Part shown: positions 1-64,000 of the stretch, one piece after another | Layout of the letters: each line of letters begins with the position of its first letter | Position numbering within the stretch: position 1 is the first letter of the stretch | From: Candidatus Hydrogenedens sp. | GTDB taxonomy: Bacteria; Hydrogenedentota; Hydrogenedentia; Hydrogenedentales; Hydrogenedentaceae | Assembly (NCBI GenBank): GCA_049968235.1 | Contig: JBMFRC010000005.1 | Coordinates: forward strand, 121,444 to 185,443 | DNA: 64,000 bases | Direction of reading: 5' to 3' | Translations under genes and position numbers: made by a program | The notes under the pieces: model-generated | Database searches by the model: none | The model's input: only the letters and a program-made list of their open reading frames with translations | What the model was told of the DNA's origin: nothing

Positions 1-2
1 CA

Positions 3-179
3 GAAAAACTTGTTTCGTTATATGATGTGAATCATGACCAGAAAATTTCTGCCCGAGAAAGTGGAATGACAGTTCAAGAATTCCAGCAGTGGGATACCAA
101 TAAAGATGGATATATCACTGCACAGGAAATACAGATGTTATGGTCACATCTCGGACCTTTCAAAGGGCTAAAGGACTAA
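3..179 (+). CDS. 3' end of a gene truncated by the window edge; C-terminal EF-hand / dockerin-like Ca-binding pair
   Basis: Frame-3 translation ends 'DVNHDQKISARE...QEFQQWDTNKDGYITAQEIQMLWSHLGPFKGLKD*'. Two canonical DxNxDGxIxxxE EF-hand loops. Stop at 177-179. Confidence 0.45.
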   Translation, partial: EKLVSLYDVNHDQKISARESGMTVQEFQQWDTNKDGYITAQEIQMLWSHLGPFKGLKD

Positions 180-191
180 AAGGATTGGATT

Positions 192-695
192 ATGAGAGAA
201 ATAGAGTGCTTATGTGAATTATTAGAGGAGCAGGCGGAGCGACAAGAGACTTTAGTATCGGTTTGTCTGGCACAATTACAATCTGGTTTTGAAGGAAATA
301 TCAAATATTTTAATGAGAAAACATCTGCAATGGAGTATCTTGTAAAAGAAACAACTCGTGTTGAATTTGTTCGTCAAGAATTGGTCAAAAAAATATGTCG
401 CAATCTGGGAATAAATATGTCAGATGGGAGAATACGGAATATTGCAGAACAAGTAGAGGAACCCTGGAAATCGCGTATTATTGAAGCATGTGACCGAATA
501 AAAGTGGCAGTGCTTTACTTAAAATCGTGGCTTGGTAAAGCAGTTCCTTTTTATCGCGTTTCGCTGGAATCTGCAAGAAATACCCTTAAAAAGATATATC
601 CTGATTATGAGGAACAAGATAGTTTTTCATATACGGATTTAAATTTAAAGAAATCTGAAATAGCCTTAACCCGTTTTGTTGATGATAGAGGATAA
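192..695 (+). CDS. hypothetical 167-aa protein ending 5 nt before the flgL start; possible flagellar export chaperone (FlgN-like)
   Basis: ORF in track. No recognisable motif. Position directly upstream of flgL and helical acidic composition are the only basis for the FlgN suggestion. Confidence 0.3.
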   Translation: MREIECLCELLEEQAERQETLVSVCLAQLQSGFEGNIKYFNEKTSAMEYLVKETTRVEFVRQELVKKICRNLGINMSDGRIRNIAEQVEEPWKSRIIEACDRIKVAVLYLKSWLGKAVPFYRVSLESARNTLKKIYPDYEEQDSFSYTDLNLKKSEIALTRFVDDRG

Positions 696-699
696 GTTT

Positions 700-1623
700 A
701 TGGGTATTATTCGTGTTACTTCTCGTATGCTTGTGGACAGGACCCTTACAGACCTGGCATATCAAACACGAAGAATACTAAGTTTACAGGAACAACTTTC
801 CTCAGGACAGCGTGTAAATCGTCCTTCCGATGACCCGTTAAATGCTCGTAGGGCTATTTCTGCTCAATCCATGATTGCACAAAATGAACAGTACATAAAA
901 AATATAACAACTATTCGTCCTTATTTAAATGAGACAGAAACGACAATTACAACAACCTTAGATATTGTCCAACGGGCAAGAGAGTTAGCAATACAGGGTA
1001 GAAACACAACCAACGCACAATTACAACGAGACCAGATTGCAACGGAAGTAAATCAATTAATAGAAGCACTACTGAAAGAGGCGAATCATCTAACAAATGG
1101 TAGATATATTTTTGGAGGAACGGTCACAATTTCCGCTCCATTTCAGGAGGCAAGAAATGCTAATGGAGAAATAACATCGGTGGCTTACACCGGTAATAAT
1201 GATTATATTAGCGTGGAGATTATGGAAGGAACGCAGGTTATAACAAATCAAACCGGGAGAGAGGTCTTTCTGTCAACCAGTTCCCAAAGCACAGATATTT
1301 TTCAGACCTTGATTTCACTTCGAGATGACTTGCGTTCTGCAAATTTCACAGGGATAGAACAACGAATTCAACAAGCAAACTATGCTATTTCACAACTCTC
1401 ATTAGCATTGTCAAAGGTAGGTGCGGTTAGTAAGCGATTGGATACAACAGAAGAAAATCTAAGGAATGCAAACATTGAATTTCAGCGGGTTATATCCGAT
1501 AGTATAGATGCAGATCTGGCAGAGGTGGTTGTTAATCTTAATACACAAACTAACGCATATCAAGCAGCACTTAACGCTGCATCGCGTGTTATCCAACCCA
1601 GTTTATTGGATTATTTAAGATAA
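700..1623 (+). CDS. flgL: flagellar hook-associated protein 3 (FlgL)
   Basis: Flagellin-type N-terminus 'LSSGQRVNRPSDDPLNA' and flagellin-type C-terminal helix 'NTQTNAYQAALNAASRVIQPSLLDYL'. Size ~308 aa. Start chosen at ATG 700 with AGAGGA Shine-Dalgarno; track TTG at 676 is alternative. Confidence 0.75.
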   Translation: MGIIRVTSRMLVDRTLTDLAYQTRRILSLQEQLSSGQRVNRPSDDPLNARRAISAQSMIAQNEQYIKNITTIRPYLNETETTITTTLDIVQRARELAIQGRNTTNAQLQRDQIATEVNQLIEALLKEANHLTNGRYIFGGTVTISAPFQEARNANGEITSVAYTGNNDYISVEIMEGTQVITNQTGREVFLSTSSQSTDIFQTLISLRDDLRSANFTGIEQRIQQANYAISQLSLALSKVGAVSKRLDTTEENLRNANIEFQRVISDSIDADLAEVVVNLNTQTNAYQAALNAASRVIQPSLLDYLR

Positions 1624-1755
1624 TATTTGTTATTTTTCTGCTATTGAGGGCTGGAGAATCCCTGTGATGATATTTTTCCCTTTTTCTATAGAGAACAAGC
1701 AAAGTCAATTCCGTTATAATTTATCCGGGTGGTTATTATTTTAAGGAAAAAATTT

Positions 1756-2763
1756 ATGGCAATAGAATGTGTTGCATACTCAAGAGCAGGATTGGTGGGT
1801 AATCCGTCGGATGGTTATTTTGGGAAAACGATAAGTGTTATCATTCGTGATTTTTATGCCAAAGTAAGTCTTTATGAGAGCCCGCAGTTGGAAATTATTC
1901 CAAGTTTTCAGGACCAATCAAAGTATGAATCTATCGAACATCTTACCGAAGATGTCCGATTAAATGGCTATTATGGCGGTATCCGTTTAATGAAGGCAGG
2001 AATTTATAAGTTTTACAAATACTGTCAGGAGCATAACATAAGTCTTCCGCAAAAGAATTTTTCCATTCGCTATCGTTCAACAATACCTCGCCGATTGGGG
2101 TTAGCAGGTTCCAGTGCATTAGTAACCGCTACAATGAAATGCCTGATGGAATTTTATGAGGTTGAGATTCCGAAACCGATACTCCCAAATCTTATATTAA
2201 GTGTAGAAACAGAGGAATTGGGTATTTTTGCGGGATTGCAAGACCGAGTGATACAGGTATATGAGGGATGTGTCTTTATGGATTTCAATAAAGATTTAAT
2301 GGAAAAGCAAGGGTATGGTTATTACGAAGAAATTCCTGTATCGCTGTTACCCAATTTATTCATTGCTTATAGGAAAGAATTATCAGAAGGTTCGGAAGTA
2401 TTTCATAATAATGTTCGGCAACGGTGGCTTGATGGCGACCCGGAGGTGCATCAAGCAATGCATGATTTTGCAGAATATGCACAAACATTTCGGGATTTAC
2501 TCTGGGCAGGTAAAAAGGAGGAGGTGGGAATATGGATGGATAAAAATTTTGACCGCCGGAAAACGATTTATAATCTTGACCCGAGACAGGTTCGATTAGT
2601 AGATGTTGCTCGTGCTGTGGGAGCCCATGCTCAATTTACAGGTTCAGGTGGGGCTATTGTGGGAATTTATAAAGATAATACCATGTATGAACAAATTGTG
2701 AAAGCATTACAAGCAGAAAACGCAGTTGTATTAAAACCTAAAATTGAACCGAATGAATCATAA
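1756..2763 (+). CDS. GHMP-family sugar/small-molecule kinase
   Basis: N-terminal 'RAGLVGNPSDGY' and the GHMP ATP motif 'PRRLGLAGSSALVTA'. Substrate not assignable. Confidence 0.6.
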   Translation: MAIECVAYSRAGLVGNPSDGYFGKTISVIIRDFYAKVSLYESPQLEIIPSFQDQSKYESIEHLTEDVRLNGYYGGIRLMKAGIYKFYKYCQEHNISLPQKNFSIRYRSTIPRRLGLAGSSALVTATMKCLMEFYEVEIPKPILPNLILSVETEELGIFAGLQDRVIQVYEGCVFMDFNKDLMEKQGYGYYEEIPVSLLPNLFIAYRKELSEGSEVFHNNVRQRWLDGDPEVHQAMHDFAEYAQTFRDLLWAGKKEEVGIWMDKNFDRRKTIYNLDPRQVRLVDVARAVGAHAQFTGSGGAIVGIYKDNTMYEQIVKALQAENAVVLKPKIEPNES

Positions 2764-2778
2764 AAGTAAAAACTTATT

Positions 2779-3486
2779 ATGGGCAAACTTTATATCATAG
2801 CAACGCCTATAGGGAACATGGAAGATATAACTTATCGTGCTCTGAGAACACTGAAAGAAGTTGAATTACTTCTTTGTGAAGATACCCGTGTTACTCGCAG
2901 GTTGTATAGTCATTATCAGATACCTTTCCCAACTCGTGTGTGGGCATGTTTTGAAGCACGGGAGCCAAAAATTATTCCCAGCGTTATTGAAGAACTATCC
3001 AGAGGAGTAAAGGTCGGTTTTTGTTCTGATGGAGGTATCCCATGTGTTAGTGACCCGGGGTATAGACTGGTACAATCCGTAATAGAAGCGGGACATGATG
3101 TTGAAGTTATACCGGGGGCAACTGCTGTTGAAACTGCACTTGTTCTATCTGGGCTTCCAACCTCTTCCTATACATTTAAAGGATTTTCACCGCGGAAGGA
3201 AGGTCCTTTGCAACGGTTTTTAGAACAGGAGAAGGATTTACCTCACACCCTGATTTTTTTTGAATCTCCTTATCGGGTTCAGAAATTTTTAGAACAGGCA
3301 ATTCATGTTTTAGGCGACCGTAAATGTGCGGTGTGTTTTGAGATAACCAAGAAATTCGAGCGCATTTACCGAGGTTATATTTCTGAAGTTATGAAGACCT
3401 TAAAGTCAGAAACGATGAAGGGAGAGGTTACAATTGTTATCGCAGGAAATCATCCCAAATTTTCCAGTAAACCAGTTGAATTATAG
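2779..3486 (+). CDS. rsmI: 16S rRNA (cytidine1402-2'-O)-methyltransferase RsmI
   Basis: 'MGKLYIIATPIGNMEDITYRALRTLKEVELLLCEDTR' is the conserved RsmI/tetrapyrrole-methylase N-terminus. 235 aa. Confidence 0.85.
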   Translation: MGKLYIIATPIGNMEDITYRALRTLKEVELLLCEDTRVTRRLYSHYQIPFPTRVWACFEAREPKIIPSVIEELSRGVKVGFCSDGGIPCVSDPGYRLVQSVIEAGHDVEVIPGATAVETALVLSGLPTSSYTFKGFSPRKEGPLQRFLEQEKDLPHTLIFFESPYRVQKFLEQAIHVLGDRKCAVCFEITKKFERIYRGYISEVMKTLKSETMKGEVTIVIAGNHPKFSSKPVEL

Positions 3487-3595
3487 AAAAATATTTGGTA
3501 AAATATAAAGGTAATTGTATTTTTATAAAAACAGGAGATGAGTATAATAAAAAAATGTTAAATATTAACGAGGTTAAGATAGGGGGAAAGGGGAT

Positions 3596-3624
3596 TTGCA
3601 TTTTGGCTTTAAAATTGCTATAAT
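3596..3624 (+). promoter_or_regulatory. sigma-70-like promoter TTGCAT-N17-TATAAT upstream of rpoB
   Basis: ttgcat at 3596-3601, 17-nt spacer, tataat at 3619-3624. About 140 nt upstream of the rpoB ATG. Confidence 0.35.
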
Positions 3625-3767
3625 TATTCCTCTAAAAATATAGACCTTATGATTTTGAACATAAGTATCGGTAAAAGCATGAATTATCTTTGCACCAGTA
3701 AGAATCAGGATAGGTATAAGTGTCACTTCTCATAAATTTTCCGGAACCCTATATAAGGAGTTATTGA

Positions 3768-6700
3768 ATGGCTGTGGCTCCCCGAACAGAACGTATTTCA
3801 TTATCCCGAGCACCTGAGGATTTATCTCATCTGCCCAATCTCATCGAAATTCAGACCAAATCGTTTGCGGATTTTTTGCAATGGGAGATTCCTCCCCATG
3901 AACGGCAAAATAAAGGACTGCAAGCGGTTCTTAACGAGTATTTCCCTATTGAGTCGCCTAATGGTTTGACGAAATTAGAGTTTGTGTCATACAACATTAT
4001 CCCTCCAAAATATACAATTGAAGAGTGTCAAAATTTAGGATTGACTTATAGTGGCACATTAAAAGCTACAATGAGACTTACAACATATGAAGAATCCCTC
4101 AAAGGTGAAAAGGAAGAGAAGCAGGTTCTTGAACAAGAGGTTTTTATAGCAGAAGTTCCATTAATGACACCCACAGGAACCTTTATTATTAATGGAGCGG
4201 AACGCGTTATTGTAAGTCAATTACATAAATCTCCGGGGGTTTCTTTTGAAAAAAAACAGCATCAAGGAGGAAAATACCTTTTATCTGCCCGAATTATTCC
4301 CTATCATGGAGCGTGGATAGAATTTGAATATGATATTAATGATGTGTTGTGGATTATTGTGGACCGCCGGGTGCGAATGCTGGCAACAACATTCTTAAAG
4401 GCTTTAGGATATGTTGAGCCGGATGAAATTCTGAAGATGTTTTATAGGATGGACCGTGTTCAGATAAAACGGAGTAAGGCATGTATCTTCCAGAAACAGA
4501 GGGTAAAGCGTGGAGGTAAAGAAACGGAGAAAGAAGTAGAGACCCGTGTAGAGGTGAAAGAACTTGTAGGCAATTGGCTTGCCATGGATATAATAGACCC
4601 TGAAACCGGTGAAGTTATTGCAGATGCCTCATCACAAATTACAACTGCGGTATTAAATGCAATTCTTCGTTCTCCTATTCGAGAGTTTTATATCTTAAAT
4701 AAGCAGGATGTGCTGAGTGATATAAGTATTGCTCAAACATTGAATATGGATCAGGCTCAAACGCAAGAAGAGGCGCTTCGTGAGATTTATATTCGTATGA
4801 GACCAGGAGACCCGACCAATGATGCTCAATGTCGGAAGCATTTTGAAAGCCTATTTTTTGACCCGGCTCGTTATGATTTTGCATCCGTAGGCAGGTATAA
4901 AATTAACAGAAAATTAGGGTTACAGATTTCACAGAAACAGCGGACTTTGACAAAGGAAGATATCCTTGAAACCCTTAAATATTTAGTGAAATTACATCGA
5001 GGCGAAGGGACTCTGGATGATATTGACCATTTAGGTAATCGCCGTGTAAGGACAGTGGGTGAACAATTAATGAATCAATTCCGAATTGGTATGGCGCGGA
5101 TGGAGAAAACAATCCGCGAACGAATGAATTACCGTTCTGAAGACCAGGAATATACCCCACAATCACTTATCAATTCGAAGCCGGTGGGAATGGTGTTGAA
5201 GGAATTTTTCGGAAGGAGTCAGTTATCCCATTTTATGGACCAAATCAATCCTTTATCCGAACTAACTCATAAACGACGATTAAGTGCATTGGGACCTGGT
5301 GGATTAAATCGTGACCGTGCTGGTTTCGAGGTCCGCGATGTTCATCCGACCCATTATGGTCGAATCTGCCCGATAGAAACACCTGAAGGACCGAATATCG
5401 GATTAATGGCTTCGATGGCAACATATGCACGAATAAATGAATATGGTTTTCTTGAAACGCCCTATCGTAAGGTGGAAAATGGAAGAGTCACGGATGAAAT
5501 TGTTTACCTGACCGCTTATGATGAAGATAATTATAAAATTGCTCAGGCAAATGAACCTCTGGATAATAAAGGGAAGTTTACAAATCATTTGGTACTTTGC
5601 CGACATAAAGGGGACTTCCCAATGGTTCCACCGGAAGAGGTGGATTTTATGGATGTGTCTCCCAAGCAAATTGTAAGTGCGGCTGCCGCATTAGTCCCAT
5701 TTCTGGAACACGATGATGCAAACCGTGCCTTGATGGGTTCTAATATGCAACGGCAGGCAGTTCCTTTATTAAAAGCGGAACAACCTCTTGTAGGAACCGG
5801 TCTGGAAAAAATCTGTGCAATAAATTCAGGAACTGCCGTTCGGGCTGAACGGTCTGGAATTGTAGAATATGCGGATAGCGAAGTGATTCGTATACGTATC
5901 GACAGTGCAAAAACAGATAATCCATTTAAGTTGGAAGAAGATGTATATCACTTAAAGAAATTTACGCGTTCCAATCAAAGTACCTGCATTAATCAAAAGC
6001 CTATTGTCCAGAAAGGGGATAGGGTAAGTGCAGGAGATATAATTGCAGATGGACCGGGTATGTGTGATGGAGAAATGGCATTAGGTAGAAATGTTTTAGT
6101 TGCGTTTCTACCGTGGGAAGGATATAACTTTGAAGATGCTATTATCCTGAGTGAAGAATTGATTAAAGATGATGTCTTTACCTCTATTCAGGTGGAAGTA
6201 TTTGAGATTGAAGCACGAGATACAAAATTAGGACCGGAAGAAATTACTCCTGATATTCCGAATGAAGGGGAAGAGACCCTGAAAAATCTTGATGAGAATG
6301 GAATTATTCATATTGGCTCAAAAGTTAAGCCGGGAGATATTCTTGTCGGTAAAGTAACACCAAAAGGTGAACAGGAACTGGCACCGGAAGAAAAATTATT
6401 AATTGCTATATTCGGAGAAAAAGCAGAGGATGTACGAAATGCCTCTTTATATGTTCCTCCCGGTACAGAAGGAATAGTTGTGGATGTAAAGGTATCCAGT
6501 CGTCGCAATAAATCTATAGATAAACAAACCAAAGCGAGAATTACCCGAGAAGCAGAACGTATTAAGCAAGAATATGCTGGGCGGATAGAGAAAATTCGAA
6601 AAACTTTTGTGGATTTAGTTCGCGATGATATGTTGGGGCAAAGAATAACGGAAGATGTTTTCGATTATACAACAAATGCCTATGTGCTTGAAAAAGGCAA

Positions 6701-7679
6701 ATCAGTAAGACCATCACACTTAAAGGATTTGGAGTATTCCATATTAGGACGGTTGAAAATTGAAGACAGGAAAATCCAATCGCGGTTTACAAAATTAGTG
6801 AATCAGGCAGCGTTAGAAGAACAAAAACTATTGTCATTCCGTGAGAAAGATTTGGAACGGTTGAGAGAAGGAGATGAATTACCTCCGGGTGTAAATAAGG
6901 TTGTGAAGGTTTATATCGCAACCAAGCGAAAAATGTCTGTTGGTGATAAAATGGCAGGACGCCATGGAAATAAAGGTGTTGTAGCGAAAATTGTTCCTGT
7001 GGAAGATATGCCATTCCTCCCGGATGGAACGCCTATCCAGATTATCTTAAATCCTCTCGGTGTCCCTTCACGAATGAATGTGGGACAAATTTTAGAAACG
7101 CATTTAGGCTGGGCGTTGAAAGTGCTTGGGTTGAAAGTAGCCTCTCCTGTATTTAACGGACCGAAAGAAGAGACAATTATAGATTATTTGAAGAAGGCAG
7201 GACTTCCCACAAATGGCAAGATAAAACTTCGTGACGGAAAGACGGGTGAAGAATTTCATCATGAGACCTGTGTGGGTTATATCTATATGATGAAATTAAA
7301 TCACATGGTAGATGATAAGATACATGCGCGTGCTATCGGTCCTTATTCCTTAGTAACACAACAGCCATTAGGTGGTAAAGCCAATTCAGGAGGACAGCGA
7401 TTTGGAGAAATGGAAGTCTGGGCATTAGAGGCGTATGGTGCGGCATATACTCTTCAAGAGATGCTTACGATAAAATCGGATGATATTCAAGGCAGAACCA
7501 AGATTTACGATGCTATCGTAAAAGGGCATTACGAGGTTGAACCCTCTGTACCAGAATCCTTTAATGTAATAATCCGTGAAATGCAGAGTTTATGTCTTGA
7601 TGTAATAAAACTTGCGAAAGTTGAAACAGCAATAGATACAGAAGAAAAAGAAGACGAGGAGGATATATACATTGGCTAA
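3768..7679 (+). CDS. rpoB: DNA-directed RNA polymerase subunit beta
   Basis: 1303 aa. Hallmark motifs '[15 protein letters not shown]'-like, 'NMQRQAVPL', '[13 protein letters not shown]', '[11 protein letters not shown]'. AAGGAG RBS at 3754. Confidence 0.97.
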
Positions 7680-10600
7680 ATATGTACCTACCACATCAGA
7701 CCGATTTGATGCACTTCAAATTCGGATTGCTTCTCCCGAAGAAATAATGAAATGGTCAAGGGGAGAAGTAAAAAAGCCTGAAACGCTGAACTATCGGACT
7801 TTTAAGCCAGAGAAAGACGGTCTCTTCTGCGAGAAGATATTTGGTCCCACAAAGGACTGGGAATGCGGTTGTGGTAAGTATAAGAAAATAAAACATCGGG
7901 GTATTGTTTGTGATAAATGCGGTGTTGAAATTACTGAGGCTAAAGTGCGACGGGAACGAATGGGTTCAATTCGTCTTGCTGCACCTGTTGCCCATATCTG
8001 GTTCTTTAAGAATAATCCCTCGTGTATGGGTAACCTTCTGGATATGCCTGTCCGCAGTCTGGAACGGGTTATTTATTATGAAAGTTATATTGTAATAGAC
8101 CCCGGCACAACTCGTCTGGAAAAGATGCAGATTTTATCGGAAGATGAATATCAGGATGCAGTGGAAGAATTTGGTTCTAACACATTCAAAGCGAAGATGG
8201 GTGCAGAAGCGATAAAGATTTTATTAGAAGAGATAAATTTGGATGCGTTATCATCGGAACTTCGTGAACAATTTGCAAATTCTACATCAGCACAAACTCG
8301 TTCAAAAGCAATCAAACGATTACAAATAGTAGAAGCATTTCGCAAATCAGGGAATCAACCATCATGGATGATTCTGGATGTAATCCCTGTTTTGCCCCCC
8401 GATTTAAGACCCCTTGTCCCACTGGATGGAGGACGATATGCCACCAGTGATTTAAATGACCTTTATCGGCGTGTGTTAAACCGCAATAACCGTCTCAAGA
8501 AAATCATGGAAATTCGCACACCGGAGATTATTGTCCGTAATGAGAAACGGATGCTTCAAGAGGCGGTAGATGCTCTATTTGATAATGGAAGGCATGGTAG
8601 AGCGGTAGTAGGTACCAACTTGCGACCTTTGAAATCTTTAAGCGATTTCATCAAAGGGAAACAGGGACGTTTCCGTCAGAATTTATTAGGTAAGCGTGTG
8701 GATTATTCCGGTCGTTCCGTTATCGTTGTGGGTCCGGAGTTAAAACTCAATCAATGTGGCTTACCCAAACGCATGGCTCTGGCTCTGTTCGAACCGTTTG
8801 TTATTAGTCGTCTTCAGGAAAAAGGAACTGCTATAACAATTAAAGCGGCACGAAAAATGATACAACAAGAGAGACCAGAGGTATGGGATGTGATAGAAGA
8901 AGTAATCAAAGACCATCCTGTGCTTCTGAACCGTGCCCCAACGCTACACCGACTGGGAATTCAGGCATTCCAACCAATTTTGATAGAAGGAAATGCTATC
9001 CGCATACATCCCCTGGTGTGTAGAGCATACAATGCAGACTTTGATGGGGACCAGATGGCAGTGCATGTGCCTTTAACCCCCGCAGCGCAATTAGAGGCGC
9101 ATCTCTTAATGATGGGTTCATCCAATATTTTTTCGCCGTCCGATGGTTCTCCTATCGTTACACCCAGTCAGGATATTGTTCTGGGTATTGCATGGTTATC
9201 CCGTTCTCGTCCCGGAGCAAAAGGGGAATGGAAAGAAGAGTGGAAAACAGTGCAAGGGGAAGTTCTTTGTAATGCAGGGAAAATATATCCGGACAAAGAA
9301 TCTGTCCTGTTAGCATATCACTTTGGGCATGTGGATATTCATGCAAGAATAAAAATCCACACTCAGGGTAAAATAGTGGATACAACCGTAGGTAGGGTTA
9401 TTCTTTGGGATGCACTACCTCCTGAAATTCAATTGGAAGATGTAAATATAGAACATAACCAATCCACAATTGGTAAGGTTATTGCGGATTGTTATAAAAG
9501 ATTTGGACATCGCAAGACAGTAGAATTGCTGGATTGTTTGAAGAATGTCGGGTTTAAATATGCTACGAAGTCAGGACTTTCTATCGCAATAGAAGATATG
9601 ACCATTCCGCCGGATAAAGAAAAGATATTAGCCCGTGCACGTAAACAAGTGGAGAATATCGAACAACAATATCAGCATGGCTTGTTGACACAGAGAGAAC
9701 GAACCAACAAAATTATTGAGGAATGGAAACGGGCGACGGATGAGGTATCTACGGTAATGTTAACCACCCTTGAACAGAAAGAACAGGGCTTTACCGGTTT
9801 GTATTTAATGTATACATCAAAAGCGAGAGGTAGTAAGGACCAGATTCGACAGTTAGCGGGTATGCGTGGTGTAATGGCAAAACCATCAGGTGATGTTATC
9901 GAAACGCCGATTACTTCCAATTTCAGGGAAGGACTTAGTGTGCTGGAATATTTCATTTCTGCTCATGGTGCTCGCAAGGGTCTGGCAGATACCGCATTAA
10001 AGACGGCGGATGCGGGATATCTTACGCGACGACTGGTAGATGTTGCTCAGGATGTAACTATAGAAGAGTATGATTGCGGAACAATGAACGGTGTGTATGT
10101 CGAACCATTAACATCCGGTCCCGATATTGTTACTTCGTTAGATGAGCGAATTGTAGGAAGATATGCTCTGGACGATATTATTGTTCCGGGATATTCCGAG
10201 CCTGTTGTTCGTGCGAACGAAGAGATTACAGAAGAAAAAGCGAAGGTGATAATGGAATCCGGTTTACCGGGTATTTATGTGCGTTCCGTGCTTACATGTC
10301 AGTCAAAAAGAGGTGTATGTGCCTTATGTTATGGTAGAAATCTTGCAACAGGTAGATTGGTTGAATTGGGTGAAGCGGTCGGTATCATTGCTGCACAGGC
10401 TATCGGAGAACCCGGTACGCAGTTGACCATGAGAACTTTCCACATCGGAGGTGCGGCAAGTCTACAGTTGGAAAATCCTGAAATTCGTATCCCGGAAAGT
10501 GGTAAGGTTATATTCAACAATATTAGAACCGATAAGAACCGTAAAGGGGAAACTGTTATCTTAAATCGTGGCGGAGAAATTCGTGTTCTCAATGATGAAG

Positions 10601-11808
10601 GGAAAGAGATTATTCGTTTTGCTCCGGCTATGGGCTCTGTTCTCTTTTGTGAAGATGGGCAGAAATTGAAGAGAGGTGCCTTATTGTATAAATGGGACCC
10701 CTACAACCAGGTTATTGTGGCGGAACGTTCCGGTAAAGTTAAATTGGAAGGTGTTGTAGAAGGTGTTACCATGCAGGTGGAGATAAATCCAGAAACGCGA
10801 CTGGAAGAGCGTGTTATTTCAGAACATAAACATGATTTACATCCGCAGGTGCTCATTGTAAGTGAACATAACGAAGTATTAGCCTTTGCTCCGTTACCTC
10901 CCGAGACGCATTTGATGATAAAGGACGGAGATAAAGTCGAAGCGGGAGATATTCTTGCTAAGACACCTCGTAAATTAGGTAAAACAAAGGATATTGTAGG
11001 TGGTCTACCTCGTGTAGCGGAATTATTTGAAGCCCGCGTTCCTAAAAATCCTGCTATTATCAGTCATATTGATGGTATAGTAGAAATTGGTGGTTCTTTC
11101 AAGGGTATGCGTAAGGTAAAAGTTGTCCCGAAGATTGGTAAAGAGCGTGAATATACTATTCCGCCCGGTAAACACCTTTATGTGCAACAAGGAGACCGTG
11201 TATATGCGGGACAACAATTAACCGATGGACCCATTATTCTTGAAGATATTCTCGAAATCAAGGGAGAAGAAGCGGTTCGCAAATATATCCTGGACGAAAT
11301 TCAAAGAGTATACCGTGCACAGGGTGTGCGAACCAATGATAAACATCTCGAAATTATAATTCGGCAGATGCTCCGTAAAGTGCGTATTAAAGAGAACACC
11401 GGCGATTCCCCCTTTGTTGCCCATGAAATCGTTGACCGTTCTAAATTTGAGGAGATTAATGAAAAAATTATTCGCCGTGGAGGGAAACCGGCAGAGGCAG
11501 AACCCATATTGCAGGGAATAAGTAAATCTGCATTAAGCACAGAGAGTTTTATTGCAGCTGCATCTTTCCAGCATACAACACGTGTTTTGACCGATGCAGC
11601 CATTCGTGGAAAGCGAGACCATCTCCGTGGATTGAAAGAGAATGTCATCATAGGACATCTCATTCCAGCGGGAACAGGTAGTCGCTTCTATCAAAAATCA
11701 GAACCCGTTTTAGCAAGTATTTCCGAAAAAGAATTAGAAGAACATCTGGAAATACAAACCGAAGAAAAAGAAAACTATTTGGATATGGAAGAATACAAGA
11801 CGGAATAA
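7672..11808 (+). CDS. rpoC: DNA-directed RNA polymerase subunit beta'
   Basis: 1378 aa. Zn-finger '[23 protein letters not shown]', catalytic '[14 protein letters not shown]'. TTG start overlapping rpoB stop. Confidence 0.97.
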
Positions 11809-11850
11809 GGTTCACGCCATTAGAAAAATAGTAATAAAAATAGTATAATA

Positions 11851-11888
11851 GGGAAGATAAATATAATGTTTATCTTCCCTATTTTAGT
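11851..11888 (+). terminator. rho-independent terminator after rpoC
   Basis: Perfect 11-bp stem gggaagataaa / tttatcttccc with 7-nt loop (11851-11879), followed by T-rich 'tattttagtat'. Confidence 0.6.
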
Positions 11889-11912
11889 ATAATCAATATA
11901 AAGGGTATTGAG

Positions 11913-12071
11913 ATGAAACATATAAAACCTATTTCTGCAAGAACAAAAGAACTGGATTGGGGGCTAAATTCCGGCCTGGGTGGTATTATGGTCATTATTC
12001 AAGCAATAATTTCATTATTGAATGCTATCGGTTCGATAAAAGGAACAGGTTCAGAAACAACGAACAATTAA
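11913..12071 (+). CDS. unannotated small ORF, 52-aa predicted single-pass membrane protein
   Basis: ATG 11913 ... TAA 12069-71. Translation MKHIKPISARTKELDWGLNSGLGGIMVIIQAIISLLNAIGSIKGTGSETTNN has a hydrophobic core. Below the 60-aa cut-off of the ORF track. Weak RBS. Confidence 0.25.
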   Translation: MKHIKPISARTKELDWGLNSGLGGIMVIIQAIISLLNAIGSIKGTGSETTNN

Positions 12072-12101
12072 AAAATTACATAACGAAAAGAGGAAAATTG
12101 T

Positions 12102-13052
12102 ATGTCTATCATATCATTTGTAACAATAGGAATCCTGTCCATAAGCGGAGTATTATTAGATGGTATTGTTGCCACAGTAGATAATGAACCTATACTTATG
12201 AGCGACCTGCGAGAGGAAATTGCCCCCTTCCTTGCTGACTTACAATCGCAGGGAGCCACAGCCCAGCAAATACAGCAGGAGATGGAAAAAGCCCTTCAAA
12301 AGGCATTAGACCGTTATATCGAAAGACTTCTCCTCTATCGTAAAGCAGTCAACGAGGGATTGCAGGTAGATGAAAAAGAAATTGATGAGCGTGTTAACAA
12401 AATAAAAAAACGCTACGGCTCTCCGGAAGAATTTAATCGTCTTTTAGCAGAAAGCGGAGAGGTGATGAGTGAATTTCGTGAACGAATAAAACAACAACTT
12501 ATTGCCCTTTCCTATGCTTTGAAAAAAAGAAAAGAATTTGAAAAAGAAATTACAATATCCGAACCCGATATTGCCAAATACTACAACGAACATATTGAAG
12601 AATTTCAAAATCCGCAACGCATCAAGGTCCGCAGAATATTTCTATCCGCACCCAGAGAAGGGGAGGAACGGACAAAAGTAAAAGAATACATTTTAGAAAT
12701 ATTTGACCGTTTAAAACAGGGTGCGGATTTCGGCTCCATAGCTGAAAATGAATCTCAAGGTCCTGAAGCCGATAAATCTGGACTTATTGGCTGGGTATCC
12801 AGAGGTGATTTAGTTCCCGAATTAGAACAGGAAATCGAAAAAATGTCCGTTGGCGAAATTAGCCAACCCATCGAGACCGAATGGGGTTTTCATATCCTGA
12901 AAGTAGAAGAAAAAGAAGACAGCGGGAAACTTTCCTACGAACAGGCTCGTATCATTATCGAACCAAAACTCAAAGAACAATACATCAACGACCGTTATCA
13001 AAAATGGCTCAATGAAATAAAAAAAGGAGCCAATATCCGCATATTCATGTAA
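12102..13052 (+). CDS. SurA/PrsA-like periplasmic chaperone with one parvulin-type PPIase domain
   Basis: N-terminal signal/TM, SurA_N-like 'ATVDNEPILMSDLREE', parvulin motif 'GWVSRGDLVPELEQEIEKMSVGEISQPIETEWGFHILKV'. Confidence 0.7.
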   Translation: MSIISFVTIGILSISGVLLDGIVATVDNEPILMSDLREEIAPFLADLQSQGATAQQIQQEMEKALQKALDRYIERLLLYRKAVNEGLQVDEKEIDERVNKIKKRYGSPEEFNRLLAESGEVMSEFRERIKQQLIALSYALKKRKEFEKEITISEPDIAKYYNEHIEEFQNPQRIKVRRIFLSAPREGEERTKVKEYILEIFDRLKQGADFGSIAENESQGPEADKSGLIGWVSRGDLVPELEQEIEKMSVGEISQPIETEWGFHILKVEEKEDSGKLSYEQARIIIEPKLKEQYINDRYQKWLNEIKKGANIRIFM

Positions 13053-13307
13053 TAATGAAATGTATAAGCAATAAAAAAAGCACAGATTTCAATTTTCTTT
13101 AAACCTTCAATTATAATCTATATAACATTTTCTTCCAGTCGGATATTTCTCCCCTTCCAATTATCAGTATTTGATTCTTTTGGGATTAATTCTAAAACAA
13201 ATTATATTAATAGCAATAATTTTTTAGGAACTAAACGAAATGAGAAGGTATTTATATATTAATAGTATTATTATAAAAATAATTATGAAATATTTTCTAA
13301 GAAAAGC

Positions 13308-13336
13308 TTGACAAATAATTTTTTTTTTTGTATAAT
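13308..13336 (+). promoter_or_regulatory. consensus sigma-70 promoter TTGACA-N17-TATAAT with a T11 homopolymer filling the spacer
   Basis: ttgaca 13308-13313; spacer 13314-13330 contains ttttttttttt at 13319-13329; tataat 13331-13336. AGGAGG RBS at 13366 and ATG at 13379. Confidence 0.5.
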
Positions 13337-13378
13337 TAAAATTATTAAATTTGAAATTCAATAATAGGAGGTCCAATC

Positions 13379-14935
13379 ATGATTAAGCCATTCAAAAGAG
13401 CAACAACAAGATTCATTTTGACAGGCATATGCTTGTTAATTATTACAAGTTCTGTTTATGGATTGAATACTGATTTTATTCAAAAAGTTAAGGAAACAGA
13501 AAAATTAGTTTACGCCGATGTGAATAACAACTACATAAAAGATGCCCTTCAGAAATTGATAGACCTGTTTCGTTCTATTCCTGAAAATGATATAGAAAGT
13601 GCGGATGCCCTATTAGGACCCCTTCATTTATATAGTTTCATTATAAGCGAGTTTTGTCGTCCGGAATTTTTATATAAGGAAAAATTATTACAGGAGTATC
13701 AATATCCTTCTGACAAGTTATTAATGGCGGTTGCTTATTTGAATAACTCTACTACCCGTGTAAATACGGCTGTCTCTATTATAAATTGTCTAAATGAGTT
13801 GAAGCAAGGAGATAATAGAACCATGACATTTTTAGCGGAGGTGATAGGTGTCTATGCCTTGACATCAGAAGAAAGTATGAGAATACAAAAAGGAATGGGT
13901 TCTGAATTAACAAAGGAGATAGATAAATTATTTATAAATCTTTTCTTTGAAAATTATCCGACATTAACAGCCTCTCAATTTGTTTTACAGGACCTCTTAG
14001 ATAGAGGAATTGAGAAAGTTATTTCCGAATATGGAATGTATAATGTGGATAAACTTGTGAAAACCTATATCGAAACTCCTGAAAAATTAAATTTATTGGC
14101 AGGATTTAATAACACCGATATATCTACTCAAAAACTTTACACGCATCTTTCAGGCTTTAACAAGGTAGCCAATGTCCTACCTTCTATGAATTTATTCGAC
14201 ATCAAAGAGCAGGTTCTTCATAAATGGGTGGAGATGTTGAGGGAAGAAAAAGATATAAACACACGATATACACTCATTACATTCTTAAAATGTGGAAGTA
14301 TTCTAAACAAAGATTGTCAGGAACTTATAAAGACTGCTATCAAGGAAGCCAGCATGAAAAAAGAGTTAACACCGGATGTCCTATATGCAAAGATTACACT
14401 GTTAAAACTTGCTATGAAAAATTACTGGATAAAGGAAGCAGAAGAAATCTTGATGGATATTTCTCAATTAGAATTGTTACCTCCTATTCACGGTATTCAA
14501 AGTGTTTATGCTCAGCAAAAAAGATTTATGGAAAGAGGAACGGAATATTTTGTTAGACTGGGATATTACGACACTGCGAAGAAAGTATTAGAACTCCAAT
14601 TAGCAAAATACCGCGATAGTCACTTTGAAATGGGGACCAGAACTAAATTGGAAAAGTTAGAAAAATATCCAGTTGATTATAGCATAGAGTTAATCAATTT
14701 AGATATGGTAAAGTCTGATATGAGAAGAAGACCCGAGTTAATTCGTAAATATCTTGATGAAATTGTCAAATACACACCTAACCCTGACCTAAAAAACCTT
14801 CTTGCTAATCATAATGTAAATCAGCCTTTGAATTATTATACTAAAGACTATCCTATTATAGTTCAAAGGTTAGGTCTGAAAAAATTTTTTGAAGAGAGGG
14901 GGATACCATACCCTCCCATCGGAACACAAAAATAA
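13379..14935 (+). CDS. secreted hypothetical protein (518 aa), first gene of SSR-regulated operon
   Basis: Signal peptide 'MIKPFKRATTRFILTGICLLIITSSVYG'. Helical K/N/E-rich. No recognisable catalytic motif. Confidence 0.55.
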   Translation: MIKPFKRATTRFILTGICLLIITSSVYGLNTDFIQKVKETEKLVYADVNNNYIKDALQKLIDLFRSIPENDIESADALLGPLHLYSFIISEFCRPEFLYKEKLLQEYQYPSDKLLMAVAYLNNSTTRVNTAVSIINCLNELKQGDNRTMTFLAEVIGVYALTSEESMRIQKGMGSELTKEIDKLFINLFFENYPTLTASQFVLQDLLDRGIEKVISEYGMYNVDKLVKTYIETPEKLNLLAGFNNTDISTQKLYTHLSGFNKVANVLPSMNLFDIKEQVLHKWVEMLREEKDINTRYTLITFLKCGSILNKDCQELIKTAIKEASMKKELTPDVLYAKITLLKLAMKNYWIKEAEEILMDISQLELLPPIHGIQSVYAQQKRFMERGTEYFVRLGYYDTAKKVLELQLAKYRDSHFEMGTRTKLEKLEKYPVDYSIELINLDMVKSDMRRRPELIRKYLDEIVKYTPNPDLKNLLANHNVNQPLNYYTKDYPIIVQRLGLKKFFEERGIPYPPIGTQK

Positions 14936-14963
14936 ATTAATAAACAAGAGAGGAGGACAAAAT

Positions 14964-15099
<136 letters not shown>

Positions 15100-15107
<8 letters not shown>

Positions 15108-17034
15108 TTCTTGCTGTGATATAGAAAATTCCCTAAGTACTAATGCTTCTTGTGGTATTTTTTGTGAAGAGGGAGAATTAGGCAATATTACAGTATACCC
15201 ACAAAATTCTTGTTATTTAAAGGGAGAGAAAGTTCATGTATGGTTTGAAGGGACCAATCCGGATTATGATTTTTGTAACTGGTTATCCGATCCCCCTGAT
15301 ATTTATTCTGCTAACAATCCTTTACCTTACACAGTGGTTCAGATAAAAGACCAACCCCAGTCGCTAATTGCGTTTTGCCAGAAAAATAAGGTAACACTTA
15401 CAGTAGAGTGTGACTACGCTTCTTTTTTAATGCCTGGGAATAGATTAGAAGTTCCATCCGGAGCAAATGTGGCATATACCATAGTTAGTGGAGAACAGGT
15501 CCCCTGGCGTTATACTATAGAATATCCAGTAGGTTCCTCAATTGAAGTTTCTGCGATACCTGCCGATGGTTATATAATAGACTGGAAGGGGAATAGTGCT
15601 TGTGTTGGGGGATGTAAAGGTATTAGATATTATCAAAATAGTATTAATGTTATGATGGTGGGTAGTGTCTATTTAAAGCCTTGTGCAACCCACATAAACG
15701 ATTACGATTTTGATTTTCACACAATGACAATTAGTGCGGTTTATGGGGAGGGTATATTGTTAAGTGGCGGATATAATTATTCTCAGGGTGGGTGCGATAT
15801 ACCTCTATTTCCATATGCTTCTGCTTTATCTTATGGCAGATTTCGTGTAGCAGTAGTTCCAGAATCATTTAAATCTCTAGCATACTGGTATTGCTCTACA
15901 GAAAATCTTTATTGCCCTTCTGAAGTAGCAGAAGCAGTTTTCCCAATAAATGGAAATAGGACACATTCTGCTAACGCAGTTCTGGTTGATAAGGTTTTTT
16001 TAATTACTCCTGACCCATTAGGATTAAAGTACATAGACCATGTTCATTATTATGAAAATAATATGGGAGGTATAGCAAAAATAATTACTCCACTTTTATA
16101 TTCACCATCGAGTTTTGACCCATATCCTTTGGGGTGGAATCCTTTACCATACGGTTCTACCCATCCCAATGAATTCTGGTCGGTAGAAAATCTCTATGAG
16201 TGCCCAGAATGCAATGCGGTGGAACTTGAGCCCATTCCCTGTTTAGGTTCTGAATTCTTATATTGGGAAGTATCCCCTGATGGTGATGTTTGGATACCTG
16301 TCCCTCGCAATCCTATAAATCCAAATCTTACCGTATATATGAATTATTTTGGTTCATTTGACCCCATCTACTATCCTGGCGATATACATATTCCCAATGG
16401 AGGTGTCACCCTCTATGTTCGACCGGTATTCAAATTGTCTTGTGACTTCGTTTGTGGATATTGTTCCGGTCCTGATGGCCGTGATGTAATAATTGATATG
16501 TATGAAAATCCCGAGGTATTGTTGGGTGTTCAAATGTATCCTGGTCCAGCACCTGATTGCAGTAAATATGTAACAAACCAACAGAACCATCCTGCTCACT
16601 ATGAAAAAGAGGATTTATTACCATTTAATGTATTACAATGTCACCATGGAACTTTAAATTATCCGCACGATGGTTGGGCGATAGAGGACGGGATAGCGGA
16701 GTGTTATGATGCAGTAGAGCAAGCATATTCGGGAACGATAAATGTAACATCTGTATATCGTTGCCCGGTGAAGAATTCATCTGTTAATGGGAGTTTAACA
16801 AGCAAACATCTATTGGGCAAAGCATTTGACTTCGACCAACCAAGTTCAGAAGCCAACTGGCGTGTAGCTAAAACAGCATATGAATGTAATAATAATAATG
16901 AGATATTATTGTATTATTATGAGAACGGTAATAAAAAATCAGTAAGTTTTTATAAAGTTTCAGATGAAAATGAAAAACCATGGGAAAAATACATCTTCGA
17001 ACATGGACATGTTGGGATAGTTTCTGGAGATTAA
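15100..17034 (+). CDS. body of candidate phase-variable lipoprotein: Cys-rich extracellular region plus C-terminal peptidase M15A (LAS zinc D,D/L,D-peptidase, DUF882/YcbK-like) domain
   Basis: Frame +1 is open from 14977 with no start codon. It encodes '...LLSISILISGC PPQNPPQEF...' with lipobox I-S-G-C (Cys codon 15064-66) before the track GTG at 15100. C-terminus 'SVYRCPVKNSSVNGSLTSKHLLGKAFDFD' matches the SGYRxPxxNxxVGGxxxSxHxxGxAxD motif; 'HDGWAIED' and 'EHGH' supply the other Zn-ligand/ExxH motifs. Confidence 0.6.
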
Positions 17035-17059
17035 TAGTAAAAAGAAGGAGGAAAACGAT

Positions 17060-18328
17060 ATGACAATTTATCTTAAAACAGGAAAAAAATTCACATTAAT
17101 ATGTTTTTTTATATTATGTATTGTGAAAAATGGATATTCGCAAACAGATATAATTGAAAGTAAAACGATAAATTGGGGAAAGATTTATTCTTTAGTAGTT
17201 ATGGAAAGACTTCCTGAATTAGATGCAGAAAAAGAAAGAGAAATATTAGAAGAAACAGATAAAATTTTACATGAAACGAAGTCTCTTTATAAAGCCTGCA
17301 ATTTTCTAATGAATGAGGTAGCAGAAAAAGATAGGAAGAGATACTTAATTGTTGGCAATAAGAAAATAAAAGAAAAATTAGTGGAATTATTTAAGATGAG
17401 GATACAGTGTGAATTAAAAGAGGCAATTCAATCCGACTTGCAAGACAGTATTTTAAGTAGAAAAGATATTTCAGAAGAAGATAAGATGAGAGTGTTAGAG
17501 TCGATAAATAAAGAAAAAGAACTTATGAATAGTACTTTGAATTATTTAATAATGAGAGATGGTGATATGTGTTTAGATTGTTACATTCGTGATACAGAAC
17601 TGAAAAAGTTGTTGACGCCCCCACCGGGACAGGAAGAAGAATTTGAACCTGAAGGAGTATATTATAACATAGAGGCTTTTTATTCAGTAGCTCTTAGTAC
17701 CTTTGTTCCGGAGATGTATGATTATTTGTGGTTATCAAAATATGATGTAGAAGAGTTACCTTATTATCCTTTATATTTTTATATACTTAAGGTCTATCCG
17801 AAAGAATTTCTTAATGATATATCCCATGGTTTTATAAGATACAAAGATGGGTATATATACCGGAAAGAAGGAGAAGGTTTTCGATGGGAAGATGTGTTTA
17901 ACATCGCAGGGTTACTAACAGAATATAATTCATCTTTTGTAGAGCAAGAAAAGGATAGAATTAAAACAATATTGGGAAAATACTTTGAAGATTTTATAGG
18001 CAATATAAGGAAGGAAAGAGAAGAACTATTCCTACAAATATCTAGTAATAATAAAAAAGAGGATAGGACTACTTGCAATAGCATGTTAACAGATACTTTT
18101 TTTAAAGAATTGAGACTACGAGAAAAGATGTTAGCGATTTATGAGCGAATAGGAGAGAAAGAGGATGTAGAGGATATAAAGAAGTTGGCAGAAGATATTC
18201 CTTTGGATTATCCGGTGTGGGAGAGCAATCGAGAAGGGGACGAAAAACTAAGAGAAAGATACCTACAACGGGTGAAGGAACTTCAAGACAGAGTGAAAGT
18301 ATTGGTTGAGAAATTATCTCAACAATAG
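17060..18328 (+). CDS. secreted hypothetical protein (422 aa), E/K-rich coiled-coil
   Basis: AAGGAGG RBS. Signal peptide 'MTIYLKTGKKFTLICFFILCIVKNGYSQT'. Only 25 nt after the lipoprotein gene. Confidence 0.5.
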   Translation: MTIYLKTGKKFTLICFFILCIVKNGYSQTDIIESKTINWGKIYSLVVMERLPELDAEKEREILEETDKILHETKSLYKACNFLMNEVAEKDRKRYLIVGNKKIKEKLVELFKMRIQCELKEAIQSDLQDSILSRKDISEEDKMRVLESINKEKELMNSTLNYLIMRDGDMCLDCYIRDTELKKLLTPPPGQEEEFEPEGVYYNIEAFYSVALSTFVPEMYDYLWLSKYDVEELPYYPLYFYILKVYPKEFLNDISHGFIRYKDGYIYRKEGEGFRWEDVFNIAGLLTEYNSSFVEQEKDRIKTILGKYFEDFIGNIRKEREELFLQISSNNKKEDRTTCNSMLTDTFFKELRLREKMLAIYERIGEKEDVEDIKKLAEDIPLDYPVWESNREGDEKLRERYLQRVKELQDRVKVLVEKLSQQ

Positions 18329-18599
18329 AAGGAACATTTCAGAGATTAAAATAACACTGTTTGAATACTGCTTTTCTTCTCTACTTTTTAACAGGGGACT
18401 TTATTTGATTATAGATAAAAAAAAGAACTGGGGATGAGAGGGGAATAAATTCCTAAAATAGATATTTATGTTCATAGGGTACATTTGAAGTATTTTTTTA
18501 TAATGCGGATTGTAACTTATTGAAGATGGCTTTTATAATGAGGTAAGAAAAATAAGGAGTATTTTTATTGTTTTAGTTTAGAAAATAGTTCAGTTTATT

Positions 18600-19382
18600 A
18601 TGTTAAAGCGTGCGTTAAAGATGAGTTTTTGGGTTTGGTATGATTATATGGGGACATGGTTCTTTTTTAATGTGAGTTTTATTTGCCCACTGTTATTTTT
18701 GGCTATCCCCTTGTTATCTTATGATGTTGGATATTTTTCTTTATTGGGTGGCTTTTTATTCTTTCTGATGGTTGCCTATTTTTACTTTGTAAATGTTTTT
18801 GTCTCTGCATTTACAGTTACTATTCTTGAGCATAAAGAAGGATTTCGTGAGAAGCTTATTTATGCGTTAAAGATTGTTGTATTCAAGGCAGGTTCGGTGT
18901 TCTTTTTGTTCGCACTATTTTTTCTGATTGTATGGGTCAATATCAGATTTTATATAAGTAGCCAATTTTTTAATTTTCTATGGGTAAGGTATATTCTTTT
19001 AGGTCTTTTTATGTGGTTCGGACTGTTTTCTTTTATATCTTTGTTGTGGGTTGTTCCTTCATTATCGTTTAAGAAAATATCCTTTTGGAAATATGTATAC
19101 TGGGGATATGTCCTTTTATTAGCCAATCCGTATTTTAGTTTTCAGGTGCTTTTTTGCTATACTATATTATGTATATTGAATATGTTTCCTTTATTTTTCT
19201 TTTTTATGGGCATGGTAATGCCGTCAATTTTTTTGACCTGTGCCTATGAAATTTTATCCCGGAAATATGAGGCGATTCAGACCTCAGGGGATAAGTTAGA
19301 AGATTATCAAATTTTTAGAGATTACGAAGATGAATTTCTCAACCGAAGTTGGGAACATCTCATAAAACCCTGGAAATTATAA
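18600..19382 (+). CDS. polytopic membrane protein, unknown function
   Basis: About 6 hydrophobic segments rich in F/L/W. No motif recognised. Confidence 0.5.
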   Translation: MLKRALKMSFWVWYDYMGTWFFFNVSFICPLLFLAIPLLSYDVGYFSLLGGFLFFLMVAYFYFVNVFVSAFTVTILEHKEGFREKLIYALKIVVFKAGSVFFLFALFFLIVWVNIRFYISSQFFNFLWVRYILLGLFMWFGLFSFISLLWVVPSLSFKKISFWKYVYWGYVLLLANPYFSFQVLFCYTILCILNMFPLFFFFMGMVMPSIFLTCAYEILSRKYEAIQTSGDKLEDYQIFRDYEDEFLNRSWEHLIKPWKL

Positions 19383-19393
19383 CCACGTTTTAA

Positions 19394-20710
<1,317 letters not shown>

Positions 20711-20800
20711 ATTCGTATATATACTCATTTTTAGTGTATAATATATAAATAGATGATGTATAATATTAATAATAAATACAGGAGCATGTGACGCAAGTAA

Positions 20801-21097
20801 ATGCAAAGATTAAAGCAGATACTGCGTTTTATATTAGTTTTAACAGTGGCATGTGCTTTTGCGTATACCTATTTTGTCCATCGTGATATTGCTAATCGTT
20901 ATAAACAAGTAAAACAAGCAGAAGTTCAATTTCAACAATTAGTTCAACAAATTCGTGATTTGGTGGAGCAAAAGAGTTCTTTAGAAAAAGAAATAGAACG
21001 GCTTAAAGCAGACCAGTTAAAACAGGAAGAATCGGTGCGTAAGAATAAAGGCTGGGTTTACCCGGGTGAAAAGATTCTAAGGCTGGAAGAACGATGA
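20801..21097 (+). CDS. ftsB: septum-formation initiator FtsB/DivIC-like protein
   Basis: N-terminal TM, coiled-coil, C-terminal 'GWVYPGEKI' (FtsB 'V.PGE'). The classic eno-ftsB neighbourhood. Confidence 0.55.
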   Translation: MQRLKQILRFILVLTVACAFAYTYFVHRDIANRYKQVKQAEVQFQQLVQQIRDLVEQKSSLEKEIERLKADQLKQEESVRKNKGWVYPGEKILRLEER

Positions 21098-21124
21098 TAA
21101 AGGAGTTCTTAATAATAATCGGGC

Positions 21125-22183
21125 ATGAGTAAGATACGATTAAAGAGAGAAACAATTTCGACCCATGAAATTGTAATTCACAATCATGATGAATTGATTA
21201 AATTATTGGGGGTAAACGGTGAAATTCGCAAACGCGTATGCGACCAAACGCGAGTACAGGTGATTGACCGTGGAGGAAAGGTCCTTTTAATTGGTGAATA
21301 TACAGAAGCCCGCAAAGTAAGCGATATACTGAATCATTTGTTGTATGCCGTTCGTAAAGGATATACTCCAACCCCTGCTGATTTTGACCTTGCACTGGAA
21401 GATTATCCGGATATGAAAAATAAGGTTGCAATAGCCGAAACATCTGAAATACAAACTGCAAAACTTTCCGTTCCGGGACTAAGACCCGAAATAAAAGTTC
21501 AACCTCGTTCAAAAGGACAGGTAGAATATCTGGAAACTGTTCAGCAGTGCGAAATGACCTTTGTAATAGGTCCTGCGGGTACCGGGAAGACCTATCTTGC
21601 GATGGCTTCGGCAGTGTCTGCTTTACTCAACAAACAAGTGCGGAGATTGGTTTTAACCCGACCTGCGGTGGAAGCAGGTGAAAATCTGGGTTATTTACCC
21701 GGAGCCTTAGAAGAAAAAGTCCATCCCTATTTACGACCTCTCTACGATGCTTTGTATTCAATGGTGGATTTTGAACGGGTTCAGCGATGGATAGAACAGG
21801 AACGGATTGAAGTGGCTCCATTGGCTTTTATGAGAGGTCGTTCACTGGACCATGCCTTTGTGATATTGGATGAAGCCCAGAATACAACGAGTGACCAGAT
21901 GCTTATGTTCCTGACACGTTTGGGTGAGGGTTCACGTGCTATCATTACAGGCGATATAACGCAGATTGATTTGCCAAAAGGGAAAACATCTGGACTGGTG
22001 GAAAGTCGTCGAATTCTTGAAGGGATTCCAGGAATAGGTATCGTCCACCTAACGAAGCGTGATGTAGTTCGGCATCCCTTAGTACAGAGAATTATTGACG
22101 CTTATGAATCGCATGGCAGGTTATCCAATCCCGATGCTACGCAACTCCAGTCCGATGAAAAACGGAGTGAGCATAGGCTATGA
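21125..22183 (+). CDS. phoH: PhoH-like ATPase with N-terminal KH domain
   Basis: Walker A 'GPAGTGKTYLAMA', 'LDEAQNT', 'ITGDITQIDLP'. Confidence 0.9.
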   Translation: MSKIRLKRETISTHEIVIHNHDELIKLLGVNGEIRKRVCDQTRVQVIDRGGKVLLIGEYTEARKVSDILNHLLYAVRKGYTPTPADFDLALEDYPDMKNKVAIAETSEIQTAKLSVPGLRPEIKVQPRSKGQVEYLETVQQCEMTFVIGPAGTGKTYLAMASAVSALLNKQVRRLVLTRPAVEAGENLGYLPGALEEKVHPYLRPLYDALYSMVDFERVQRWIEQERIEVAPLAFMRGRSLDHAFVILDEAQNTTSDQMLMFLTRLGEGSRAIITGDITQIDLPKGKTSGLVESRRILEGIPGIGIVHLTKRDVVRHPLVQRIIDAYESHGRLSNPDATQLQSDEKRSEHRL

Positions 22184-24702
22184 GCGAAAATTCCGGGACT
22201 CAACGAAAAATTGGGTTCCCGTCATCAAAAATAATTTCCGAAACAAAAGGATTGCAAAGGAAGCGGTTCCTTAATGCACATATTCTTTTGACGGGTATTG
22301 TCGCTACAATTCTCTCTGCTTTCCTTATTACTACCCCAGTAAATCGCGAGACATTGACACCGGAAGAGGTAGACCGTGAAATCGTAGCACGACAGGAACT
22401 CCGGGCTGATTTTAGTTTCCAGACGGAAGATGTTAAAGCGACCCAGGAAGCCAAAAATCAAGCACGGATAAAAGTTCCACCTCATTACCGTGTTGAACAG
22501 GAAAAAGTGCAAGGACAAATTCAAACCCTACAACAAAGAATCTCGCAGTTTCAGGAAATACGTACACGGATATTGGAGAATTATTTTCATCAGAAGAAAA
22601 ATTCAGACCTGTTCGATTTATCCCAGGTCCTTTCCTACGCCCAGAACGAATTTAACAAAGCCTATCCTTCTTTTCAATGGAGTCAGGATATTGAAAGTGA
22701 AAAATTGGTAATGTGGGTCCTTGCGGATATTGATACAGAGATTCAAAATAGAATAAATACCCTATCTAATGAACTCAATCCTATTATTCCGAACGATGGA
22801 ATGCCTGCACCGGCAAATCCGTCCTTTCCATTATTCAATGCAATGCGGAAAATTGCTGAAGACAGTCTCAGTTATGTATTAAATGAAGGAATAATTTCAA
22901 ACAAAGAACAACAGACCGCAGGGCTAAAGGTAATTGTCGTCAGAGGAAGTCCTGCTTCTGACCAGAAAACCAGTGAAGAGATTGAATTACGAACCATACC
23001 GGATGTCAAATATGCCATAGAAGAAAAGTTAAAACCTCGTATTCAAGAGGAAGTTCGCAAAATAACAAAACAAAATATAACATCGTTTGATTGGGTTAAG
23101 ATATATGAAACTATTTTATACACAGTCAGCGACCTCGTTACAGAAACATTACAATACGACCCGGTATCTACTGAAATTGTTCGTGAACGGACTGCGGAAT
23201 CTGTTACTCCTATTATGAAAGAAATTGCCGTAGGAGAGATAATTCAGGAACGGGGAAAACGCTGGACATTAGAATCCCGTTCTGATGCGAAAACGTACTT
23301 AAAACTTTTAGAACAGAGTCAGGGGAAAACGTCGCGATGGATTTTTTCTTTTGTGGCTCATTTAATACTTGCTTCGCTGGCTTTTTTAAGTCTTTATCGT
23401 GCTATTTGCCTCTGGGAACATAAGGGCGAACCCTCAATTGAAACTCTATGGTATCTCGCTTTACTTCTTATGGTGGGGATTCTTATTTTAGGTCGTGGCA
23501 TGCAATATTTTGACGCCACAGGCTTCGCTATTCCAGTAACCATTGTAGGGATATTGTTTGCTATATTAGTGCAAATGCGGTTATCTGCTTTTCTGTCTTT
23601 TATTACATGCGTAATGTTATCCATCCTATTTCGTTATGATTGGAGACTTCTTATTTTTGACCTCGCCATGACTATGGGAGCCGTTTTTTCAATTTATCGT
23701 GTCCGCAAAAGAAGAGATATAACATCTGCTTCATTAAGTGGCGTTATTGTAGGTTTTCTTGCTCTTCTGGCAATTACATTAACTACGGATACACTAATTA
23801 GTGAAACTACTATTCGGAGACTATTCCTTCTGGGGATAAATGGAAGTTTATGTATTTTACTTGTTCCAGGAATTCTTCCATTTTTAGAACGATTATTCGG
23901 CATAGTAACAGATTTTCAATTGTTAGAGTATTCTGACCTGAATAATGCCATTCTAAAAAAACTGGCAGTTCAGGCACCAGCAACCTATTCTCATAGTCTC
24001 ATTTTAGGGCAATTAGCCGAATCCGCTGCAGATGCGATAGAAGCCAACGGATTACTTGCTCGTGTTTGTGCTTATTATCATGACATTGGAAAAATGAATC
24101 GTTCTGAATATTTTTATGAAAATCAAAATGGCAATAATATCCATGATACACTTTCGCCGAGGAATAGTGTCCGAATTATCCTTTCGCATGTTACAGAGGG
24201 AATTAAATTGGCTCAAGAATACCGTTTACCAAAACCCATTATTGAAGCGATTGCCCAACACCATGGCACTTTTCGTATTAGTTACTTCTATCATTTGGCT
24301 TTAGAACAACAGAAGTTCGGTGATGTAAATGAACAGGATTACCGTTATCCCGGACCGAAACCTCAAAAGCCTGAGTATGCAATTATTATGATTTGCGACG
24401 CTGCAGAATCTGCTGTTCGTTCCATTAAAAATCCCAATCCTGAAAGAATTCGTATGATGGTAGACCGTATTGTAACCGAACGTGCAAATGACGGGCAGTT
24501 TGATGAATGTGACCTGACACTGCGTCAGTTGAATATCATTATTGAGGAAGTATCCCGGGTCCTGTCTTCCCTACTTCATCTCCGACCTTCATACCCCAAC
24601 AATCAAATTGCTGATGAACATGTCTCTACAATCGTTCAGCGGAATAATCCCAGAGAAGAGTCGGAGGTCCTATCCGACAAACCAACAATATCGGGGGAAT
24701 AA
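22180..24702 (+). CDS. pgpH: 7TM receptor with intracellular HD hydrolase (YqfF/PgpH family; cyclic-di-AMP phosphodiesterase-like)
   Basis: 840 aa. Extracellular N-domain, 7 TM helices, HD domain 'CAYYHDIGK...QHHG'. Start overlaps phoH stop (ATGA). Confidence 0.85.
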   Translation: MSENSGTQRKIGFPSSKIISETKGLQRKRFLNAHILLTGIVATILSAFLITTPVNRETLTPEEVDREIVARQELRADFSFQTEDVKATQEAKNQARIKVPPHYRVEQEKVQGQIQTLQQRISQFQEIRTRILENYFHQKKNSDLFDLSQVLSYAQNEFNKAYPSFQWSQDIESEKLVMWVLADIDTEIQNRINTLSNELNPIIPNDGMPAPANPSFPLFNAMRKIAEDSLSYVLNEGIISNKEQQTAGLKVIVVRGSPASDQKTSEEIELRTIPDVKYAIEEKLKPRIQEEVRKITKQNITSFDWVKIYETILYTVSDLVTETLQYDPVSTEIVRERTAESVTPIMKEIAVGEIIQERGKRWTLESRSDAKTYLKLLEQSQGKTSRWIFSFVAHLILASLAFLSLYRAICLWEHKGEPSIETLWYLALLLMVGILILGRGMQYFDATGFAIPVTIVGILFAILVQMRLSAFLSFITCVMLSILFRYDWRLLIFDLAMTMGAVFSIYRVRKRRDITSASLSGVIVGFLALLAITLTTDTLISETTIRRLFLLGINGSLCILLVPGILPFLERLFGIVTDFQLLEYSDLNNAILKKLAVQAPATYSHSLILGQLAESAADAIEANGLLARVCAYYHDIGKMNRSEYFYENQNGNNIHDTLSPRNSVRIILSHVTEGIKLAQEYRLPKPIIEAIAQHHGTFRISYFYHLALEQQKFGDVNEQDYRYPGPKPQKPEYAIIMICDAAESAVRSIKNPNPERIRMMVDRIVTERANDGQFDECDLTLRQLNIIIEEVSRVLSSLLHLRPSYPNNQIADEHVSTIVQRNNPREESEVLSDKPTISGE

Positions 24703-24706
24703 ACAA

Positions 24707-25195
24707 ATGATTCATATCAAAGTAGTAAACCTGTCTTTACATAAGAAAGCATATAGTCCCATACGGTTAAAAAAAATTGCTGAAAAAATTTTAGAGGAAG
24801 AAGGCTTTGAAAAAAAGGATTATGAATTAAGTCTTGTGTTCTGTGATGATGAATTTATTCAAAACCTTAATAAAATATATCGAAAAAAAGATACGCCCAC
24901 AGATGTTCTTTCCTTTTCAGTTCCTAAAAATTTCCCGGTCGGAGAGGTTTCATGTCTCGGTGAAATTGTTATCTCTCTGGAAACAGTCTTTAATAAATAT
25001 GCGGATAATCCCGAAAAGGCAAAGCAGGAAATATATTTGCTATTTTGTCATGCCTTATTACACCTATTAGGATATGTCCATGACACTACTCAACAACGAA
25101 AGGAGATGATGAAAAAGCAGGCAAAGTATCTAAATATTGATTTAAATTTTGCGTGGATTAAATATCCTACAAAAATAGAAAAAAGAGGAAGGTAA
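24707..25195 (+). CDS. ybeY: endoribonuclease YbeY (rRNA maturation factor)
   Basis: 'DVLSFSVP...GEIVISLE' and zinc motif 'HALLHLLGYVH'. ATG at 24707. Confidence 0.85.
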   Translation: MIHIKVVNLSLHKKAYSPIRLKKIAEKILEEEGFEKKDYELSLVFCDDEFIQNLNKIYRKKDTPTDVLSFSVPKNFPVGEVSCLGEIVISLETVFNKYADNPEKAKQEIYLLFCHALLHLLGYVHDTTQQRKEMMKKQAKYLNIDLNFAWIKYPTKIEKRGR

Positions 25196-25213
25196 ACGAT
25201 ATAATAAACTGAA

Positions 25214-26725
25214 ATGGATATTGATAGAGAAAACAAAAAGAAAGAGCAGACGAACAAGAAAGCATTTCAGAGACAAAGTATTTTTAGATTTAAATATTTA
25301 TTATATTTATTCATATGGGTATCGGTATTTCTTTTCTTAATCTTGTGTCAAAATGGCAGTTACGCTTTTCAAATTGAAACGGTGGAGAAATTACAGGATT
25401 ACTTCCCGGTCCATATTTTGATACTTTCTTTATGCCTGCTCTGCTCTTCTGCTTTTTTTTCCGCTACGGAGATGGCTTTTTTTGCTATTCGCGGAACGCA
25501 ACTAAAATCGATGCAAAAGAGTTCCTATTTCCGTGATAAATTAATTGCACAGTTAATGACATCTCCGCCAGACCTGCTTACTTCGATTTTAATGGGGAAT
25601 GCAATTGTAAATATTGGGTTAAGCATTGCTTTTGGGAGTCGTTTGGAAAAATACATTATCACTCAGTTATTGCCCACTTCAATAGCCTCACCGCTCATTT
25701 CATACACATTGTCTTGTCTCTTTTCAACCTTTATACTTATTTTTGGAGGAGAAGTAACTCCAAAATTATTGGCTTCACGGTATGTGGAAAGTTATGCCCG
25801 TTCTGTGGTGTTTCTTGTGTACATCATTCATACATTATTTACTCCCATTCGCAAATTACTCCTTTCCTCTATTGGTCTTACTTTCCGTATTACTCGGTTT
25901 AGTTCCATTCCGCCATCTCCCTGGGTTACAGATGATGAATTGAAACTTCTTGTTCAGGAGGAAGGACTGTCCGATGTAATTGCAGAAGATGAACGAAAGA
26001 TGATACGGGGGATTTTGGAATTTCGTGATGAACCTGTAAAAAGGATACTTATCCCAAGAACAGAAATTGTTGCTATTCCGGATGATGCAACTGTTGCGGA
26101 AGCGTGGGAAATCTTTTGTGAACATGAGTATTCCCGAATGCCCATATATCATGAAAATCTGGACCATATTGTCGGTGTTCTATATGCGAAAGATTTATTG
26201 GATTATATTGAAAGGAAATTATGGAAACAACCCGTTAAGCCAATAGGGAGAAAAGCCCTTTTTATTCCCGATATCATGGCAATTTCTGAATCTATCAAAA
26301 CAGCACAAAAATTGAATACACATCTTGCTATTGTTGTGGATGAGTATGGTGGAACGGCAGGTCTGGTTACCTTACACGATGCATTGAGCGCCATTGTCGG
26401 AGAAATATCCGATGATGAAAGTGAGGAAGAGATTCTTTATACAAAAATTAACGAAGAAGAATATATATTGGATGGGAAAATGCCTATCTCTGAATTAGAA
26501 GAATTAATACATGTTTCTCTGGACGACCCTGAACATACAACTATCGCCGGATATTTATTAAAACAAAATGAGAATCTAATGTGTCAGGGAGATTCCCTCA
26601 TTGTGGGTCCATTACAATTTACAGTGGAAAAGATGGATGGAAAACGAATTGCTCAAGTAAGATTAAAGATTGAAAAGACAAAAGAGACCCCTGCTGATGA
26701 GGAATACGGAGGAGAAGAACTATGA
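25214..26725 (+). CDS. CNNM/CorC-family transporter: DUF21 membrane domain + CBS pair + CorC_HlyC domain
   Basis: TM N-half, then 'RILIPRTEIVAI...YSRMPIY...HLAIVVDEYGGTAGLVTLHDALSAIVGEI'. Confidence 0.8.
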   Translation: MDIDRENKKKEQTNKKAFQRQSIFRFKYLLYLFIWVSVFLFLILCQNGSYAFQIETVEKLQDYFPVHILILSLCLLCSSAFFSATEMAFFAIRGTQLKSMQKSSYFRDKLIAQLMTSPPDLLTSILMGNAIVNIGLSIAFGSRLEKYIITQLLPTSIASPLISYTLSCLFSTFILIFGGEVTPKLLASRYVESYARSVVFLVYIIHTLFTPIRKLLLSSIGLTFRITRFSSIPPSPWVTDDELKLLVQEEGLSDVIAEDERKMIRGILEFRDEPVKRILIPRTEIVAIPDDATVAEAWEIFCEHEYSRMPIYHENLDHIVGVLYAKDLLDYIERKLWKQPVKPIGRKALFIPDIMAISESIKTAQKLNTHLAIVVDEYGGTAGLVTLHDALSAIVGEISDDESEEEILYTKINEEEYILDGKMPISELEELIHVSLDDPEHTTIAGYLLKQNENLMCQGDSLIVGPLQFTVEKMDGKRIAQVRLKIEKTKETPADEEYGGEEL

Positions 26726-27981
26726 ATCCATCACCCCTGGAATTATTAATAATATTTATTGGAGGCGTTCTCTCTTCCGCATTTTTTGCAGGGTATGAAA
26801 CGGGTTTTATTTCATTAAATCCTATACGCGTAAAAAATCTATCTGAGAAAAACAATTCCCGAAGAGCCTATATATTACTTAAATACTTACATAGCCCCGA
26901 CCAATTGCTTATTGTGTTATTGTTAGGAACGAATTTCTCGATTGTTATCGCATCTATTGCCCTGACAGAATTAATGGGGAACCCTTTCCTGTCTTTATTA
27001 ATTGCGACAGGTGTGATTTTATATTTCGGAGAGATTCTGCCGAAAACCATATTTCGTGTCCATTCCAACACCTTATGCCATTTCTTTGTCCCCGTGATAG
27101 TAGCTTTTGATTTTCTGTTCAAACCTCTTTCTATCCCAATTGTTTGGTTTTATTCAAAAACATTAGGTTCCAATCACTGGTTTGTTTCTCTTAAATCACT
27201 GATGCGTTCCCCAGAAGATATGAAGAGACTGGTAGAACAAGGAACAGAACATGGAGGTATTCATGAGGAGGAACGGGACCTGATTCATTCCGTCTTTGAC
27301 TTACAACAAAAAGTAGCCAAAGAGATTATGGTTCCCCGCATTGATATTTGTGCGGTGGCGAGTTCTTCCAATCGTGATGAGGTAATACAGGTATTTCGAG
27401 AAAATCGTTATACCCGTATTCCGGTTTATGAAGAAAATATAGACCATATTATAGGGATTATAAAAGCATTTGACTTAATTAAGGATAAAGATAGAGAAAA
27501 TCAAGATATAAAGCGATTTCTCCGCCCGGTACTATTTATTACTGATGCTACACCCTTAGACGAAATTCTTAAACAGATGCGACAACAGCATCAAACGATG
27601 GCAATTGTAGTAGATGAATATGGTGGAACAGCCGGCTTAATTACCCTTGAGGATATTTTAGAAGAAATCTTTGGAGAAATTTGTGATGAACATGACCAAG
27701 AGGAACTACCAATTCGACGAATGGGACCCGGTGATTATATTGTTCGGGCTCGGACTTCTCTTGAAGAATTTCGAGAAATAACAGGTATAGATTTAATAGA
27801 TGAAGAGGTCGAAACAATTGGGGGATGGTTAATAAAAACAATCCAGAGAATACCCCAAAAGGGAGAAGTGCTTATTGCAGGACCTTTCCGTATTACCATA
27901 TTGGACGGCAAACCTACTCACATAACACTAATGCGAATGGAATTAAGGCAAAACACGATGTTTTCGGACAAATCTAAGTAA
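26722..27981 (+). CDS. second CNNM/CorC-family (DUF21-CBS-CorC_HlyC) paralog
   Basis: 'AIVVDEYGGTAGLITLEDILEEIFGEI'. Start overlaps upstream stop. Confidence 0.8.
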   Translation: MNPSPLELLIIFIGGVLSSAFFAGYETGFISLNPIRVKNLSEKNNSRRAYILLKYLHSPDQLLIVLLLGTNFSIVIASIALTELMGNPFLSLLIATGVILYFGEILPKTIFRVHSNTLCHFFVPVIVAFDFLFKPLSIPIVWFYSKTLGSNHWFVSLKSLMRSPEDMKRLVEQGTEHGGIHEEERDLIHSVFDLQQKVAKEIMVPRIDICAVASSSNRDEVIQVFRENRYTRIPVYEENIDHIIGIIKAFDLIKDKDRENQDIKRFLRPVLFITDATPLDEILKQMRQQHQTMAIVVDEYGGTAGLITLEDILEEIFGEICDEHDQEELPIRRMGPGDYIVRARTSLEEFREITGIDLIDEEVETIGGWLIKTIQRIPQKGEVLIAGPFRITILDGKPTHITLMRMELRQNTMFSDKSK

Positions 27982-27983
27982 TC

Positions 27984-28589
27984 CTATTCATCCTGTAGTG
28001 CTTTAGGCGGACTTAAAACTTCCATCATAATAAAAGCCCACTGTAATTTCGGAATAGTTCCTATATTCCCTTTCAAGGAAATGGAAGAATGATATTGTGG
28101 AATAGTAGAAGCACGTGCCATGGGAGCAGAGAATGTCACTTTTTGTACCTTTGGAATGGCAGACTGTTCTTTGTTAATCTGTGTTTTTGGAGTAATTTTG
28201 ATTAGGTCTTTATCTTTTTTCGGGAAAATAACGGGAGGTTTTTCTTTACGCAGTGGTTCTTCATAATTCTTCGTATCTAATTGAGTGAGAACCTGTTTTT
28301 CCCCTTCTTCCATCTTTTCAAACATATCTTCTTTCGATTCTACGGTCTCTGGAAAAGGAATAAAAACAGGGGGGGCAGAGGAAATAGGTTTCGTTTCTTT
28401 GCGAATTATTACTTTCCGTCTGGGAAGATTTCGTTCAGGTTCTTTAAATTTTCCTTCCGTAGGTGAGGGAGATGGTTTCGTTGTTTTCTCCATATCTTTT
28501 CTCTTCATTTCCTTTAGCCCACGGAATATTGAAGAAATAATTACTATCCCTAAAAAAATGATTAAACCAAGCAGGTCATCAAATTTCAT
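27984..28589 (-). CDS. membrane-anchored Pro/Lys-rich hypothetical protein, last gene of the floA operon
   Basis: N-terminal TM 'LLGLIIFLGIVIISSIF' then low-complexity P/K/E tail. Contains a C7 tract on the coding strand (G7 at 28379-28385 on +). Confidence 0.4.
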   Translation of the reverse strand: MKFDDLLGLIIFLGIVIISSIFRGLKEMKRKDMEKTTKPSPSPTEGKFKEPERNLPRRKVIIRKETKPISSAPPVFIPFPETVESKEDMFEKMEEGEKQVLTQLDTKNYEEPLRKEKPPVIFPKKDKDLIKITPKTQINKEQSAIPKVQKVTFSAPMARASTIPQYHSSISLKGNIGTIPKLQWAFIMMEVLSPPKALQDE

Positions 28590-28619
28590 ACTTAAATACC
28601 CTTTTATTTTTGAGCGTTC

Positions 28620-29660
28620 TCAGGACTGACTAGTTTTTTCAGGACCTTTAGGTTGTTGCGTGGGAGATTGTGAAGGTGCTAATTTAGAAATGGCATCCCT
28701 CATATCAGTATCGGCGAGAATATTTTTCATCCTGTAATAATCCATGATACCGAGATTTCCACTCCGAAATGCTTCTGCGATGGCTTTTGGAATTTCTGCT
28801 TCTGCTTCGACAACCTTTGAACGCATTTCCATAACTAAAGCCTGCATTTCCGCTTCGCGTGCTAAAGCCATAGCCCGTCTTTCTTCAGCTCGTGCTTGAG
28901 CGATTTGTTTGTCCGCTTCTGCTTGTGCAATCTGGAGTTGTGCCCCGATATTTTCTCCAACATCTACATCTGCAATATCAATGGATAAAATTTCGAAAGC
29001 AGTTCCTGCGTCTAATCCTCGGGCAAGAACTGTTTTTGAAATGGAGTCGGGATTTTCGAGCACTTTTTTATGAGTGGGTGCGGAACCGATTGTAGTTACA
29101 ATACCTTCCCCTACACGAGCAATAATGGTTTCCTCTGACGCTCCACCGACCAACCTTTCAATATTCGTCCGAACGGTAACACGGGCTTTGGCTTTTAACT
29201 GAATTCCATCCATAGCAACTGCGGCAACAGTTGCAGGTCCCTTTGCGGGGTCAGGACAATCAATTACTTTAGGACGAACCGAAGTCTTTACCGCTTCTAA
29301 AACATCACGACCCGCAAGGTCTATTGCCGTCGCTTTCTGAAAGGTTAATGGAATATTGGCTTTATTTGCAGCAATAAGAGCCTGCACAACACGAAGGACA
29401 TTTCCACCAGCGAGATAATGCGTTTCAAGTTCATCCGTAGTTATATTGAGTCCCGCTTTTACTGCCATGATACGGCTATCCACAATAACCTGTGGATTTA
29501 CCTTTCGTAAAGTCATGCCAATTAAACTCCAGATAGATACATGTGCTTTTGACAAAGCAGCTCGTATCCATAAACGGAAGAAAGACACTACTACGGCCAC
29601 GAATATAAGGGCAATTACCAATAAAATAAGTAAAAATACAGCAATTACAGGATTAAACAT
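28620..29660 (-). CDS. floA: flotillin-like protein FloA (SPFH domain, YqfA family)
   Basis: '[15 protein letters not shown]...KAGL...[44 protein letters not shown]' is the FloA signature N-terminus. Confidence 0.85.
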
Positions 29661-29718
29661 AATTATCTCCTTTTCGTTAATTCTCTTTGTTGTTTGTTAA
29701 ATCTATTATACAATATAA

Positions 29719-30207
29719 CTATGAATTTTCATTATTTTTGTATTCTTCGACAACGATACGCGGACCTTGTATATCAATAATTTTAACAATAGCCCCTAAC
29801 TCAATGAACATACCCGAAGATACCGCATCAACTCTTTTGCCATCTACCTCTATAATACCTGCAGGTCTTAAAGGCGAAATTACCTTCCCTGTTTTCCCCA
29901 CTAACGAAGGGTCAAATTGAATACTCACATATCCTTTATCCACGGTTTGGCTTTCAGACATGACCAATTTTTGCCCTGCAGATGTTTTTGTTATTAAATA
30001 AAATCCTGCACCAATAGAACCCACAAACCCCAAAAATTCAAAAATAATAATGTGTATTAAGTAATCCGGGTAGTAATATCCTCCAAGGGCTGTACTTCCC
30101 AATAACATAATAAAACCAAATGTCCCGCAAATTCCTCCGGGAACGATGAACTCTGCTAAAATGAGTATAACACCACATAGAAATAATAAGAAAGCCCACC
30201 ATATCAT
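29719..30207 (-). CDS. NfeD-family short membrane protein (YqfB-like, OB-fold)
   Basis: 3 TM + C-terminal beta domain 'GKTGKVISPLRPAGIIEVDGKRVDAVS'. Lies between floA and its upstream small gene. Confidence 0.7.
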   Translation of the reverse strand: MIWWAFLLFLCGVILILAEFIVPGGICGTFGFIMLLGSTALGGYYYPDYLIHIIIFEFLGFVGSIGAGFYLITKTSAGQKLVMSESQTVDKGYVSIQFDPSLVGKTGKVISPLRPAGIIEVDGKRVDAVSSGMFIELGAIVKIIDIQGPRIVVEEYKNNENS

Positions 30208-30518
30208 ATTTTATGTTCCTCCTGCTGGGTGACTGTTTCAAGTAAGGTAATTAACTGCGAGGTCTCAACTCGTATACTCAGTAGAACTTTACTTTTTTCG
30301 CTGGGGTCTTTAGGGTCTGTTTCAGGTAATACCTCAAAAGTATTGATTACGGATACAGCATTGGATTGTAAGAAAATTCGTTGTGCCTCCTGTAATAATT
30401 TGTTATATCTTTTTAAGAAAGGAACACAGGTGTAATATCCCGACCCTTGTGAGGATACTATCTCCATTTCTTTTAATAATTGTTTTAACATTGGTACGAT
30501 AATTTTTAGTTCATTCAT
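30204..30518 (-). CDS. hypothetical 104-aa protein, translationally coupled inside the NfeD/FloA operon
   Basis: 4-nt overlaps at both ends. No motif. Confidence 0.4.
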   Translation of the reverse strand: MNELKIIVPMLKQLLKEMEIVSSQGSGYYTCVPFLKRYNKLLQEAQRIFLQSNAVSVINTFEVLPETDPKDPSEKSKVLLSIRVETSQLITLLETVTQQEEHKI

Positions 30519-32215
30519 GAGTTCACTTCCTTATCTTCTTTTTCAGGTATGACTACATATCTATTCCCATGTACCTCAACAATACGAATTTTTGTCCCTG
30601 CTTCAATATAATCACCTACAGATACCACATCCAATGAAGTCCCTTGAAACCGTCCTTTTCCTGCGGGTCGCAGAACGGTTTCTGCGATTCCGACGGAGCC
30701 AATCCATTTTTGAATATCATTTGCACTTTGCACAACATATCCTGTCTCAACATTTTCTGCATGGGATAACATAACTCTTTGAAAATAAACGGAATTGGGA
30801 AGATATTTCCATAGTAACCATGCTAATATTAGAAAAGAAATAAGGGCAATTGTAAGAGTTTGTCCGGCTTTGTCCAGGCGTTCAAAATCCCATGGGTATT
30901 CTGGAACTACCACGCGTGTTAGGGAAAGATATATCCCAATCATAATACAGGTCAAACCTGCTATTCCGGTTAGTCCAAACCCGGGTATTAAGAAAATTTC
31001 TATACCTAAAAGGATTAGACCTGTAAGAAGTAATAAAAGGTCAGCCCAGTTCGCGAGACCAATGACAAGATGTGCCCCGAAAAATAGAGCCAGACATATC
31101 AATCCGATGGTGCCGGGCAACCCGAAACCCGGCGTTTTCATTTCCATATACAATCCCCCGATTCCCAGCAGAAGCAATAATCCGGCAACAATAGGGTTTA
31201 CTAAAAATTTAAATACTCGTTCTCCCCAGGTAGGCTCAATTTGAATTTTTTCACAATTTTCCCAGTGGAAATATCTGAGCAATTCCTCTATATTTCCAAC
31301 AGTAGTACAGGCAAGCCCGTAGTCTAAGGCTTCTTTTGATGTTAGAGTAAGCAATTCTCCCTCTCTACAGATTTTTTTGACTATTGGAGAAGAGGTGTAT
31401 TGAGATTCTTGAGAATCATTATTTGTGTTTACAATATTGTATCTTTGCCCCATATTTGAATTGAGATATTCATAAGAAGCAAATACGAAGGGATTGGGCA
31501 ATTTTACCAGGTCATCTTGATTGGGTAACCTTTGTGTTTGAGATTTATCCTCAGAATTATTGTTTCGATTATATTTTTGCAAAGCGGATTTTGCCTCTTC
31601 TTCACTGCGGAAGAACTGAAAAGTATTTTCAGGTGTGCGGATACCCCAAACTTCAATTTTTGAGTCCACCATTGCTTCAGCCAGAAGAGGGTCATGTCTA
31701 TTTACTTCTGCCAGTGAACGGTAACGGGAACGGAGATACGATTTTGTTTTCTCATTAAACTCTTCCGAAGGTTGTGCTTCTCCCATAACGATAGGGGCAG
31801 AAGCCCCGATATTTGAGCCCGGTGCCATAACGATATATTTACAGGCATAAGAAATTAATGCTCCGGCAGAAATGGCACCCATTCCGTGGATATATGCTAC
31901 CGTTGGACATCTGGCTTCCAGCAAAATATTTGTTATATCTACAGCGGAATCTACAAGTCCACCGGGCGTATCTACCTCTAATATAAACCCTTCTGCTCCT
32001 TTATTGGCTATGGATACTGCCCTTTTTATGATTACCTTCATCCCATCATCAACCATTCCCGTAGCAGGACAGATAACGACGAAAGGTCGTTTTTCTTTCT
32101 CCGACCTTGCTTCTAATACAAATGTCAACAAAATAAAAATAACTGCTATGTAGAAAGGGATACTTATCCTCAGCTTGTTATACATAGTCAAAACATTTCT
32201 CATTCGATTAGACAT
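30515..32215 (-). CDS. NfeD-long membrane-bound ClpP-class serine protease (YqeZ-like)
   Basis: ClpP-fold 'VVICPATGMVDDG...VDTPGGLVDSA...YIHGMGAISAGALIS', multiple TM helices, C-terminal NfeD OB domain. Start set at 'MSNRM' (AAAGGAA RBS) rather than track start 32254. Confidence 0.75.
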   Translation of the reverse strand: MSNRMRNVLTMYNKLRISIPFYIAVIFILLTFVLEARSEKEKRPFVVICPATGMVDDGMKVIIKRAVSIANKGAEGFILEVDTPGGLVDSAVDITNILLEARCPTVAYIHGMGAISAGALISYACKYIVMAPGSNIGASAPIVMGEAQPSEEFNEKTKSYLRSRYRSLAEVNRHDPLLAEAMVDSKIEVWGIRTPENTFQFFRSEEEAKSALQKYNRNNNSEDKSQTQRLPNQDDLVKLPNPFVFASYEYLNSNMGQRYNIVNTNNDSQESQYTSSPIVKKICREGELLTLTSKEALDYGLACTTVGNIEELLRYFHWENCEKIQIEPTWGERVFKFLVNPIVAGLLLLLGIGGLYMEMKTPGFGLPGTIGLICLALFFGAHLVIGLANWADLLLLLTGLILLGIEIFLIPGFGLTGIAGLTCIMIGIYLSLTRVVVPEYPWDFERLDKAGQTLTIALISFLILAWLLWKYLPNSVYFQRVMLSHAENVETGYVVQSANDIQKWIGSVGIAETVLRPAGKGRFQGTSLDVVSVGDYIEAGTKIRIVEVHGNRYVVIPEKEDKEVNS

Positions 32216-32321
32216 TTTGTTTCCTTTTAATTCTATAATACAGAGACTAAACATTAGTATATTATAATACTTTTGTTGCTAAAATAGATTTTTTTCAGGA
32301 GTAAGAAAAAGGAAGTCATAG

Positions 32322-32846
32322 GTGATAGAAATTATTTTTCGTTTATTAAATATATTATTATGGTATGGCTTCTTTGTATTGGGAGCATCCCCAGAGGATA
32401 CATTTAATTTCCTTCGGGTTATAAGTGGTGTCACCGTTTGGAAAGCTATGGTTAACTCCCCGTGGATAATTACCTGTATGTTAACTATTTATTATATGTA
32501 TTTTATTTATTGTCGCTGTAAAGAAATATCTCTATCCCGATTAGAAAGTATGATGAAGGCGATTCAAATTGGGTTGATGGCTTTTATTGCTTTTTTACCC
32601 CTTCGTCCCGATTTTGACCTTTATAAGAATATTCCCCAATATCGAAATGTCATTTATGCCTTATTGTCCATGAAAGTTTTTTTCTGGTTGTTTTTACTTA
32701 CAATTGTTGTTTTTTATTATTTGAACGGTAGTTCTATATTTAAACGCCTTCCGGATTTGTTCGTTGATTTCTATAGCCGAAATCGTTGCCTGACAAAAGA
32801 AAAGATTGAAGAAACGAAACAAGATAGTTCTGAAAGTATAAATTAA
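32322..32846 (+). CDS. small polytopic membrane protein, unknown function
   Basis: 4 predicted hydrophobic helices. No motif. Confidence 0.4.
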   Translation: MIEIIFRLLNILLWYGFFVLGASPEDTFNFLRVISGVTVWKAMVNSPWIITCMLTIYYMYFIYCRCKEISLSRLESMMKAIQIGLMAFIAFLPLRPDFDLYKNIPQYRNVIYALLSMKVFFWLFLLTIVVFYYLNGSSIFKRLPDLFVDFYSRNRCLTKEKIEETKQDSSESIN

Positions 32847-32869
32847 TTTCAATGTTAATCCGGAAATTT

Positions 32870-33124
32870 TTACCAACGAATAACCACTACACCGGAACGA
32901 ATTCGGGTCTGACATGCTAATCGCTGATTCTCTCCTAACCCCATATCCTCCTCCAGATAATTTTTAGGTTCTAGATTTTCCATCCCTTCCTCTATGGTAA
33001 TAATACATGTGCCACACTGTCCTGCTCGACAACCAAAAGGGACCCCTAGTTGTTCGCATGCGTGAATTATGGGAGAACCATCGGGTAACTCCTGTTCTTT
33101 ACCATAACCTATAATTTTTGCCAT
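32870..33124 (-). CDS. [2Fe-2S] ferredoxin
   Basis: 'CRAGQCGTCIITIEEG...LACQT' is the CxxxxCxxC...C plant-type/adrenodoxin-like pattern. 84 aa. Confidence 0.75.
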   Translation of the reverse strand: MAKIIGYGKEQELPDGSPIIHACEQLGVPFGCRAGQCGTCIITIEEGMENLEPKNYLEEDMGLGENQRLACQTRIRSGVVVIRW

Positions 33125-33301
33125 ACTTATAGACTCCTGTTTTTGTTTTGACCCGGGGATAAATAGAAAAGAAGTATAACAAAAATAGAAAGTAAAAAGT
33201 TAAAAGGTAAAACTATAATTTGGGATGAACTTATGAACCTATTTTTGTTAATCTTTTCGTTATAAGTTCTGAGAATAAAAGATAATGTAGAAAAAGTTCG
33301 A

Positions 33302-34462
33302 ATGGTTAAAGAATCTGAAGAACTATATCGTGGTTTTGAACAAGGACCCATTCGTCCTCCGAGTGAATCTTTTAGTTTGCTTATCCGTATAACGAGAAAT
33401 TGCCCGTGGAATCGGTGTTCATTTTGTCCCGTTTATAAGGAGAGTCATTTTTCTGTCCGTCCTTTAGAACATGTATTAAAAGATATAGAACAAATAGCCA
33501 GAAGTATATCGTTAATTCATTTAAGATTTGGTGGAGATGTATATGCTATTGATGAAATTACATTAAACCGAATTTTGAAGGATACAGGGATTGACCCACA
33601 GGCGTTCATTTGTGCGATTAACTGGTATTCAACAGGTATGCATTCTGTATTTCTTCAAGATGCGAATTCCCTTGTTCTTCCTACTGAAAAATTAGTAACG
33701 ATTTTGAACAAACTTGTGCAATGTTTCCCCGGTATCCAGCGGATTACCAGTTATGCACGAGCACAAACGATATATAAAAAATCGATAGAAGAGTTAATAC
33801 GGTTGAGAGAACAGGGATTAAATAGAATACATATCGGATTGGAATCAGGTTCTGATACAGTTTTGAAGTTTATGAAAAAAGGAGTAACAAAAGAACAGCA
33901 TATCGAAGCAGGACAGAAAGTAATAAAGGCAGGAATTGAATTGTCGGAATACTATATGCCCGGATTAGGGGGTAAAGAACTCTGGAAAGAACATGCTATT
34001 GAGAGTGCGGATACTTTAAATCAAATCAATCCTACATTTATTCGGATTAGAACATTAGCCATTCCTGCAAACACACCCCTTTACGAAGAATGGGTGTCAG
34101 GTAATTTCAAAAAATGCACCGATGAAGAAATTGCTTATGAATTATTGTGTTTTATTGAACATCTTGAAGGAATATCTTCTTACATTAAGAGCGACCATAT
34201 CCTCAATTTACTACCCGAACTTGAAGGCAAACTTCCAGAGGATAAGAAAAAAATGATAGCTATTCTCAATGAGTTTATAAACCTGCCGGGGTGTGAAAAA
34301 CGAATATTTCAAGTGGGCAGGCGTATGGGGTTTTTCGAGAGTCTTTCGGAAAGATTGGATATAAAAAAACGAACAGTTATAGAACAGATTATCAAGCAAT
34401 ATGATATTTCAAATGATAATATTGAAGATTTTATAAATCAAATCATGAGTCGAATGTTATAA
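33302..34462 (+). CDS. radical SAM domain protein, unknown substrate
   Basis: 'NCPWNRCSFCPV' cluster motif, non-canonical CX4CX2C spacing. TIM-barrel-like 'HIGLESGSDTVL'. Confidence 0.55.
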   Translation: MVKESEELYRGFEQGPIRPPSESFSLLIRITRNCPWNRCSFCPVYKESHFSVRPLEHVLKDIEQIARSISLIHLRFGGDVYAIDEITLNRILKDTGIDPQAFICAINWYSTGMHSVFLQDANSLVLPTEKLVTILNKLVQCFPGIQRITSYARAQTIYKKSIEELIRLREQGLNRIHIGLESGSDTVLKFMKKGVTKEQHIEAGQKVIKAGIELSEYYMPGLGGKELWKEHAIESADTLNQINPTFIRIRTLAIPANTPLYEEWVSGNFKKCTDEEIAYELLCFIEHLEGISSYIKSDHILNLLPELEGKLPEDKKKMIAILNEFINLPGCEKRIFQVGRRMGFFESLSERLDIKKRTVIEQIIKQYDISNDNIEDFINQIMSRML

Positions 34463-34474
34463 TGCTATTCTTGA

Positions 34475-34975
34475 TTAATCGGTATTTAAGCAAAGGGCTA
34501 CTTGATGCGGTGTTTGACATTTAATAAGCCGTTGATAAAGGTTCTCATCTCTGAGAGATTGCATAACTTTGGCTACTAATTGAAGATATTCCTTATCTTT
34601 GTTTTTGGGTGTAGCAAATAATACGACCAGATGAACGGGTTGGTTGTCAATCGAATCAAAATCGACACCTTCAGGAACTATTGCCACGCCTATGGTAATT
34701 TCTTTTACCTCATCCATGCGAACATGAGGTATGGCAATACCCCCACCAATTCCCGTGCTGGTAATTTCCTCCCGGTCAAATACGGCTTTCTTGAACAGCT
34801 CATGATTTGTTATGGCTGAATTCTTTTTCATTGTGTCAATGAGTGTATCCAGCACATCATATTTCGTTGTTTTTTTGCGAATAATACATATTTGCGATTC
34901 AGGAATTTCTTTACCAAAAATAGGCATAAAACTTACTACCTTTTTATATAATGATAGACACTCATCAGTTTTCAT
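34475..34975 (-). CDS. ptsN: PTS EIIA(Ntr)-type nitrogen regulatory protein PtsN
   Basis: EIIA-2 fold with phospho-His motif 'GIGGGIAIPHV' and 'HLVVLFA'. Confidence 0.8.
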   Translation of the reverse strand: MKTDECLSLYKKVVSFMPIFGKEIPESQICIIRKKTTKYDVLDTLIDTMKKNSAITNHELFKKAVFDREEITSTGIGGGIAIPHVRMDEVKEITIGVAIVPEGVDFDSIDNQPVHLVVLFATPKNKDKEYLQLVAKVMQSLRDENLYQRLIKCQTPHQVALCLNTD

Positions 34976-35026
34976 ACATAATTTATATAAACAAAACGAT
35001 AATATCGTTTTGAACGCTATGATTTA

Positions 35027-36205
35027 TTATTGAAACGAAACACCTTTCAAATGTTGCAGTAACCGCTCTATGGCTTCATCAAGTTGCTCTTCCTTGACCG
35101 TAAGAGAAAAACGGACATAACCTTCTCCATATTGTCCATAAGCACTACCCGGAGCCAGGACAATGGCACATTTTTCAAAAATAAATTCACAAAACTCTGC
35201 GGAAGTAAACCCGGAAGGAACCGGAGCCCAGAGATAGAAAGTCCCTTTGCTTGCAGGTATTTCCCAGTTTAATTCTTTTAATGCGGATAATAACTTTTCC
35301 CGACGATGGCGATAAACTTCCAACATTTTTTCTGTAAAATCATCGCAATCATTTAATGCTTTAATCCCCGCATATTGGATTGCATTAAAGATACCGGAGT
35401 CTGTGTTCGCTTTGATTGTTGCAATCCCTTTTATTATTTCCGCATTCCCACAGGCCATTCCAATCCGCCAGCCAGTCATATTAAAAGGCTTTGATAAGGA
35501 ATTGAGCTCAACCCCAATATCTTTTGCCCCCTGAACGGAAAGGAAACTCAACCGTTCCCCTTCAAAAACAACTTCACTGTAAGGATTATCATAACAAACC
35601 GCAATATTCCATGATTTACAAAACTCTACCAGTTCGTTCAGGAATTCTTTCGTAGCAATTGCACCTGTGGGATTATTCGGATAATTTAAGTAAAAAGCCT
35701 TTGCTTGCTTCGCAATTTCTGTGGGAATATCTGCTAAAGCAGGGAGAAAATTGCTCTTTGCTGTTGCGGGAACGGGAACGGGTTCTCCTCCTGCAAACCA
35801 GATACTAGGTTTATATCCGGGATAGCCTGGGTCTGTTACCAGTACTTTATCCCCAGGGTCAACTACTGCCAGAGCGAAATGGTGGCAACCTTCTTTGGAA
35901 CCGATAAGAGCCACAATTTCTTTGCCTGGGTCCAATGTAACTCCATAACGACGATGATACCAATTCGCAATGGCTTCGCGTAATGTACGCATCCCCCATT
36001 CTTCATCTGTCGGATAACGATGATTCTCCGGGTCATAGGCAGTTCTGCATAGTTCATCAATGACCGGTGTCGGTGTCGGGTCAACAGGGTCACCAATGGC
36101 TAAACTGATGACCTTTACTCCACGGGCTTTAGCTTCATTAATTTTGTTCCGTAATGTCATAAATAAATAAGGGGGTATCTTTTCTAACCGTTGGGCTATA
36201 AACAT
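35027..36205 (-). CDS. class I/II PLP aminotransferase, LL-diaminopimelate aminotransferase (DapL)-like
   Basis: 'RLEKIPPYLFMTLRNKINEAKARGVKVISLAIGDPVDPTP' resembles DapL N-terminus. PLP-Lys region 'SLSKPFNMTGWRIG'. Confidence 0.65.
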   Translation of the reverse strand: MFIAQRLEKIPPYLFMTLRNKINEAKARGVKVISLAIGDPVDPTPTPVIDELCRTAYDPENHRYPTDEEWGMRTLREAIANWYHRRYGVTLDPGKEIVALIGSKEGCHHFALAVVDPGDKVLVTDPGYPGYKPSIWFAGGEPVPVPATAKSNFLPALADIPTEIAKQAKAFYLNYPNNPTGAIATKEFLNELVEFCKSWNIAVCYDNPYSEVVFEGERLSFLSVQGAKDIGVELNSLSKPFNMTGWRIGMACGNAEIIKGIATIKANTDSGIFNAIQYAGIKALNDCDDFTEKMLEVYRHRREKLLSALKELNWEIPASKGTFYLWAPVPSGFTSAEFCEFIFEKCAIVLAPGSAYGQYGEGYVRFSLTVKEEQLDEAIERLLQHLKGVSFQ

Positions 36206-36680
36206 AATAACCTTTCTCTTATGCCTAATTTATATTCCCCAAAGTACCTATGTAAACCTATATTATACCAAATCGCAGGTATTATCTCCAATAAATCATA
36301 AAAAATATCTATTTTCCGAATAAAAACCTTTGAACAAGCATGGAATAGAATAAACAGTATCGCATGTTTTGAAAGCGTTAATAATTCGTATATCGTTTAA
36401 AATCTGCTTAACATTTCACAGAACCTCATGATTTCCCTATCCATAGTAAAATAACATCTTGTTTACCTGTTCCTTTGACTAACTTTGAATTTTATTATCC
36501 ATGTCCCATAAATCAAAATTTCCTTCTTTACTTTATGTTAATTTACATAATTTTATGGTTAAGAAACACATACAAAATGTCAGTGTTACCCCTATAATAA
36601 ATCCGTATGTATCGGTTTTGTTTGTTCCATTCCTCAATAGGAGAATATCTCGTTTTTTGGGAACTTCCTATGTTTTTTTA

Positions 36681-37880
36681 TTAACTGGCTGATTTCTTTT
36701 TCCTTAAAACACTGATTACTTGTTCAATGCGTTCATTGAAAAATTCTAATAAATAATCATGCAACTCAGAGTTGGAAGCGGCAATAAGTGTTTGATAATT
36801 TTCTGGATGCGTATCTAAAAGCAATACATTATCAAAATTATCGCCTTCTGTATTTGTAAACACACATCCTGCTTCCTGTGCCACTAATAAAGCGGGGCAT
36901 AAATCATATGGGGCAGGCCCAATAATAGAACCTTTCCCGGATTTAAGGAACATATCCCGTGTTCCTTCTGGAAACTCTTTAAAGAATCGAACGGAAATAT
37001 CTACACAAGCATCTAATTGCCCCGTAACTAACCGGGTTAAACTATAGGAACTGCTATTACAGGTGAAGAAACCACCTCGTAAACTGCTAAGGTCAATTAA
37101 TTTACCTGCTGCATTGAAAATAAGATAGGAAGGTCTTCCGGGTATAGTCAATGACCAGTTTAATGTTTCAATATCTGTATTGTTTGAAAGTTTGGGGCGT
37201 TTTTTGGCATCACCACTTATAATGGAAGTCCCTTCTCCTCTTTCTGCATAGAAGATACGGTCATTCATTATTTCTGCTATACATGCATTATCAAGGTCTT
37301 TGTAAGTAGGTCGTTCAATGACACGAGTACTTGCAACAGACACGGTGCACCATTCAAATCCATTTTTAGCGGAACGTGTACCATCAATAGGGTCAACAAT
37401 TAAAAGATATTTCGGTACACGGGCGTAAGTTGAATATCCTGTATCCTCAGAGTAATAAGCAATGGGTTGTTTGGATGCTCTTAAAAAAGATAATAACGCT
37501 TTTTCTGCAATCTGGTCTATTGCAAAAGTTGGGTCTCCTGTTGGTGCTACATGCACAATATCCTTACCTTTAAGTGAGCGAGCAACAGGCTCTACTGCTT
37601 CCTTAATAAACATGACTAAATCAAATAAAAATTCTCGCGATAGCATTTTCTCCCCACGACCATGTCTCTTGCTTTCTTGCTTCGCTTCAGTTGATATTTC
37701 TTCAGATTTCTCTACAGGGGGTCTTCCTCTTTTTCTTTTCATAGGTTGTGCTTTCATCGGTGCTGTTATCTCCTCTTTTTTAGGTCTTCCTCTTTTTTTA
37801 AGGTTTTCATCCAATTTTTTTGATTGTTTAGAAACAGCAACTCTTTCCTTCATTTTTGAATCTTTTTTTGCGCCTGCCAT
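36681..37880 (-). CDS. inositol-monophosphatase/FBPase-family phosphatase with N-terminal AT-hook (RGRP) extension
   Basis: IMPase motifs 'LLIVDPIDGTRS' and '...GPAPYDLCPALLVAQEAGCV'. N-terminal 100 aa K/R-rich with 'KKRGRPKKE' and 'KRKRGRPPVE'. Confidence 0.7.
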   Translation of the reverse strand: MAGAKKDSKMKERVAVSKQSKKLDENLKKRGRPKKEEITAPMKAQPMKRKRGRPPVEKSEEISTEAKQESKRHGRGEKMLSREFLFDLVMFIKEAVEPVARSLKGKDIVHVAPTGDPTFAIDQIAEKALLSFLRASKQPIAYYSEDTGYSTYARVPKYLLIVDPIDGTRSAKNGFEWCTVSVASTRVIERPTYKDLDNACIAEIMNDRIFYAERGEGTSIISGDAKKRPKLSNNTDIETLNWSLTIPGRPSYLIFNAAGKLIDLSSLRGGFFTCNSSSYSLTRLVTGQLDACVDISVRFFKEFPEGTRDMFLKSGKGSIIGPAPYDLCPALLVAQEAGCVFTNTEGDNFDNVLLLDTHPENYQTLIAASNSELHDYLLEFFNERIEQVISVLRKKKSAS

Positions 37881-38136
37881 GAACGCATTCCCTTTCTTAA
37901 GGTTTAGAGATTACTTTTTACATATCTATGTTAAACCGTTATAATCCTTACTTCATATTATTTACAAACTCAACGATTTTACATTTTTTTCATAACAAAA
38001 TATGTTTATATAAATAACATAAGGCAATGAATTAATAAAAGTCAAATTCATGTTTTTAAAGGACTATAACGATATATTACAAGAATTCAAAGGTAGGAAG
38101 AAATATAGTAAATAGGTAGGAATGTTTAATTTATAT

Positions 38137-38490
38137 CTATTGAGGATTTGTTATATAAGATAATTTTTTACTTAATTCAGATAGAGAGATAGGCTTTAAT
38201 AAAACATCAATAATATTGTCAGGCAATTTTTGATAATGTTTAGGATGTAAGCCTGTTAATATCAAAACCTTTGCTTGAGGTTTTAATTCCTTGAGTTTTT
38301 CCGCAGTGGTGATACCATCAATTATAGGCATATCTATATCCATCAAAATAATATCGAAATGTTCTTTTTTTACCAATTCAAGAACTTCTGATCCGTTATA
38401 GGCGAACTCTGCATTATAACCTTTAATAGAAGACCATTTCTTAAATATGTTAATTAAATTCGAGTCATCATCTACAAACAACAATCTCAT
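38137..38490 (-). CDS. single-domain response regulator (CheY-like receiver)
   Basis: 'MRLLFVDDD...DIILMDIDMP...KVLILTG' gives the acceptor Asp and conserved Lys. 117 aa, no output domain. Confidence 0.8.
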   Translation of the reverse strand: MRLLFVDDDSNLINIFKKWSSIKGYNAEFAYNGSEVLELVKKEHFDIILMDIDMPIIDGITTAEKLKELKPQAKVLILTGLHPKHYQKLPDNIIDVLLKPISLSELSKKLSYITNPQ

Positions 38491-38834
38491 TAATTAAACT
38501 CCGAATAAGCCTAAAAAATTATAGAATATCTATAATTATGTCTCTATATATATTATACTATATAACCAAATATTTGTTTCAAACTTCCTGTACATTGTAA
38601 CACTTTTTAGACATAAAAATTCCAGGTTTTTAATATAATAATAATGCAAATAAAAATTTATTTGTTAACTATTTTTATCTTGTTTTATATAAAAAACAAA
38701 TTATTATTATTTTAAAATTATTTTGTTCAGGTTAATTTTGATTTTATAATTTATTTTATGTTATACTGTTATCTATTATTCTTTGATTTAGTTCCTTTTA
38801 ATTACAATATAATTTTTGGAAGAAGGTAAGTATC

Positions 38835-39590
38835 ATGCCAAGACCTATAATTTTATTGACCAATGATGATGGTATTCATGCGAAAGGTTTATCGCATCTA
38901 TCCGAGATGATGGAAAGTATTGGAGATGTATATGTTTTCGCTCCTGACCGTGAACAGAGTGCAGTGGGACATGGTGTATCATTACGAAAACCTTTACGCG
39001 TAACGCCTGTAAAAGAAAAGTGGCATATGGTAGATGGAACACCTACGGATTGTGTAATGTTGGCGGTTCGGGATTTATTAGGAGTTAAGCCTTCTCTAAT
39101 TATTGCTGGAATAAATGCGGGGGCAAATCTCGGAGATGATGTTACTTATTCTGGAACGGTAGCAGGTGCATTTGAAGGTATGTTGTTGGGAGTTCCATCG
39201 TTTTCAATTTCTATTGTTAGCCATGAACCGGAACATTTTGAATCGGCTGGAATTTTTGCAGTAAAACTAGGTCGTTATATTTTGAAGTATGGTCTTCCTG
39301 CGGATACTATGTTAAATGTAAATGTTCCTGACCTACCTTATTCCGAATTAAAAGGTGTAGCCATAACAAAAATGGGTCGAAGAAATTACCAGGATGAGAT
39401 AATCAAAAGATATGACCCGCGTGGACAAATTTACTACTGGATAGGGGGAGCCCAGCCAACCCATATTGAGGAGCCGGGGACAGATTTTGAGGCTATTGAG
39501 CAGAATCAAATTAGTATTACACCTCTTCAACGGGATTTTACCAATCATTCTGCCCTCTCTTACTTTTATGACCCCCGTATCGAACTTTGA
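38835..39590 (+). CDS. surE: 5'/3'-nucleotidase SurE
   Basis: 'ILLTNDDGIHAKGL', 'SGINAGANLGDDVTYSGTVAGA'. Confidence 0.9.
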   Translation: MPRPIILLTNDDGIHAKGLSHLSEMMESIGDVYVFAPDREQSAVGHGVSLRKPLRVTPVKEKWHMVDGTPTDCVMLAVRDLLGVKPSLIIAGINAGANLGDDVTYSGTVAGAFEGMLLGVPSFSISIVSHEPEHFESAGIFAVKLGRYILKYGLPADTMLNVNVPDLPYSELKGVAITKMGRRNYQDEIIKRYDPRGQIYYWIGGAQPTHIEEPGTDFEAIEQNQISITPLQRDFTNHSALSYFYDPRIEL

Positions 39591-39627
39591 TGTTTTAAAT
39601 TTCCTTTATTTATGAGGGCTGTATTTT

Positions 39628-40224
39628 ATGAAATTGTTACGAAGGCTGTATGACTGGGTTTTGAGTTGGGCTGAAAGTCCTTATGGAGCATCTGCGTTAT
39701 TTCTATTAGCCTTTGCAGAATCAAGTTTTTTTCCTATTCCGCCGGATGTTCTGCTTATCGCTCTTTGTATAGGAAATCGTTTAAAATCATTCTGGTTTGC
39801 GTTTTTATGTGCGATAGGTTCAGTTATGGGAGGTGTATTTGGTTATTTAATTGGTTATAGTGTATGGATGGTGGTTCAGGACTTTTTTTTCAATTATGTC
39901 CCCGGATTTACACCGGAAACATTTGAGCATGTAAAAAATCTATATGAAAATTATAATTTTTGGATAGTTTTTGTTGCTGCTTTTACACCTATTCCTTACA
40001 AAGTTATAACTATTGCGGCGGGTGTATGCACAATTAATTTCCCTATGTTTTTGATTGCTTCTGCTATAGGAAGGTCTGCTCGATTTTTTCTCGTTAGCAC
40101 CTTGATATTTATTTTCGGTGAGAAGATACGAAATTTTATTGACCGTTGGTTTGATTGGTGTGTTGTCACATTTACTATTTTACTTATTGGTGGTTTTGTG
40201 GTAATAAAGTGGTGGGCTTCTTAG
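39628..40224 (+). CDS. YqaA/DedA-related small membrane protein
   Basis: 'SALFLLAFAESSFFPIPPDVLLIAL' is the YqaA-family signature. Confidence 0.6.
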   Translation: MKLLRRLYDWVLSWAESPYGASALFLLAFAESSFFPIPPDVLLIALCIGNRLKSFWFAFLCAIGSVMGGVFGYLIGYSVWMVVQDFFFNYVPGFTPETFEHVKNLYENYNFWIVFVAAFTPIPYKVITIAAGVCTINFPMFLIASAIGRSARFFLVSTLIFIFGEKIRNFIDRWFDWCVVTFTILLIGGFVVIKWWAS

Positions 40225-40233
40225 AAATACGGA

Positions 40234-41373
40234 TTATTTTCTTTTCGGAGCGGTAAGTTCTAAAATGATTTGTTCCGGAAAAGGAATTCTACTTTCAATA
40301 CATGACGGAATCTCAAAAACAAAGTAATCATTGTTTTCAATTTTGCATAATCCTTTAATCCTACCCCCACTGTTTATAGGGTCTCCATATACCAAAGAAC
40401 TAAATAAAGTGTTCAGTTTCCCATTTAATTGTAAATACCCATTTAAGGGTGTGTAAAAGGCAATACTCCATTGATTAAATTTATCTTTGTAAGTGAACGC
40501 ATGAGTATCAATAAAACCTATTATGTTATATACCCCTTTTTCTTGCTCTATTATGCAGGATTTACCCCAGAATTCAAATCTTTTTTTGTTATATGTAGTA
40601 ACAATATCGCCCGGTGCAAGCAAAACATTATAAGAGGGCATTGCGGGATTCCGAGAGATAATATCTATTAAAACACCATATTCCGGTCCTATATCCGATG
40701 GGTGTAATTCAATAAATGGGGTAAAGTTTGTTCCCATTCCTAGAAGAAATCCAAAAATGTTCGGAGTATAATTAGATGACTTAATGCAATATATATTGTT
40801 CGGTTCTTTTATTTTTTCAAAGGTTACAGGAAATATAGGAGTGAGCAATGATTGTATTTTGTTATTGCTTGTAAATAATAGAGAATTTTTTCCCTCTATT
40901 ATGGGAATATCTTGATTGGTAATATCCGCTCCGTTCAATATACACGATTTTATCTCTGTTTCTCCCTCCACCCAGAAAAGAACCTGACTGGAAGGCTTTA
41001 ACAGAACAAAATAATATTTCCAAATTTCTTTCCCGGTGGGGGATTCCATCTCTTCATTCCATGATATAACCTTAAAGTGTAAATTTTCGATTTTCCTTAT
41101 ATCTATATATTTCTTGTTTTTTGAAAATTCAGAATGAGTAAGATTAGTATCAAAAGATATTTGAAGTTCTCTAATAATCTGTGCGTCCTCAACCGTGTTA
41201 TGCAAACATATACAGGAACCGGTATTTTCACTACTCGGGAATGTAATATCCATGCCGGAAATATAGTTTTTCTGGGTTATATTGACATGAACACACGGCT
41301 TTGAATTCTCTAAAGAAAAGGCACTACTGTAATAAACGAAAAACAGTGAAACTAAGTACCAAATGGTTCTCAT
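40234..41373 (-). CDS. secreted hypothetical protein (379 aa)
   Basis: Signal peptide 'MRTIWYLVSLFFVYYSSAFS'. No motif. Confidence 0.45.
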   Translation of the reverse strand: MRTIWYLVSLFFVYYSSAFSLENSKPCVHVNITQKNYISGMDITFPSSENTGSCICLHNTVEDAQIIRELQISFDTNLTHSEFSKNKKYIDIRKIENLHFKVISWNEEMESPTGKEIWKYYFVLLKPSSQVLFWVEGETEIKSCILNGADITNQDIPIIEGKNSLLFTSNNKIQSLLTPIFPVTFEKIKEPNNIYCIKSSNYTPNIFGFLLGMGTNFTPFIELHPSDIGPEYGVLIDIISRNPAMPSYNVLLAPGDIVTTYNKKRFEFWGKSCIIEQEKGVYNIIGFIDTHAFTYKDKFNQWSIAFYTPLNGYLQLNGKLNTLFSSLVYGDPINSGGRIKGLCKIENNDYFVFEIPSCIESRIPFPEQIILELTAPKRK

Positions 41374-41518
41374 AACGAAACCCTATTACATTATGTGGTT
41401 TATTTCCTGTATTGTAAAATGATTTATTAGCCAAAAATACTTGTTTTCGGGTAAACTTATAGTATAGAAAAACTACATTTAATTTAAAGTGTATCGATTG
41501 GAGTTGTTTTTATAAACA

Positions 41519-43288
41519 ATGATAAATAAATTATCTTTTGCATGTTTGTTTCTCTTTTTTTTAAGTATATCTATATCGTTTGGTCAGGAAAATACTGTTT
41601 CCGCAGATATTATTCAATGGTTGGAACAAGCAGGTTATCCCACAGACCTTTTCCAGATAAAATTACAATGGATTGAATATACAAAAAAGGGGTATGTATA
41701 TGGTCTTTTGGTGGATGAAATTGCAACCGGTATAGATGAAGAAGTTTATTTTGATGAACATGGAAATAAATTGGATTTAGAAAAAATAAGAGAAATGAAT
41801 TTAACTCCCAAGAAATGGAATTCGGATATTGTAGATGTCCCAACGGGAGGTATACAAAAAAAGTCATATAAAAAAGGGAAGATAGGAAATTTATCGGCTT
41901 CAGTAAACAATGTGCAATTAAAGCCTTCTCAATACACATTCAACCTTCCTACTCCAACCTTTTTTGATAAAGAAGGCATTAATAATGAGCAGGAAAAAGG
42001 GCTATTGGAGATAGGAAAAGTGATTACTATGGATGTCCCTCTAACTCTTTTTAGAACGACATCTCCCGTTTATTTTACTCAAGAAAAAGGCAATGGTTAT
42101 TCTATTTACTCTTTGAATTTCTTTGCGGAAAATGCTATGGGAATAAAACTTCATTTTGTATTGACGGATTTATTGCCCCCTTTGCATAATCTTTACATTA
42201 TGGGAAATAATGGGGATAATGAGGTGATTCCTGTTATGGTAAGTGATAAAGATATATGGTCTCCTTTGATTTATTCATCCGAAGTTACCCTGTTCTATGT
42301 TTTGCCCGAGAGTTCCTCTTTTTCTTCTGTTCCAATAACTATTGACCAATACGCATACATATATACAGACCCGATAGAAGAAATGAAAATGCAGGGGACC
42401 TGTTATGAAGATGTAATGTGTTATGAACCGTGGAAAACTTTGAGCAAAGGTGTCGTAGGAATAGTTCGAGTTGCCGAACCGAGTGTTATTTTTTGCACGG
42501 GCAGTCTTTTGAATGATGGTAACGATGAACAATTGTCCCAGTTAATTTTAACTGCATTTCATTGTGTCAGTAATCAATCCACAGCGGAAACTCTGGAGTT
42601 CATCTGGATGTATCAAACAGTGGATTGCAAAGGGATAGTTCCTTCTATAACAAGTGTCCCCAAAACAACAGGGGGAGCGGATTTCCTTATTGGCTCCGAT
42701 ACATACTATGGAACAGATATGTCTTTATTACGTATGAAAAATGCACCACCCAATAATGTTTTAGAATTAGGATTTACAAATGCTATCATTCCTGTGGGGA
42801 CAGGTGTTGTTGCGATACACCATCCGGGTCGTTCGTATAAACGAATTTCTTTCGGTAGTATGACAGATACAGGCAGTCCATCATATAACGGGGACAATTT
42901 GCGTCCACTGGATAAATATCACGAAGTTATTTATAGTCTTAGCAGTACAGAAGCCGGCTCATCTGGCTGTCCCTTATTCCGAGAGAATACTCAACAAATT
43001 ATTGGACAACTCTGGGGGGGAAATGCCTTTTGTAATGCAATGAATGAGCCGGATTATTATGGGCGGTTTGATGTAAGTTATCCGTTAATAGAACCCTTTA
43101 TTTTTATTCCCCCAAATATCTTTGATGTCGATAATTCTGGGACGGTTGATAATAATGACTTGAACTTGGTGGTGAATGCAGTTTTGGGTATTAACTCAAC
43201 GATGAAAACCGATTTTAATAATGATAGCAGAACAGATGCCTGTGATATTCAAATATTAAGAAATAAAATATTAAGCAGGATAAAATAA
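41519..43288 (+). CDS. secreted trypsin-fold (S1) serine endopeptidase with C-terminal dockerin-like Ca-binding module
   Basis: Signal peptide. His 'LTAFHCV', Asp 'DMSLLRM', Ser 'GSSGCPLF'. C-terminus 'DVDNSGTVDNNDLNLVVNAVLG...DFNNDSRTDACDIQILRNKIL' is a duplicated dockerin type I loop-helix. Confidence 0.65.
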   Translation: MINKLSFACLFLFFLSISISFGQENTVSADIIQWLEQAGYPTDLFQIKLQWIEYTKKGYVYGLLVDEIATGIDEEVYFDEHGNKLDLEKIREMNLTPKKWNSDIVDVPTGGIQKKSYKKGKIGNLSASVNNVQLKPSQYTFNLPTPTFFDKEGINNEQEKGLLEIGKVITMDVPLTLFRTTSPVYFTQEKGNGYSIYSLNFFAENAMGIKLHFVLTDLLPPLHNLYIMGNNGDNEVIPVMVSDKDIWSPLIYSSEVTLFYVLPESSSFSSVPITIDQYAYIYTDPIEEMKMQGTCYEDVMCYEPWKTLSKGVVGIVRVAEPSVIFCTGSLLNDGNDEQLSQLILTAFHCVSNQSTAETLEFIWMYQTVDCKGIVPSITSVPKTTGGADFLIGSDTYYGTDMSLLRMKNAPPNNVLELGFTNAIIPVGTGVVAIHHPGRSYKRISFGSMTDTGSPSYNGDNLRPLDKYHEVIYSLSSTEAGSSGCPLFRENTQQIIGQLWGGNAFCNAMNEPDYYGRFDVSYPLIEPFIFIPPNIFDVDNSGTVDNNDLNLVVNAVLGINSTMKTDFNNDSRTDACDIQILRNKILSRIK

Positions 43289-43347
43289 ATTCAATGCTAA
43301 ATTTGTTATAAGTTATAATATTAAACAATGGCTGTAGGTAATGAAAA

Positions 43348-45570
43348 ATGTATAACAAAGTGATATCTATTATTTCCTTTATGTTATTTGTTATTGTTCC
43401 TGTGATATTTTCGGATGTATCATCAACAATAACATATTCTTCATTAACAGGAACCACAGATAAGTTTAAGATATTGCAAACATGGACAGAAAAAAGCATA
43501 AACAAATCAGATATGTTTCTTAAAGGGGTTATTTTTGAAAATCTACAAACAGGTGAAGTGTCCGAAGTTTATTTTCAGGGCGAGCAGATTTTATCCGAAG
43601 AACAAATTGAAGATGCAGGTATAAGGAAGAAATTAGGAAGGACAATTGGAGAGGTTTCTACTTCTGCCGAACCCGCAATTGCTATTACACCGTTAGAAAA
43701 ATTTATTAAAGAGAGAGAGGAAGTTTTTCAAGTATTGGCTAAAGCCACTACTCCACCTGTTACTATTACATTACCTTCACTTCCAAAAGAAAAATTGTTG
43801 GAAGAAGAAAAATCCGCTTCTGCCACTTTAGAAAAAGGTGTTTTTCGCATAGGAATTGTTCAATCTTTATCCAAATCTATTGAGGTTACAGGTCTTACAA
43901 GTTCAGAAGGGTTCTGGCAGGTGCTTCCCGATGCATCCTTACTCTGGATGATGGATATATACTATCCAGAAAGTTTAGGTGTTCGTGTAAGAATAGAGCC
44001 TGTAATGGAAAATCCTGTCTCAGATGCACTGTTCTGGGTGGTGGATGCTAAAAAAACGACTGAAGGTATATGGGGTCCTTTCTCTCTTCAAGAAATAAAA
44101 AAGATAGATGGTTGGTTACCCACATGTTTTACAGACAGAATAACCGTAGTTTGTTGGGTCCCAGCAGATAAAAGTGTTGAAGATGTTGTATTTAAAATTA
44201 AAGAAGTAATAGGAATATACCAGGACCCGATGTCCTTGCTTGCAAAAGCGGGAAGTTGTAATCTGGATGTTACCTGCTATCCGGATTGGTATGATACGAG
44301 TAAGGGAATAATAGGTTTAGGAATTGTAGGAACTCCTTATGCCCTTTTTTGTACAGGAACGCTAATTAATGATAATGACCCCTGCACTCAAATCCCGTAT
44401 GTTCTTACCGCAAACCATTGTGTTAATTCGCAGACAGGCACGCGGGGTGGTGATTCCCTTGAATTTTACTGGTTTTATCAGACCGCTACCTGTAATGGAG
44501 TTCCCCCTTCTTTATCCACAGTTCCACGAACAACAGGAGGGGCAGATTATCTTGCTGGAATGAGCGGAACCGCTTCTTATGGAGGAGGGAATGATTTTAC
44601 TTTATTGCGAATGAGAAATAACCCACCTGTTGGAGCAGTATATGTAGGCTGGACAACTATGGTCCCTGCTCTCGGGACATCGGTAACGGATGTTCACCAT
44701 CCTTCGGGTAGTTATAAACGAATTAGTTTCGGGTCAAAAACAAATATTGATAATCCTTTTTCTAACTTTTTTCATGAAGTCCAATGGAGTCAGGGAACAA
44801 CAGAGCCAGGTTCCTCCGGCAGTCCTTTAATGCTCACTTCTACACAGCAGATTATTGGGCAATTATGGGGAGGAGGGGCTTCTTGTAGCACGCCCGACGA
44901 GCCTGATTATTTCGGAAGGTTTGATGTTACTTACAATTTCACACAGCAATATTTAGAACAGCCTAAAGTGCGTTTCTATCAACAAACACTTACAATTACG
45001 GAGGCAAATACAACAAAACAAATGCTTGTTTTGCTAAGTTCACCTGCCCGGACTTCAGAAAGTAGTGTGGAATTAGAAATAGAAACTATCAATGCCCAGC
45101 AGGGAATAGACTTTACTATTTCTCCCAATCCTGTATCCTTCTCGCAGAATGCTACACAAGCAAATGTAACAATAACTTTTTTTGACAATACACATACGGA
45201 ATCAGACAAAACGGTGAGAATAACCTTCCGTAATCCTCTATGCATACGATTTGATACAACCAATCAGATGTATGAAATCACAATTTTGGACAATGACATT
45301 GACTCAGATGGAGATGGTCTATCTGATTATGACGAAAGTAATGGAGTATTCGGATATGTTTCCGACCCTAACAAAACAGATACGGATAATGATGGTATAT
45401 CCGATTATGATGAGGTTCGTGGAACTTATGGTTTTATTACAAATCCGTCTCATCGAGATACAGATGGTGACCGTGTGAATGATTGGCTTGAAATCCACAA
45501 TGGCACTGACCCAACTGACCCTTATGATGCTCCTCCCCTTCCTTCGTTATTTATCCCATGGTTTAACTAA
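43348..45570 (+). CDS. paralogous secreted S1 serine endopeptidase with C-terminal beta-domain and thrombospondin-type-3-like Ca-binding repeats
   Basis: Signal peptide. 'LTANHCV', 'DFTLLRM', 'GSSGSPLM'; same block order as upstream paralog. 'DSDGDGLSDYDE', 'DTDNDGISDYDE', 'DTDGDRVNDWLE' repeats. Confidence 0.65.
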   Translation: MYNKVISIISFMLFVIVPVIFSDVSSTITYSSLTGTTDKFKILQTWTEKSINKSDMFLKGVIFENLQTGEVSEVYFQGEQILSEEQIEDAGIRKKLGRTIGEVSTSAEPAIAITPLEKFIKEREEVFQVLAKATTPPVTITLPSLPKEKLLEEEKSASATLEKGVFRIGIVQSLSKSIEVTGLTSSEGFWQVLPDASLLWMMDIYYPESLGVRVRIEPVMENPVSDALFWVVDAKKTTEGIWGPFSLQEIKKIDGWLPTCFTDRITVVCWVPADKSVEDVVFKIKEVIGIYQDPMSLLAKAGSCNLDVTCYPDWYDTSKGIIGLGIVGTPYALFCTGTLINDNDPCTQIPYVLTANHCVNSQTGTRGGDSLEFYWFYQTATCNGVPPSLSTVPRTTGGADYLAGMSGTASYGGGNDFTLLRMRNNPPVGAVYVGWTTMVPALGTSVTDVHHPSGSYKRISFGSKTNIDNPFSNFFHEVQWSQGTTEPGSSGSPLMLTSTQQIIGQLWGGGASCSTPDEPDYFGRFDVTYNFTQQYLEQPKVRFYQQTLTITEANTTKQMLVLLSSPARTSESSVELEIETINAQQGIDFTISPNPVSFSQNATQANVTITFFDNTHTESDKTVRITFRNPLCIRFDTTNQMYEITILDNDIDSDGDGLSDYDESNGVFGYVSDPNKTDTDNDGISDYDEVRGTYGFITNPSHRDTDGDRVNDWLEIHNGTDPTDPYDAPPLPSLFIPWFN

Positions 45571-46477
45571 TATTTAATTCTTTTGCATTCTCATAAATAA
45601 ACCGGATATGAAGGATAGTCCTGTAAGTATTTGCATATTAAATTACAATTATAATCACGATAATTATGTTTGTGTTTCAGAGGGATTATTTATAATTGAG
45701 ACTTCTAAACAGGTGGTGTAAGAGGTAAGGGTATAAGTAATATATGTTTTTACGAGATAAAATCTCGATGAGAAAATAAAATACAAGAGTCTGTATCTCT
45801 ATTTTACCCATTTTATTTGTTATTTTTCGTCAGTTCTTCTATCTTCTTATTACCTATGCATATCTCCCTTCTTACTCCCTTAATCCCCATACATCCACTT
45901 CAAATCATATGCAGTCATTAACAATAAATGATATGTTCCTCTCTCTGTGTCCTCTGTACCCCTCCATATCCTCCGTGGTGAAAAAAAGTAAAAAGATCTC
46001 TGAGTTCTTCCGTGTCTTTCGTGGTGGAAAAAGAAATAATCACCACAGAAAACACAGAGAAATACGGAGAAAAAAGTCGTTTTACTACCACCATTCAAAT
46101 TACTTGCAAAAAGAACTTAAAGAAGTCATCACTCACAGACAAACAATAAACAAAATAGTAAAGACGGAAGTCTCCACTCTCCCCAGTTTGACTTATACAC
46201 TCCCCTCTACTCATCTACATTCCAATTTCTCCCCCAGGGTTATCCTTTACATCACTCTCAAACATTTCTCTCATTATGTCGGTCTTTATTTTGTTACTGC
46301 ATAATCCAAAAACTCACCTGCTTTACCAATTCCATCATACCACGCATTTTCTTTTCCCTTACCCTTCCTGTATCTAATCTTTCATATACTATTTATCGTA
46401 TATGTTTTATTCAGAGGTCTCCAATGCTTTTTCCCAATAATTATTTGGCGGTAGTAAACACGGACTTACCCTATCAA

Positions 46478-49051
46478 TTAAATCGTGATTAGCAAAGAAA
46501 TAGGTCTGTCTTTTTCCATATCTGTTGTAAGGGACAAAATTCCTTCATTGTTGATATGGAATTGAGAAAATTTTGAACCATTCAGATATACTTTGATTTG
46601 ACCGGAGGAGGAACGAATAGATGGATTTAATTTGATGCATAAGTTTATACTTCCGTAGCACACAGGGGAATATCGTAATTCAATTTTTTCCGGTTCATAG
46701 CTATAAGAAATAAGGGTTGTGTGTAGATGGAAGTTATTAAATGGCAGGTTGGGGTTAATAAATAAAGAACCTTTATGGGGACAGAGACCGAACATTTTCA
46801 ATACTGCGAATAAGATACTTGCATGACAATTCATATTCATTATGGGGAATTGCGTCATAGGTGTAAAGTTCAGGCAGAAAGTTTCCCCCGCTCGTGGATG
46901 TTCCGCAGAATTATAAGCATCCGGTCCAGACCAAATTCCATACCAAATATGTGGGTAAACCTCTGCATGGGTGAAAAGTGTATTTTTCAGCAGGAAATCC
47001 CATGCTTCCTGAGGATTGCATTCTGACCATGCCCATGATAACCATGCATTAATGGCATACCATACTCCACCATTTGTATCGGAACCGGGCTCTAAAAACC
47101 TACCTTGCATCGGAGGAACAAGACAGGTAGCACCGAAAGGTTGTGTATCAACGCAATTCTCTTTTATGGTTTTGATTAATCTATTTTTTTCTCTGTTATC
47201 TAATAGGTTAGCGAGAATTGCAAAAGGTTGAACATCTAAAAATAAATTGTCCTCTCCTAATTTTCTATCTCCTATACCCGTATATCCCCGGGGAAACCAT
47301 TTCTCATTCCACAAAGATTTGAGTATTTCCCGTTGTGTTTGTGCAAAGTCATTCATACTTGTTGATAGAAGGGAATTATAAGGTTGTATCCATTGGGCTA
47401 TTTCCGGTAAAACAAGCACAGACATTGCTGAATTAAAAACAGATTCACCCTTCAATATAGTAATGGGAGGAAACGGCGAAAAGGCAAGAAATACATCATT
47501 CCAATCACCCGTGCCACTTCTAATTAATCCATGCTTCCCTGTAGATACTTTATGAGTTAGATGATAAAATGCTCTTTCAATATGCGACAGGAATGGTGCT
47601 CCATGCGAGAAATGTTTATTTTGAAAGGGAACTTCTTCATAAAGTAGTGTTGTATCGAAAGTTGCCCCCAGATATTCGGAAATAGCCCAAAGAAAGAATA
47701 AATCAAAATCGGAACTCCATGAATGCACTCCGGCTCCTGTAGATTTCCCATTTCCAACAAGAGCATAAGGTAACTTTCCTGTCTTTGTATCCTGTAATTG
47801 TCCCAGAAAGAGCAACATTTCGCGGGCAAGGCCAGGACGGAGGTAAATTAATGGAATAATAAAAAATGCCCAATCACGCGGAGCCCCGGAAGCCCCATGA
47901 ATAAACCCGTATGCAGAACCCTGGTCAACAAAATAACGATTAAAATATTCGGAATACACACATCCGGCTTGAAGGTAATAGGAATGCCATTGTAGTTCTC
48001 TATCGATAGGCTCTTTTAGTTCAGGTATATAAATAGCAACATATCTTGTATCTCTTTTTGTATCTGTCGAAAAACTATATTTTGATTTATACTCCCTAAC
48101 TTTTTCTATAGAACCATATCCAACTAAATATCTCCGGATAATTTCTTCGTCTCCTCTTAAAAGAATCTTTTCTACAAAACTTAAAAGGTTACAATACTTA
48201 TCCGAGGTTTTCCTTCTTTGAGAAAATATTTTTTCATCACAAAATGAATGGATAAAACTCTCCAGGAGAATTTTATTTGTAAATAGATATTGTGGGGTTT
48301 GATTATTTAAAGAGGATATAAAAAAGGTATCAACAGGTAAGACGGACCATGAACTTTTTCTATCGCTCTGTTTTTTATGTATGAATTGAACAATGACTGT
48401 ATCTTTATCGGTTATACATTGGGCGCGGTTCTGGATGCTCCTTCCTTTCTTTTTACGAAGCATGTTCCAGAATTTGTTATATGGAGGTGTCATAACAAGC
48501 CCCGGATTGATTGGGAACCAGTTCGGTTCCCATATCGGAATCACATATAGATTTTGAGTTTTTTGAGTATTATTTTTTATTTTTAATTCATGAATAAGTA
48601 TAGAATCTTTTCCATCTGGAGCGGAAAAGGTTTCCTCTACACACAAACATGAGTTCTCAACGATTTTGTGAATATATCCACAACCCCAAATAATCTCATA
48701 GTGTGTATTATTATGAGTATTTTCAAGATATGTACATAATCTCGTTTTATCTGAAAAAATCCAGCAGTATCCTCCTCCCTTCATATCGTGTTCAGGGTCG
48801 TAACAATTAAGAATTTGTGGACCCCTGTCCCATGCATATATTTGCACGAACCCCTTTGCATGTGCTGTTGCTGTGATGTGGTCATTCCCGACGAGATGCC
48901 AGACATCTGTATCCATTGTTTTTTCGATATTCAAGTGATAGCAGGGGTTCCCGTGTTTATCTTTATTCCAATACCCAAACTGACCTGCCCCAACATCGGG
49001 ACATACATTAAACGAATTTTCAAAGACTTCCGAAGTGGAAATAGACTGCAT
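46478..49051 (-). CDS. large (alpha/alpha)6 six-hairpin glycoside hydrolase/phosphorylase-like protein (GH94/GH116-like)
   Basis: 857 aa. 'SGTGDWNDVF' (the GDWND motif of six-hairpin glycosidases/phosphorylases), 'GGVWYAINAWLSWAW'. No signal peptide. Family not resolved. Confidence 0.45.
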   Translation of the reverse strand: MQSISTSEVFENSFNVCPDVGAGQFGYWNKDKHGNPCYHLNIEKTMDTDVWHLVGNDHITATAHAKGFVQIYAWDRGPQILNCYDPEHDMKGGGYCWIFSDKTRLCTYLENTHNNTHYEIIWGCGYIHKIVENSCLCVEETFSAPDGKDSILIHELKIKNNTQKTQNLYVIPIWEPNWFPINPGLVMTPPYNKFWNMLRKKKGRSIQNRAQCITDKDTVIVQFIHKKQSDRKSSWSVLPVDTFFISSLNNQTPQYLFTNKILLESFIHSFCDEKIFSQRRKTSDKYCNLLSFVEKILLRGDEEIIRRYLVGYGSIEKVREYKSKYSFSTDTKRDTRYVAIYIPELKEPIDRELQWHSYYLQAGCVYSEYFNRYFVDQGSAYGFIHGASGAPRDWAFFIIPLIYLRPGLAREMLLFLGQLQDTKTGKLPYALVGNGKSTGAGVHSWSSDFDLFFLWAISEYLGATFDTTLLYEEVPFQNKHFSHGAPFLSHIERAFYHLTHKVSTGKHGLIRSGTGDWNDVFLAFSPFPPITILKGESVFNSAMSVLVLPEIAQWIQPYNSLLSTSMNDFAQTQREILKSLWNEKWFPRGYTGIGDRKLGEDNLFLDVQPFAILANLLDNREKNRLIKTIKENCVDTQPFGATCLVPPMQGRFLEPGSDTNGGVWYAINAWLSWAWSECNPQEAWDFLLKNTLFTHAEVYPHIWYGIWSGPDAYNSAEHPRAGETFCLNFTPMTQFPIMNMNCHASILFAVLKMFGLCPHKGSLFINPNLPFNNFHLHTTLISYSYEPEKIELRYSPVCYGSINLCIKLNPSIRSSSGQIKVYLNGSKFSQFHINNEGILSLTTDMEKDRPISLLITI

Positions 49052-49059
49052 GAGATTTC

Positions 49060-49872
49060 TTATTCAGGATGTTTTTCGATTTTTGTGGCATCTACTAATG
49101 ATTTTACATATTTAACAAAATCATCTTTCCATTGAGGATTATTCGTATGCTCTTTCAAATATCGAACAAAAGCGGAACCAACAATCACACCATCAGATAC
49201 AGAAGCGACAAAGGAAGCATGTTCCGGTTTAGATATACCAAATCCGACCAGAATGGGCAAATTGGTGTATTTCTTTATCCGTTCCACAGATGTAGATAAG
49301 TCTGTAGCAATATTATCTTTTTCACCGGTAACACCTAATCGCGACACATAATACACAAATCCAGAACATTTTTGGACGATATGTTGTATCCGTTCTTCAG
49401 GACTATTCGGAGCCACTAAAAAAACCGTTGATAGGTGATTTTTTTCTGCTTCTGTTTTATAAGTATCCGCTTCTTCCACAGGTAAATCTACACAGAGTAT
49501 TCCGTCCACACCGGCTTCTGCTGACTTTCTTAGGAATGCAGGGATTCCCTGGACAAGAACTGGGTTAAAATAGGTAAAAAGGAGAATGGGGATTTCCGTT
49601 TTTTTTCGTATATGGGCAATCCATTCCAGAACCTTTGTGGGAGTAGTTCCTTTTAATAGTGACTGATACGAAGCATCTTGAATAATCGGTCCATCACCGA
49701 CCGGATCTGAAAAAGGAACGCCTACTTCTACAATATCAACACCGGCTTCATTCATCGCAAGTATAATTGTTTCAAAATAATCCGGTGAAGGATAACCAGC
49801 AGTTATATATGCTACGAAAGTTTTTTCGTTTTTTTGTTTTAATGTTTTCAATTTTTCTTCAATTCTGTTCAT
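49060..49872 (-). CDS. trpA: tryptophan synthase alpha chain
   Basis: 'FVAYITAGYPSPDYF...VDIVEVGVPFSDPVGDGPIIQ', 'GFGISKPEH'. Start set at 'MNRIEEKL' 4 nt after the trpB stop; track start 49926 is alternative. Confidence 0.9.
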   Translation of the reverse strand: MNRIEEKLKTLKQKNEKTFVAYITAGYPSPDYFETIILAMNEAGVDIVEVGVPFSDPVGDGPIIQDASYQSLLKGTTPTKVLEWIAHIRKKTEIPILLFTYFNPVLVQGIPAFLRKSAEAGVDGILCVDLPVEEADTYKTEAEKNHLSTVFLVAPNSPEERIQHIVQKCSGFVYYVSRLGVTGEKDNIATDLSTSVERIKKYTNLPILVGFGISKPEHASFVASVSDGVIVGSAFVRYLKEHTNNPQWKDDFVKYVKSLVDATKIEKHPE

Positions 49873-49876
49873 ATTT

Positions 49877-51103
49877 TTATGTGTCCAGTTTGATAAATTT
49901 TGATGCATGTTCAACATCTTTATCACCCCGACCGGAAAGGTTCACAAGAATGATATGGTCTTTGGGTCTGCGGGGAGCTTCTTTTAATACATACGCAATA
50001 GCATGAGAACTTTCCAATGCTGGAATTATCCCTTCTAATCGGGCACATAACTGAAATGCGTTCAATGCTTCGTCATCCATAGCATAGGTATATTTAACTC
50101 TGCCGGAAGAATAAAGCCATGCATGTTCCGGTCCGACACTGGCGTAATCCAGACCTGCGGATATGCTATGAGTAGTTCCAATTTGACCGTATTCATCCTG
50201 TAACACATAACTTTGGGCACCATGCAACATTCCGAAACTTCCACCTGCGAATCGTGCTGCATGCATTCCGGGTGCAATGGCTTTACCACCTGCTTCAACA
50301 CCAACCATTTCAATATCTTTATCATTTAAAAATTCATAAAACAATCCCATAGCATTGCTACCCCCACCGACGCAGGCAACCAGCATATTGGGTATTTTGC
50401 CTGTTTTTTCGAGAATTTGTTGTCGGGCTTCTATCCCGATAATTTTTTGGAATTCCCGACATATCCATGGGAAAGGATGAGGTCCATGGACTGTCCCTAA
50501 AACATAATGAGTATTCTTCACATTCAACGACCAATCGCGTAGCGCCTCATTAATAGCATCTTTTAATGTTTTGCTACCTGCATCAACACCTATAACCTGG
50601 GCACCTAATAGTCGCATACGAAATACATTTAATCGTTGTCGCTCCATATCTTCAGTACCCATATAAATACAGCAGTCCAGATCTAACAATGCGGATGCGG
50701 TAGCGGTTGCGACACCATGTTGACCGGCCCCTGTTTCTGCAATTACACGCGTTTTCCCCATTCGCTTTGTTAATAAACACTGACCTAAGGCATTATTAAT
50801 TTTGTGAGCACCCGTATGAGCCAGATCTTCTCGCTTAAAGTATATCCGGGCACCTCCTAAATATTCTGTCAATCGTTGGGCAAAATGTAAAGGTGTCGGT
50901 CTACCTACATAATCCCGAGCATAATTTTGAAAGGTGTTCTGAAATTCTGTATCTTCGCGTGCGGAACGGAAAACTCGCTCCAATTCCTCTAATGCGGAAA
51001 ATAAAGTTTCGGGGACAAAACGCCCGCCGAAATCTCCATATCTGCCTTTATCATCAGGATAAGGCGTTTTTTGCTCTGTAAATAAATTCTCTGACAAGAT
51101 TCG
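49877..51103 (-). CDS. trpB: tryptophan synthase beta chain
   Basis: '[15 protein letters not shown]', PLP-Lys 'HTGAHKINN', 'GGGSNAMG'. Start uncertain (M29 of track ORF used; overlaps trpF by ~50 nt). Confidence 0.9.
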
Positions 51104-51671
51104 CATCCTTCTTACCGGGATATTCTTCCACCCCTGTGGATACATCAACCGCATAAGGGCGGACTTTTTGAACGGCTTCAACAACATTATCTATATTTAA
51201 TCCCCCCGCAAGAATAATCGGTTTTCCTGTTTCCACTGCTTCTCGGGCTTTTTCCCAATTGCAGACTTCTCCCGTGCCACCATGGGCTTTACCTATCTTC
51301 GTATCAAGCAAATAACCCCGAACTTTATAGGACAGCATATTTTTGAGAGAGAAATGTTCATCAACAGCGAAAGATTTGATAATAGATTGTCCTAATGGAA
51401 TGTCCTCCGCTGTTTCTTCGCCACTCATCTGTATGAGGTCAAAGTAGGTTAGATACCGAACCCAATTTTCCATTGGCTCATTTACAATAACACCTATTGT
51501 GGTAACAAAAGGAGGAATTACTTCCAATATTTCAATAGCTTCTTCAAAGGGGACATAACGATTTCGCACCTTTGCTTCCGGAGCCATAACAATTCCGATA
51601 GCATCTGCTCCAGCATCACATGCCATTAGTGCATCTTCTTTGTTTGTGATACCACAAATTTTAACCTTCAT
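51054..51671 (-). CDS. trpF: phosphoribosylanthranilate isomerase
   Basis: '[26 protein letters not shown]'. 205 aa. Confidence 0.85.
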
Positions 51672-52449
51672 ACTTACCTTTTCCTAAAAGCCATTGAATA
51701 AAATCCTCAGGCTTTCGACTATATAAAATTGATTCTCCAATAAGAAAAGATTGGACACCGTGTTCGTAAAATTTTTGTATTGTTTGGGGATGGCTTATCC
51801 CACTTTCACTCACTACAATATAATCCTCAGGGATGTTTTTTTTCAACCGTAGTGTCGTTTCTATATCTACTTCAAGTGTATCGAGGTCACGGTTGTTAAT
51901 ACCTATAATCTTTGCACCTGCATCTATGGCTCGTTCAACTTCATTTTCATTATGCACCTCCACCAGAGGTTCCATTTCTAATTCGCGGGTTAGACTTAAA
52001 AAATCTTTCAACTGCATATCTGATAAAATTCGGACAATCAACAGAAGTGTATCCGCATGATGGACTCGCGTTTCATAAATTTGATATTCGTCAATAATAA
52101 ATTCTTTACGGAGGCAGGGTATCTGAACCGTGTGATGTGCTTCCGTAAGGTCCTGCAAACTACCGTGGAAATATTTAGCATCTGTCAATACAGAAATAGC
52201 GGATGCACCAGCCGTTTGATACCTAAAAGATAATTCCGAAGGATTTAAATCTTCCCATATCGGTCCCCTTGATGGAGAATGCCTTTTGATTTCTGCAATA
52301 AGGGTAGGACCTGTATGCATTAAAGCAGAGATGAAGCAACGCGGTTTCTCGGTACTTTTTATCTTTTCATACAGAGACACTATGGAGATTTCTCTTTTTC
52401 TGTCTTGAATTTCAATCTTTTTATTTCGAACTATTTCATCTAAAATCAT
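51661..52449 (-). CDS. trpC: indole-3-glycerol phosphate synthase
   Basis: 'MILDEIVRNKKIEI', 'LIAEIKRHSPSRG', 'GINNRDL'. Confidence 0.88.
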   Translation of the reverse strand: MILDEIVRNKKIEIQDRKREISIVSLYEKIKSTEKPRCFISALMHTGPTLIAEIKRHSPSRGPIWEDLNPSELSFRYQTAGASAISVLTDAKYFHGSLQDLTEAHHTVQIPCLRKEFIIDEYQIYETRVHHADTLLLIVRILSDMQLKDFLSLTRELEMEPLVEVHNENEVERAIDAGAKIIGINNRDLDTLEVDIETTLRLKKNIPEDYIVVSESGISHPQTIQKFYEHGVQSFLIGESILYSRKPEDFIQWLLGKGKYEG

Positions 52450-52633
52450 ACGCTCTTAGACCTTATTCTCCAATAGAAAGCAATAGTATATTCTAAATTG
52501 CACTGTAAAGGCACATTGATATATAAGCAAAAAAAATATCGATTATTTTGTGTGGTTTGCTCAAAAGACTACAAAATTGATAAACTTATAGAGGAAGGAT
52601 AATAAGAATAATAAATTTTTTGAAAGGGGCATT

Positions 52634-53257
52634 TTGAACAAAAAGTGCAAAACTACAGAAAAATATACTCCTGAATTTGAACAGGAAGTTGTAAAATATA
52701 TTGACCTCGTGTTCAGTGTCGCTTTTCGGCTTACCCGTAATCGCGAAGATGCGGAGGATTTAACACAAAGCACTATGGTCAAAGCGTTCCGTTTTCATGA
52801 ACAATTCGAAAAGGGAACAAATTTAAAGGCATGGCTTCTCACGATATTGCGTAATACTTTTATTAATGAATTTCGTAAAAAGTCCAAAGAACCTACCAAA
52901 GTGGAATTGTTAGGAAATGAACCTGCAAAAAGTTCTTCCCCGGACACAAAAGTTCCGGGTGTCGTGGCACAGCCCGATGAATATGAACATTTATTAGAAC
53001 TTTTAGATGACCCTGTGCGAAAAGCATTAGATTCTTTGCCAACCGAATTCCGTATAGCAGTGATAATGTCCGATTTGCAGGATTACTCTTATAAAGAAAT
53101 TGCAGATGTGATGAAATGCCCTATCGGAACTGTTATGTCACGTCTTTTTCGTGGCAGACGCTTGATACGGGAATACCTTGAGAGAATCAAAAATGAACCA
53201 GACAATCCTCCACCGCCTACCGGGACACGATTGCGTAAACAACGCTCAACGGTTTAA
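52634..53257 (+). CDS. ECF-type RNA polymerase sigma factor (sigma-70 regions 2 and 4)
   Basis: Region 2 'YIDLVFSVAFRLTRNREDAEDLTQSTMVKAF...WLLTILRN'. Region 4 'YSYKEIADVMKCPIGTVMSRLFRGR'. No adjacent anti-sigma recognisable. Confidence 0.8.
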   Translation: MNKKCKTTEKYTPEFEQEVVKYIDLVFSVAFRLTRNREDAEDLTQSTMVKAFRFHEQFEKGTNLKAWLLTILRNTFINEFRKKSKEPTKVELLGNEPAKSSSPDTKVPGVVAQPDEYEHLLELLDDPVRKALDSLPTEFRIAVIMSDLQDYSYKEIADVMKCPIGTVMSRLFRGRRLIREYLERIKNEPDNPPPPTGTRLRKQRSTV

Positions 53258-53285
53258 CATGACCATAAATATGAGAAGTTAACAA

Positions 53286-54629
53286 TTATCCTCTTCTGCT
53301 GTAGGGCAGTTTCCATCCGTTATGATATTCACATCCAACAAGCGCATCTGCCTGAGGATTATTAGTTACCTTTTCTGCTACAGGGTCCCAATGCACTTCT
53401 GCTTGTGTGCGGAAAGCCAGATTCCCTAAATGAGCCACTGTAGAAACAAAATGGGCTAACTCTATATTTTCAACGGGCTGTTCGCGACTTTTTACGCAAT
53501 CAAGGAAATTACGGACATGAGCAGGTCTTGCGTCTTTTCCCTGTTCTCCGACAATTTTTTCCAGGCTCTTCTTTTTAGGTTCCGGAATAACCTCCCAGCC
53601 CCCATCATCTATTACAAGTGTCCCTTCAGACCCACAGAAAAGCATCCCATGAGGTTTCCCATTAGGTCCTATACCTCCTAACATTTGCTGTTCAAATACA
53701 AGATTATACGATGGGAATTCATACAGGGCTATCTGAGTATCCGGTGTCTCGGAGTTGTCTTCTATAACAAATTTTCCTCCCATAGAACTAACCCGTTTGG
53801 GCATCTCCATACCCATTCCCCAAAGACAAATATTGAGCAAATGCACTCCCCAATCCGTCATTAATCCGCCAGCATAATCCCAGAACCATCGGAAATTGAA
53901 ATGGAAGCGATTTTTATTAAATGGGCGTTTAGGAGCAGGTCCCAACCACATATCATAATCTACACCAGCAGGGGGCTCACTATCCGGTGGATTGCCAATT
54001 CCACCAACCCAATCCAGATACGCCCATGCACGAACCAATCGAATCTTCCCTAATTTTCCGGATTTTACAAAATCAATCGCCTCTTTATAATGTGTGCCAC
54101 TCCGCCACTGCGTTCCCATCTGGATAATCCGATTATTTTTCTTTGCAGATTCAAGAATAGCCCGACCTTCATCAATGGATTTCCCCAGAGGTTTTTCACA
54201 ATAAACATCCTTGCCCGCATCACAAGCATAAATAGTAGGCAGGGCATGCCAGTGGTCAGGTGTCGCAACTAAAACAATATCTATATCCTTCCGTTCAATC
54301 ACCTTCCGAAAATCTTTCTCTTTATCAGGTTTATGTCCTCGCTGGGCTTCTACAAGTTTCTCCGCATCTGCAAGCATTGCATCATCAATATCACATATAA
54401 CATTACAATCAACCTCTGGATTTAAAAAGAAAGTGGATAAATCCACTTTCCCTATTCCACCACAACCAATGACACCCATGTGGATTTTCTCATTCGGGGA
54501 AATATTTTTCGACTCTTCTTTGGCTTTTTCTGCCTGCTGGGCAAATAAAGGCCCCTGAAGTAAACCCATCCCAATCCCTGAGGAAATCAGGGTGTTTTTT
54601 ATGAACTCACGACGGTTTTGGTTATTCAT
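53286..54629 (-). CDS. TAT-exported Gfo/Idh/MocA-family NAD(P)-dependent oxidoreductase
   Basis: Twin-arginine signal 'NRREFIKNTLISSGIGMG', Rossmann 'MGVIGCGGIGK', 'EKPL' motif. Confidence 0.8.
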   Translation of the reverse strand: MNNQNRREFIKNTLISSGIGMGLLQGPLFAQQAEKAKEESKNISPNEKIHMGVIGCGGIGKVDLSTFFLNPEVDCNVICDIDDAMLADAEKLVEAQRGHKPDKEKDFRKVIERKDIDIVLVATPDHWHALPTIYACDAGKDVYCEKPLGKSIDEGRAILESAKKNNRIIQMGTQWRSGTHYKEAIDFVKSGKLGKIRLVRAWAYLDWVGGIGNPPDSEPPAGVDYDMWLGPAPKRPFNKNRFHFNFRWFWDYAGGLMTDWGVHLLNICLWGMGMEMPKRVSSMGGKFVIEDNSETPDTQIALYEFPSYNLVFEQQMLGGIGPNGKPHGMLFCGSEGTLVIDDGGWEVIPEPKKKSLEKIVGEQGKDARPAHVRNFLDCVKSREQPVENIELAHFVSTVAHLGNLAFRTQAEVHWDPVAEKVTNNPQADALVGCEYHNGWKLPYSRRG

Positions 54630-54751
54630 ATCCCTTTTTCCTTCTTTTAACGGTTAACAAATTCTAGAACAAACATAATTATTTATGTTATCATACTATT
54701 CAATTAATCATACCGAAAGCCAATTTAAATCCAAAATATTTATTACAACAC

Positions 54752-55582
54752 ATGTTGCTATCTCGAATAAAAAATATAATATATACATTGAAATGGCGGT
54801 ATACCTACTATGGTTTTTACTCTATGTGGACCGCATTGAAAACTTATTTCCTCAATGGCATAAGGAAATTACAGAATTATTTCTTCCCATCTCTTGTAGA
54901 ATGTCCCTGCTGTGGCTGGAAAGGATATGGTTTCCACTATTTAGACTGTGGGTGGTTCATCGTTCCACAGGTAGAATGCCCTGCATGTCGGGGGCATGAA
55001 AGACATCGATTTTTTACCCTTTTTCTGAAACGCACTCCGCCTTTTTTCCTTCACAGTATTCAGCAAAATAAAAAAATACTTCATTTTGCACCGGAACATC
55101 ATTTCCGAAAGATTTTAGAAAACCACGGAAATCTGTTTCTATTTTCTACAGATTATACTCCTTCTGCTTTACAACAGGTAGGTCCTCCACGATTCGTTGC
55201 GGATATACACCATCTTCCCATCAAGGATAGCAGTTTTGAAGGTATTGTGTGCTTGCATGTACTCGAACATGTCGCTGATGATAGAAAAGCCCTCCACGAA
55301 CTTGAAAGAATCTTATCAGAAGAAGGAGAACTACTCCTGATGGTGCCTTTTATGATGGACCAAAAAGAAACTATCGAATATGGTGCTCCTCGACCGGATA
55401 TCTTCGACCATGTTCGGGGTTATTCTCCTCTGGACTTCAAAAAAAGACTTGATATGTTTGATTATGAAGAAATAAAACCCAAAGCACTTCTTTCTGCGGA
55501 TGAAATTAATACATATAAAATCCCTGATAGTCAGGTTTTATACCTATGCAGAAAAAAATCTAATAAAAAATTAGCAGAGTGA
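54752..55582 (+). CDS. class I SAM-dependent methyltransferase with N-terminal Cys4 zinc-ribbon
   Basis: 'CPCCGWKGYGF...CPACRGHERHR' ribbon. 'FEGIVCLHVLEHVADDRKALHELERILSEEGELLL' is a methyltransferase type-11-like motif. Start uncertain (54752 or internal Met ~54824). Confidence 0.55.
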   Translation: MLLSRIKNIIYTLKWRYTYYGFYSMWTALKTYFLNGIRKLQNYFFPSLVECPCCGWKGYGFHYLDCGWFIVPQVECPACRGHERHRFFTLFLKRTPPFFLHSIQQNKKILHFAPEHHFRKILENHGNLFLFSTDYTPSALQQVGPPRFVADIHHLPIKDSSFEGIVCLHVLEHVADDRKALHELERILSEEGELLLMVPFMMDQKETIEYGAPRPDIFDHVRGYSPLDFKKRLDMFDYEEIKPKALLSADEINTYKIPDSQVLYLCRKKSNKKLAE

Positions 55583-55843
55583 AACCAATTTTCTACGAAG
55601 TACAATACCGGTGGGGGATTTTGGAAGTTCATCAATAATTGCAATATCTATCTTTTCCGATTGTCCATTTACTCGACTTTTTAGATATGCCATTAACTCC
55701 TCAGCTGTTACTTTTTTATTCTCTCTGAGTACTACAAATATTTTTGCTTCTTTTTCTTTAGATGGTTTTGGAACTGCTATTGTGCATACTTCTACGACAT
55801 CAGGATGTGTCAATAAGATTTCTTCCAACGAAGCATAATTCAT
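55571..55843 (-). pseudogene. stand-alone fragment resembling the C-terminal subdomain of an AMP-dependent synthetase/ligase (adenylate-forming enzyme)
   Basis: 90 aa 'LEEILLTHPDVVEVCTIAVPKPSKEKEAKIFVVL...TAEELMAYLKSRVNGQSEKIDIAIIDELPKSPTGIVLRRKL' matches the AMP-binding_C pattern (HP.V.E..V.G.PD...GE...A.VVL...ELP.T..GKILRR.L). Lacks the ~400-aa N-domain. Confidence 0.4.
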
Positions 55844-56053
55844 GTTTTTATACTCCTATGAATCCATATTATAATAGAGACAGGTATGTAAATAAACAAT
55901 ATCAAAATAATAATACGAATAAAACATAGTTGTCAACAATAAACCTGTCCATGTAATTATTATATCATAACTATACAAATTTTTTCAATAAAAATTACAT
56001 TACTTATTTAATTCCGGAATATTTTTCTCCTCATTTCACGGGATTACTATGGA

Positions 56054-56084
56054 TGGAAAATAAAAAATCCCCTTTCGGGGATTT
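56054..56084 (-). terminator. rho-independent terminator of the flagellin gene
   Basis: Minus strand reads AAATCCCC-gaaa-GGGGATTT followed by TTTTATTTT (+ coordinates 56065-56084 stem, 56054-56064 T-tract). Confidence 0.6.
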
Positions 56085-56116
56085 AAATGTGACAAGTTTG
56101 AATATGTTTATCTTAA

Positions 56117-56935
56117 TTAACCACGCAGTAGTTGCAGAGCAGTCTGAGGAATTACATTTGCCTGAGCAAGAACGGATGTGCCGGCACTAACCAATATTTG
56201 ATTGCGCGTAAACCGGACTGTCTCCTGAGCAATATCTGCATCACGAATCTGACTCTCGGAATATGACGCATTTTCCTCTTGAATTTCAAGTGTATTAATT
56301 GTAAATTCCAGTCGATTCTGAAAGGCACCGAGATTACTTCTTAAAATATTAATACTCTTTATAGCATTATCTACAATACTTAATGTTGAGACAGCACCCC
56401 CTTGTGTGGAAATAGATATACCACTTACACCCAAATCGTTTGTTTTCGCCCCCTGTATTGTAATTGTAAGGGTCTGTCCCATTTGTGGACCTGCTTGAAT
56501 AATGATACTTTGTGTTACACTCAAAACATAGAAGCCGTTAAACTCTGTATCGCGAGCAATAGAATCCAATTGTTGAAGGAGTTGTGTTACTTCAGAATCC
56601 AGAGCTATTCGGTTCTGGCTACTATTCGTTCCATTTGCAGACTGAACTGCTAATTCGCGAATTCTCTGCAGAATGTTGGAACTTTCAACCAGGGCTCCTT
56701 CTGCAGTCTGGATAAGACTTATCCCATCCTGAACATTTCGAACGGCTACTCGTGCTCCGCGAACAACAGAACGGAATCCTTCCGCAATGGCTAAACCTGC
56801 TGCATCATCCGCAGCACGATTAATTCGCAAACCACTGGAAAGTCGTTCGAGGGATTTGTTGAGGTCTAATGTGTTCTTGCGTAGGGTGCGGGTTGCATTG
56901 AGGGCGGCAATGTTTGTGTTAATTCGTAAACCCAT
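56117..56935 (-). CDS. fliC: flagellin
   Basis: 'MGLRINTNIAALNATRTL...LSSGLRINRAADDAAGLAI' and C-terminal '...LAQANVIPQTALQLLRG'. 272 aa. GGAGGA RBS. Confidence 0.9.
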   Translation of the reverse strand: MGLRINTNIAALNATRTLRKNTLDLNKSLERLSSGLRINRAADDAAGLAIAEGFRSVVRGARVAVRNVQDGISLIQTAEGALVESSNILQRIRELAVQSANGTNSSQNRIALDSEVTQLLQQLDSIARDTEFNGFYVLSVTQSIIIQAGPQMGQTLTITIQGAKTNDLGVSGISISTQGGAVSTLSIVDNAIKSINILRSNLGAFQNRLEFTINTLEIQEENASYSESQIRDADIAQETVRFTRNQILVSAGTSVLAQANVIPQTALQLLRG

Positions 56936-57010
56936 TGTATATTCCTCCGTGATTAAAGTTTCCTTTGCATCCTTGCATCGGTGAACCTTTTACAGCAAGG
57001 TTCATAATTA

Positions 57011-57037
57011 AGTATCGGCAATTCCAAAAAAATCTTT
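57011..57037 (-). promoter_or_regulatory. sigma-28 (FliA) class-III flagellar promoter TAAA-N15-GCCGATAC upstream of flagellin
   Basis: Minus strand: TAAA (+57034-57037), 15-nt spacer, GCCGATAC (+57011-57018). About 70 nt 5' UTR to the flagellin ATG. Confidence 0.65.
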
Positions 57038-57090
57038 AGAAAAAATTGCTTGTTATTTGCAAAGTTAATTTTATTTATAATTATTAAACT

Positions 57091-58680
57091 ATGAAACAAT
57101 TTTTTAGAAATACTATAAAGACAGATGAAGACTGGAGACAGATTCGAATTTTCCTGTCTCTTGATTTTATTTATGTAGCAATTGTATTTTTGTGGGTTAT
57201 CTTTTTGCCTTTGTCTGGTTCAGATTATCTCTGGTTCCATAATACATTTTTTAATCAACCGATATACGGTTCCGACTCGTTTGTGTTATCTATAATTCTT
57301 GCATGCAGTTCGCTGGTATTCCGTTTATTAAATTTTCTCCTACTTTATATCCTTATGGTGATTATATTTTTCACAACACGTTTTTTCACGGGGGGGCCAT
57401 GGTGGTTGGGGTCTCTTTCTGCGGTATTGTTTATGGCACATCCCTTAACGCAACCGCAGATTCTCCACCTAAACGGTTATGAAACATTAATCCCAATTAT
57501 AATAAATGCTTTTCTGTTACTCCTGTTGGCGTATTCTATTTATACCCGTATTCCCCGTTTTATATTTATTTGTCTCTTGTTGTTAATTGCTGTATTTGTC
57601 TCTTCTTTATCTACTCCTTTTATTCTCATTATTGGTTTTGGACTTTTATTGAGTAGTAATTTTCAAAGACCTGTCTCCAAAAAGCACATCGGTATATCGA
57701 TTCTTACGATTTTGACTGCATTATATTTTTTGAGAATTAATCAATCGAAATATTTCTTTTCTTTAGATTTTATTCCGCAATTTTCATTACTTGTGTATCC
57801 GATTGGCTGGCTACCTATGACTGTAAAAATATATCATTGTAATGGTCTGTTATCTATTTTTTACATTTTATCATGCATCTCTGTTCTTGCTTTTATCTCA
57901 TGGAAGGTCAAACAAAAATATCTGCATCTATTATTGGGAGGTATTGTTTTCCTTTGTATGTTTTCTTACAAAAATAGTGTTGACCTCTCTCAACCTTTGC
58001 AGAACCCTTCCAGTTTATCCCCCTTGCTCCTCTTCTGTATAGCAGTATCGTGGATATGTGGAATAATTCAGAAACAACCTCGCTGGAAAATGAGCATTGT
58101 CAAAGCAACAACACTTCTCTGCATTGTTATGATGGGTTGGCAGATATTTCTCAACGGATTATATGCATATAGTTCATTTCAGGAACAGCACATTGCCGAG
58201 GATATTTTCAGGCAGGTAGAAGAGAAGCATATTGACGAGTTTATTCTTTTCCCGGAGTCTATTGAATATCGCTGGCACAGATTGAACATACATGCTACTT
58301 TACTTAAAAATAAAATTACTTCTACTTCACCTGCTCAACATGTTGCCATTTTCCCATATTGCATATTCCGCCCTGATTCTATTCCTGATGTAGAGTTTAT
58401 ATCTCATTGTTTTTCCGATGATTCCATCTTCATAGGAGTTACTCCTACCTATGTGGGATATGGACTGATTTATCCTTCCGAATTTATGATTCCCCGAAAA
58501 AGAGAGACACAAGTATTATGTAATCAATTCATTAACCCACAAAATAACACATGGGTTGAATTTTATAAAGAAGAGCATACTGAAAATGTGTTAATCAGAG
58601 CAGAAGATAAAAAATTAAGTAAATATCTCTTTTTGTGGGATAATAAAAGGAAAACATATAATTTAATAACTCGCAAATAA
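57091..58680 (+). CDS. large polytopic membrane protein (~12 TM) with C-terminal soluble domain, unknown function
   Basis: Hydrophobic segments throughout the first ~330 aa. Contains a G7 tract at 57390-57396. Stop 2 nt before the next gene. Confidence 0.5.
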   Translation: MKQFFRNTIKTDEDWRQIRIFLSLDFIYVAIVFLWVIFLPLSGSDYLWFHNTFFNQPIYGSDSFVLSIILACSSLVFRLLNFLLLYILMVIIFFTTRFFTGGPWWLGSLSAVLFMAHPLTQPQILHLNGYETLIPIIINAFLLLLLAYSIYTRIPRFIFICLLLLIAVFVSSLSTPFILIIGFGLLLSSNFQRPVSKKHIGISILTILTALYFLRINQSKYFFSLDFIPQFSLLVYPIGWLPMTVKIYHCNGLLSIFYILSCISVLAFISWKVKQKYLHLLLGGIVFLCMFSYKNSVDLSQPLQNPSSLSPLLLFCIAVSWICGIIQKQPRWKMSIVKATTLLCIVMMGWQIFLNGLYAYSSFQEQHIAEDIFRQVEEKHIDEFILFPESIEYRWHRLNIHATLLKNKITSTSPAQHVAIFPYCIFRPDSIPDVEFISHCFSDDSIFIGVTPTYVGYGLIYPSEFMIPRKRETQVLCNQFINPQNNTWVEFYKEEHTENVLIRAEDKKLSKYLFLWDNKRKTYNLITRK

Positions 58681-58681
58681 C

Positions 58682-61600
58682 ATGAAAGGATTTCATATCA
58701 ATTTGCTTTTTCGAGTATCTTTATTGACGATTGTATGCTTTTTTCTTTTCTTTTCCGCGCACACACAGGAGCCTCTGCCTGATGTTTTACAACGGGGGTA
58801 TATTTCTCAATGGATGATATGTGGACCGTTTCCTTCTGACCTTGAAAAAGGGATAAAAAATGCCATTGACAAAAATGAAGCCCCTTTAGGGAATCGGGAT
58901 TTCTGGATAGGGAAAGGAGGAATTACACAACTTCTACCTCAGGCGGGTGAGAAAATACAAATAGATGGAATAACTTATACATGGCTTCCCTTTGTAGTCA
59001 AGAATCCGAGACTGGATTTTCATTCCCTACAACCGCCGGATGAATGTATCTATTACCTATCCGCATATGTTCAGGTTCCGGAAGACCAGATAATTTATAT
59101 TCACCTTCAAACTCCATTAGGGGCTCGGCTCTGGATTAGTAAAACGAAAATAAGAGATGTCAAAGCGATGCCCATTGAACATTTGGGGATAGACCATGCA
59201 CTGGTTCGATTACGCAAAGGGTTAAATCTTTTTGTATTACAAGTACCTTTTTTATCTTTACAGAGCATTAGCGAAATTACAAAAATTCCCGTTGATAATA
59301 TACCTATGAAACTCTGGTCGCAAAAGGAACCTAATATCGGACAGACTGGCTATGAGATGAACTTTCATATCCGTCCTATTGAACCAGCAGGTGCCATTTA
59401 TTATGTCCCCTTACTTGAACCCTCCCGAAAATTTACAGGACCCGAAATTGACCCCAAACAGGTGTTTTATCTCACAATATACAATCCAACCGCAAAACAA
59501 ATTTATCCAGTAAGTATTAATGCTTGGATAATGCCTCAGAATTTTTCTCTTCCCAATCAGCAACTCTCACTACAACCTCAGGAAGAAAAACGTGTGCCGT
59601 TGCAAATACCCAATAAAAGACGAAAACAAAATGATAAAGCAAATGTTCGAGTATTAATTACCGCACCAAACGAAAACGGTGAAAATCAAACATCTGAATT
59701 TAATACACAAATAACTTTTACAGAGCCCGAACCTTTAAGTAAAACTTATCTCATCACAGGGACCTGGGGTGAAGGTTCTTCCCAATCTGGAACATTACAT
59801 AATTTCCTGCAAAAAACCGAAGCAAGTAAAACGCAGATATGGAACGCTTATGAAACGCAAGATTACGGAACGGATATAGGTACTGGGAGTATCTGGTTAC
59901 ATGTGCTATATCAGAATCCGGATATAATTACACCACTACGAGAGACTATCCAGCGGGGGAAAAGCACCGCTCAAAATATTTTCACACCGATTGATGAACG
60001 ATTACTTTCGACAGAATCTATCTTTATGAACTACTTTTTAGGGACAAAACTGAAGGAAGGAATGTTAAAAGAATTTAACAAATCCTTTATTGCATGGAAT
60101 TATCCTGCCTTATCACCTCAATCCTCGCAAATTATCCGTAAATGTAATTTTAACGGAATTGTTTCCAATATATCTTCTCAAACCATTCCATCGCTTGCTT
60201 TCTGGAGGGAACCTTCGGGCAACTCCATTATGTTACGGACATTAATGACGCCCCCTGCGTTTCGTAATTTTCATGAAGTAAAAAAATGGGCTTTTATCTC
60301 TCATGCGGAAGTAGAACCTCTCATCCCTGAAATTGATATGTTGGTTCTTGAAAACACATCTCCTTACCTTAACATCAATCTTTTACCCGATTTAAAAAAT
60401 GAAATACCACCTTTTTATTTTCACGGAAACGGTTCATCGGAATTCTTTGAAGAAATCCTAAACTTTCTCAATTCTCGAGGGAACATAGATGCCATTCCTA
60501 ATATCTTTCAACCTGTATATGTTAGAGAAAATCTTGTGGATATTCTTTCTAATCTATTGTTAAAGACCTGTCTGTATCAGTTGGAAGAAAATCTTTTACA
60601 GGCTCAGACATCAGCAACTATCGCAGGTGTATTCGGAATGTCATATCCCGGTGAAATCATAGCCCGATTGTGGACAATTTTATTGCAAACAGCAGACCCA
60701 CAGATTATAAACAACGAATTATCTGAAAGTGAGATGACCTCTTTGCTATCCCAAATATGTACAGGAATCCATGATACTGAGAAAATCATACAACGCACTA
60801 TGAAACATATTGCAGATAATGTTAATACCTTAACCTACGTTACCGATAAAAAGCCAAACTCACAGACTATTGTCGTATTCAATCCCAACTCCTCTGTAAA
60901 AACTTTGCCTATTACTGCGGATATAGTCATTCCCAACCCCCAATTTTCCCTTGTATCCACAGACGGCAAATCGGTTTCCTGCCAGATATATGCTACACAA
61001 GAAGAAACCTCTTCGATAACTACTTACAAGGTGCAATTTGTGGCAGAAGAAGTCCCTCCATATGGAATTAAAACATTTTATCTAATCCCTGATACCAGGA
61101 CAACCCCAATTGTTAAGGTTAAAGATAATTTCATCGAAAACGAGTTTATGCTGGTTCGCATTAACAATAAGACAGGGAACATTACTCACATCATTGATAA
61201 AACTTCCGGTAAAGATATAATTCCTCCGGAAAGTAATTTTGATAGGATAGGTTTTTCTGACCCGGATAAAGGGAACTTTATCCCATTTTCAGATGTACTT
61301 ACCCGTTATGAGACATTTAAATCTGATTTGTTACAACGGATTGTTATCCAGTTTGAAAGTGAAAAAGGAACCTTAACAAAAGAATATTGCTTATATAAAA
61401 ATGTAAATCAGATTTATTGCTATCATTGTTTAATTCCTGCAGAGGGGATTTCCGAAAATAGTCTCGTCTCTGCTTTTAATACGGCCTCTGATGGGACAGT
61501 TCCAATCTATGGTTCACAGTCCTTTGCCTTGACATCGCCACCATCTATCTCTAACACAAAAAATAACAATTCATTATTTTTTGCTCACCGTTTCTTTGCG

Positions 61601-63295
61601 GAAGGTGCTGGAGATTGTATTAAGACAGAGGATAATGCATATATACCATTATCGGATATAGTGATTATAAAATCAGATGAAAAAATCATTCCTGTTTTAC
61701 AAAATCTAATAATGAAAACCTTATGGAACCGAGGTATTCCTTCAACTACGGTTTCTATTCAAGATTGGACAAAAAAAGAAAAAAATGCTTCTTTCTATAT
61801 CTGGACAGGAACAGCAAAATCTTATGAAAATATAAAAGATTGGATTGCTGGAACCTATCCCAAATTAAATGATGAGATTATAAAGAGAAGTGATGTGGGA
61901 ACACCTTTCTTAATTCGAACTCAGAGGGACAATTCCATTTATAACTTTTTAGGATTTGTTGCAAATAGTCCTGAAAAATTGGGTAGTGTAATTGGTAATT
62001 TCCTTAATATGCTTGACCAGCGTGGAGAGTTTATTATCCCTTCAGCGGTTACTATCGGCGCGGGAACAGAAATTCCAAATTACGGTCTGGCGATTATGTT
62101 TAACGGGACTAAACTTGTTTCAACCAATCCGAACAAATCTTTTTATCTATATCATGGCAATATCAATGCTAAAGAATACTCTCCGAAGATTAACGCTATG
62201 CCCATTTTCTATCGAATATATCCGTTTTCAGGGCATTGGCTCCGAACAGATATTATTAAACAAAGTAACGAAAGACCTTTATTATCTACCACAACAGGGC
62301 TCCATGGAGGTTCATGGACAAATAATACAACTTTCCTTTCGCTGGATAACCCGAATATCTACATATCCTCCATAAAACCTATGGGAACAGGGATTCCTTT
62401 AATTCAATCCGAACAGCAAAATCCTACAGATATGTTTATAGCACGATTAAATGCTATCGGCAATCAAAAACAAGAATGCCTTTTGAGTAGTTCATTCGCT
62501 ATTAACAGTATTCAGGCACTAACACCTCTGGAGTCTATAGATACCTCTTCCAACAACTTAAAAGAACAGCCAATTCATTTTAATCCGTGGGATATTCGAA
62601 CCTTGTCTGTCTCTCTTAAAAAAGTTACCGCTCCCAACCGAGTACCCTTTGATACGAAAGATATTTGCTATTCCAATTCGGACTATATTACATTCCCGCT
62701 ACAAAATGGTTTTGAATCTCCTATAATCAAAATATCACCTGTAAATACTTCATCATCAGCAAATATACAACTCACTATCTCTAATATCAACGCAAATGAA
62801 ACACTTCAAGGGACTGTTTTTTTAGAGGCATCCGATAATTGTATTCTTAAAACCTCTCAGGTCCCTTATCACTTAACACCTTTAACGGGAATTCAACATA
62901 CTATACCCTATGAACAATCAGAAAAAGAAAATTCTCCTCCCATTATCAATGCCTGGACAGAGATTAATGGCAATACGATTCGGACATTCCTTTCAAAAGA
63001 TGAATTTCCCGCAAAAATAACCTATGAAAAAACTACCTCACAGATAAAAATTACGATTGAAAATACTCAACCTGTTCCTTTATATGGGAATATAACATGG
63101 ATTTCTCTTCGTTATTCTCAGGTCGCACACGATATTCTTTATAACCAGTTCGTAAAACCTGAAAATACAGACCTCTATTTAAAACCTTTTGAAACAAATT
63201 CATATACCTTCTTACCGCAGACTATATCCCTATCAGATACGGCAATAGCACGCATCCAAATTAATAATAAAGTCCAATTCCTTTCCATCCAATAA
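58682..63295 (+). CDS. giant secreted hypothetical protein (1537 aa)
   Basis: Signal peptide 'MKGFHINLLFRVSLLTIVCFFLFFSAHTQE'. No catalytic motif recognised. Immediately follows the membrane-protein gene. Confidence 0.55.
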   Translation: MKGFHINLLFRVSLLTIVCFFLFFSAHTQEPLPDVLQRGYISQWMICGPFPSDLEKGIKNAIDKNEAPLGNRDFWIGKGGITQLLPQAGEKIQIDGITYTWLPFVVKNPRLDFHSLQPPDECIYYLSAYVQVPEDQIIYIHLQTPLGARLWISKTKIRDVKAMPIEHLGIDHALVRLRKGLNLFVLQVPFLSLQSISEITKIPVDNIPMKLWSQKEPNIGQTGYEMNFHIRPIEPAGAIYYVPLLEPSRKFTGPEIDPKQVFYLTIYNPTAKQIYPVSINAWIMPQNFSLPNQQLSLQPQEEKRVPLQIPNKRRKQNDKANVRVLITAPNENGENQTSEFNTQITFTEPEPLSKTYLITGTWGEGSSQSGTLHNFLQKTEASKTQIWNAYETQDYGTDIGTGSIWLHVLYQNPDIITPLRETIQRGKSTAQNIFTPIDERLLSTESIFMNYFLGTKLKEGMLKEFNKSFIAWNYPALSPQSSQIIRKCNFNGIVSNISSQTIPSLAFWREPSGNSIMLRTLMTPPAFRNFHEVKKWAFISHAEVEPLIPEIDMLVLENTSPYLNINLLPDLKNEIPPFYFHGNGSSEFFEEILNFLNSRGNIDAIPNIFQPVYVRENLVDILSNLLLKTCLYQLEENLLQAQTSATIAGVFGMSYPGEIIARLWTILLQTADPQIINNELSESEMTSLLSQICTGIHDTEKIIQRTMKHIADNVNTLTYVTDKKPNSQTIVVFNPNSSVKTLPITADIVIPNPQFSLVSTDGKSVSCQIYATQEETSSITTYKVQFVAEEVPPYGIKTFYLIPDTRTTPIVKVKDNFIENEFMLVRINNKTGNITHIIDKTSGKDIIPPESNFDRIGFSDPDKGNFIPFSDVLTRYETFKSDLLQRIVIQFESEKGTLTKEYCLYKNVNQIYCYHCLIPAEGISENSLVSAFNTASDGTVPIYGSQSFALTSPPSISNTKNNNSLFFAHRFFAEGAGDCIKTEDNAYIPLSDIVIIKSDEKIIPVLQNLIMKTLWNRGIPSTTVSIQDWTKKEKNASFYIWTGTAKSYENIKDWIAGTYPKLNDEIIKRSDVGTPFLIRTQRDNSIYNFLGFVANSPEKLGSVIGNFLNMLDQRGEFIIPSAVTIGAGTEIPNYGLAIMFNGTKLVSTNPNKSFYLYHGNINAKEYSPKINAMPIFYRIYPFSGHWLRTDIIKQSNERPLLSTTTGLHGGSWTNNTTFLSLDNPNIYISSIKPMGTGIPLIQSEQQNPTDMFIARLNAIGNQKQECLLSSSFAINSIQALTPLESIDTSSNNLKEQPIHFNPWDIRTLSVSLKKVTAPNRVPFDTKDICYSNSDYITFPLQNGFESPIIKISPVNTSSSANIQLTISNINANETLQGTVFLEASDNCILKTSQVPYHLTPLTGIQHTIPYEQSEKENSPPIINAWTEINGNTIRTFLSKDEFPAKITYEKTTSQIKITIENTQPVPLYGNITWISLRYSQVAHDILYNQFVKPENTDLYLKPFETNSYTFLPQTISLSDTAIARIQINNKVQFLSIQ

Positions 63296-63297
63296 AA

Positions 63298-63319
63298 GGG
63301 GCGAATAATTATTCGCCCC
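63298..63319. repeat. REP-like perfect palindrome GGGGCGAATAATTATTCGCCCC
   Basis: 22-nt perfect palindrome 3 nt after the stop of the 1537-aa gene. On the minus strand it is followed by TTTTATTGG. Abuts the RAYT remnant. Confidence 0.55.
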
Positions 63320-63611
63320 AACAATGATTCCATGAATATGATTGGGCATTATTACAAATTCATCCAATAAAAGTATTGGGAAAATGTTTTGGTATTTCCA
63401 ACCAACAATTTTGTGCCACCATCCCCGCATCGTTCAACACCATTTTTCCATCCGCCACATTACCAAATAAACATGCCCGGTTTTGCGTTACAATGGTGAT
63501 AAAATACGCCCCCGGTTGGGCGTAATCATACCCCAGCAATCGAATGGAACGCCGGTGGTGGATATTGGGATTGTATTTGTTCTTTTTTAATTCATCTATG
63601 TTTGTGGTGTA
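63320..63611 (-). pseudogene. degenerate REP-associated tyrosine transposase (RAYT; IS200-like Y1 HUH transposase) remnant
   Basis: Minus-strand translation '...NIHHRRSIRLLGYDYAQPGAYFITIVTQNRACLFG...VLNDAGMVAQNCWLEIPKHFPN' then, after a 1-nt frameshift near 63370, '...LLDEFVIMPNHIHGIIV'. This is the RAYT N-terminus and HUH motif. No ATG (ATC at the expected start). Truncated right after HxH by the REP palindrome. Confidence 0.55.
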
Positions 63612-63625
63612 TCACCATATGCCCG

Positions 63626-64000
63626 TTATTGGGGCAAATGATTATTTGCCCCTACGATTATTTTTATTTCTTCGGGCTTTAAATCATACAATTGATAAAC
63701 TAACCTATCTATCTCCCTTTCCCACGCACTTGTATCCGCCTGCGGGTTTTGTTTCTTTTCTGCCAATATCTTATCCACCAACTCCTCTATGCGTTTTACC
63801 TGCGGCTCATTGGCAGGGGTGATGGGGGGAAGGGAAATTTTTTCCATGTTCTCTTTTGATGCGTATGTATAGTTTTCTTCAGAAGAAAACAAAAAAGTTA
63901 AAAAATAACGCACCAAATTTGAATTAAATAATGCACAAAAGTATTTTGTTGGTCCGTTCGTTATCATAAAAACTGCATTATTGAAGTATAATCCATCAGG
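63626..64000 (-). CDS. 3' end of a type IIG restriction-modification / N6-adenine DNA methyltransferase-like gene (continues beyond window)
   Basis: Open to the window edge. 'FCALFNSNLVRYFL' and 'EREIDRLVYQLYDLKPEEIKII' match the C-terminal TaqI_C/Eco57I-like target-recognition tail of gamma-class MTase/RM fusion enzymes. Confidence 0.45.
   Translation of the reverse strand, partial: PDGLYFNNAVFMITNGPTKYFCALFNSNLVRYFLTFLFSSEENYTYASKENMEKISLPPITPANEPQVKRIEELVDKILAEKKQNPQADTSAWEREIDRLVYQLYDLKPEEIKIIVGANNHLPQ
63631..63652. repeat. second REP-like palindrome GGGGCAAATGATTATTTGCCCC
   Basis: 9-bp stem / 4-nt loop. 18/22 identical to the first palindrome. Encodes the last residues (VGANNHLPQ*) of the adjacent minus-strand gene. 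Confidence 0.5.

What the first reader, a model, noticed from the sequence alone, without database searches (positions are those of the whole stretch)
13053..18600. AT-rich three-gene secreted-protein operon inserted between housekeeping blocks
The stretch between the PPIase gene and the membrane-protein/eno/ftsB block encodes three proteins. All have signal peptides, none has conserved enzymatic motifs apart from the M15A tail, and their composition is Lys/Asn/Ile-rich. Gaps are short (28 and 25 nt), implying one transcript from the 13308 promoter. By eye the region is more AT-rich than rpoBC or eno (not computed). Together with the two SSRs this looks like a lineage-specific surface or secreted antigen module rather than core metabolism.
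Basis: inference. Interest (0 to 1): 0.5.

Follow-up and report, generated by a model that had tools for sequence, protein, structure and literature searches.

The report
Phase-variable lipoprotein toxin–immunity-like operon
An accessory three-gene operon of an uncultured Hydrogenedens bacterium encodes a secreted helical protein, a lipoprotein ending in a cell-wall peptidase, and a matching partner protein; here the lipoprotein gene is switched off by one extra copy of a 4-base repeat, and in relatives its enzyme tail and partner gene are exchanged together as cassettes, which is how bacterial toxin–immunity systems behave.

Summary
The three genes, the 28- and 25-nt gaps, the perfect promoter and the AT-richness are real. 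Two points of the description need correction. ORF2 is not one open frame here: its ATG (14964) is out of frame with its body (15100-17034) because of a (TATC)8 tract. The low GC comes from amino-acid composition and the spacers, and synonymous codon usage is native.

The organism is Candidatus Hydrogenedens. The module sits at the same site in most relatives, is absent from two, and diverges far faster than its flanks. It is therefore an old, dispensable, fast-evolving locus rather than a recent insertion.

Both repeats vary between near-identical assemblies. (TATC)7 is in frame and (TATC)8 out of frame in this lineage; 4 is in frame and 5 out of frame in Ca. H. terephthalaticus. The promoter T-tract varies from 10 to 12.

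In relatives, the last 50-85 residues of the M15 peptidase co-vary with the ORF3-like gene immediately downstream. Arrays of 5'-truncated tail plus ORF3-like cassettes follow the full gene. One strain has swapped its tail by recombination between 117-nt repeats.

Best reading: a phase-variable, polymorphic peptidoglycan-peptidase lipoprotein toxin with a periplasmic immunity protein. This is analogous to Neisseria MafABI and Myxococcus SitAI, but it is not a member of either family. Toxicity and immunity are inferred, not shown.

The parts
13308..13336 (+). Sigma-70-type promoter TTGACA-17 nt-TATAAT. The spacer contains the T11 tract.
   Evidence: It is the only 12/12 consensus match in 12900-19500. 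TTGACA plus a T-tract is conserved upstream of the module in L002, L005, L007 and L010. A distant GC-rich module (L024) has TTGACA-19 nt (including G13)-TATAGT.
13319..13329 (+). Homopolymer T11 inside the promoter spacer. It is a candidate expression 'volume control'.
   Evidence: It is the only A/T run of 9 or more in the 64-kb window. The tract length differs between near-identical assemblies of Ca. H. terephthalaticus (T12, T11, T10) and between species (T14, T9, T7).
13379..14935 (+). ORF1, 518 aa. A secreted alpha-solenoid (armadillo/HEAT-like) protein with a predicted Sec signal peptide and no known domain.
   Evidence: ORF. No Pfam or NCBIfam hit. AlphaFold2 model with pLDDT 83.5 and pTM 0.84, all-helical. 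Foldseek against PDB found only generic ARM repeats at E > 1e-3. Nine homologues, all in the Hydrogenedens clade. Remote homologues hold the same first position in the L023 and L024 modules (hhalign probability 97.9 and 99.0).
14964..15107 (+). ORF2 start codon and leader, preceded by the RBS GAGGAGG. In this window it reads an out-of-frame 47-codon ORF that ends at TAA 15105-15107 (phase OFF).
   Evidence: The same ATG with (TATC)7 in L001 gives an uninterrupted 688-aa lipoprotein.
15001..15032 (+). (TATC)8 tetranucleotide repeat inside the hydrophobic core of the ORF2 signal peptide. This is the frame switch.
   Evidence: It is the highest-scoring tandem repeat in the window (score 64, 100% matches). 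Copy numbers seen: 8 (window, L006; out of frame), 7 (L001; in frame), 6 (L005; out of frame), 4 (L007, L008, L009, L022, L025; in frame) and 5 (L019, L020, L021, L026; out of frame). The repeat encodes the same S-I-Y-L peptide in all three frames, as read directly from the sequence.
15052..15066 (+). Lipobox L-I-S-G-C in the frame of the ORF2 body.
   Evidence: Translation of the +1 frame. ILISGC or LVSGC is conserved in P0002, L005 and P0022.
15100..17034 (+). ORF2 body (644 codons from the GTG that annotators chose). It is a Cys-rich region of beta-repeats (27 Cys in the full-length 688-aa protein) that resembles InlB B-repeat surface domains, followed by the peptidase domain.
   Evidence: ORF. 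Annotated by NCBI as 'D-Ala-D-Ala carboxypeptidase family metallohydrolase', Candidatus Hydrogenedens sp.. Remote homologues of residues 1-515 carry Flg_new_2 (PF18998) repeats, and three of them also end in Peptidase_M15_3.
16699..17031 (+). C-terminal M15 (LAS-type) zinc peptidase domain. The motifs YRCP..N, SKHLLGKAFD and HGH are intact. The last roughly 50-85 residues form the variable 'tail'.
   Evidence: Pfam PF08291, 36 bits. A profile of the domain hits the Streptomyces albus Zn D-Ala-D-Ala carboxypeptidase 1LBU (E 0.004) across the Arg and H..D zinc motifs. Conserved columns. Identity to the L002 orthologue falls from 72-92% to 14-38% in the last ~85 residues.
17060..18328 (+). ORF3, 422 aa. 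A secreted all-helical repeat protein and the candidate cognate immunity or inhibitor protein.

Best explanation
The locus is a dispensable, fast-evolving three-gene operon of Candidatus Hydrogenedens. It behaves like a polymorphic toxin-immunity system and sits under two simple-sequence-repeat switches.

ORF2 is a Sec/Lol-type lipoprotein. Its N-terminal part is a Cys-rich, beta-repeat surface region, and its C-terminus is an M15 zinc peptidase predicted to cut peptidoglycan peptide stems. ORF3 is a periplasmic helical-repeat protein proposed to bind and neutralise the variable tail of that peptidase. This would protect the producer and its kin, both during export and against toxin received from neighbours. 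ORF1 is a secreted alpha-solenoid that co-diverges with the ORF2 N-terminal region. It is proposed to act as an export or delivery helper, by analogy with MafA.

Expression is controlled at two levels. Slippage in the T-tract changes the promoter spacer length and therefore transcription of the whole operon. Slippage in the (TATC)n tract inside the signal-peptide coding region puts the ORF2 start codon in or out of frame; copy numbers congruent to 1 mod 3 are ON. In this window the state is T11 with (TATC)8. The promoter is at its optimal 17-nt spacing and the toxin is OFF, while ORF1 and ORF3 still have their own ribosome-binding sites.

Shown here:
- the gene anatomy and the intact peptidase motifs;
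- SSR length polymorphism between near-identical genomes that changes the reading frame;
- presence/absence polymorphism of the module;
- mosaic divergence of the module relative to its flanks;
- co-inheritance of each tail with the ORF3-like gene downstream;
- orphan cassettes in relatives, and a recombinational tail swap.

Inferred:
- toxicity, immunity, peptidoglycan as the substrate, lipidation, the delivery route, the role of ORF1, and high-frequency reversible switching.
For: 1. Frame switching by the SSR.
- The window and L006 carry (TATC)8, and the ATG frame stops after 47 codons. L001 has identical flanks and (TATC)7, giving a 688-aa lipoprotein.
- In Ca. H. terephthalaticus, (TATC)4 is in frame (L007, L008, L009, L022, L025) and (TATC)5 is out of frame (L019, L020, L021, L026), again with identical flanks.
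- L005 carries (TATC)6 and is out of frame. The L002 lineage has (TC)6 at the same place.

2. The promoter tract.
- T12, T11 and T10 occur among near-identical assemblies.
- A remote GC-rich homologous module (L024) has a G13 tract in the same position, between TTGACA and TATAGT.
- Of the Hydrogenedens-clade loci scanned, those lacking ORF2 or lacking the whole module have no SSR.

3. Polymorphic-toxin anatomy.
- The ORF2 N-terminal region is 72-92% identical to L002, but the last ~85 residues are only 14-38% identical.
- Tail types pair with the type of the downstream ORF3-like gene: A1 with W3, L005b and L013; A2 with L005a and L002b; B with L002a, L007b and L019c; T1 and T2 pair at 97-100% within the terephthalaticus lineage. 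Mantel r = 0.80, with 0 of 20,000 permutations reaching the observed value.
- Orphan tails are 5'-truncated, down to 55-aa remnants, and some lack a start codon. The ORF3-like genes that follow them are intact except one, L007b, which has a single in-frame stop.
- L022 equals L019 minus the DNA between two 117-nt direct repeats. This fuses ORF2 to the orphan tail and deletes the old tail together with its partner gene.

4. Enzyme.
- The Pfam M15_3 match, the conserved R / H..D / H.H motifs and the alignment to 1LBU.
- Peptidase_M15_3 is already recorded in antibacterial T6SS effectors and as 'M15 domain only' ORFs within polymorphic toxin loci (PMC6833914, PMC10210955).

5. Accessory and discordant evolution.
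- The module is absent from L015 and L016.
- L007 is the closest relative by its flanks (RpoC 94.7%, PPIase 91%), yet its ORF1 is 45% and its ORF2 46% identical.

6. The three-gene unit recurs in other contexts and in GC-rich organisms (L023, L024), with signal peptides on all three products.
Against: - No toxicity, binding or peptidoglycan-cleavage data exist.
- All tails belong to one enzyme family, and only the last 50-85 residues vary. No other toxin domain was found on this N-terminal region. This differs from classical polymorphic toxins.
- Co-variation of a tail with the gene next to it is also what plain physical linkage would produce.
- ORF3 (370-430 aa) is large for an immunity protein, and its fold is uninformative.
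- No delivery machinery is identified, and ORF1 has no known relatives.
- L010 and L018 keep ORF1-like and ORF3-like genes without ORF2.
- This window itself has no orphan cassette.
- SSR differences were seen between assemblies, not within one clonal population. Homopolymer lengths in assemblies can be erroneous. Some records may be duplicates (L021 and L026 are both 8,406 nt).
- The ORF3-like gene of L024 matches the family only weakly (probability 14%).
Confidence: 0.58

Rival explanations
1. A phase- and antigen-variable surface adhesin or phage-receptor module. ORF2 would be a surface-exposed lipoprotein whose expression and C-terminal epitope are varied to escape phages or grazers. ORF1 and ORF3 would be structural partners, and the orphan tails would act as silent cassettes in the manner of pilS.
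For: SSR switches of this kind are typical of surface structures, and the switches here are real. The ORF2 N-terminal region resembles InlB B-repeat (Flg_new_2) surface proteins. The module diverges much faster than its flanks. Tail replacement by recombination was observed.
Against: The varied part is the tail of an enzyme whose catalytic motifs are intact, not the putative surface repeats. Every silent tail carries its own large secreted partner gene, intact in all but one case, and that gene's type matches the tail. Antigenic-variation cassettes do not need such a partner. No phage or receptor evidence was found.
Confidence: 0.2
2. An endogenous cell-wall remodelling module. ORF2 would be a housekeeping-type DD- or LD-carboxy/endopeptidase lipoprotein acting on the cell's own peptidoglycan, with ORF1 and ORF3 as periplasmic regulators or scaffolds.
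For: An M15 domain with intact motifs. All three products are predicted to be periplasmic or outer-membrane proteins. The locus lies next to envelope and division genes (a SurA-like PPIase and ftsB).
Against: The module is missing from two congeners, and ORF2 is missing from two more. The gene is frameshifted in about half of the assemblies. One orthologue has lost a zinc ligand (SKP in P0003). Cassette arrays, tail swapping and extreme divergence are not expected of a housekeeping enzyme.
Confidence: 0.12
3. A recently acquired foreign AT-rich island inserted between housekeeping blocks.
For: The region has the lowest GC of its size in the window. It shows presence/absence polymorphism. The three-gene unit also occurs in unrelated contexts (L023, L024).
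Against: Synonymous codon usage and GC3 are native. There are no tRNA genes, integrase or flanking repeats. Every relative that carries the module has it at this site, including the most divergent ones (L010, L018), and the same promoter precedes it wherever that region was read.
Confidence: 0.05
4. The frameshift is gene decay or an assembly artefact, and the SSRs have no regulatory role.
For: Metagenome assemblies collapse population variation and can misjudge repeat lengths. P0003 carries a probable inactivating His-to-Pro change.
Against: A 28-32-nt tetranucleotide tract lies well inside a read length. Differences of exactly one unit recur in two lineages across several independent datasets. 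The 644-codon body has no other lesion. The tract is kept at the same position in orthologues whose surrounding sequence has diverged to 25-32%.
Confidence: 0.05

Closest known systems
Neisseria maf genomic islands (mafA-mafB-mafI with alternative mafB-CT/mafI cassettes; PMC4287609, PMC7738311)
   Same: The gene order matches: an upstream exported accessory protein, then a toxin with an ordinary Sec-type signal peptide, then the cognate gene immediately downstream, then 5'-truncated alternative C-terminal cassettes that each carry their own cognate gene. Both systems are restricted to a narrow taxonomic range. No classical secretion system is encoded alongside either (for Maf; for this locus).
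   Different: There is no sequence relationship, and Pfam finds no DUF1020. Here the toxin is a lipoprotein and the accessory protein is not, which is the reverse of Maf. The variable part is the tail of a single enzyme family (M15) rather than unrelated toxin domains. The immunity candidate is a secreted protein of about 420 aa. This locus also has SSR phase switches.
Myxococcus SitA/SitI polymorphic lipoprotein toxins delivered by outer-membrane exchange (PMC5562445, PMC8546572)
   Same: Both are lipobox-bearing polymorphic toxins with a gene immediately downstream that is specific to the toxin variant. A lipoprotein offers a plausible route for transfer between cells or by vesicles.
   Different: No homology was found and no TraA/TraB was identified. 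SitA C-terminal domains are, from my own knowledge, mostly cytoplasm-acting toxins paired with cytoplasmic immunity proteins. The delivery route here is unknown.
CDI (cdiA-CT/cdiI) and Rhs orphan cassette arrays
   Same: Both have a conserved N-terminal part, a sharp fall in identity at the C-terminus, displaced orphan C-terminal/immunity pairs, and homologous recombination that swaps the C-terminus.
   Different: This locus has no TpsB or T6SS partner and no VENN or PxxxxDPxGL demarcation motif. The recombination substrate is the conserved M15 catalytic core itself (117-nt repeats).
Peptidoglycan-hydrolase effectors with periplasmic immunity (T6SS Tae/Tai and Tge/Tgi; M15_3-containing Tpe14 of Acinetobacter, PMC6833914; 'M15 domain only' ORFs in Neisseria T6SS toxin loci, PMC10210955)
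   Same: Both use an M15_3 catalytic domain as an antibacterial warhead, and a periplasm-targeted partner gene lies next to it.
   Different: No T6SS context (VgrG, PAAR or LysM) is present. Export relies on the signal peptide and lipobox only.
Classical SSR contingency loci: Neisseria opa (CTCTT repeats in the signal-peptide coding region), Haemophilus influenzae tetranucleotide-repeat genes, and homopolymer tracts in promoter spacers (Mycoplasma hyorhinis vlp, Neisseria opc/porA). Cited from my own knowledge; see also PMC6625227 and PMC12721329.
   Same: A tetranucleotide tract in the leader-peptide coding region switches the reading frame, and a homopolymer between the -35 and -10 elements sets the spacer length. 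Both tracts differ between near-identical genomes.
   Different: The host is an uncultured, free-living bioreactor or sediment bacterium from a candidate phylum, not a host-adapted pathogen. The controlled gene looks like an interbacterial toxin rather than an adhesin or an LPS-modifying enzyme.

Membership tests
Peptidase family M15 / LAS zinc peptidases (Pfam PF08291 Peptidase_M15_3) | Match to the family HMM above the curated threshold | tested here: met
   36.0 bits against a cut-off of 23.2, E 8.3e-09, ORF2 body residues 534-595. The orthologues P0022, P0023, P0024 and P0029 also match.
Peptidase family M15 / LAS zinc peptidases (Pfam PF08291 Peptidase_M15_3) | Zinc ligands H-x6-D and a C-terminal His (H-x-H), plus the conserved Arg of the (S)xYR motif | tested here: met
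   YRCP, SKHLLGKAFD and HGH are present in the window protein and are conserved columns across 7-9 homologues. The Arg and H..D block aligns with the S. albus DD-carboxypeptidase 1LBU, E 0.004. One orthologue (P0003) has SKP in place of SKH.
Peptidase family M15 / LAS zinc peptidases (Pfam PF08291 Peptidase_M15_3) | Hydrolysis of peptidoglycan stem-peptide bonds | not testable with these tools
   This needs purified protein and muropeptide analysis.
SSR-mediated phase-variable (contingency) locus | A perfect simple repeat within the 5' coding region or the core promoter | tested here: met
   (TATC)8 lies in the signal-peptide coding region and T11 lies in the 17-nt promoter spacer.
SSR-mediated phase-variable (contingency) locus | A change in repeat number switches the gene between in-frame and out-of-frame | tested here: met
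   7 copies give a 688-aa product and 8 copies give a stop after 47 codons. In the other lineage, 4 copies give 674 or 681 aa and 5 copies give a stop after 31 codons.
SSR-mediated phase-variable (contingency) locus | Repeat-number polymorphism among otherwise near-identical genomes | tested here: met
   Window against L001: the 240 nt of flanks aligned are identical and ORF1 and ORF2 are 100% identical. L022 against L019: 99.6% DNA identity, with 4 versus 5 copies. L019 against L021: 99.99% identity, with T11 versus T10.
SSR-mediated phase-variable (contingency) locus | High-frequency reversible switching within a clonal population, with a matching change in expression | not testable with these tools
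Polymorphic toxin-immunity systems (CDI/Rhs/Maf type) | A conserved N-terminal region with a sharply divergent C-terminal region | tested here: met
   Sliding-window identity to L002 is 72-92% and falls to 38, 18 and 14% from residue ~604 of 688. P0034 and P0022 share a nearly identical N-terminus but have different tails.
Polymorphic toxin-immunity systems (CDI/Rhs/Maf type) | The gene immediately downstream co-varies with the C-terminal type (cognate pairs) | tested here: met
   Pairings of types A1, A2, B, T1 and T2. Mantel r 0.80, with 0 of 20,000 permutations reaching it. Caveat: physical linkage alone would also produce this pattern.
Polymorphic toxin-immunity systems (CDI/Rhs/Maf type) | Orphan 5'-truncated C-terminal/immunity cassettes downstream, and C-terminus replacement by recombination | tested here: met
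   Orphans occur in L002, L005, L007, L013, L019, L021 and L022. L022 is the recombinant formed across 117-nt repeats. The window's own copy has none.
Polymorphic toxin-immunity systems (CDI/Rhs/Maf type) | Unrelated toxin domain families carried on the same N-terminal scaffold | tested here: not met
   All full-length relatives found end in Peptidase_M15_3. The other hits are Flg_new_2 surface proteins with no toxin domain.
Polymorphic toxin-immunity systems (CDI/Rhs/Maf type) | The C-terminal domain is toxic and is neutralised specifically by the cognate downstream protein | not testable with these tools
   This requires expression and competition assays.
Neisseria MafB family | N-terminal DUF1020 domain | tested here: not met
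   Pfam finds only PF08291 in ORF2. The locus is an analogue, not a member.
Horizontally acquired genomic island | Atypical synonymous codon usage or GC3 | tested here: not met
   z = -0.33, +0.79 and +0.75 against the multinomial expectation. GC3 lies within 1.5 sd of the window's genes.
Horizontally acquired genomic island | An integration hallmark (tRNA gene, flanking direct repeats or mobility genes) | tested here: not met
   No tRNA genes in the 64 kb. No flanking repeat longer than chance matches. The three ORFs have no integrase or transposase domain.
Horizontally acquired genomic island | Presence/absence polymorphism among close relatives | tested here: met
   In L015 and L016 the PPIase gene is followed after 35 and 97 nt by the membrane-protein gene. 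The tree implies at least two independent losses.

The most novel reading that the evidence does not exclude
ORF1-ORF2-ORF3 could be a previously undescribed interbacterial weapon that needs no dedicated secretion system. It would consist of a Sec/lipoprotein-exported peptidoglycan-peptidase toxin, a family of periplasmic helical-repeat immunity proteins, and a dedicated alpha-solenoid helper. Its specificity would be re-assorted by recombination inside the catalytic core. Its expression would be hard-wired to two hypermutable tracts: a homopolymer in the promoter spacer, present from AT-rich Hydrogenedens (poly-T) to a 63%-GC organism (poly-G), and a frame-neutral tetranucleotide repeat in the signal peptide. 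If correct, this would be the first contingency locus and the first kin-discrimination system described in Hydrogenedentota. It would also be an example of SSR phase variation governing a toxin in a free-living environmental bacterium.
Probability: 0.35. Interest if true: 0.75.

Novelty: new variant of a known kind. Interest (0 to 1): 0.62.

Why it matters
SSR-driven phase variation has been documented almost entirely in host-adapted pathogens. Polymorphic toxin systems are usually recognised through their secretion machinery (T5, T6 or T7SS).

This locus combines both behaviours in a candidate phylum with no cultured representative. It uses only a signal peptide and a lipobox, and all three proteins are absent from Pfam and NCBIfam apart from the M15 core. 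It therefore offers a new immunity-protein family, a possible new export helper, and a case in which recombination within a catalytic domain re-pairs an enzyme tail with its inhibitor.

There is also a practical point for annotation. Annotation pipelines call the OFF alleles as N-terminally truncated 'D-Ala-D-Ala carboxypeptidase family' proteins (644, 640 and 633 aa), which hides the switch.

The hypothesis can be tested directly with a few constructs.

Tried and rejected
- Foreign origin. Tested with per-gene GC, GC3 and a leave-one-out synonymous-codon likelihood. The three genes are native in codon usage, so recent horizontal transfer was rejected.
- Island hallmarks. The searches for tRNA genes, flanking direct repeats and known RNA elements found nothing.
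- Terminators. The consensus scan found none after the PPIase gene or after ORF3, so the operon boundaries rest on the promoter and on spacing alone.
- M15 tail against PDB. A single-sequence search gave nothing. A 7-sequence profile was needed to reach 1LBU.
- Other toxin domains on the ORF2 N-terminal region. I looked for them as a test of canonical polymorphic-toxin status and found none.
- L027 (P0024 context). It was too short to be informative and has no SSR.
- The upstream region of L023 has no homopolymer tract.
- A script bug, in which alignment files overwrote locus sequences, produced empty output. It was fixed.
- dN/dS was not attempted, because synonymous sites between these species are likely to be saturated.

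Full report
**What is at the coordinates.** Three same-strand ORFs lie between a SurA-like PPIase gene (12102-13052; Rotamase and SurA_N domains) and a conserved 260-aa membrane protein/eno/ftsB/phoH block. ORF1 is 13379-14935 (518 aa). ORF2 ends at 17034. ORF3 is 17060-18328 (422 aa). The gaps are 28 and 25 nt, and each gene is preceded by a strong Shine-Dalgarno sequence. TTGACA-17 nt-TATAAT at 13308-13336 is the only perfect 12/12 promoter match in the region. Pfam recognises only a Peptidase_M15_3 domain at the C-terminus of ORF2. NCBIfam adds nothing, and Rfam finds no RNA element. The protein databases name the ORF2 product 'MAG: D-Ala-D-Ala carboxypeptidase family metallohydrolase [Candidatus Hydrogenedens sp.]', so the window comes from the candidate phylum Hydrogenedentota.

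**Correction to the observation: ORF2 is frameshifted here.** That frame runs through a perfect (TATC)8 tract (15001-15032) and stops at 15105-15107 after 47 codons. This tract is the strongest tandem repeat in the 64 kb. The 644-codon body is in the +1 frame, and upstream of the GTG chosen by annotators that frame encodes '...LSLLSISILISGC', a lipoprotein signal peptide with a lipobox. A 4-kb contig from another assembly (L001, GCA_049971155.1) is identical across the aligned flanks and encodes identical ORF1 and ORF2 body proteins, but it has (TATC)7. There the gene is an uninterrupted 688-aa lipoprotein. A third assembly (L006) again has 8 copies. The tract encodes the same S-I-Y-L peptide in all three frames, so any in-frame copy number still gives a workable hydrophobic core.

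**Composition.** The 5.5-kb region has GC 0.332 against 0.375 for the window, ranking 4th lowest of 585 windows of equal size. The cause is not foreign origin.
- ORF2 has average GC (0.379).
- ORF1 (0.329) and ORF3 (0.310) are low at codon positions 1 and 2.
- GC3 (0.301, 0.270, 0.260) lies within 1.5 sd of the 44 ORFs used as the window's gene set (mean 0.311, sd 0.034).
- The two spacers have GC 0.206 and 0.266.
- A leave-one-out likelihood of synonymous codon choice puts the three genes at z = -0.33, +0.79 and +0.75 relative to expectation.
- 'Lys/Asn/Ile-rich' is only approximately true. ORF2 is instead Cys-, Tyr- and Pro-rich.

**Distribution and synteny.** ORF2, ORF1 and ORF3 have 3, 9 and 9 homologues among 5.8 billion clustered proteins, and all are unnamed or from Hydrogenedens. 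I compared contexts recovered by exact-protein look-ups and by a scan of GTDB species genomes using the PPIase, running tblastn with the window's proteins.
- Flanking genes are 79-95% identical in all relatives.
- In L015 and L016 (RpoC 92% and 91%) the PPIase gene is followed after 35 and 97 nt by the membrane-protein gene, so the module is absent.
- L010, L017 and L018 (RpoC 88%) have only ORF1-like and ORF3-like genes.
- L002, L005 and the Ca. H. terephthalaticus records (L007-L009, L019-L022) have ORF1, ORF2 and two or three ORF3-like genes interspersed with short M15 fragments.
- A midpoint-rooted RpoC+PPIase tree gives (L010, L018) | ((L016, (L007, window)), (L002, L015)). The two genomes that lack the module are therefore not sisters. 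Ancestral presence with at least two losses is the most economical history.
- No tRNA genes, flanking repeats or mobility genes are present.
- Module divergence is discordant with the flanks. L007 is the window's closest relative by RpoC (94.7%) and PPIase (91%), yet its ORF1, ORF2 and ORF3-like proteins are 45%, 46% and 33-35% identical.

Codon usage is native and the site is conserved, but the gene content is not.

**Both SSRs really vary.**
- In the terephthalaticus lineage, otherwise identical leader sequences carry (TATC)4 in frame (674 or 681 aa; L007, L008, L009, L022, L025) or (TATC)5 out of frame with a stop after 31 codons (L019, L020, L021, L026). L021 and L026 may be the same contig.
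- L005 has (TATC)6 and is out of frame. The L002 lineage has (TC)6 at the same spot and is in frame.
- In all three (TATC) lineages, copy numbers congruent to 1 mod 3 are ON.
- The promoter T-tract is T12, T11 or T10 among near-identical terephthalaticus assemblies. It is T11 in the window, T14 in L002, T9 in L005, and only T7 in the ORF2-less L010 and L018.
- In every Hydrogenedens locus scanned (10-21 kb each, plus the 64-kb window), the only SSRs above threshold lie inside the module: these two sites plus a C9 tract inside an ORF3-like gene of L005. Loci without ORF2 have none.
- A remote homologous module in a 63%-GC organism (L024) has TTGACA, then 19 nt that include a G13 tract, then TATAGT. 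A homopolymer in the promoter spacer therefore looks like a maintained design feature and not an accident of AT-richness.

**What the proteins are.**
- ORF2. Residues 1-515 of the body detect, in an exhaustive phmmer search of 1.84 billion representatives, only the terephthalaticus orthologue, three more distant proteins that also end in Peptidase_M15_3, and surface proteins built of Flg_new_2 (divergent InlB B-repeat) domains.
- The C-terminal domain keeps the LAS/M15 signature (YRCP..N, S-x-H-x-x-G-x-A-x-D, H-x-H) as conserved columns. As a profile it reaches the Streptomyces albus zinc D-Ala-D-Ala carboxypeptidase 1LBU (E 0.004) across the Arg and His/Asp zinc motifs.
- ORF1 (pLDDT 83.5) and ORF3 (pLDDT 85) model confidently as all-helical repeat proteins behind N-terminal signal-peptide-like helices. 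They have only generic armadillo/HEAT-like structural neighbours. They look like binding proteins rather than enzymes.

**Cassette behaviour, the key evidence for mechanism.**
- Along ORF2, identity to the L002 orthologue is 72-92% until about residue 604 of 688, then falls to 38, 18 and 14%. Against L007 the N-terminal region is 25-55% identical, but the M15 core is 58-67%. The gene is therefore a mosaic whose breakpoints lie inside the peptidase domain.
- The short M15 ORFs in relatives (55-142 aa) are 5'-truncated copies of this domain. Several have a stop codon just upstream and no start codon.
- Classifying tails (the sequence after the zinc Asp) and the ORF3-like gene directly downstream gives consistent pairs:
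  - A1 (window ORF2, L005 orphan, L013 orphan; 59-73% alike) pairs with W3, L005b and L013 (57-60% alike).
  - A2 (L005 ORF2, L002 orphan; 73%) pairs with L005a and L002b (57-58%).
  - B (L002 ORF2, L007 orphan, and the 55-aa remnants in L019, L021 and L022; 65-68%) pairs with L002a, L007b and L019c. These last three are 97-100% alike within the terephthalaticus lineage and 42-54% across lineages.
  - T1 and T2 pair with two further types that are 100% conserved among strains.
- Two ORF3-like genes within the same genome are only 36-47% identical.
- A Mantel test of tail identity against downstream-gene identity gives r = 0.80, with 0 of 20,000 permutations reaching it.
- L022 equals L019 with a precise deletion between two 117-nt direct repeats that are 97.4% alike. 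One repeat lies in the M15 core of ORF2 and the other in the first orphan. The deletion fuses ORF2 to tail T2 and removes tail T1 together with its partner gene. L007 carries a different deletion that removes the T2 tail and its partner.
- This is the anatomy and dynamics of CDI/Rhs/Maf-type polymorphic toxin loci (for Maf). M15_3 domains are on record as antibacterial effector domains and as 'M15 domain only' ORFs in polymorphic toxin loci.

**Wider occurrence of the triad.** The remote ORF2 homologues P0023 (L023, GC 0.54) and P0029 (L024, GC 0.63, next to thyA-folA) sit in the same three-gene arrangement. Their upstream genes are ORF1-family members (hhalign probability 97.9 and 99.0). The downstream gene of L023 is an ORF3-family member (probability 94.4), and that of L024 matches only weakly (probability 14). 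All have N-terminal signal peptides. The triad is therefore a functional unit that is older and more widespread than the Hydrogenedens locus.

**Most likely mechanism (confidence about 0.6).** ORF2 is exported by Sec, lipidated, and displayed or released. Its M15 domain cleaves peptidoglycan stem peptides of cells that lack the matching inhibitor. ORF3, in the periplasm, binds the variable tail and protects the producer and its kin. ORF1 co-diverges with the ORF2 N-terminal region (74/61/45% identity for ORF1 alongside roughly 80/75/40% for that region in L002, L005 and L007) and may assist export or delivery. Slippage in the T-tract tunes transcription, and slippage in (TATC)n gates translation of the toxin only. 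The window is in the state with an optimal promoter and the toxin OFF.

Against this reading:
- There are no functional data.
- All tails belong to one enzyme family.
- Physical linkage alone could explain the co-variation.
- ORF3 is large for an immunity protein.
- No delivery route is known.
- L010 and L018 keep ORF1 and ORF3 without ORF2.
- The SSR differences were seen between assemblies, not within a clone.

The rivals are a phase- and antigen-variable surface or phage-receptor module (0.2), an endogenous wall-remodelling enzyme with regulators (0.12), a recent foreign island (0.05), and decay or artefact (0.05).

**Novelty and verdict.** Each ingredient is known: SSR contingency switches, polymorphic toxin/immunity cassettes, and M15 cell-wall hydrolases. 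What is new is the combination.
- A lipoprotein toxin that needs no dedicated secretion system.
- Specificity re-assorted by recombination within the catalytic core.
- A new immunity-like family and a new helper-like family.
- Dual SSR control that is conserved across very different GC contents.
- All of this in an uncultured environmental phylum.

A full-text search found no paper linking Hydrogenedentes with phase variation beyond an incidental co-mention. I classify the finding as a new variant of a known kind, with interest 0.62. 'Inserted' and 'antigen' should be replaced by 'ancestral but dispensable, hypervariable, phase-variable toxin-immunity-like operon'.

Noticed in passing
L024:4327-4357: A distant (63% GC) homologue of the three-gene module has a promoter built as TTGACA, then a 19-nt spacer containing a G13 tract, then TATAGT, about 90 nt upstream of its ORF1-like gene. 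This is the same architecture as the T-tract promoter in Hydrogenedens, with a different homopolymer.
   Followed up: partly
L005:7300-7308: A C9 homopolymer lies inside the second ORF3-like gene (6598-7869) of the L005 module. It could be a further slippage-prone site within an immunity-like gene.
   Followed up: no
L005:2918-4819 (P0003): This ORF2 orthologue has SKPLLGKAFD where the others have SKH..G.A.D, so a predicted zinc-ligand His is replaced by Pro. Its (TATC)6 tract is also out of frame. This may be a decaying toxin allele.
   Followed up: partly
L007:15314-16510: The ORF3-like gene downstream of the hybrid 129-aa orphan carries one in-frame stop codon and was called as 74 + 316 aa. 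The 97%-identical copies in L019 and L022 are intact (398 aa).
   Followed up: partly
window:18600-19382: The 260-aa multi-pass membrane protein downstream of the module has no Pfam or NCBIfam family. It is syntenic in all relatives, including those that lack the module, but evolves much faster (50-77% identity) than eno, phoH and rpoC (84-95%).
   Followed up: partly
window:41519-45570: Two tandem genes encode trypsin-like peptidases. One has a C-terminal dockerin type I domain (589 aa) and the other has Calx-beta and bacterial TSP3 repeats (740 aa). They look like secreted or surface proteases.
   Followed up: no
window:57091-63295: Two adjacent large ORFs (529 and 1537 aa) have no Pfam match. 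The first is also AT-rich (GC 0.341).
   Followed up: no
window:45909-46304: This 131-codon ORF has strongly atypical synonymous codon usage (z -4.1) and the highest GC3 in the window (0.417). It may not be a real gene, or it may be foreign.
   Followed up: no
window:11809-12101 (compare L002:6828-6983, L007:8572-8730, L010:7271-7456): Gene callers place a small 51-61-aa ORF with no Pfam family between rpoC and the PPIase gene in all relatives. The corresponding window spacer was not examined.
   Followed up: no
L013:1-1693: A 5'-truncated A1-type M15 tail plus its ORF3-like gene (58% identical to the window's ORF3) lies in a different downstream context (tilS-like, pectate-lyase-like, DUF4838 and NPCBM genes). 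The contig begins at the fragment, so what lies upstream is unknown.
   Followed up: partly

What the first reader, a model, noticed from the sequence alone, without database searches (positions are those of the whole stretch)
13308..13336. T11 homopolymer forms the spacer of a perfect TTGACA-N17-TATAAT promoter driving the SSR operon
The -35 TTGACA and -10 TATAAT are both consensus and 17 nt apart in the current state. Eleven of the 17 spacer bases are one T run (13319-13329). Slipped-strand gain or loss of T changes spacer length to 16 or 18 and would tune or silence transcription of the downstream three-gene operon (13379-18328). That operon also contains the (TATC)n lipoprotein, giving transcriptional plus translational contingency control of the same surface-protein operon. 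Promoter-spacer homopolymers are an established phase-variation mechanism (e.g. Neisseria porA/opc).
Basis: partly seen in the sequence, partly recalled or inferred. Interest (0 to 1): 0.6.

Follow-up and report, generated by a model that had tools for sequence, protein, structure and literature searches.

The report
Slippery poly-T spacer promoter switch
A consensus promoter in an uncultured Hydrogenedens bacterium has a spacer made mostly of a run of eleven T's; the run changes length between near-identical strains and has been kept at this spot across the lineage, so it most likely acts as a mutational volume control for a three-gene envelope operon.

Summary
TTGACA (13308-13313), a 17-nt spacer (AATAA-T11-G) and TATAAT (13331-13336) lie 42 nt upstream of gene 1. 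This is the only 12/12 promoter match in the window, and T11 is its only A/T run of 9 or more.

The window comes from a Candidatus Hydrogenedens MAG. In 24 related loci the -35 block TTGACAA is the only invariant upstream block. A pure homopolymer starts 5 nt after it in every lineage that keeps the gene-2 lipoprotein, except L019. Lengths are T9, T10, T11, T12 and T14, and G10 in one GC-rich relative. No other run that long occurs in 246 kb, apart from a G8 at the 5' end of gene 2 in that relative.

Between near-identical assemblies the tract is an indel hot spot: T11 vs T10 is the only indel in 6.9 kb, and T12 vs T10 is one of three in 6.4 kb. The gene-2 (TATC)n repeat switches independently (8 = OFF here, 7 = ON in a zero-SNP sister MAG).

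The mechanism is the same as Neisseria porA/opc/fetA and resembles H. pylori sabA, so this is a new member of a known kind in an uncultured, non-host-associated phylum. The transcription start, the effect on expression and within-population switching are untested.

The parts
13308..13313 (+). -35 hexamer TTGACA, within the conserved block CTTGACAAAT
   Evidence: TTGACAA is invariant in all 13 aligned orthologous upstream regions.
13314..13330 (+). 17-nt spacer AATAA-T11-G
   Evidence: Orthologs show spacers of 14-18 nt, depending on tract length.
13319..13329 (+). T11 homopolymer, the hypermutable element
   Evidence: Longest run in the window. T10 in GCA_049969095.1 is the only indel in 6.9 kb. 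Orthologs carry T9, T10, T12, T14 or G10 at the same offset.
13331..13336 (+). -10 hexamer TATAAT
   Evidence: Orthologs have TATAAT or TACAAT directly after the tract.
13343..13344 (+). Predicted transcription start, inferred at about 7 nt after the -10; not mapped
   Evidence: Inference from sigma-70 promoter geometry. The 5'-UTR would be about 35 nt, with no Rfam match and no stable fold.
13366..13371 (+). Shine-Dalgarno AGGAGG of gene 1
   Evidence: An RBS is conserved in the orthologs.
13379..14935 (+). Gene 1: a 518-aa secreted all-alpha solenoid protein with a signal peptide and no Pfam/NCBIfam family
   Evidence: AlphaFold2 pLDDT 83.5, with only generic ARM/TPR-like PDB hits. The family is tiny: 34 clusters among 1.84 billion representatives.
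14964..17034 (+). Gene 2: a lipoprotein (lipobox LISGC in the ON frame) with a Cys-rich N-terminal region and a C-terminal M15/LAS zinc peptidase domain. It is frameshifted (OFF) in this window.
   Evidence: H570-x6-D577 and H635-x-H637 intact. NCBI names it a D-Ala-D-Ala carboxypeptidase family metallohydrolase.
15001..15032 (+). (TATC)8 repeat in the signal-peptide codons of gene 2. Eight copies run into a stop at 15105-15107; seven copies are in frame.
   Evidence: L001 has 7 copies and an intact 688-aa product.
17060..18328 (+). Gene 3: a 422-aa protein with a signal peptide, rich in predicted coiled coil, of unknown function
   Evidence: Conserved downstream of gene 2 or gene 1 in the orthologs.

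Best explanation
The site is a real, strong sigma-70-type promoter for the gene1-gene2-gene3 operon of a Candidatus Hydrogenedens bacterium. Its -35/-10 spacing is set by a hypermutable homopolymer.

Proposed mechanism:
- Slipped-strand mispairing during replication adds or removes T's, moving the spacer among 14-18 nt around the 17-nt optimum.
- This raises, lowers or, after two or more slips, largely abolishes transcription of all three genes.
- The change is heritable and reversible, so it works as a 'volume control' contingency locus.
- A second, faster switch, the (TATC)n repeat in the gene-2 signal peptide, independently turns translation of the M15 peptidoglycan-peptidase lipoprotein ON or OFF.

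Shown here: the promoter anatomy, its conservation, the length polymorphism of the tract among close relatives, and the independence of the two repeats.

Inferred: that transcription starts here, that length changes alter expression, that switching is frequent within a population, and that the mutability itself is what selection maintains.
For: Anatomy:
- A 12/12 consensus with a 17-nt spacer lies 42 nt before a gene with a strong RBS, and it is unique in the window.

Conservation:
- In 24 related loci covering about 11 lineages, TTGACAA is the only invariant upstream block.
- An uninterrupted homopolymer starts exactly 5 nt after it: T11, T10, T14, T9, T10, T12.
- In the GC-rich relative L020 the same CTTGACAAATAC block is followed by G10 instead of T's. 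This argues that a homopolymer as such is retained, not T-tract DNA properties.

Specificity:
- In 246 kb of window plus loci, the promoter tract is the only A/T run of 9 or more, or G/C run of 8 or more.
- The one exception is a G8 at the 5' end of gene 2 in L020.
- About 6.6 runs of 9 or more would be expected per 64 kb.

Hypermutability:
- Window vs GCA_049969095.1: 17 SNPs and one indel in 6,871 nt, and the indel is T11 to T10.
- L023 vs L024: 32 SNPs and 3 indels in 6,416 nt, namely T12 to T10, TATC x4 to x5, and a T5 run.
- 41 and 64 other runs of 5 or more were unchanged.
- A Logan (k=31) contig, L003, begins with exactly T13 plus 17 nt, which equals k-1. That is what a graph branch between T13 and T14-or-longer alleles in one sample would produce.

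Fixed versus variable spacers:
- Lineages without a long tract have a spacer fixed at 17 nt. These are the T7 clade, read as TGc-AATTAT, and L019. Tract-bearing lineages scatter over 14-18 nt.
- The T7 clade is nested among the long-T clades and has lost gene 2.

Precedent:
- porA, opc and fetA carry homopolymers between -35 and -10 (PMC2791445).
- In porA, 11G, 10G and 9G give graded expression (PMC3639595).
Against: - There is no transcription-start, RNA or reporter evidence. Hydrogenedentota promoters have never been mapped, and NCBI places the phylum in the FCB group, where Bacteroidota (from my own knowledge) use different promoter motifs.
- No read-level data were available. The T10/T11 and T12/T10 differences are between assemblies that also differ by 0.25-0.5% in SNPs, so they could be slow, fixed strain differences.
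- The zero-SNP pair (window vs L001) has the same T11, although its TATC count differs.
- Five assemblies of one lineage all have T12.
- A T11 alone is not statistically unusual at this base composition.
- The T-to-G swap rests on a single lineage (L020), and the related L019 has no tract.
- No terminator was found between the upstream SurA-like gene and this promoter, so read-through could blunt any switch.
- With two consensus hexamers, a +/-1 change may have only a small effect.
Confidence: 0.72

Rival explanations
1. The promoter is real, but the T tract is only a structural, AT-rich spacer element. Its length drifts slowly and neutrally between strains, and it provides no adaptive high-frequency switching.
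For: Several assemblies of one lineage share the same length: T12 in L009/L010/L011/L018/L023, T12 in L007/L008, and T9 in L005/L015. The zero-SNP pair has identical T11. Every observed length difference comes with SNP divergence. From my own knowledge, A/T runs slip less readily than G/C runs.
Against: G10 replaces the T run at the same offset in L020. Long runs are otherwise absent from 246 kb, although about 25 would be expected at this composition. Keeping pure tracts of 9-14 nt in lineages whose gene-1 proteins have diverged to 45% identity therefore needs selection. Spacers of 14, 15 and 18 nt are found, which a purely structural optimum would not tolerate. The tract accounts for 1 of 1 and 1 of 3 indels between close strains.
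Confidence: 0.16
2. The length differences are sequencing or assembly errors at a homopolymer, and the true tract is fixed.
For: Homopolymers are error-prone, and all the data are consensus metagenome assemblies. Contigs break at or near the tract: L003 starts inside it and L005 starts 19 nt upstream of it.
Against: One difference is 2 nt (T12 vs T10). In the same alignments, 41 and 64 other runs of 5-8 nt are unchanged, so there is no general homopolymer error. Identical lengths recur in independent assemblies of one lineage from JGI, Logan and NCBI. The tetranucleotide repeat, which is not error-prone, varies in the same comparisons.
Confidence: 0.04
3. The consensus match is a coincidence of AT-rich intergenic DNA. 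The operon is driven from elsewhere, either by read-through from the SurA-like gene or by another promoter.
For: 8 of 100 shuffles of the window give a perfect match somewhere. No terminator is predicted upstream. Promoter preferences in this phylum are unknown.
Against: The -35 block is invariant, and a -10-like hexamer follows the tract in all orthologs. This includes L019 and L020, which lie in a different genomic context with GC-rich flanks. The distance from the -10 to the start codon is conserved at about 42 nt in the AT-rich lineages.
Confidence: 0.04
4. The T run is transcribed and mediates UTP-sensitive reiterative transcription, as in E. coli pyrBI, codBA and upp, starting from a promoter just upstream.
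For: From my own knowledge, T runs at the initially transcribed region are the hallmark of that mechanism.
Against: No -10-like hexamer lies 5-9 nt upstream of the run. The best candidate, ACAAAT, matches 3 of 6. The hypothesis does not explain the G10 variant or the conserved -10 immediately downstream, and the operon has no link to pyrimidine metabolism.
Confidence: 0.02

Closest known systems
Neisseria meningitidis porA, opc and fetA promoters (poly-G or poly-C between -35 and -10)
   Same: A homopolymer forms most of the -35/-10 spacer. Length changes alter the spacing and hence expression in graded steps. Tract lengths are the same: porA 11G gives high, 10G about 2-fold lower and 9G about 13-fold lower expression (PMC3639595, PMC2791445). 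The products are envelope proteins.
   Different: Here the tract is poly-T, or poly-G in one GC-rich relative. It controls a three-gene operon rather than a single outer-membrane protein gene. The organism is an uncultured bioreactor or environmental Hydrogenedentota bacterium, not a host-adapted pathogen. The tract is conserved across lineages whose gene-1 proteins are only 45% identical (22-24% for the GC-rich relatives). The effect on expression is untested.
Helicobacter pylori sabA (promoter poly-T plus 5' coding CT repeat)
   Same: [quoted passage not shown] One ortholog here, L002, even uses a (TC)n repeat in its signal peptide.
   Different: From my own knowledge, the sabA T tract lies beside or upstream of the -35 and acts through DNA geometry rather than -35/-10 spacing. 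Here the tract is the spacer itself, and the coding repeat is mostly a tetranucleotide inside the signal-peptide h-region.
Mycoplasma hyorhinis vlp lipoprotein genes (poly-A tract in the promoter spacer)
   Same: An A/T homopolymer between -35 and -10 controls expression of lipoproteins. This is from my own knowledge (Yogev et al. 1991; Citti and Wise 1995). The Vlp system is cited in PMC11868660.
   Different: Vlp is a multigene family of repetitive surface antigens in a wall-less host parasite. Here a single operon encodes a peptidoglycan-peptidase lipoprotein in a diderm-type environmental bacterium.
Haemophilus influenzae hifA/hifB (TA repeats in overlapping divergent promoters)
   Same: A repeat inside the -35/-10 spacer changes promoter spacing and gives graded ON/OFF expression (cited in PMC2791445).
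   Different: That system uses a dinucleotide repeat and a bidirectional promoter pair. Here there is a mononucleotide run and a single direction.

Membership tests
Sigma-70-type (-35/-10) promoter | Hexamers close to TTGACA and TATAAT, separated by 17 +/- 1 nt | tested here: met
   12/12 match with a 17-nt spacer.
Sigma-70-type (-35/-10) promoter | Correct position and evolutionary conservation upstream of the gene it drives | tested here: met
   The -10 ends 42 nt before the ATG. TTGACAA is invariant, and a -10-like hexamer is present in all 13 aligned orthologous regions.
Sigma-70-type (-35/-10) promoter | A mapped transcription start about 7 nt downstream of the -10 | not testable with these tools
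   No RNA data are available.
SSR-mediated promoter-spacer phase variation (porA/opc/fetA/vlp class) | [quoted passage not shown] | tested here: met
   T11 occupies 11 of the 17 spacer positions.
SSR-mediated promoter-spacer phase variation (porA/opc/fetA/vlp class) | Repeat length polymorphic among closely related strains or populations while the flanks stay the same | tested here: met
   T11 vs T10 is the only indel in 6,871 nt. T12 vs T10 is one of 3 indels in 6,416 nt.
SSR-mediated promoter-spacer phase variation (porA/opc/fetA/vlp class) | High-frequency, reversible switching within a clonal population | not testable with these tools
   No reads or cultures are available. The only hint is that the Logan contig L003 starts at T13 plus 17 nt, which equals k-1 and is consistent with a branch between alleles.
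SSR-mediated promoter-spacer phase variation (porA/opc/fetA/vlp class) | Repeat length changes the transcript or protein level | not testable with these tools
   Inferred from general promoter-spacing rules and from the porA data (PMC3639595).
SSR-mediated promoter-spacer phase variation (porA/opc/fetA/vlp class) | The controlled genes encode envelope or surface-associated products | tested here: inconclusive
   All three products have signal peptides, and gene 2 has a lipobox (LISGC) and an M15 peptidoglycan-peptidase domain. Surface exposure is unknown, and the gene-2 structure model failed.
Dual-level SSR control (sabA-like) | [quoted passage not shown] | tested here: met
   (TATC)8 is OFF and (TATC)7 is ON with identical T11. 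Three of the four combinations are seen among the three MAGs of this strain; T10 with gene 2 ON was not seen.

The most novel reading that the evidence does not exclude
Mutability itself may be the conserved trait. On this reading, an ancient contingency operon spanning much of the lineage has kept a homopolymer in its promoter spacer and a second repeat at the 5' end of gene 2 through deep divergence. The repeats changed type with genome composition: T run and TATC or TC in AT-rich genomes, G10 and G8 in a GC-rich one. The operon controls an M15 peptidoglycan-hydrolase lipoprotein. In sister genomes that lipoprotein is accompanied by orphan C-terminal cassettes paired with gene-3 paralogs, an arrangement like a polymorphic toxin with its immunity gene. 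This would be bet-hedging over an interbacterial weapon or a phage or predator target in free-living bioreactor bacteria, rather than immune evasion in a host.
Probability: 0.3. Interest if true: 0.75.

Novelty: new member of a known kind. Interest (0 to 1): 0.6.

Why it matters
Repeat-driven phase variation has been studied almost entirely in host-adapted pathogens, and a full-text search found no report of it in Hydrogenedentota. This locus would be a clear case in an uncultured, globally distributed phylum from bioreactors and sediments.

- **Natural experiment:** public assemblies already capture several tract lengths and both ON and OFF frames.
- **First promoter footprint:** the comparison supplies the first phylogenetic footprint of a canonical -35/-10 promoter in this phylum.
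- **Long-lived contingency locus:** the site has persisted across deep divergence and across a change of repeat nucleotide, whereas such repeats are usually thought to be short-lived in evolution.
- **Practical warnings:** MAG annotation calls gene 2 as a truncated 644-aa cytoplasmic protein when the repeat is out of frame, and assemblies tend to break at these tracts.

Tried and rejected
- Rfam (E-value mode) on 12900-13500 found nothing.
- RNA folding of the upstream intergenic region and of the region after gene 3 showed no structure beyond shuffled controls and no terminator. This removes the ideas that the T run is a terminator U-tract or part of a riboswitch.
- Pfam and NCBIfam found nothing for genes 1 and 3. 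Gene 2 matched only M15_3, and its sequence search of the PDB was empty.
- The AlphaFold2 model of gene 1 was good (pLDDT 83.5), but Foldseek against the PDB returned only generic ARM/TPR solenoids with TM-scores of about 0.2. No function could be assigned.
- The afdb50 fold library was unavailable.
- The AlphaFold2 model of gene 2, built from only 3 sequences, failed (pLDDT 29.7) and was not used.
- A profile search for more gene-2 homologs found none.
- Exact-protein look-ups for gene 3, the SurA-like protein and the 52-aa ORF added no new strains.
- The other homopolymers of the window (A8/T8, G7) are mostly inside coding regions and showed nothing notable.
- There are no tRNA genes in the window against which to calibrate promoters.
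- The reiterative-transcription and chance-match readings were considered and rejected (see rivals).

Full report
**1. Observation**

The window reads TTGACA (13308-13313), AATAA-T11-G (13314-13330, with the T run at 13319-13329) and TATAAT (13331-13336). The consensus scan scores this 12/12 with a 17-nt spacer. It is the only exact TTGACA-N16-18-TATAAT on either strand of the 64 kb; 0.09 are expected by chance, and 8 of 100 shuffles gave at least one. Other intergenic regions reach only 8-10 of 12. AGGAGG (13366-13371) and the ATG at 13379 follow.

T11 is the longest homopolymer in the window; the next longest is 8. At 37% GC, a Markov model or run-length extrapolation predicts about 0.8-0.9 A/T runs of 11 or more per 64 kb, so T11 alone is not remarkable. 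The same models predict about 6.6 runs of 9 or more, and only this one exists. The description is therefore accurate. Its significance rests on position and comparison, not on the run alone.

**2. Context**

The window comes from a Candidatus Hydrogenedens sp. MAG, phylum Hydrogenedentota. The gene order is:
- rpoB, then rpoC, then a hairpin;
- a conserved 52-aa ORF and a SurA-like PPIase;
- a 326-nt AT-rich gap containing this promoter;
- gene 1 (13379-14935), gene 2 (ATG at 14964, ending at 17034) and gene 3 (17060-18328);
- a membrane protein and enolase.

Gene 1 is a secreted all-alpha solenoid. Its AlphaFold2 model has pLDDT 83.5, and the PDB matches are only generic. It belongs to a tiny family of 34 clusters among 1.84 billion representative proteins.

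Gene 2 is a lipoprotein. In the correct frame its signal peptide ends in the lipobox LISGC. It has a Cys-rich N-terminal region and a C-terminal M15/LAS zinc peptidase with H-x6-D and H-x-H motifs intact. In this window, (TATC)8 at 15001-15032 puts the ATG frame into a stop at 15105-15107, so gene 2 is OFF.

Gene 3 has a signal peptide and no assigned family.

The gaps between genes are 28 and 25 nt, and no internal terminator is predicted, which supports a single operon.

**3. Related loci**

Exact-protein look-ups and protein-pattern scans retrieved 24 related loci (L001-L024) covering about 11 lineages; L012 repeats L004, and a further look-up (L025) returned that same contig again. Their gene-1 proteins are 22-100% identical to the window's.

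| Locus or loci | Sequence after TTGACA | Spacer (nt) | Notes |
|---|---|---|---|
| window, L001 | AATAA-T11-G-TATAAT | 17 | |
| L004 (GCA_049969095.1) | T10 | 16 | same flanks as the window |
| L013 | ACTTA-T10-AG-TATAAT | 17 | |
| L002 | AATAC-T14-ACAAT | 18 | -10 read as TACAAT |
| L003 | 13 or more T's | not determinable | contig begins inside the run |
| L005, L015 | AGGAC-T9-ATATATTAT | 15 or 17 | depends on which -10 is read |
| L007, L008 | AATGC-T12-ACAAT | 16 | |
| L009, L010, L011, L018, L023 | T12 | 16 | |
| L024 | T10 | 14 | same flanks as L009 |
| L006, L016, L022 and L014, L017, L021 | AATAC-YAG-T7-GC-AATNAT | 17 | fixed; extended -10-like TGc |
| L019 (60% GC) | N17-TAGTAT | 17 | no run |
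| L020 (58% GC) | AATAC-G10-TAAAAT | 15 | poly-G in place of poly-T |

Sources. In the multiple alignment, TTGACAA is the only invariant upstream block.

Across all 246 kb of window plus loci, the promoter tract is the only A/T run of 9 or more or G/C run of 8 or more. The single exception is a G8 in L020, which sits at the 5' end of its gene-2 ortholog.

**4. Is the tract hypermutable?**

| Comparison | Aligned nt | SNPs | Indels |
|---|---|---|---|
| window vs L004 | 6,871 | 17 | 1: T11 vs T10 |
| window vs L001 | 4,031 | 0 | 1: one TATC unit (8 vs 7) |
| L023 vs L024 | 6,416 | 32 | 3: T12 vs T10, TATC x4 vs x5, and a T5 run |

Sources. The other 41 and 64 runs of 5-8 nt in the first and third comparisons did not change. 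At the observed divergence, only about 0.03 and 0.06 changes would be expected in an 11-12-nt stretch, so the tract mutates far faster than an average site.

L003 is a Logan contig built with k=31 (PMC12424806). It starts with exactly T13 plus 17 nt, which equals k-1. That is what a graph branch between a T13 allele and a T14-or-longer allele in one sample would produce. A dead end from low coverage cannot be excluded.

The three MAGs of the window's strain show three of the four possible combinations:
- T11 with gene 2 OFF (the window);
- T11 with gene 2 ON (GCA_049971155.1, 688-aa product);
- T10 with gene 2 OFF (GCA_049969095.1).

The two repeats therefore change independently. The tetranucleotide repeat appears to be the faster of the two.

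**5. Mechanism**

Shown: promoter anatomy, conservation, and a length-polymorphic homopolymer that sets the spacing.

Inferred: RNA polymerase holoenzyme needs roughly 17 nt between the hexamers, so slippage to 16 or 18 nt should lower promoter strength, and 15 or fewer or 19 or more should nearly abolish it. In porA, tracts of the same lengths give high expression at 11G, about 2-fold less at 10G and about 13-fold less at 9G (PMC3639595). porA, opc and fetA all carry their tracts between -35 and -10 (PMC2791445).

Because both hexamers here are consensus, a single slip probably tunes expression rather than silences it. States such as L024 (14 nt) or L020 (15 nt) are likely to be off.

Three observations argue that selection keeps the tract for its mutability:
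- G replaces T at the same offset in a GC-rich genome.
- Long runs are otherwise missing from these genomes.
- Lineages without a long run sit exactly at 17 nt, while tract-bearing lineages scatter over 14-18 nt.

The T7 clade is nested among the long-T clades on a gene-1 tree and has lost gene 2. This suggests that the switch mainly serves the lipoprotein, but it represents only one evolutionary event.

**6. Rival explanations**

- **Neutral or structural spacer (confidence 0.16).** Several assemblies of one lineage share T12, and the zero-SNP pair shares T11. The G10 variant, the depletion of long runs elsewhere and the non-optimal spacers argue against it.
- **Assembly error (0.04).** One difference is 2 nt, other runs are stable, and the same lengths recur in independent assemblies.
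- **Chance match with read-through transcription (0.04).** The conservation contradicts this, including in L019 and L020, which lie in a different genomic context.
- **UTP-sensitive reiterative transcription (0.02).** There is no upstream -10, and it does not explain G10.

**7. Comparison with known systems, and novelty**

The locus works like porA, opc and fetA, and like the Mycoplasma vlp poly-A spacer (the vlp comparison is from my own knowledge). The two-level design, with a promoter run plus a 5' coding repeat, parallels H. pylori sabA (PMC2715451).

The sequence-level defining features of SSR promoter-spacer phase variation are met. The functional features, namely switching rate and effect on expression, could not be tested.

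A full-text search for papers mentioning both Hydrogenedentes and phase variation returned one, on flagellin diversity, and none reporting phase variation in this phylum. The phylum is described as poorly understood (PMC11406978).

Verdict: a new member of a known kind, with an unusually deep conservation signal. Interest 0.6.

**8. Limits**

- All evidence is comparative and comes from consensus assemblies.
- The T-to-G swap and the link to gene-2 loss each rest on one lineage.
- The promoter specificity of the sigma factor in this phylum is assumed from the footprint.
- The function of the operon is unknown beyond the signal peptides and the M15 domain.

Noticed in passing
window 14964-15107 (repeat at 15001-15032): (TATC)8 lies in the signal-peptide codons of the gene-2 lipoprotein and puts it out of frame here. 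A zero-SNP sister MAG (L001) has 7 copies and an intact 688-aa protein. Orthologs carry x4, x5 or x6 copies, and L002 uses (TC)6 instead. Annotation pipelines call the OFF form as a 644-aa protein starting at the GTG at 15100.
   Followed up: yes
L002 11018-12636; L007 10990-11319; L009 10892-12510; L015 6251-6571; L024 6343-6633: Orthologous loci carry 'orphan' ORFs of 99-129 aa that match only the M15 C-terminal domain of gene 2. In L002 and L009 (and in the L011 copy of that lineage) a gene-3 paralog follows; none was detected after the orphan in L007, L015 or L024. About 117 nt at the 5' end of the orphan is 97% identical to the 3' region of the main gene, and the two strains L023 and L024 diverge from that point on. 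This resembles the C-terminal cassette plus immunity-gene arrangement of polymorphic toxins. The window has no orphan.
   Followed up: partly
L020 3918-3945 and 5456-5463: A GC-rich (58%) distant relative has CTTGACAAATAC-G10-TAAAAT as its promoter. It also has a G8 run between an upstream ATG and the signal-peptide frame of its gene-2 ortholog, and G9 would join the two frames. Both repeat positions are therefore kept, but with G instead of T or TATC.
   Followed up: partly
L006, L014, L016, L017, L022 (gene 1 followed directly by gene 3): This clade has lost gene 2. Its promoter tract is short and interrupted (YAG-T7), with the spacer fixed at 17 nt, and is identical in length in six assemblies even though there are point substitutions around it.
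   Followed up: partly
L003 1-30: This Logan contig (k=31) begins with exactly T13 plus 17 nt, which equals k-1. That is consistent with an assembly-graph branch between tract-length alleles within sample SRR31359994.
   Followed up: partly
window 11913-12071: A 52-aa ORF (MKHIKPISARTKELDWGLNSGLGGIMVIIQAIISLLNAIGSIKGTGSETTNN) is conserved between rpoC and the SurA-like gene in all syntenic loci (75% identity in L017). It matches no family.
   Followed up: no
window 11847-11883: A hairpin with a perfect 15-bp stem lies just after the rpoC stop codon. It is probably the rpoBC terminator and is followed by a TATAAT-like box ahead of the 52-aa ORF.
   Followed up: no
L017 (CAZJTZ010000009.1): The record is titled 'uncultured Nitrospirales bacterium', but it carries the Hydrogenedens-type syntenic block: rpoC 88%, enolase 88% and the SurA-like protein 79% identical to the window. 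The bin is probably mislabelled or chimeric.
   Followed up: no

What the first reader, a model, noticed from the sequence alone, without database searches (positions are those of the whole stretch)
41519..45570. Tandem paralogous secreted S1 serine proteases with different Ca-binding anchoring tails (dockerin-like vs TSP3-like)
Two adjacent same-strand genes (589 and 740 aa) share signal peptides, an N-terminal ~250-aa domain of unknown function, and a trypsin-fold catalytic domain with intact triad context ('TAxHCV', 'D[MF][ST]LLRM', 'GSSG[CS]PL'). Even the block 'QQIIGQLWGG' is conserved. Their C-termini diverge. Gene 1 ends in a complete dockerin type I-like duplicated Ca loop-helix, implying cohesin-like partner docking. 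Gene 2 ends in a Calx/CARDB-like beta domain plus three thrombospondin-type-3 D-x-D-x-D-G repeats. Gene 1 carries a G7 tract (43014-43020) in the conserved WGG codons that gene 2 avoids with synonymous codons.
Basis: partly seen in the sequence, partly recalled or inferred. Interest (0 to 1): 0.55.

Follow-up and report, generated by a model that had tools for sequence, protein, structure and literature searches.

The report
Paired lysine-specific protease precursors, different anchors
Two neighbouring genes of an uncultured Hydrogenedens bacterium encode secreted precursors of lysine-cutting serine proteases, relatives of the well-studied Lys-C and Pseudomonas protease IV enzymes, that differ in their calcium-binding tails; this is a recognisable enzyme type in a new arrangement.

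Summary
Genes 41519-43288 (589 aa) and 43348-45570 (740 aa) are same-strand paralogs, 32% identical over about 560 aa. Pfam matches above threshold support a Dockerin_1 tail on gene 1 and Calx-beta plus three TSP3 repeats on gene 2.

The classification can be made much sharper. Both belong to the lysyl endopeptidase family (Achromobacter protease I, Lysobacter Lys-C, Pseudomonas protease IV). They keep the catalytic triad, the S1-pocket Asp225 equivalent and all six disulfide cysteines.

The "N-terminal domain of unknown function" is the family's inhibitory pro-region. It contains a CUB-like beta-sandwich homologous to the protease IV propeptide. A conserved Lys sits at the pro/mature junction, and the mature domains are Lys-poor.

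The organism is Candidatus Hydrogenedens sp. The pair is an old duplication. Twenty-seven species-level genomes, nearly all Hydrogenedentota, keep it in the same order, with the Calx/TSP3 gene always second.

In six of those pairs the dockerin is replaced by a C-terminal transmembrane anchor. This supports a surface-anchoring role for the tail. No cohesin partner was found, though the test was weak. The G7 tract is a chance codon choice.

Verdict: a known enzyme kind with new tail variants and a conserved gene pairing. Interest is modest.

The parts
41374..41518 (+). Upstream intergenic region shared with the divergent gene 40234-41373; presumed promoter region of the pair
   Evidence: It is 77-80% identical at the DNA level to the same position in L004, L005, L006 and L065. 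The consensus promoter scan was not above background.
41519..43288 (+). Gene 1: 589-aa lysyl-endopeptidase-family precursor with a C-terminal dockerin
   Evidence: ORF. Pfam. PDB hits 9omd_A at 4.8e-24 and 4nsy/4nsv/1arb at ~1e-17. AF2 model with mean pLDDT 85.6. Top Foldseek matches are 4nsv/4nsy/1arb.
41519..41584 (+). Gene 1 signal peptide (aa 1-22, MINKLSFACLFLFFLSISISFG|QE)
   Evidence: Read directly from the sequence. Hydrophobic 15-mer with KD 2.49 at aa 5-19 and no other TM-like segment. The cleavage site is inferred.
41585..42004 (+). Gene 1 pro-region, N-terminal part (Cap-like: folded alpha/beta unit at aa 29-95, then a low-confidence linker)
   Evidence: AF2 secondary structure and pLDDT. 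By position it corresponds to the Cap of the protease IV precursor. Equivalence of function is inferred.
42005..42361 (+). Gene 1 pro-region, CUB-like beta-sandwich (aa 163-281)
   Evidence: Strands at 163-281 in the AF2 model. The N-domain profile A3 hits the protease IV propeptide 9omd_I at E=8.5e-7 over this part. Homologs carry PF27052 Lysyl_endopep_N.
42386..42388 (+). Lys290, predicted pro/mature processing site (EEMK|MQGTC)
   Evidence: A Lys lies 2-8 residues (mostly 4-6) before the first mature Cys in 90 of 97 family members, although Lys is only 2.4% of residues overall. The cleavage itself is inferred.
42389..43108 (+). Gene 1 mature protease domain (aa 291-530): His348, Asp400, Ser482, S1 Asp512; Cys295/301/326/349/370/505
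   Evidence: All of these are invariant columns in a 56-sequence alignment. Positions are given. Aligned to Lys-C and protease IV.
43014..43020 (+). G7 run in the W499-G500-G501 codons
   Evidence: Present. Not conserved in orthologs and not in excess in the window. Judged a chance synonymous-codon outcome.
43109..43285 (+). Gene 1 dockerin type I module (aa 531-589): two Ca loops (aa 536-547 and 565-576), each followed by a helix
   Evidence: Pfam Dockerin_1 at 23.8 bits against 22.9. Loops. Helices at 545-555 and 574-588 with pLDDT 77-92. Loop positions 1 and 12 are invariant in 37 orthologs. The profile hits 2ccl_B/1ohz_B at E~1e-9.
43289..43347 (+). 59-bp spacer between the two genes; probable co-transcription
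   Evidence: No terminator-like site lies between the genes. In other genomes the two reading frames abut or overlap.
43348..45570 (+). Gene 2: 740-aa lysyl-endopeptidase-family precursor with a Calx-beta plus TSP3 tail
   Evidence: ORF. Pfam. PDB hits 4nsv/4nsy at 8.5e-25 and 9omd/1arb at ~4e-22. P0079, a 740-aa NCBI protein from a Candidatus Hydrogenedens MAG, is 100% identical to gene 2 over the N-terminal region compared (aa 21-298).
43348..43413 (+). Gene 2 signal peptide (aa 1-22, approximate)
   Evidence: Hydrophobic 15-mer with KD 2.88 at aa 6-20. The cleavage site is inferred.
43414..44247 (+). Gene 2 pro-region (aa 23-300): Cap-like part, then CUB-like beta-sandwich (aa ~169-290), ending at Lys300 (LLAK|AGSC)
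44248..44958 (+). Gene 2 mature protease domain (aa 301-537): His357, Asp416, Ser490, S1 Asp520; Cys304/310/335/358/382/513
   Evidence: Positions. Alignment to Lys-C. These columns are at least 90% conserved in the 62-sequence alignment.
44959..45294 (+). Gene 2 Calx-beta domain (aa 538-649)
   Evidence: Pfam Calx-beta at 32.5 bits against a cutoff of 27.
45301..45492 (+). Gene 2 three TSP3-type Ca-binding repeats (aa 652-663, 678-689, 704-715)
   Evidence: Pfam TSP3_bac, 3 stretches, 26.8 bits against 25. Motifs DSDGDGLSDYDE, DTDNDGISDYDE and DTDGDRVNDWLE.
45553..45564 (+). Conserved C-terminal I-P-W-F motif (aa 736-739) of the Calx/TSP3 paralog
   Evidence: The pattern [IVLAM]P[WLFYI][FYVIWH] occurs in the last 22 aa of 39 of 41 Calx-type members and 0 of 45 dockerin-type members. 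Function unknown.

Best explanation
The two genes form a probably co-transcribed pair of secreted zymogens of the lysyl endopeptidase family. This is the clade of S1 serine proteases that contains Achromobacter protease I, Lysobacter Lys-C and Pseudomonas aeruginosa protease IV.

Each protein is built in this order: a Sec signal peptide; an inhibitory pro-region made of a Cap-like segment and a CUB-like beta-sandwich; a disulfide-bonded trypsin-fold domain with a Lys-selecting S1 pocket; and a C-terminal Ca-binding tail.

Proposed mechanism:
1. After export, the pro-region keeps the enzyme inactive.
2. The pro-region is removed by cleavage after a conserved Lys a few residues before the mature N-terminus, either by the enzyme itself or by its paralog.
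3. The Lys-rich pro-region is then degraded, while the Lys-poor mature domain survives.
4. The tails decide where each enzyme stays. The dockerin on gene 1, and the Calx-beta, TSP3 repeats and terminal I-P-W-F motif on gene 2, hold the enzymes at the cell surface or in the matrix in a Ca-dependent way.

The outcome would be two differently placed Lys-specific proteases that digest external protein for a bacterium living on polymers and detritus.

Shown here: family membership, conserved catalytic and specificity residues, homology of the pro-region, domain identity of the tails, and age and order-conservation of the pair. Inferred: Lys specificity, autoprocessing, co-transcription, and anchoring.
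For: Family:
- phmmer against the PDB gives only lysyl endopeptidases, with E from 8.5e-25 to 3e-17.
- Foldseek with the AF2 model ranks 4nsv/4nsy/1arb first.

Residues:
- His, Asp, Ser, the Asp aligned with Asp225 of protease I (EPDY[YF]GR), and six Cys are invariant or at least 90% conserved across 56 and 62 homologs.

Pro-region:
- Homologs are annotated PF27052 Lysyl_endopep_N.
- The profile of 72 N-domains hits the protease IV propeptide chain 9omd_I at E=8.5e-7.
- This matches the Cap-CUB-protease precursor structure of protease IV, whose pro-region blocks the cleft and is removed by self-processing (bioRxiv 10.64898/2026.09.07.749839).

Processing and specificity:
- Lys lies 2-8 residues before the first mature Cys in 90 of 97 members.
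- Lys makes up 2.9% and 1.3% of the two mature domains, against 7.5% and 8.3% of the pro-regions and 6.5% on average in other window ORFs.
- Family-wide, the catalytic domain has less Lys than the N-domain in 83 of 92 members.

Operon:
- 59-bp spacer with no terminator.
- Abutting or overlapping frames in 26 of the 27 other pairs.

Ancient conserved pair:
- 27 pairs among 73 species-level loci, always with the Calx/TSP3 gene second.
- Flanking genes differ between lineages.
- The NJ tree largely separates first-gene and second-gene clades.

Anchoring:
- In 6 pairs the dockerin is replaced by a C-terminal motif plus TM helix plus Arg cluster.
- One Calx-type member replaces the P-W-F end with a TM helix plus Arg cluster.
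- Other family members carry PKD, He_PIG, Kre9-like Ig or PASTA tails.
Against: - No enzyme assay, so Lys specificity rests on one aligned Asp and on composition.
- His210 of protease I is Trp in both proteins, so pocket details differ.
- The Cap-like part is about 135 aa and partly folded, against about 65 aa and largely unstructured in protease IV. Only the CUB part aligned to the propeptide. I could not inspect model coordinates to see whether it covers the cleft.
- Neither window protein matched PF27052 here, because that model is missing from the local Pfam copy.
- The route across the outer membrane is unknown.
- No binding partner for either tail was identified.
- 33 informative singleton loci show the pairing is not obligatory.
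- The NJ tree has a few misplaced members (L002, L033, L034, L056 second genes) and carries no support values.
Confidence: 0.72

Rival explanations
1. Cellulosome-like docking. The gene 1 dockerin binds a cohesin module on a scaffold or anchoring protein encoded elsewhere in the genome, so that the protease is one component of a multi-enzyme surface complex.
For: The tail is a true type I dockerin homolog: Pfam above cutoff, a profile hit to the cohesin-bound Xyn10B dockerin 1ohz_B/2ccl_B at E~1e-9, and both Ca loops intact and conserved. Other Hydrogenedentota proteins carry the same dockerin type, for example a 1404-aa Big_12/beta-helix ORF followed by a dockerin ORF in the same MAG as L015/L052. 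Many dockerin fragments in the database are named as Hydrogenedentes proteins.
Against: No Cohesin hit in the 35 of the window's 43 ORFs of at least 150 aa that were scanned with Pfam. No cohesin-like hit by phmmer with CipA cohesin 2 in 937 kb of window plus related loci, though this single-sequence test has low power. No cohesin in the gene tables around other dockerin genes. From my own knowledge (Peer et al. 2009, not re-read here), dockerin-like modules are common in genomes that have no detectable cohesins. In some lineages the dockerin is swapped for a membrane anchor, so a scaffold is not essential to the pair.
Confidence: 0.25
2. Heteromeric pair. The dockerin of gene 1 binds gene 2 itself, through the Calx-beta sandwich acting as a cohesin-like receptor or through the conserved C-terminal P-W-F motif. 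Gene 2 in turn is fixed to the envelope by its TSP3 repeats. The pair would then be a minimal two-protease surface complex.
For: Strict conservation of gene order and adjacency in 27 species-level genomes despite changing neighbours. The P-W-F motif is conserved in 39 of 41 Calx-type members and has no assigned role. Calx-beta, like cohesin, is a beta-sandwich (general knowledge).
Against: 15 dockerin-type genes have no adjacent partner and 7 Calx-type genes have none. 8 pairs keep the Calx/TSP3 gene although the first gene lacks a dockerin. No complex prediction or co-variation test could be run. Operon linkage of paralogs is also explained by shared regulation.
Confidence: 0.1
3. Transient tails. 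As with the C-terminal extension of Achromobacter protease I, the tails would only assist export or folding and would be cleaved off, leaving two free soluble proteases with no anchoring.
For: From my own knowledge, the protease I precursor has a C-terminal extension of about 180 aa that is absent from the mature enzyme. Gene 2 has a Lys (K538) at the protease/Calx-beta boundary.
Against: That Lys is not conserved in the family consensus. Gene 1 has no Lys between aa 466 and 562. The tails are recognised adhesion or Ca-binding modules and are Lys-poor (1.1-2.7% in gene 2), which fits persistence next to a Lys-specific protease. Replacement of the tails by TM anchors in orthologs points to retention.
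Confidence: 0.12
4. Recent local tandem duplication giving redundant copies, with tails acquired by chance domain shuffling and no functional partition.
For: The genes are adjacent, on the same strand, and share architecture up to the tail.
Against: The paralogs are only 32% identical, whereas orthologs in Ca. H. terephthalaticus are 77% identical. First and second genes mostly form separate clades across the phylum. Order and tail type are conserved in 27 genomes.
Confidence: 0.03

Closest known systems
Pseudomonas aeruginosa protease IV (PIV / PrpL, lysyl endopeptidase; PDB 9OMD; precursor structure in bioRxiv 10.64898/2026.09.07.749839)
   Same: Same order of parts: signal peptide, pro-region with a CUB domain, then a trypsin-fold Lys-specific protease. 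Gene 1's protease domain hits 9omd_A at E=4.8e-24. The N-domain profile hits the PIV propeptide at E=8.5e-7. Triad, S1 Asp and cysteines align.
   Different: PIV ends with the protease domain and has no C-terminal module. Its Cap is short (aa 25-90) and largely unstructured, whereas here the pre-CUB part is about 135 aa with a folded alpha/beta unit. PIV is a single gene, not a paralog pair. Identity is low (about 30% or less).
Achromobacter lyticus protease I and Lysobacter enzymogenes Lys-C (PDB 1ARB, 4GPG, 4NSV, 4NSY; MEROPS family S1, lysyl endopeptidase, cited from memory)
   Same: Best sequence and fold matches of the catalytic domain. These residues all have aligned counterparts: His57, Asp113, Ser194, Asp225, and Cys6, 12, 36, 58, 80 and 216. 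The precursor has both N- and C-terminal extensions (own knowledge).
   Different: His210 is Trp here. The C-terminal extensions here are recognised Ca-binding or adhesion modules. About 29% identity over the aligned region.
Type I dockerins of Clostridium thermocellum cellulosomal enzymes (e.g. Xyn10B dockerin, PDB 1OHZ_B/2CCL_B)
   Same: Duplicated 12-residue Ca loop plus helix, of the same length. Profile match at E~1e-9. Pfam Dockerin_1.
   Different: Attached to a protease in a presumably diderm, non-cellulosomal phylum. The helix motif is D-[LV]-Q-L-V-x-N-A-x-L-G rather than the Ser-Thr recognition pair of the clostridial type (the comparison is from my own knowledge). No cohesin partner is known.
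Bacterial TSP3-repeat surface proteins (Myxococcus CglD and MtsD; TSP3_bac, PF18884)
   Same: D-x-D-x-D-G-x-x-D-x-x-E Ca-binding repeats. There are weak NCBIfam matches to CglD (5.7e-7) and MtsD over aa 624-725.
   Different: Far below those families' cutoffs (27.7 bits against 400), so only the repeat type is shared. Here the repeats follow a protease and a Calx-beta domain.

Membership tests
Lysyl endopeptidase family (S1; protease I / Lys-C / protease IV) | Significant sequence and fold similarity of the catalytic domain to characterised members | tested here: met
   phmmer E from 8.5e-25 to 2.9e-17, with lysyl endopeptidases as the only PDB hits at E<=0.01. Foldseek ranks 1-3 are 4nsv/4nsy/1arb.
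Lysyl endopeptidase family (S1; protease I / Lys-C / protease IV) | Catalytic triad His57/Asp113/Ser194 | tested here: met
   Gene 1 H348/D400/S482 and gene 2 H357/D416/S490. Aligned, invariant, at least 90% conserved.
Lysyl endopeptidase family (S1; protease I / Lys-C / protease IV) | Acidic S1 residue at the Asp225 position that selects Lys | tested here: met
   D512 (gene 1) and D520 (gene 2) align with the Asp of 's-D-y-y-G-R' in Lys-C and are invariant. Its role in Lys selection comes from the literature on protease I (own knowledge). describes an electronegative S1 pocket in protease IV.
Lysyl endopeptidase family (S1; protease I / Lys-C / protease IV) | Three disulfides (six conserved Cys) | tested here: met
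   All six Cys are present in both proteins and invariant in the family. Disulfide formation itself is not testable here.
Lysyl endopeptidase family (S1; protease I / Lys-C / protease IV) | N-terminal inhibitory pro-region containing a CUB domain (Pfam PF27052 Lysyl_endopep_N) | tested here: met
Lysyl endopeptidase family (S1; protease I / Lys-C / protease IV) | Cleavage after Lys; self-processing of the precursor | not testable with these tools
   Only indirect support: junction Lys in 90 of 97 members and Lys-poor mature domains.
Dockerin type I (Pfam PF00404) | Profile match above the curated cutoff | tested here: met
   23.8 bits against 22.9 for gene 1, which is marginal. 30.3 bits for homolog P0020. 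The family profile hits solved dockerins at E~1e-9.
Dockerin type I (Pfam PF00404) | Two Ca-binding loops with Asp/Asn/Ser ligands at positions 1, 3, 5, 9 and 12, each followed by a helix | tested here: met
   Loops DVDNSGTVDNND and DFNNDSRTDACD. Positions 1 and 12 of both loops are invariant in 37 orthologs. Helices at 545-555 and 574-588.
Dockerin type I (Pfam PF00404) | Binds a cohesin module | not testable with these tools
   No cohesin in the window ORFs scanned or in 937 kb of loci by a low-power search. The rest of the genome is not available.
Calx-beta (Pfam PF03160) | Profile match above the curated cutoff | tested here: met
   32.5 bits against 27, aa 538-649, nearly full profile coverage.
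Bacterial TSP3 repeats (Pfam PF18884) | Profile match above the cutoff and repeated D-x-D-x-D-G-x-x-D motif | tested here: met
   26.8 bits against 25, three stretches. Three motifs at aa 652, 678 and 704.

The most novel reading that the evidence does not exclude
The conserved gene pair encodes a minimal two-protease surface complex. The dockerin of the first enzyme docks onto the second enzyme, either on its Calx-beta sandwich or on its invariant C-terminal P-W-F end. The second enzyme is fixed to the outer envelope by its TSP3 repeats. This would be a cohesin-independent dockerin partnership dedicated to proteolysis, and a phylum-wide trait of Hydrogenedentota.
Probability: 0.1. Interest if true: 0.6.

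Novelty: new variant of a known kind. Interest (0 to 1): 0.3.

Why it matters
Lysyl endopeptidases are known from a few Proteobacteria, as a proteomics reagent (Lys-C) and as a virulence factor (protease IV).

This work adds three things:
- The same zymogen design (Cap/CUB pro-region plus Lys-type S1 pocket) is widespread in the uncultured phylum Hydrogenedentota.
- In that phylum it has been fitted with interchangeable surface-retention tails: dockerin, Calx-beta/TSP3, TM anchors, PKD and Ig-like modules.
- It is kept there as an ordered pair of old paralogs.

The finding gives a concrete, testable handle on how these polymer-degrading bacteria attack extracellular protein. It also provides a set of natural tail swaps that could show what non-cellulosomal dockerins do. 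It may be a source of new Lys-specific proteases. It does not reveal a new kind of system.

Tried and rejected
- **G7 tract as a slippage or phase-variation site.** Rejected. The tract is not conserved in any close ortholog. 64 of 75 family genes have only G4 at this site. The window's G7 count is at expectation.
- **One copy as an inactive pseudo-protease or inhibitor.** Rejected. Both copies keep the triad and the S1 Asp.
- **Recent duplication.** Rejected.
- **RNA elements.** No tRNA or Rfam family anywhere in the window.
- **Promoter and terminator scans.** At background level; they show only that no terminator lies between the genes.
- **NCBIfam.** Gave no family for gene 1 and only far sub-threshold repeat matches for gene 2. 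It gave no match for the alternative C-terminal anchor tails.
- **AlphaFold-database fold search of the N-domain.** The library was unavailable.
- **Database search with the dockerin profile.** Returned almost only short fragments of 100 aa or less, so it says little about which enzymes carry this dockerin.
- **Context look-ups of two stand-alone dockerin ORFs.** These appear to be split C-termini of larger surface proteins, and no cohesin lies nearby.
- **Cohesin search with a single CipA cohesin sequence.** Negative but insensitive.
- **PDB search with the Calx/TSP3 tail.** No hits.
- **Literature searches on Hydrogenedentota proteases, dockerins or cohesins.** Nothing specific.
- **Upstream divergent gene 40234-41373.** It is syntenic only in the closest lineages (L001, L004-L006) and absent next to the pair in L002/L003, so it was not counted as part of the unit.

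Full report

Yes. The two ORFs are exactly where stated: 41519..43288 (589 aa) and 43348..45570 (740 aa), both on the + strand. They align over about 560 residues at 32% identity (E=4e-81). The similarity stops where the tails begin.

Pfam places the following domains:
- Trypsin_2 in both proteins.
- Dockerin_1 at aa 535-585 of gene 1, just above the curated cutoff (23.8 against 22.9 bits).
- In gene 2, Calx-beta at aa 538-649 (32.5 against 27 bits) and three TSP3_bac stretches (26.8 against 25 bits).

Both N-termini look like Sec signal peptides: a Lys at position 4, then a hydrophobic core, with no other membrane-like segment. The two dockerin Ca loops and the three TSP3 motifs are intact. 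The G7 run at 43014-43020 is present.

**2. What the catalytic domain is**

A search of all solved structures returns only lysyl endopeptidases for both proteins: Lysobacter Lys-C (4nsv/4nsy), Achromobacter protease I (1arb), and 9omd, deposited as "Lysyl endopeptidase". E-values run from 8.5e-25 to 3e-17. 9omd is the mature Pseudomonas protease IV complexed with its propeptide, according to the paper read.

An AlphaFold model of gene 1 has mean pLDDT 85.6 and pTM 0.82. Its top three Foldseek matches are the same Lys-C enzymes.

Conserved residues:
- The triad is H348/D400/S482 in gene 1 and H357/D416/S490 in gene 2.
- The Asp that aligns with Asp225 of protease I, the residue that selects Lys in that enzyme (own knowledge), is D512 in gene 1 and D520 in gene 2.
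- All six cysteines of the three protease I disulfides are present.
- All of these are invariant or at least 90% conserved across the homologs aligned.
- One known protease I residue differs: His210 is Trp in both proteins.

**3. What the N-terminal region is**

It is not an unknown domain. More distant homologs that align across it carry the recent Pfam family PF27052, named Lysyl_endopep_N in the gene tables. That model is absent from the local Pfam copy.

A profile of 72 N-regions from this family hits the chain "Lysyl endopeptidase propeptide" of 9omd at E=8.5e-7 over the beta-sandwich.

A recent preprint describes the protease IV precursor as Cap region, CUB domain and protease domain. 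In that structure the Cap lies over the catalytic cleft, and the whole pro-region is removed by self-processing (bioRxiv 10.64898/2026.09.07.749839). The window's proteins therefore share the precursor design of protease IV. Their pre-CUB part is longer and partly folded.

**4. Indirect evidence for Lys-directed processing**

A Lys lies 2-8 residues before the first mature Cys, mostly at positions -4 to -6, in 90 of 97 family members. Lys is only 2.4% of residues in these proteins. In the window these are K290 (EEMK|MQGTC) and K300 (LLAK|AGSC).

The mature domains are Lys-poor, at 2.9% and 1.3%. The pro-regions have 7.5% and 8.3%, and other window ORFs average 6.5%. Across the family, 83 of 92 members have less Lys in the protease domain than in the N-domain.

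This pattern is what one expects of a Lys-specific protease that must cut off and destroy its own pro-region without destroying itself. It is not proof.

**5. Organism and distribution**

Database hits 100% identical over the regions compared are named Candidatus Hydrogenedens sp.: P0001 over 83% of gene 1, and P0079 over aa 21-298 of gene 2. The region 38000-45578 is 82% identical in DNA to Ca. Hydrogenedens terephthalaticus.

A scan of one genome per species returned 365 relatives, of which the best 80 stretches (77 loci) were fetched. Of those, 73 are independent of the loci fetched earlier. Nearly all are labelled Hydrogenedentota, with a few Verrucomicrobiota or Kiritimatiellia at the far end. 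Several are labelled "uncultured Nitrospirales", probably a labelling problem.

Classifying every family gene in those loci with home-made profiles gave the following:
- 27 adjacent same-strand pairs, all in the same order, with the Calx/TSP3 gene second.
- Of these, 19 are dockerin then Calx/TSP3, and 8 are other tail then Calx/TSP3.
- No pair is in the reverse order.
- 33 singletons have enough flanking sequence to be informative.

The genes flanking the pair differ between lineages, so the pair travels as a unit. A neighbour-joining tree of the protease domains puts most second genes in one clade and most first genes in another. Together with 32% paralog identity against 77% ortholog identity, this means an old duplication.

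The spacer in the window is 59 bp with no terminator. In 26 of the 27 other pairs the frames abut or overlap. Co-transcription is likely but not shown.

**6. The tails**

The dockerin reading is sound at the domain level:
- Loop positions 1 and 12 of both repeats are invariant in 37 orthologs.
- Both helices are predicted with good confidence.
- The family profile finds the Clostridium thermocellum Xyn10B dockerin (1ohz_B, 2ccl_B) at E~1e-9.

What it binds is open:
- No cohesin was seen in the 35 window ORFs scanned.
- A single-sequence cohesin search of 937 kb found nothing, but that test is weak.
- The genome beyond the window is not available to me.

The most informative evidence is comparative:
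- In six pairs the first gene has no dockerin. Instead it ends in G-C-[QH]-W-F-K, a hydrophobic helix and an Arg cluster, which is the layout of a C-terminal membrane-anchor sorting signal.
- One Calx-type member likewise ends in a helix plus Arg cluster.
- Other family members carry PKD, He_PIG, Kre9-like Ig or PASTA tails.

Tails that can be exchanged for membrane anchors are most simply explained as devices that keep the enzyme at the cell surface.

The Calx/TSP3 paralogs also share a C-terminal [IVLAM]-P-[W/L/F]-F motif. It occurs in 39 of 41 of them and in 0 of 45 dockerin-type members. I cannot explain it.

**7. The G7 tract**

It arises because the first Gly of W-G-G uses GGG. Close orthologs use GGC, GGA or GGT there. 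Only 8 of 75 family genes have a run of 7 or more at this site. The window holds 3 G7 runs against about 4 expected. I treat it as chance.

**8. Verdict**

Its interpretation is partly right:
- The enzymes can be named much more precisely, as lysyl endopeptidase precursors.
- The "unknown" N-domain is the known pro-region.
- Cohesin docking is unproven.
- The G7 tract is uninformative.

What is new relative to characterised members is the set of Ca-binding or anchoring tails and the order-conserved paralog pair across Hydrogenedentota. That makes this a new variant of a known kind, of modest interest.

The most novel reading still open is that the two enzymes bind each other through the dockerin. 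I give that about 10%.

Noticed in passing
window 45553-45564 (gene 2 aa 736-739); also the C-termini of second genes in L001-L079: The Calx/TSP3-type paralogs end in a conserved motif [IVLAM]-P-[W/L/F]-F, usually within 1-12 residues of the C-terminus. It is found in 39 of 41 of them and in 0 of 45 dockerin-type members. No known sorting signal or Pfam/NCBIfam family accounts for it.
   Followed up: partly
L023:2350-4074, L029:5932-7701, L031:2663-4465, L032:5929-7722, L075:5731-7428, L079:5566-7620 (also L022:4566-6335): In these orthologs the first gene of the pair has no dockerin. It ends in an acidic stretch, G-C-[QH]-W-F-K, a hydrophobic helix and an Arg-rich end, which is the layout of a C-terminal anchor or sorting signal. 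There is no NCBIfam match, so it may be an undescribed sorting tag. Its W-F-K resembles the P-W-F-K end of the partner gene.
   Followed up: partly
window 45571-46477: A 907-bp stretch without a convincing gene lies between the convergent ends of gene 2 and the GH94-like gene. The only ORF there is 131 aa, Lys/Arg/His-rich and of low complexity. Synteny with Ca. H. terephthalaticus (L004) stops exactly at the end of gene 2. No Rfam family and no notable repeats were found.
   Followed up: partly
window 40234-41373 (-): A 379-aa secreted-looking protein with no Pfam family is encoded divergently, just upstream of gene 1. The same arrangement (SurE, VTT-domain protein, this gene, then the pair) occurs in L001 and L004-L006, but not in L002/L003.
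   Followed up: partly
window 58682-63295 (+), 57091-58680 (+), 13379-14935 (+), 17060-18328 (+), 18600-19382 (+): Five sizeable ORFs (1537, 529, 518, 422 and 260 aa) have no Pfam match at E<=0.001. The 1537-aa one is the largest unexplained gene in the window.
   Followed up: no
window 46478-49051 (-): An 857-aa protein with a GH94-superfamily catalytic domain (cellobiose/chitobiose phosphorylase-like; 64.9 bits) is convergent with gene 2. This fits a polymer-degrading lifestyle.
   Followed up: no
L001:11740-14006: In this MAG the second gene of the pair is called as a 155-aa ORF plus a 556-aa ORF that lacks most of the pro-region. It is probably a frameshift, pseudogene or assembly error.
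   Followed up: no
loci L009-L011, L018-L021, L031, L034, L036, L037, L041, L044, L050, L051, L062, L063, L065 (record titles): Many MAGs titled 'uncultured Nitrospirales/Nitrospiraceae bacterium' (binchicken/SRP co-assemblies) carry loci that are clearly of the Hydrogenedentota type. L065 is 55% identical to gene 1 and syntenic. The submitted taxonomy labels look wrong.
   Followed up: no
L082:5812-10288 and L081:8862-10216: Short ORFs annotated as stand-alone dockerins directly follow, or overlap the end of, larger ORFs: a 1404-aa Big_12/beta-helix/CarboxypepD_reg protein and a 369-aa protein. They are probably split C-termini. This shows that other Hydrogenedentota surface proteins carry the same dockerin type.
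   Followed up: partly
PDB 8x39_A / 8x3a_A: A solved chain of about 151 aa named 'Serine protease' matches the dockerin profile at E~1e-5 (aa 6-60). A structure of a protease-borne dockerin therefore exists and could guide comparison.
   Followed up: no
window 676-1623 (+) and 56117-56935 (-): Two flagellin genes lie 55 kb apart. The window also holds rpoB/rpoC (3768-11808), a SurA-like chaperone (12102-13052), FloA/NfeD (28620-32254) and trp genes (49060-52449), which fits a motile diderm bacterium.
   Followed up: no
window 28369-28375 and 57390-57396: These are the only other G7 runs in the window. They were not examined for coding context.
   Followed up: no

What the first reader, a model, noticed from the sequence alone, without database searches (positions are those of the whole stretch)
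63298..63652. Degenerate RAYT (REP-associated tyrosine transposase) bracketed by two REP-like palindromes
The minus strand between 63611 and 63320 encodes '...HHRRSIRLLGYDYAQPGAYFITIVTQNRACLFG...' and then, in a different frame, '...DEFVIMPNHIHGIIV'. These are the conserved N-terminal strand and HUH (HxH) motif of IS200-like Y1 transposases of the RAYT class. The gene is decayed: ATC where the start should be, a 1-nt frameshift near 63370, and truncation directly after HxH, so the catalytic Tyr region is lost. Both ends abut near-identical 22-nt GC-clamped palindromes (GGGGCGAATAATTATTCGCCCC at 63298 and GGGGCAAATGATTATTTGCCCC at 63631), which is exactly the RAYT-REP association. No ORF caller would report this. 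It marks the junction between the giant secreted-protein gene and a restriction-modification-like gene.
Basis: partly seen in the sequence, partly recalled or inferred. Interest (0 to 1): 0.65.

Follow-up and report, generated by a model that had tools for sequence, protein, structure and literature searches.

The report
Decayed RAYT transposase with its REP hairpins
This is the dead, half-deleted remnant of a REP-associated tyrosine transposase gene in a Candidatus Hydrogenedens genome, still carrying two copies of its hairpin repeat; it belongs to an already described subclass whose genes normally carry that hairpin in frame, so it is ordinary.

Summary
The minus strand 63584-63298 encodes the N-terminal half of a Y1/HuH transposase. 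Two near-identical 22-nt GC-clamped palindromes sit at 63298 and 63631, where 0 are expected by chance.

The RAYT/REP reading is right, with three corrections:
- Intact homologues carry this palindrome in frame between the HuH and Tyr motifs (VGANNYSPL). This is the hallmark of TnpA_REP subclass 2.4, Bertels group 4 (Quentin et al. 2018, PMC6006769). Palindrome 1 is therefore the family's intragenic REP, not a flanking one, and the gene is cut at that REP's 3' foot. Palindrome 2 is the upstream flanking REP and also forms the last codons of the neighbouring RM-like ORF.
- The start was lost by ATG->AAG (63584-63582), not ATC.
- The frameshift is a complex AA->TTT change. It recreates a 13-mer that lies next to REP1.

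Elsewhere the element is a 28-nt double-foot REP, GTAGGGGCGAATAATTATTCGCCCCTAC. It is scattered mostly as solo copies in genomes of many bacterial phyla. Two orthologues, L126 and L127, are intact.

The copy is inactive: no Tyr half exists anywhere in the window, and a second strain carries the same lesions. Verdict: a new, dead member of a known kind. Interest is low.

The parts
63628..63655 (-). REP2, the upstream flanking REP. The core is 63631-63652. On the minus strand it has a canonical 5' GTAG foot (plus-strand TAC at 63653-63655) and a degenerate 3' foot, CAAT. It also encodes the last residues (VGANNHLPQ) of the RM-like ORF; that ORF's stop codon, 63628-63626, overlaps the REP's degenerate 3' foot.
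   Evidence: The same REP lies at identical spacing upstream of the intact orthologue L127 and upstream of L126.
63585..63627 (-). Spacer between REP2 and the former RAYT start. It begins AATAAC, as it does in relatives L123, L126 and L127.
63582..63584 (-). Lost start codon. The window has AAG where orthologues L123, L126 and L127 have ATG.
63372..63584 (-). RAYT remnant, segment A: 71 codons, KNKYNPNIHHRRSIRL...EIPKHFPNT.
63370..63372 (-). Frameshift site. Minus-strand AA is replaced by TTT relative to orthologues (plus-strand TT->AAA), net +1.
   Evidence: The same lesion is in strain L121.
63320..63370 (-). RAYT remnant, segment B: LLDEFVIMPNHIHGIIV. The HuH codons H-I-H are at 63332-63340.
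63298..63322 (-). REP1, the in-frame intragenic REP that encodes (V)GANNYSP. Its 5' foot is GTTG, one mismatch from GT[AG]G. Its 3' foot CTAC is cut after CT.
   Evidence: It scores as terminator-like on the minus strand: hairpin followed by TTTTATT.
63286..63298 (.). Copy B of the 13-nt exact direct repeat (plus-strand CATCCAATAAAAG). It comprises the deletion junction, the last two codons and the stop of the giant gene.
   Evidence: The giant gene's end is native.
63361..63373 (.). Copy A of the 13-nt direct repeat, inside the RAYT remnant at the frameshift.
58682..63295 (+). Convergent neighbour: a 1537-aa protein with weak GH38 C-terminal domain hits. Its C-terminus is intact.
63626..64000 (-). 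3' part of the RM-like ORF, which runs off the end of the window. Its tail is fused to REP2.

Best explanation
The feature is a pseudogene of a REP-associated tyrosine transposase (TnpA_REP/RAYT) of subclass 2.4, Bertels group 4, together with two copies of its cognate double-foot REP. The host is a Candidatus Hydrogenedens genome.

The original unit, still intact in orthologues L126 and L127, read on the minus strand as follows: an upstream REP, about 46 nt of spacer, then a roughly 190-codon gene. In that gene a REP hairpin sits in frame in the linker between the HuH motif and the WQ/YIxNNP tyrosine helix.

Three lesions killed the window's copy:
- The start codon changed from ATG to AAG.
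- A complex AA->TTT frameshift arose 17 codons before the end of the HuH block.
- A deletion runs from the CT of the intragenic REP's 3' foot to 2 nt past the stop codon of the convergent giant gene. It removed the whole tyrosine half.

Shown: homology, the architecture, the three lesions, their presence in a second strain, and the dispersed nature of the REP.

Inferred:
- The deletion was nucleated by the REP hairpin. The possible routes are REP-REP recombination with a 3'-flanking REP, hairpin-stalled replication, or cleavage by TnpA_REP itself at its CT site.
- The frameshift was templated by the nearly identical sequence 75 nt away, next to REP1.
- The remnant has no transposase function. 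At most, its hairpins still act as REPs do elsewhere, for example as a terminator or stabiliser for the convergent transcripts.
For: Family:
- NF047646 REP_Tyr_transpos matches at E=7.8e-7.
- 1499 homologues, the best 78% identical, some named RayT.
- Intact homologues P0012, P0035, P0071 and P0004 read ...MPNH[IV]HGI..VGA[NK]N[YHI]SPL..GTSKTIGSIIRGFKIGVTKW..WQRNYYEH..YIxNNP. This matches the subclass 2.4 motifs NH[IFV]H / WQ / YIxNNP, 'double foot' REPs and REPs 'inserted in tnpAREP' between HuH and Y (PMC6006769).

REP:
- 103 of 135 genome copies have a 5' GTA and 94 have a 3' TAC.
- 47 of 62 intact metagenome genes carry a perfect hairpin of at least 8 bp in frame after HuH.

Orthology and lesions:
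- L126 shares the upstream RM-tail plus REP context and has an intact 190-aa gene that passes Pfam Y1_Tnp.
- L127 has the same REP both upstream, at identical spacing, and in frame.
- ATG versus AAG and AA versus TTT are both seen in the alignment.
- No Tyr half is found in the window.
- Strain L121, 99.75% identical, carries the same lesions, so they are not assembly errors. NCBI calls no gene there.

Junction:
- The giant protein ends exactly where its 49%-identical homologue ends.
- Characterised TnpA_REP enzymes cleave at CT next to the REP (PMC8266576).
- 3'-flanking REPs exist in relatives.
Against: - The defining catalytic Tyr motif cannot be shown in this copy, so membership rests on the N-terminal half and on orthologues.
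- The window holds only these two REP copies in 64 kb, so whether the REP is dispersed within this genome is unknown.
- The closest intact orthologues, L126 and L127, show no perfect 3'-flanking REP, which weakens the REP-REP deletion route.
- L126 carries a different REP type in frame than upstream, so the intragenic REP is not strictly co-inherited with the gene.
- No biochemistry exists for subclass 2.4 enzymes. Cleavage at CT is extrapolated from groups 2 and 3.
Confidence: 0.9

Rival explanations
1. The segment REP2 - N-half - REP1 is itself a REP-bounded, non-autonomous mobile unit, like a long REPIN/BIME or an IS200-like element with left-end and right-end hairpins. On this view it was moved here in trans by an intact RAYT, rather than decaying in place.
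For: The segment is bracketed by 28-nt inverted repeats that are 86% complementary (I1). L172 shows the same REP - N-half - REP architecture with no Tyr half within 1500 nt, preceded by the tail of another HuH block plus REP, that is, in tandem. Only 9 of the 120 best N-half homologues keep a Y motif.
Against: L126 has an intact gene in the same upstream context: the RM-tail ORF fused to the REP, and the same spacer. L127 has the upstream REP at identical spacing with an intact gene. The simplest history is therefore in-situ decay. The lesions in the start codon and at the frameshift are point-like, not transposition products. Many of the short homologues are cut by contig ends, and 62 of 80 metagenome loci are intact.
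Confidence: 0.07
2. The palindromes are ordinary intrinsic terminators or regulatory hairpins of the flanking genes. On this view their resemblance to each other and to the RAYT coding sequence is incidental.
For: REP1 followed by TTTTATT scores as terminator-like on the minus strand. REP1 lies 2 nt after the giant gene's stop, and REP2 overlaps the RM-like ORF's stop.
Against: The same 22-mer occurs in more than 120 genome loci across many phyla with conserved GTAG/CTAC feet and unrelated flanks. It also occurs in frame inside intact RAYT genes. On the plus strand neither hairpin is followed by a T run. Terminator-like action would be a secondary use, as is known for REPs, not an alternative origin.
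Confidence: 0.03

Closest known systems
TnpA_Y1 subclass 2.4 (Quentin, Siguier, Chandler & Fichant 2018, BMC Genomics 19:475), equal to RAYT group 4 of Bertels et al. 2017 (GBE 9:2110)
   Same: The HuH motif is NHIH. Orthologues have WQ and YIxNNP. The REPs are long 'double foot' REPs (5' GTAG, 3' CTAC). A REP is inserted in frame between HuH and Y, and a further REP flanks the gene. The phylogenetic distribution is patchy across phyla.
   Different: This copy is a pseudogene that lacks its start codon, its reading frame and its whole Tyr half. The host phylum, Hydrogenedentota, is not among those listed in the paper. The REP feet of the two window copies are partly degenerate.
E. coli REPtron: TnpA_REP/YafM, group 2 or subclass 2.2, PDB 4er8 (Ton-Hoang 2012, Messing 2012, Corneloup 2021)
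   Same: It has a Y1 HuH fold. Its REP hairpins carry a GTAG guide tetranucleotide, and REPs flank the gene. Cleavage at CT next to the REP offers a plausible route to the observed break after CT.
   Different: Sequence similarity is very low: the orthologue L126 matches 4er8 at E=0.037, and the window fragment does not match at all. E. coli REPs are bulged, imperfect hairpins that lie outside the gene. The E. coli HuH motif is DHLH (HMH in 4er8).
IS200/IS605 TnpA (subclass 1.1)
   Same: It is a single-domain Y1 HuH transposase that recognises subterminal hairpins and acts on single-stranded DNA.
   Different: IS200 has the Y motif YxxxQ, occurs in many identical copies, often has a tnpB partner and has no GTAG-footed REPs.
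Intragenic REPs (Di Nocera, De Gregorio & Rocco 2013, BMC Genomics 14:522)
   Same: REP2 is fused in frame to the 3' end of an unrelated ORF and supplies its last codons and stop. This is as described for GTAG REPs located inside genes.
   Different: Here the host ORF is an RM-like gene. The same RM-tail + REP + RAYT block recurs in relatives L121, L126 and L127.

Membership tests
TnpA_REP subclass 2.4 / RAYT group 4 | HuH motif NH[IFV]H on the third beta strand | tested here: met
   MPNHIHG is encoded at 63347-63327. It is conserved in 115 of the 120 best homologues.
TnpA_REP subclass 2.4 / RAYT group 4 | WQ motif and catalytic Tyr motif YIxNNP | tested here: not met
   Absent from the window: tblastn with six intact homologues finds nothing beyond 63296. 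Present in orthologue L126 (WQRNYYEH, YIVNNP) and in P0012 and P0035. The motif was deleted here, so this is a pseudogene of the family and not a functional member.
TnpA_REP subclass 2.4 / RAYT group 4 | REP inserted in frame between HuH and Y | tested here: met
   REP1 starts 4 codons after HGII and reads GANNYSP. The same peptide and DNA occur in intact homologues. 47 of 62 intact metagenome genes have such a hairpin.
TnpA_REP subclass 2.4 / RAYT group 4 | Double-foot REP: 5' GT[AG]G and 3' C[TC]AC around a GC-clamped stem | tested here: met
   At family level, 79 of 135 genome copies have both feet, 103 have the 5' GTA and 94 have the 3' TAC. In the window, REP2 has GTAG/CAAT and REP1 has GTTG/CT-cut, so the feet are partly degenerate.
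TnpA_REP subclass 2.4 / RAYT group 4 | REPtron-like arrangement, with a REP flanking the gene | tested here: met
   REP2 lies 46 nt upstream of the former start. Upstream REPs are also found in L123, L126, L127 and 14 of 68 metagenome loci.
REP family (as defined by Nunvar 2010 and Di Nocera 2013) | Many dispersed copies within the host genome | not testable with these tools
   Only 64 kb of this genome is available and it holds 2 copies, both at this locus. Dispersal is shown in other genomes, for example at least 11 loci in Dehalococcoidia OY762251.1.
Y1 HuH transposase superfamily (Pfam PF01797) | A significant profile match | tested here: inconclusive
   The window fragment gets no Pfam hit but matches NCBIfam NF047646 at E=7.8e-7, below the curated cut-off. 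Orthologue L126 passes PF01797 with 24.4 bits against a cut-off of 23.

The most novel reading that the evidence does not exclude
Carrying the REP in frame inside the transposase gene makes RAYT plus REP a single, horizontally portable replicator. This would explain why the same 28-nt REP is found almost unchanged in many phyla. It would also make the gene a substrate for its own hairpin chemistry. On that reading, the break exactly after the CT of the REP foot, the templated frameshift beside it, and the many N-half-only relatives are footprints of a built-in self-destruction route for group 4 RAYTs.
Probability: 0.15. Interest if true: 0.5.

Novelty: new member of a known kind. Interest (0 to 1): 0.2.

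Why it matters
For this genome it matters little. The locus is a dead gene fragment at a strain-variable boundary next to defence-type genes.

Its value is in annotation. Peptides such as VGANNYSPL or GRIIIRPF at ORF ends are read-through of a REP hairpin, not real protein features. Short 'hypothetical' ORFs that end there are broken group 4 RAYTs.

The side observations could feed a study of how REP-RAYT pairs spread and decay, but none of them was established here. These are the one REP sequence shared by distant phyla, the breaks and partial duplications located at REP feet, and the frameshift that looks templated.

Tried and rejected
- Pfam on the repaired fragment and on the RM-like tail gave no hits at E<=1.
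- The PDB sequence search with the fragment gave only spurious hits.
- Rfam on 62500-64000 found nothing near its gathering scores.
- I tried to fetch the window's own 185-kb contig beyond position 64000, to count REPs and look for an intact RAYT. Look-ups with the giant protein at two alternative starts found no record. The neighbour protein returned only the 21-kb contig of another strain.
- I tested whether solo REPs lie next to RAYT genes. Only 2 of 135 do, so the idea that every palindrome marks a RAYT gene was dropped.
- I tested whether RAYTs of this family generally target RM-gene 3' ends. Only 3 of 80 loci show the RM C-terminal motif nearby, so a general target preference was rejected.
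- I considered that the giant gene's last codons were created by the rearrangement. This was rejected because a 49%-identical homologue ends at the same residue.
- I considered the frameshift to be an assembly error. This was rejected because an independent strain assembly has it.
- My count of REPs lying inside long stop-free stretches (53 of 135) is not informative in high-GC genomes, and I did not use it.

Full report
**1. Observation**

They are the only matches in the 64-kb window even with three mismatches allowed, and 100 shuffles gave none. No other GGGGC...GCCCC palindrome of this type exists in the window. As single-stranded DNA each forms a 9-bp hairpin of about -10 kcal/mol, z = -4.7 and -5.1.

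The minus strand reads KNKYNPNIHHRRSIRLLGYDYAQPGAYFITIVTQNRACLFGNVADGKMVLNDAGMVAQNCWLEIPKHFPNT over 63584-63372. After one extra base it reads LLDEFVIMPNHIHGIIVGANNYSPLL over 63370-63293.

**2. What the coding remnant is**

- Pfam finds nothing in the repaired 98-aa fragment. NCBIfam's REP-associated tyrosine transposase model matches at E = 7.8e-7.
- A search of the large protein collection returns 1499 homologues, up to 78% identical. Several are named 'REP element-mobilizing transposase RayT' by JGI.
- Intact homologues P0012, P0035, P0071 and P0004 continue after the HuH motif as ...HGI(I/V)..VGA(N/K)N(Y/H/I)SPL..GTSKTIGSIIRGFKIGVTKW...WQRNYYEHIIR...YIxNNP.
- The peptide VGANNYSPL is the translation of the palindrome. 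In this family the palindrome is therefore part of the open reading frame, lying between the HuH motif and the tyrosine helix.
- DNA of relatives confirms this. L124 and L125 carry GTAGGGGCGAATAATTATTCGCCCCTAC in frame. L122 carries GTAGGGGCAAATAATCATTTGCCCTTAC in frame in an intact 170-codon gene. L123 carries three copies.
- Among 80 metagenome loci fetched with the N-terminal half, 62 have the two halves in one uninterrupted frame. Of those 62, 47 carry a perfect hairpin of at least 8 bp between the halves.

**3. What the palindrome is**

- The record titles name many lineages: Dehalococcoidia and other Chloroflexota, Bacteroidales, Flavobacteriales, Planctomycetota, Desulfacinum, Geomonas, Myxococcota, Patescibacteria, Omnitrophota, Fibrobacteria, Endomicrobiia, Synergistaceae, Nitrosomonadales and Moraxellaceae.
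- The flanks are unrelated to each other except for three bases on each side. 103 copies have 5' GTA, 94 have 3' TAC and 79 have both. The unit is therefore the 28-nt GTAG-GGGCGAATAATTATTCGCCC-CTAC.
- Only 2 of the 135 copies lie next to a RAYT gene, so these are dispersed solo elements.
- A GT[AG]G tetranucleotide at the foot of a GC-rich hairpin is the defining mark of REPs recognised by TnpA_REP (PMC6006769; PMC8266576).

**4. Comparison with what is known**

- Quentin, Siguier, Chandler and Fichant (2018) describe TnpA_Y1 subclass 2.4, which equals group 4 of Bertels et al. Its features are HuH NH[IFV]H, WQ, YIxNNP and 'double foot' REPs with 5' GT[AG]G and 3' C[TC]AC.
- As 'a unique feature', they report REPs inserted within the tnpA_REP gene, between HuH and Y, without disrupting the frame. 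They list the distribution as Cyanobacteria, Bacteroidetes and various phyla.
- Bertels et al. (2017) report group 4 in 17 bacterial classes, with only modestly abundant flanking 16-mers.
- Every one of these features is met by the family to which the window's fragment belongs. The kind is therefore already known.

**5. Orthologues and the lesions**

- The window comes from a Candidatus Hydrogenedens MAG.
- L126, a metagenome relative, has the same upstream context: an ORF tail ...EREIDRLVYQLYDLTPDEIKIIVGANNYLPQ* fused to the REP, followed by the same spacer. After that comes an intact 190-codon gene. That gene passes Pfam Y1_Tnp and weakly matches E. coli TnpA_REP 4er8 over the WQ...YIxNP helix.
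- L127 has the window's REP sequence both upstream, 332 nt from the end of the HuH block exactly as in the window, and in frame, again with an intact gene.

Against these orthologues the window shows three lesions:

1. AAG in place of ATG at 63584-63582.
2. ACTTTTATTGG in place of ACAATATTGG. This is a complex AA->TTT change, net +1.
3. Loss of everything beyond the REP. The canonical ...GCCC-CTAC becomes ...GCCC-CT|TTTATTGGATGG, and this runs straight into the antisense of the giant gene's stop codon.

No tyrosine half is detectable anywhere in the window. A second strain, L121 (GCA_049971155.1), is 99.75% identical over 16.7 kb and has the same frameshift and truncation. The lesions are therefore real and older than the strain split. 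NCBI's annotation calls no gene there.

**6. How the lesions may have arisen (inference)**

- The break falls directly after the CT of the REP's 3' foot. Characterised group 2 and group 3 TnpA_REP enzymes cleave single-stranded DNA at a CT (or CA) dinucleotide 5' or 3' of the REP, selected by the GTAG guide.
- Relatives often have another REP at or just past the 3' end of the gene, as in L124, L125 and about 10 of 50 intact loci with enough downstream sequence.
- Three routes would each leave the N-half ending in one REP: recombination between the intragenic REP and a 3'-flanking REP, replication stalling at the hairpin, or cleavage by the enzyme itself. I cannot choose between them.
- L172 is an independent example of REP - N-half - REP with no Tyr half within 1500 nt.
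- A 13-nt exact direct repeat (minus-strand CTTTTATTGGATG) lies both at the frameshift (63373-63361) and immediately after REP1 (63298-63286).
- The copy after REP1 is native giant-gene sequence. A 49%-identical homologue ends at the same residue, QFLAIK* against QFLSIQ*, with a homologous stop region.
- The orthologous RAYT sequence shared only 9 of these 13 bases. The AA->TTT change is exactly what makes the two copies identical.
- By my own base-composition estimate, a chance 13-mer match within the 300-nt remnant has probability of about 1e-5.
- A templated mutation is the simplest reading: a template switch or short-patch conversion between imperfect direct repeats that straddle a hairpin. 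This is not shown.

**7. REP2 and the neighbours**

- REP2 keeps a canonical GTAG foot on the minus strand. It supplies the last codons (VGANNHLPQ) of the ORF that runs off the window's end, and that ORF's stop codon overlaps its degenerate 3' foot.
- That ORF has only sub-threshold similarity to TaqI_C (E = 0.067) and PglX (E = 0.044). An uninterrupted relative of its C-terminus in L127 ends ...EDEIKIVEGHK*. The REP therefore replaced the last few codons, as described for intragenic REPs (PMC3733652).
- In strain L121 the sequence upstream of 63747 is replaced by an AAA_15/AAA_21 ATPase gene. L121 also has an extra 27-nt partial REP copy beside REP2. The locus is thus a strain-variable boundary, and the REP is a site of small rearrangements.
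- On the minus strand REP1 plus TTTTATT scores as terminator-like. Rfam finds nothing.

**8. Verdict**

The amendments are the role of palindrome 1, the start-codon detail and the nature of the frameshift.

The feature is a non-functional remnant of a described RAYT subclass with its described in-frame REP. It is a new, dead member of a known kind, in a phylum not listed in the defining paper.

The cross-phylum identity of the 28-nt REP, including 17 stretches in IMG/VR viral contigs, and the REP-foot breakpoints are the only mildly surprising aspects. I scored them separately as the novel case.

Noticed in passing
window 63286-63298 and 63361-63373: There is a 13-nt exact direct repeat. One copy lies at the REP1/giant-gene junction and the other at the RAYT frameshift. 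Orthologues show that the frameshift (AA->TTT) is what made the two copies identical, which suggests a templated mutation across the hairpin.
   Followed up: partly
window 63747-64000 versus L121 16684-17219: Two strains that are 99.75% identical diverge completely upstream of 63747. The window has a long RM-like ORF. L121, like the metagenome relative L126, has an AAA_15/AAA_21 ATPase gene followed by only the last ~100 nt of the RM-like ORF. This looks like a strain-variable boundary between defence-type genes.
   Followed up: partly
L121 16540-16600 (equivalent to window ~63625-63655): The sister strain has an extra 27-nt partial copy of REP2 (AGAAAAATGATTATTTGCCCCAATAAC) and ATAG instead of GTAG at the foot. 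L127 has a similar half-REP duplication after its in-frame REP. Half-REP slippage seems to recur.
   Followed up: no
L127 1300-2300: An intact RAYT with its upstream REP sits between two diverged copies of the same RM C-terminal coding region: ...QIEELVDKILTVKKQNPQADT... upstream and ...KIEVLVGKILSAKKSDPKADTTDWESEIDNLVYSLYELSEDEIKIVEGHK* downstream. It looks as if the unit carried an RM tail with it. Only 3 of 80 loci show any RM motif nearby, so this is not a general target preference.
   Followed up: partly
L172 1-500: This is a second case of REP - N-half - REP with no Tyr half. It is preceded by the end of another HuH block plus REP, a tandem arrangement, and is followed by an HsdS-like ORF.
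   Followed up: no
L001-L120 (genome loci) and L206-L222 (IMG/VR): The same REP core, with a 28-nt GTAG...CTAC consensus, occurs nearly unchanged in genomes of many phyla, including high-GC Dehalococcoidia with at least 11 loci in one chromosome. It also occurs in 17 viral or prophage stretches. REP families are usually lineage-specific.
   Followed up: partly
L124 250-386 and L125 55-191: Upstream of the RAYT there is a REP split by an insert of about 35 nt in its loop (GTAGGGGCGAATAA...AATCATTCGCCCCCCAC). The gene there also has an in-frame TAG just before the Y motif.
   Followed up: no
P0006, P0002, P0032, P0089: Some homologues have tandem peptide repeats after HuH, such as ENHSP x11, NNSPRQ and AVVQN. 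These are apparently expansions of half-REP units within the linker.
   Followed up: no
L126 2145-2221: A second, short RAYT N-terminal fragment (ITICTQNRECLFGNVVGEN...) lies about 70 nt downstream of the intact RAYT gene.
   Followed up: no
window 58682-63295 and L223 1-3154: The giant protein has only sub-threshold GH38 C-terminal domain hits. In the one detectable relative the last 217 residues are called as a separate ORF.
   Followed up: no
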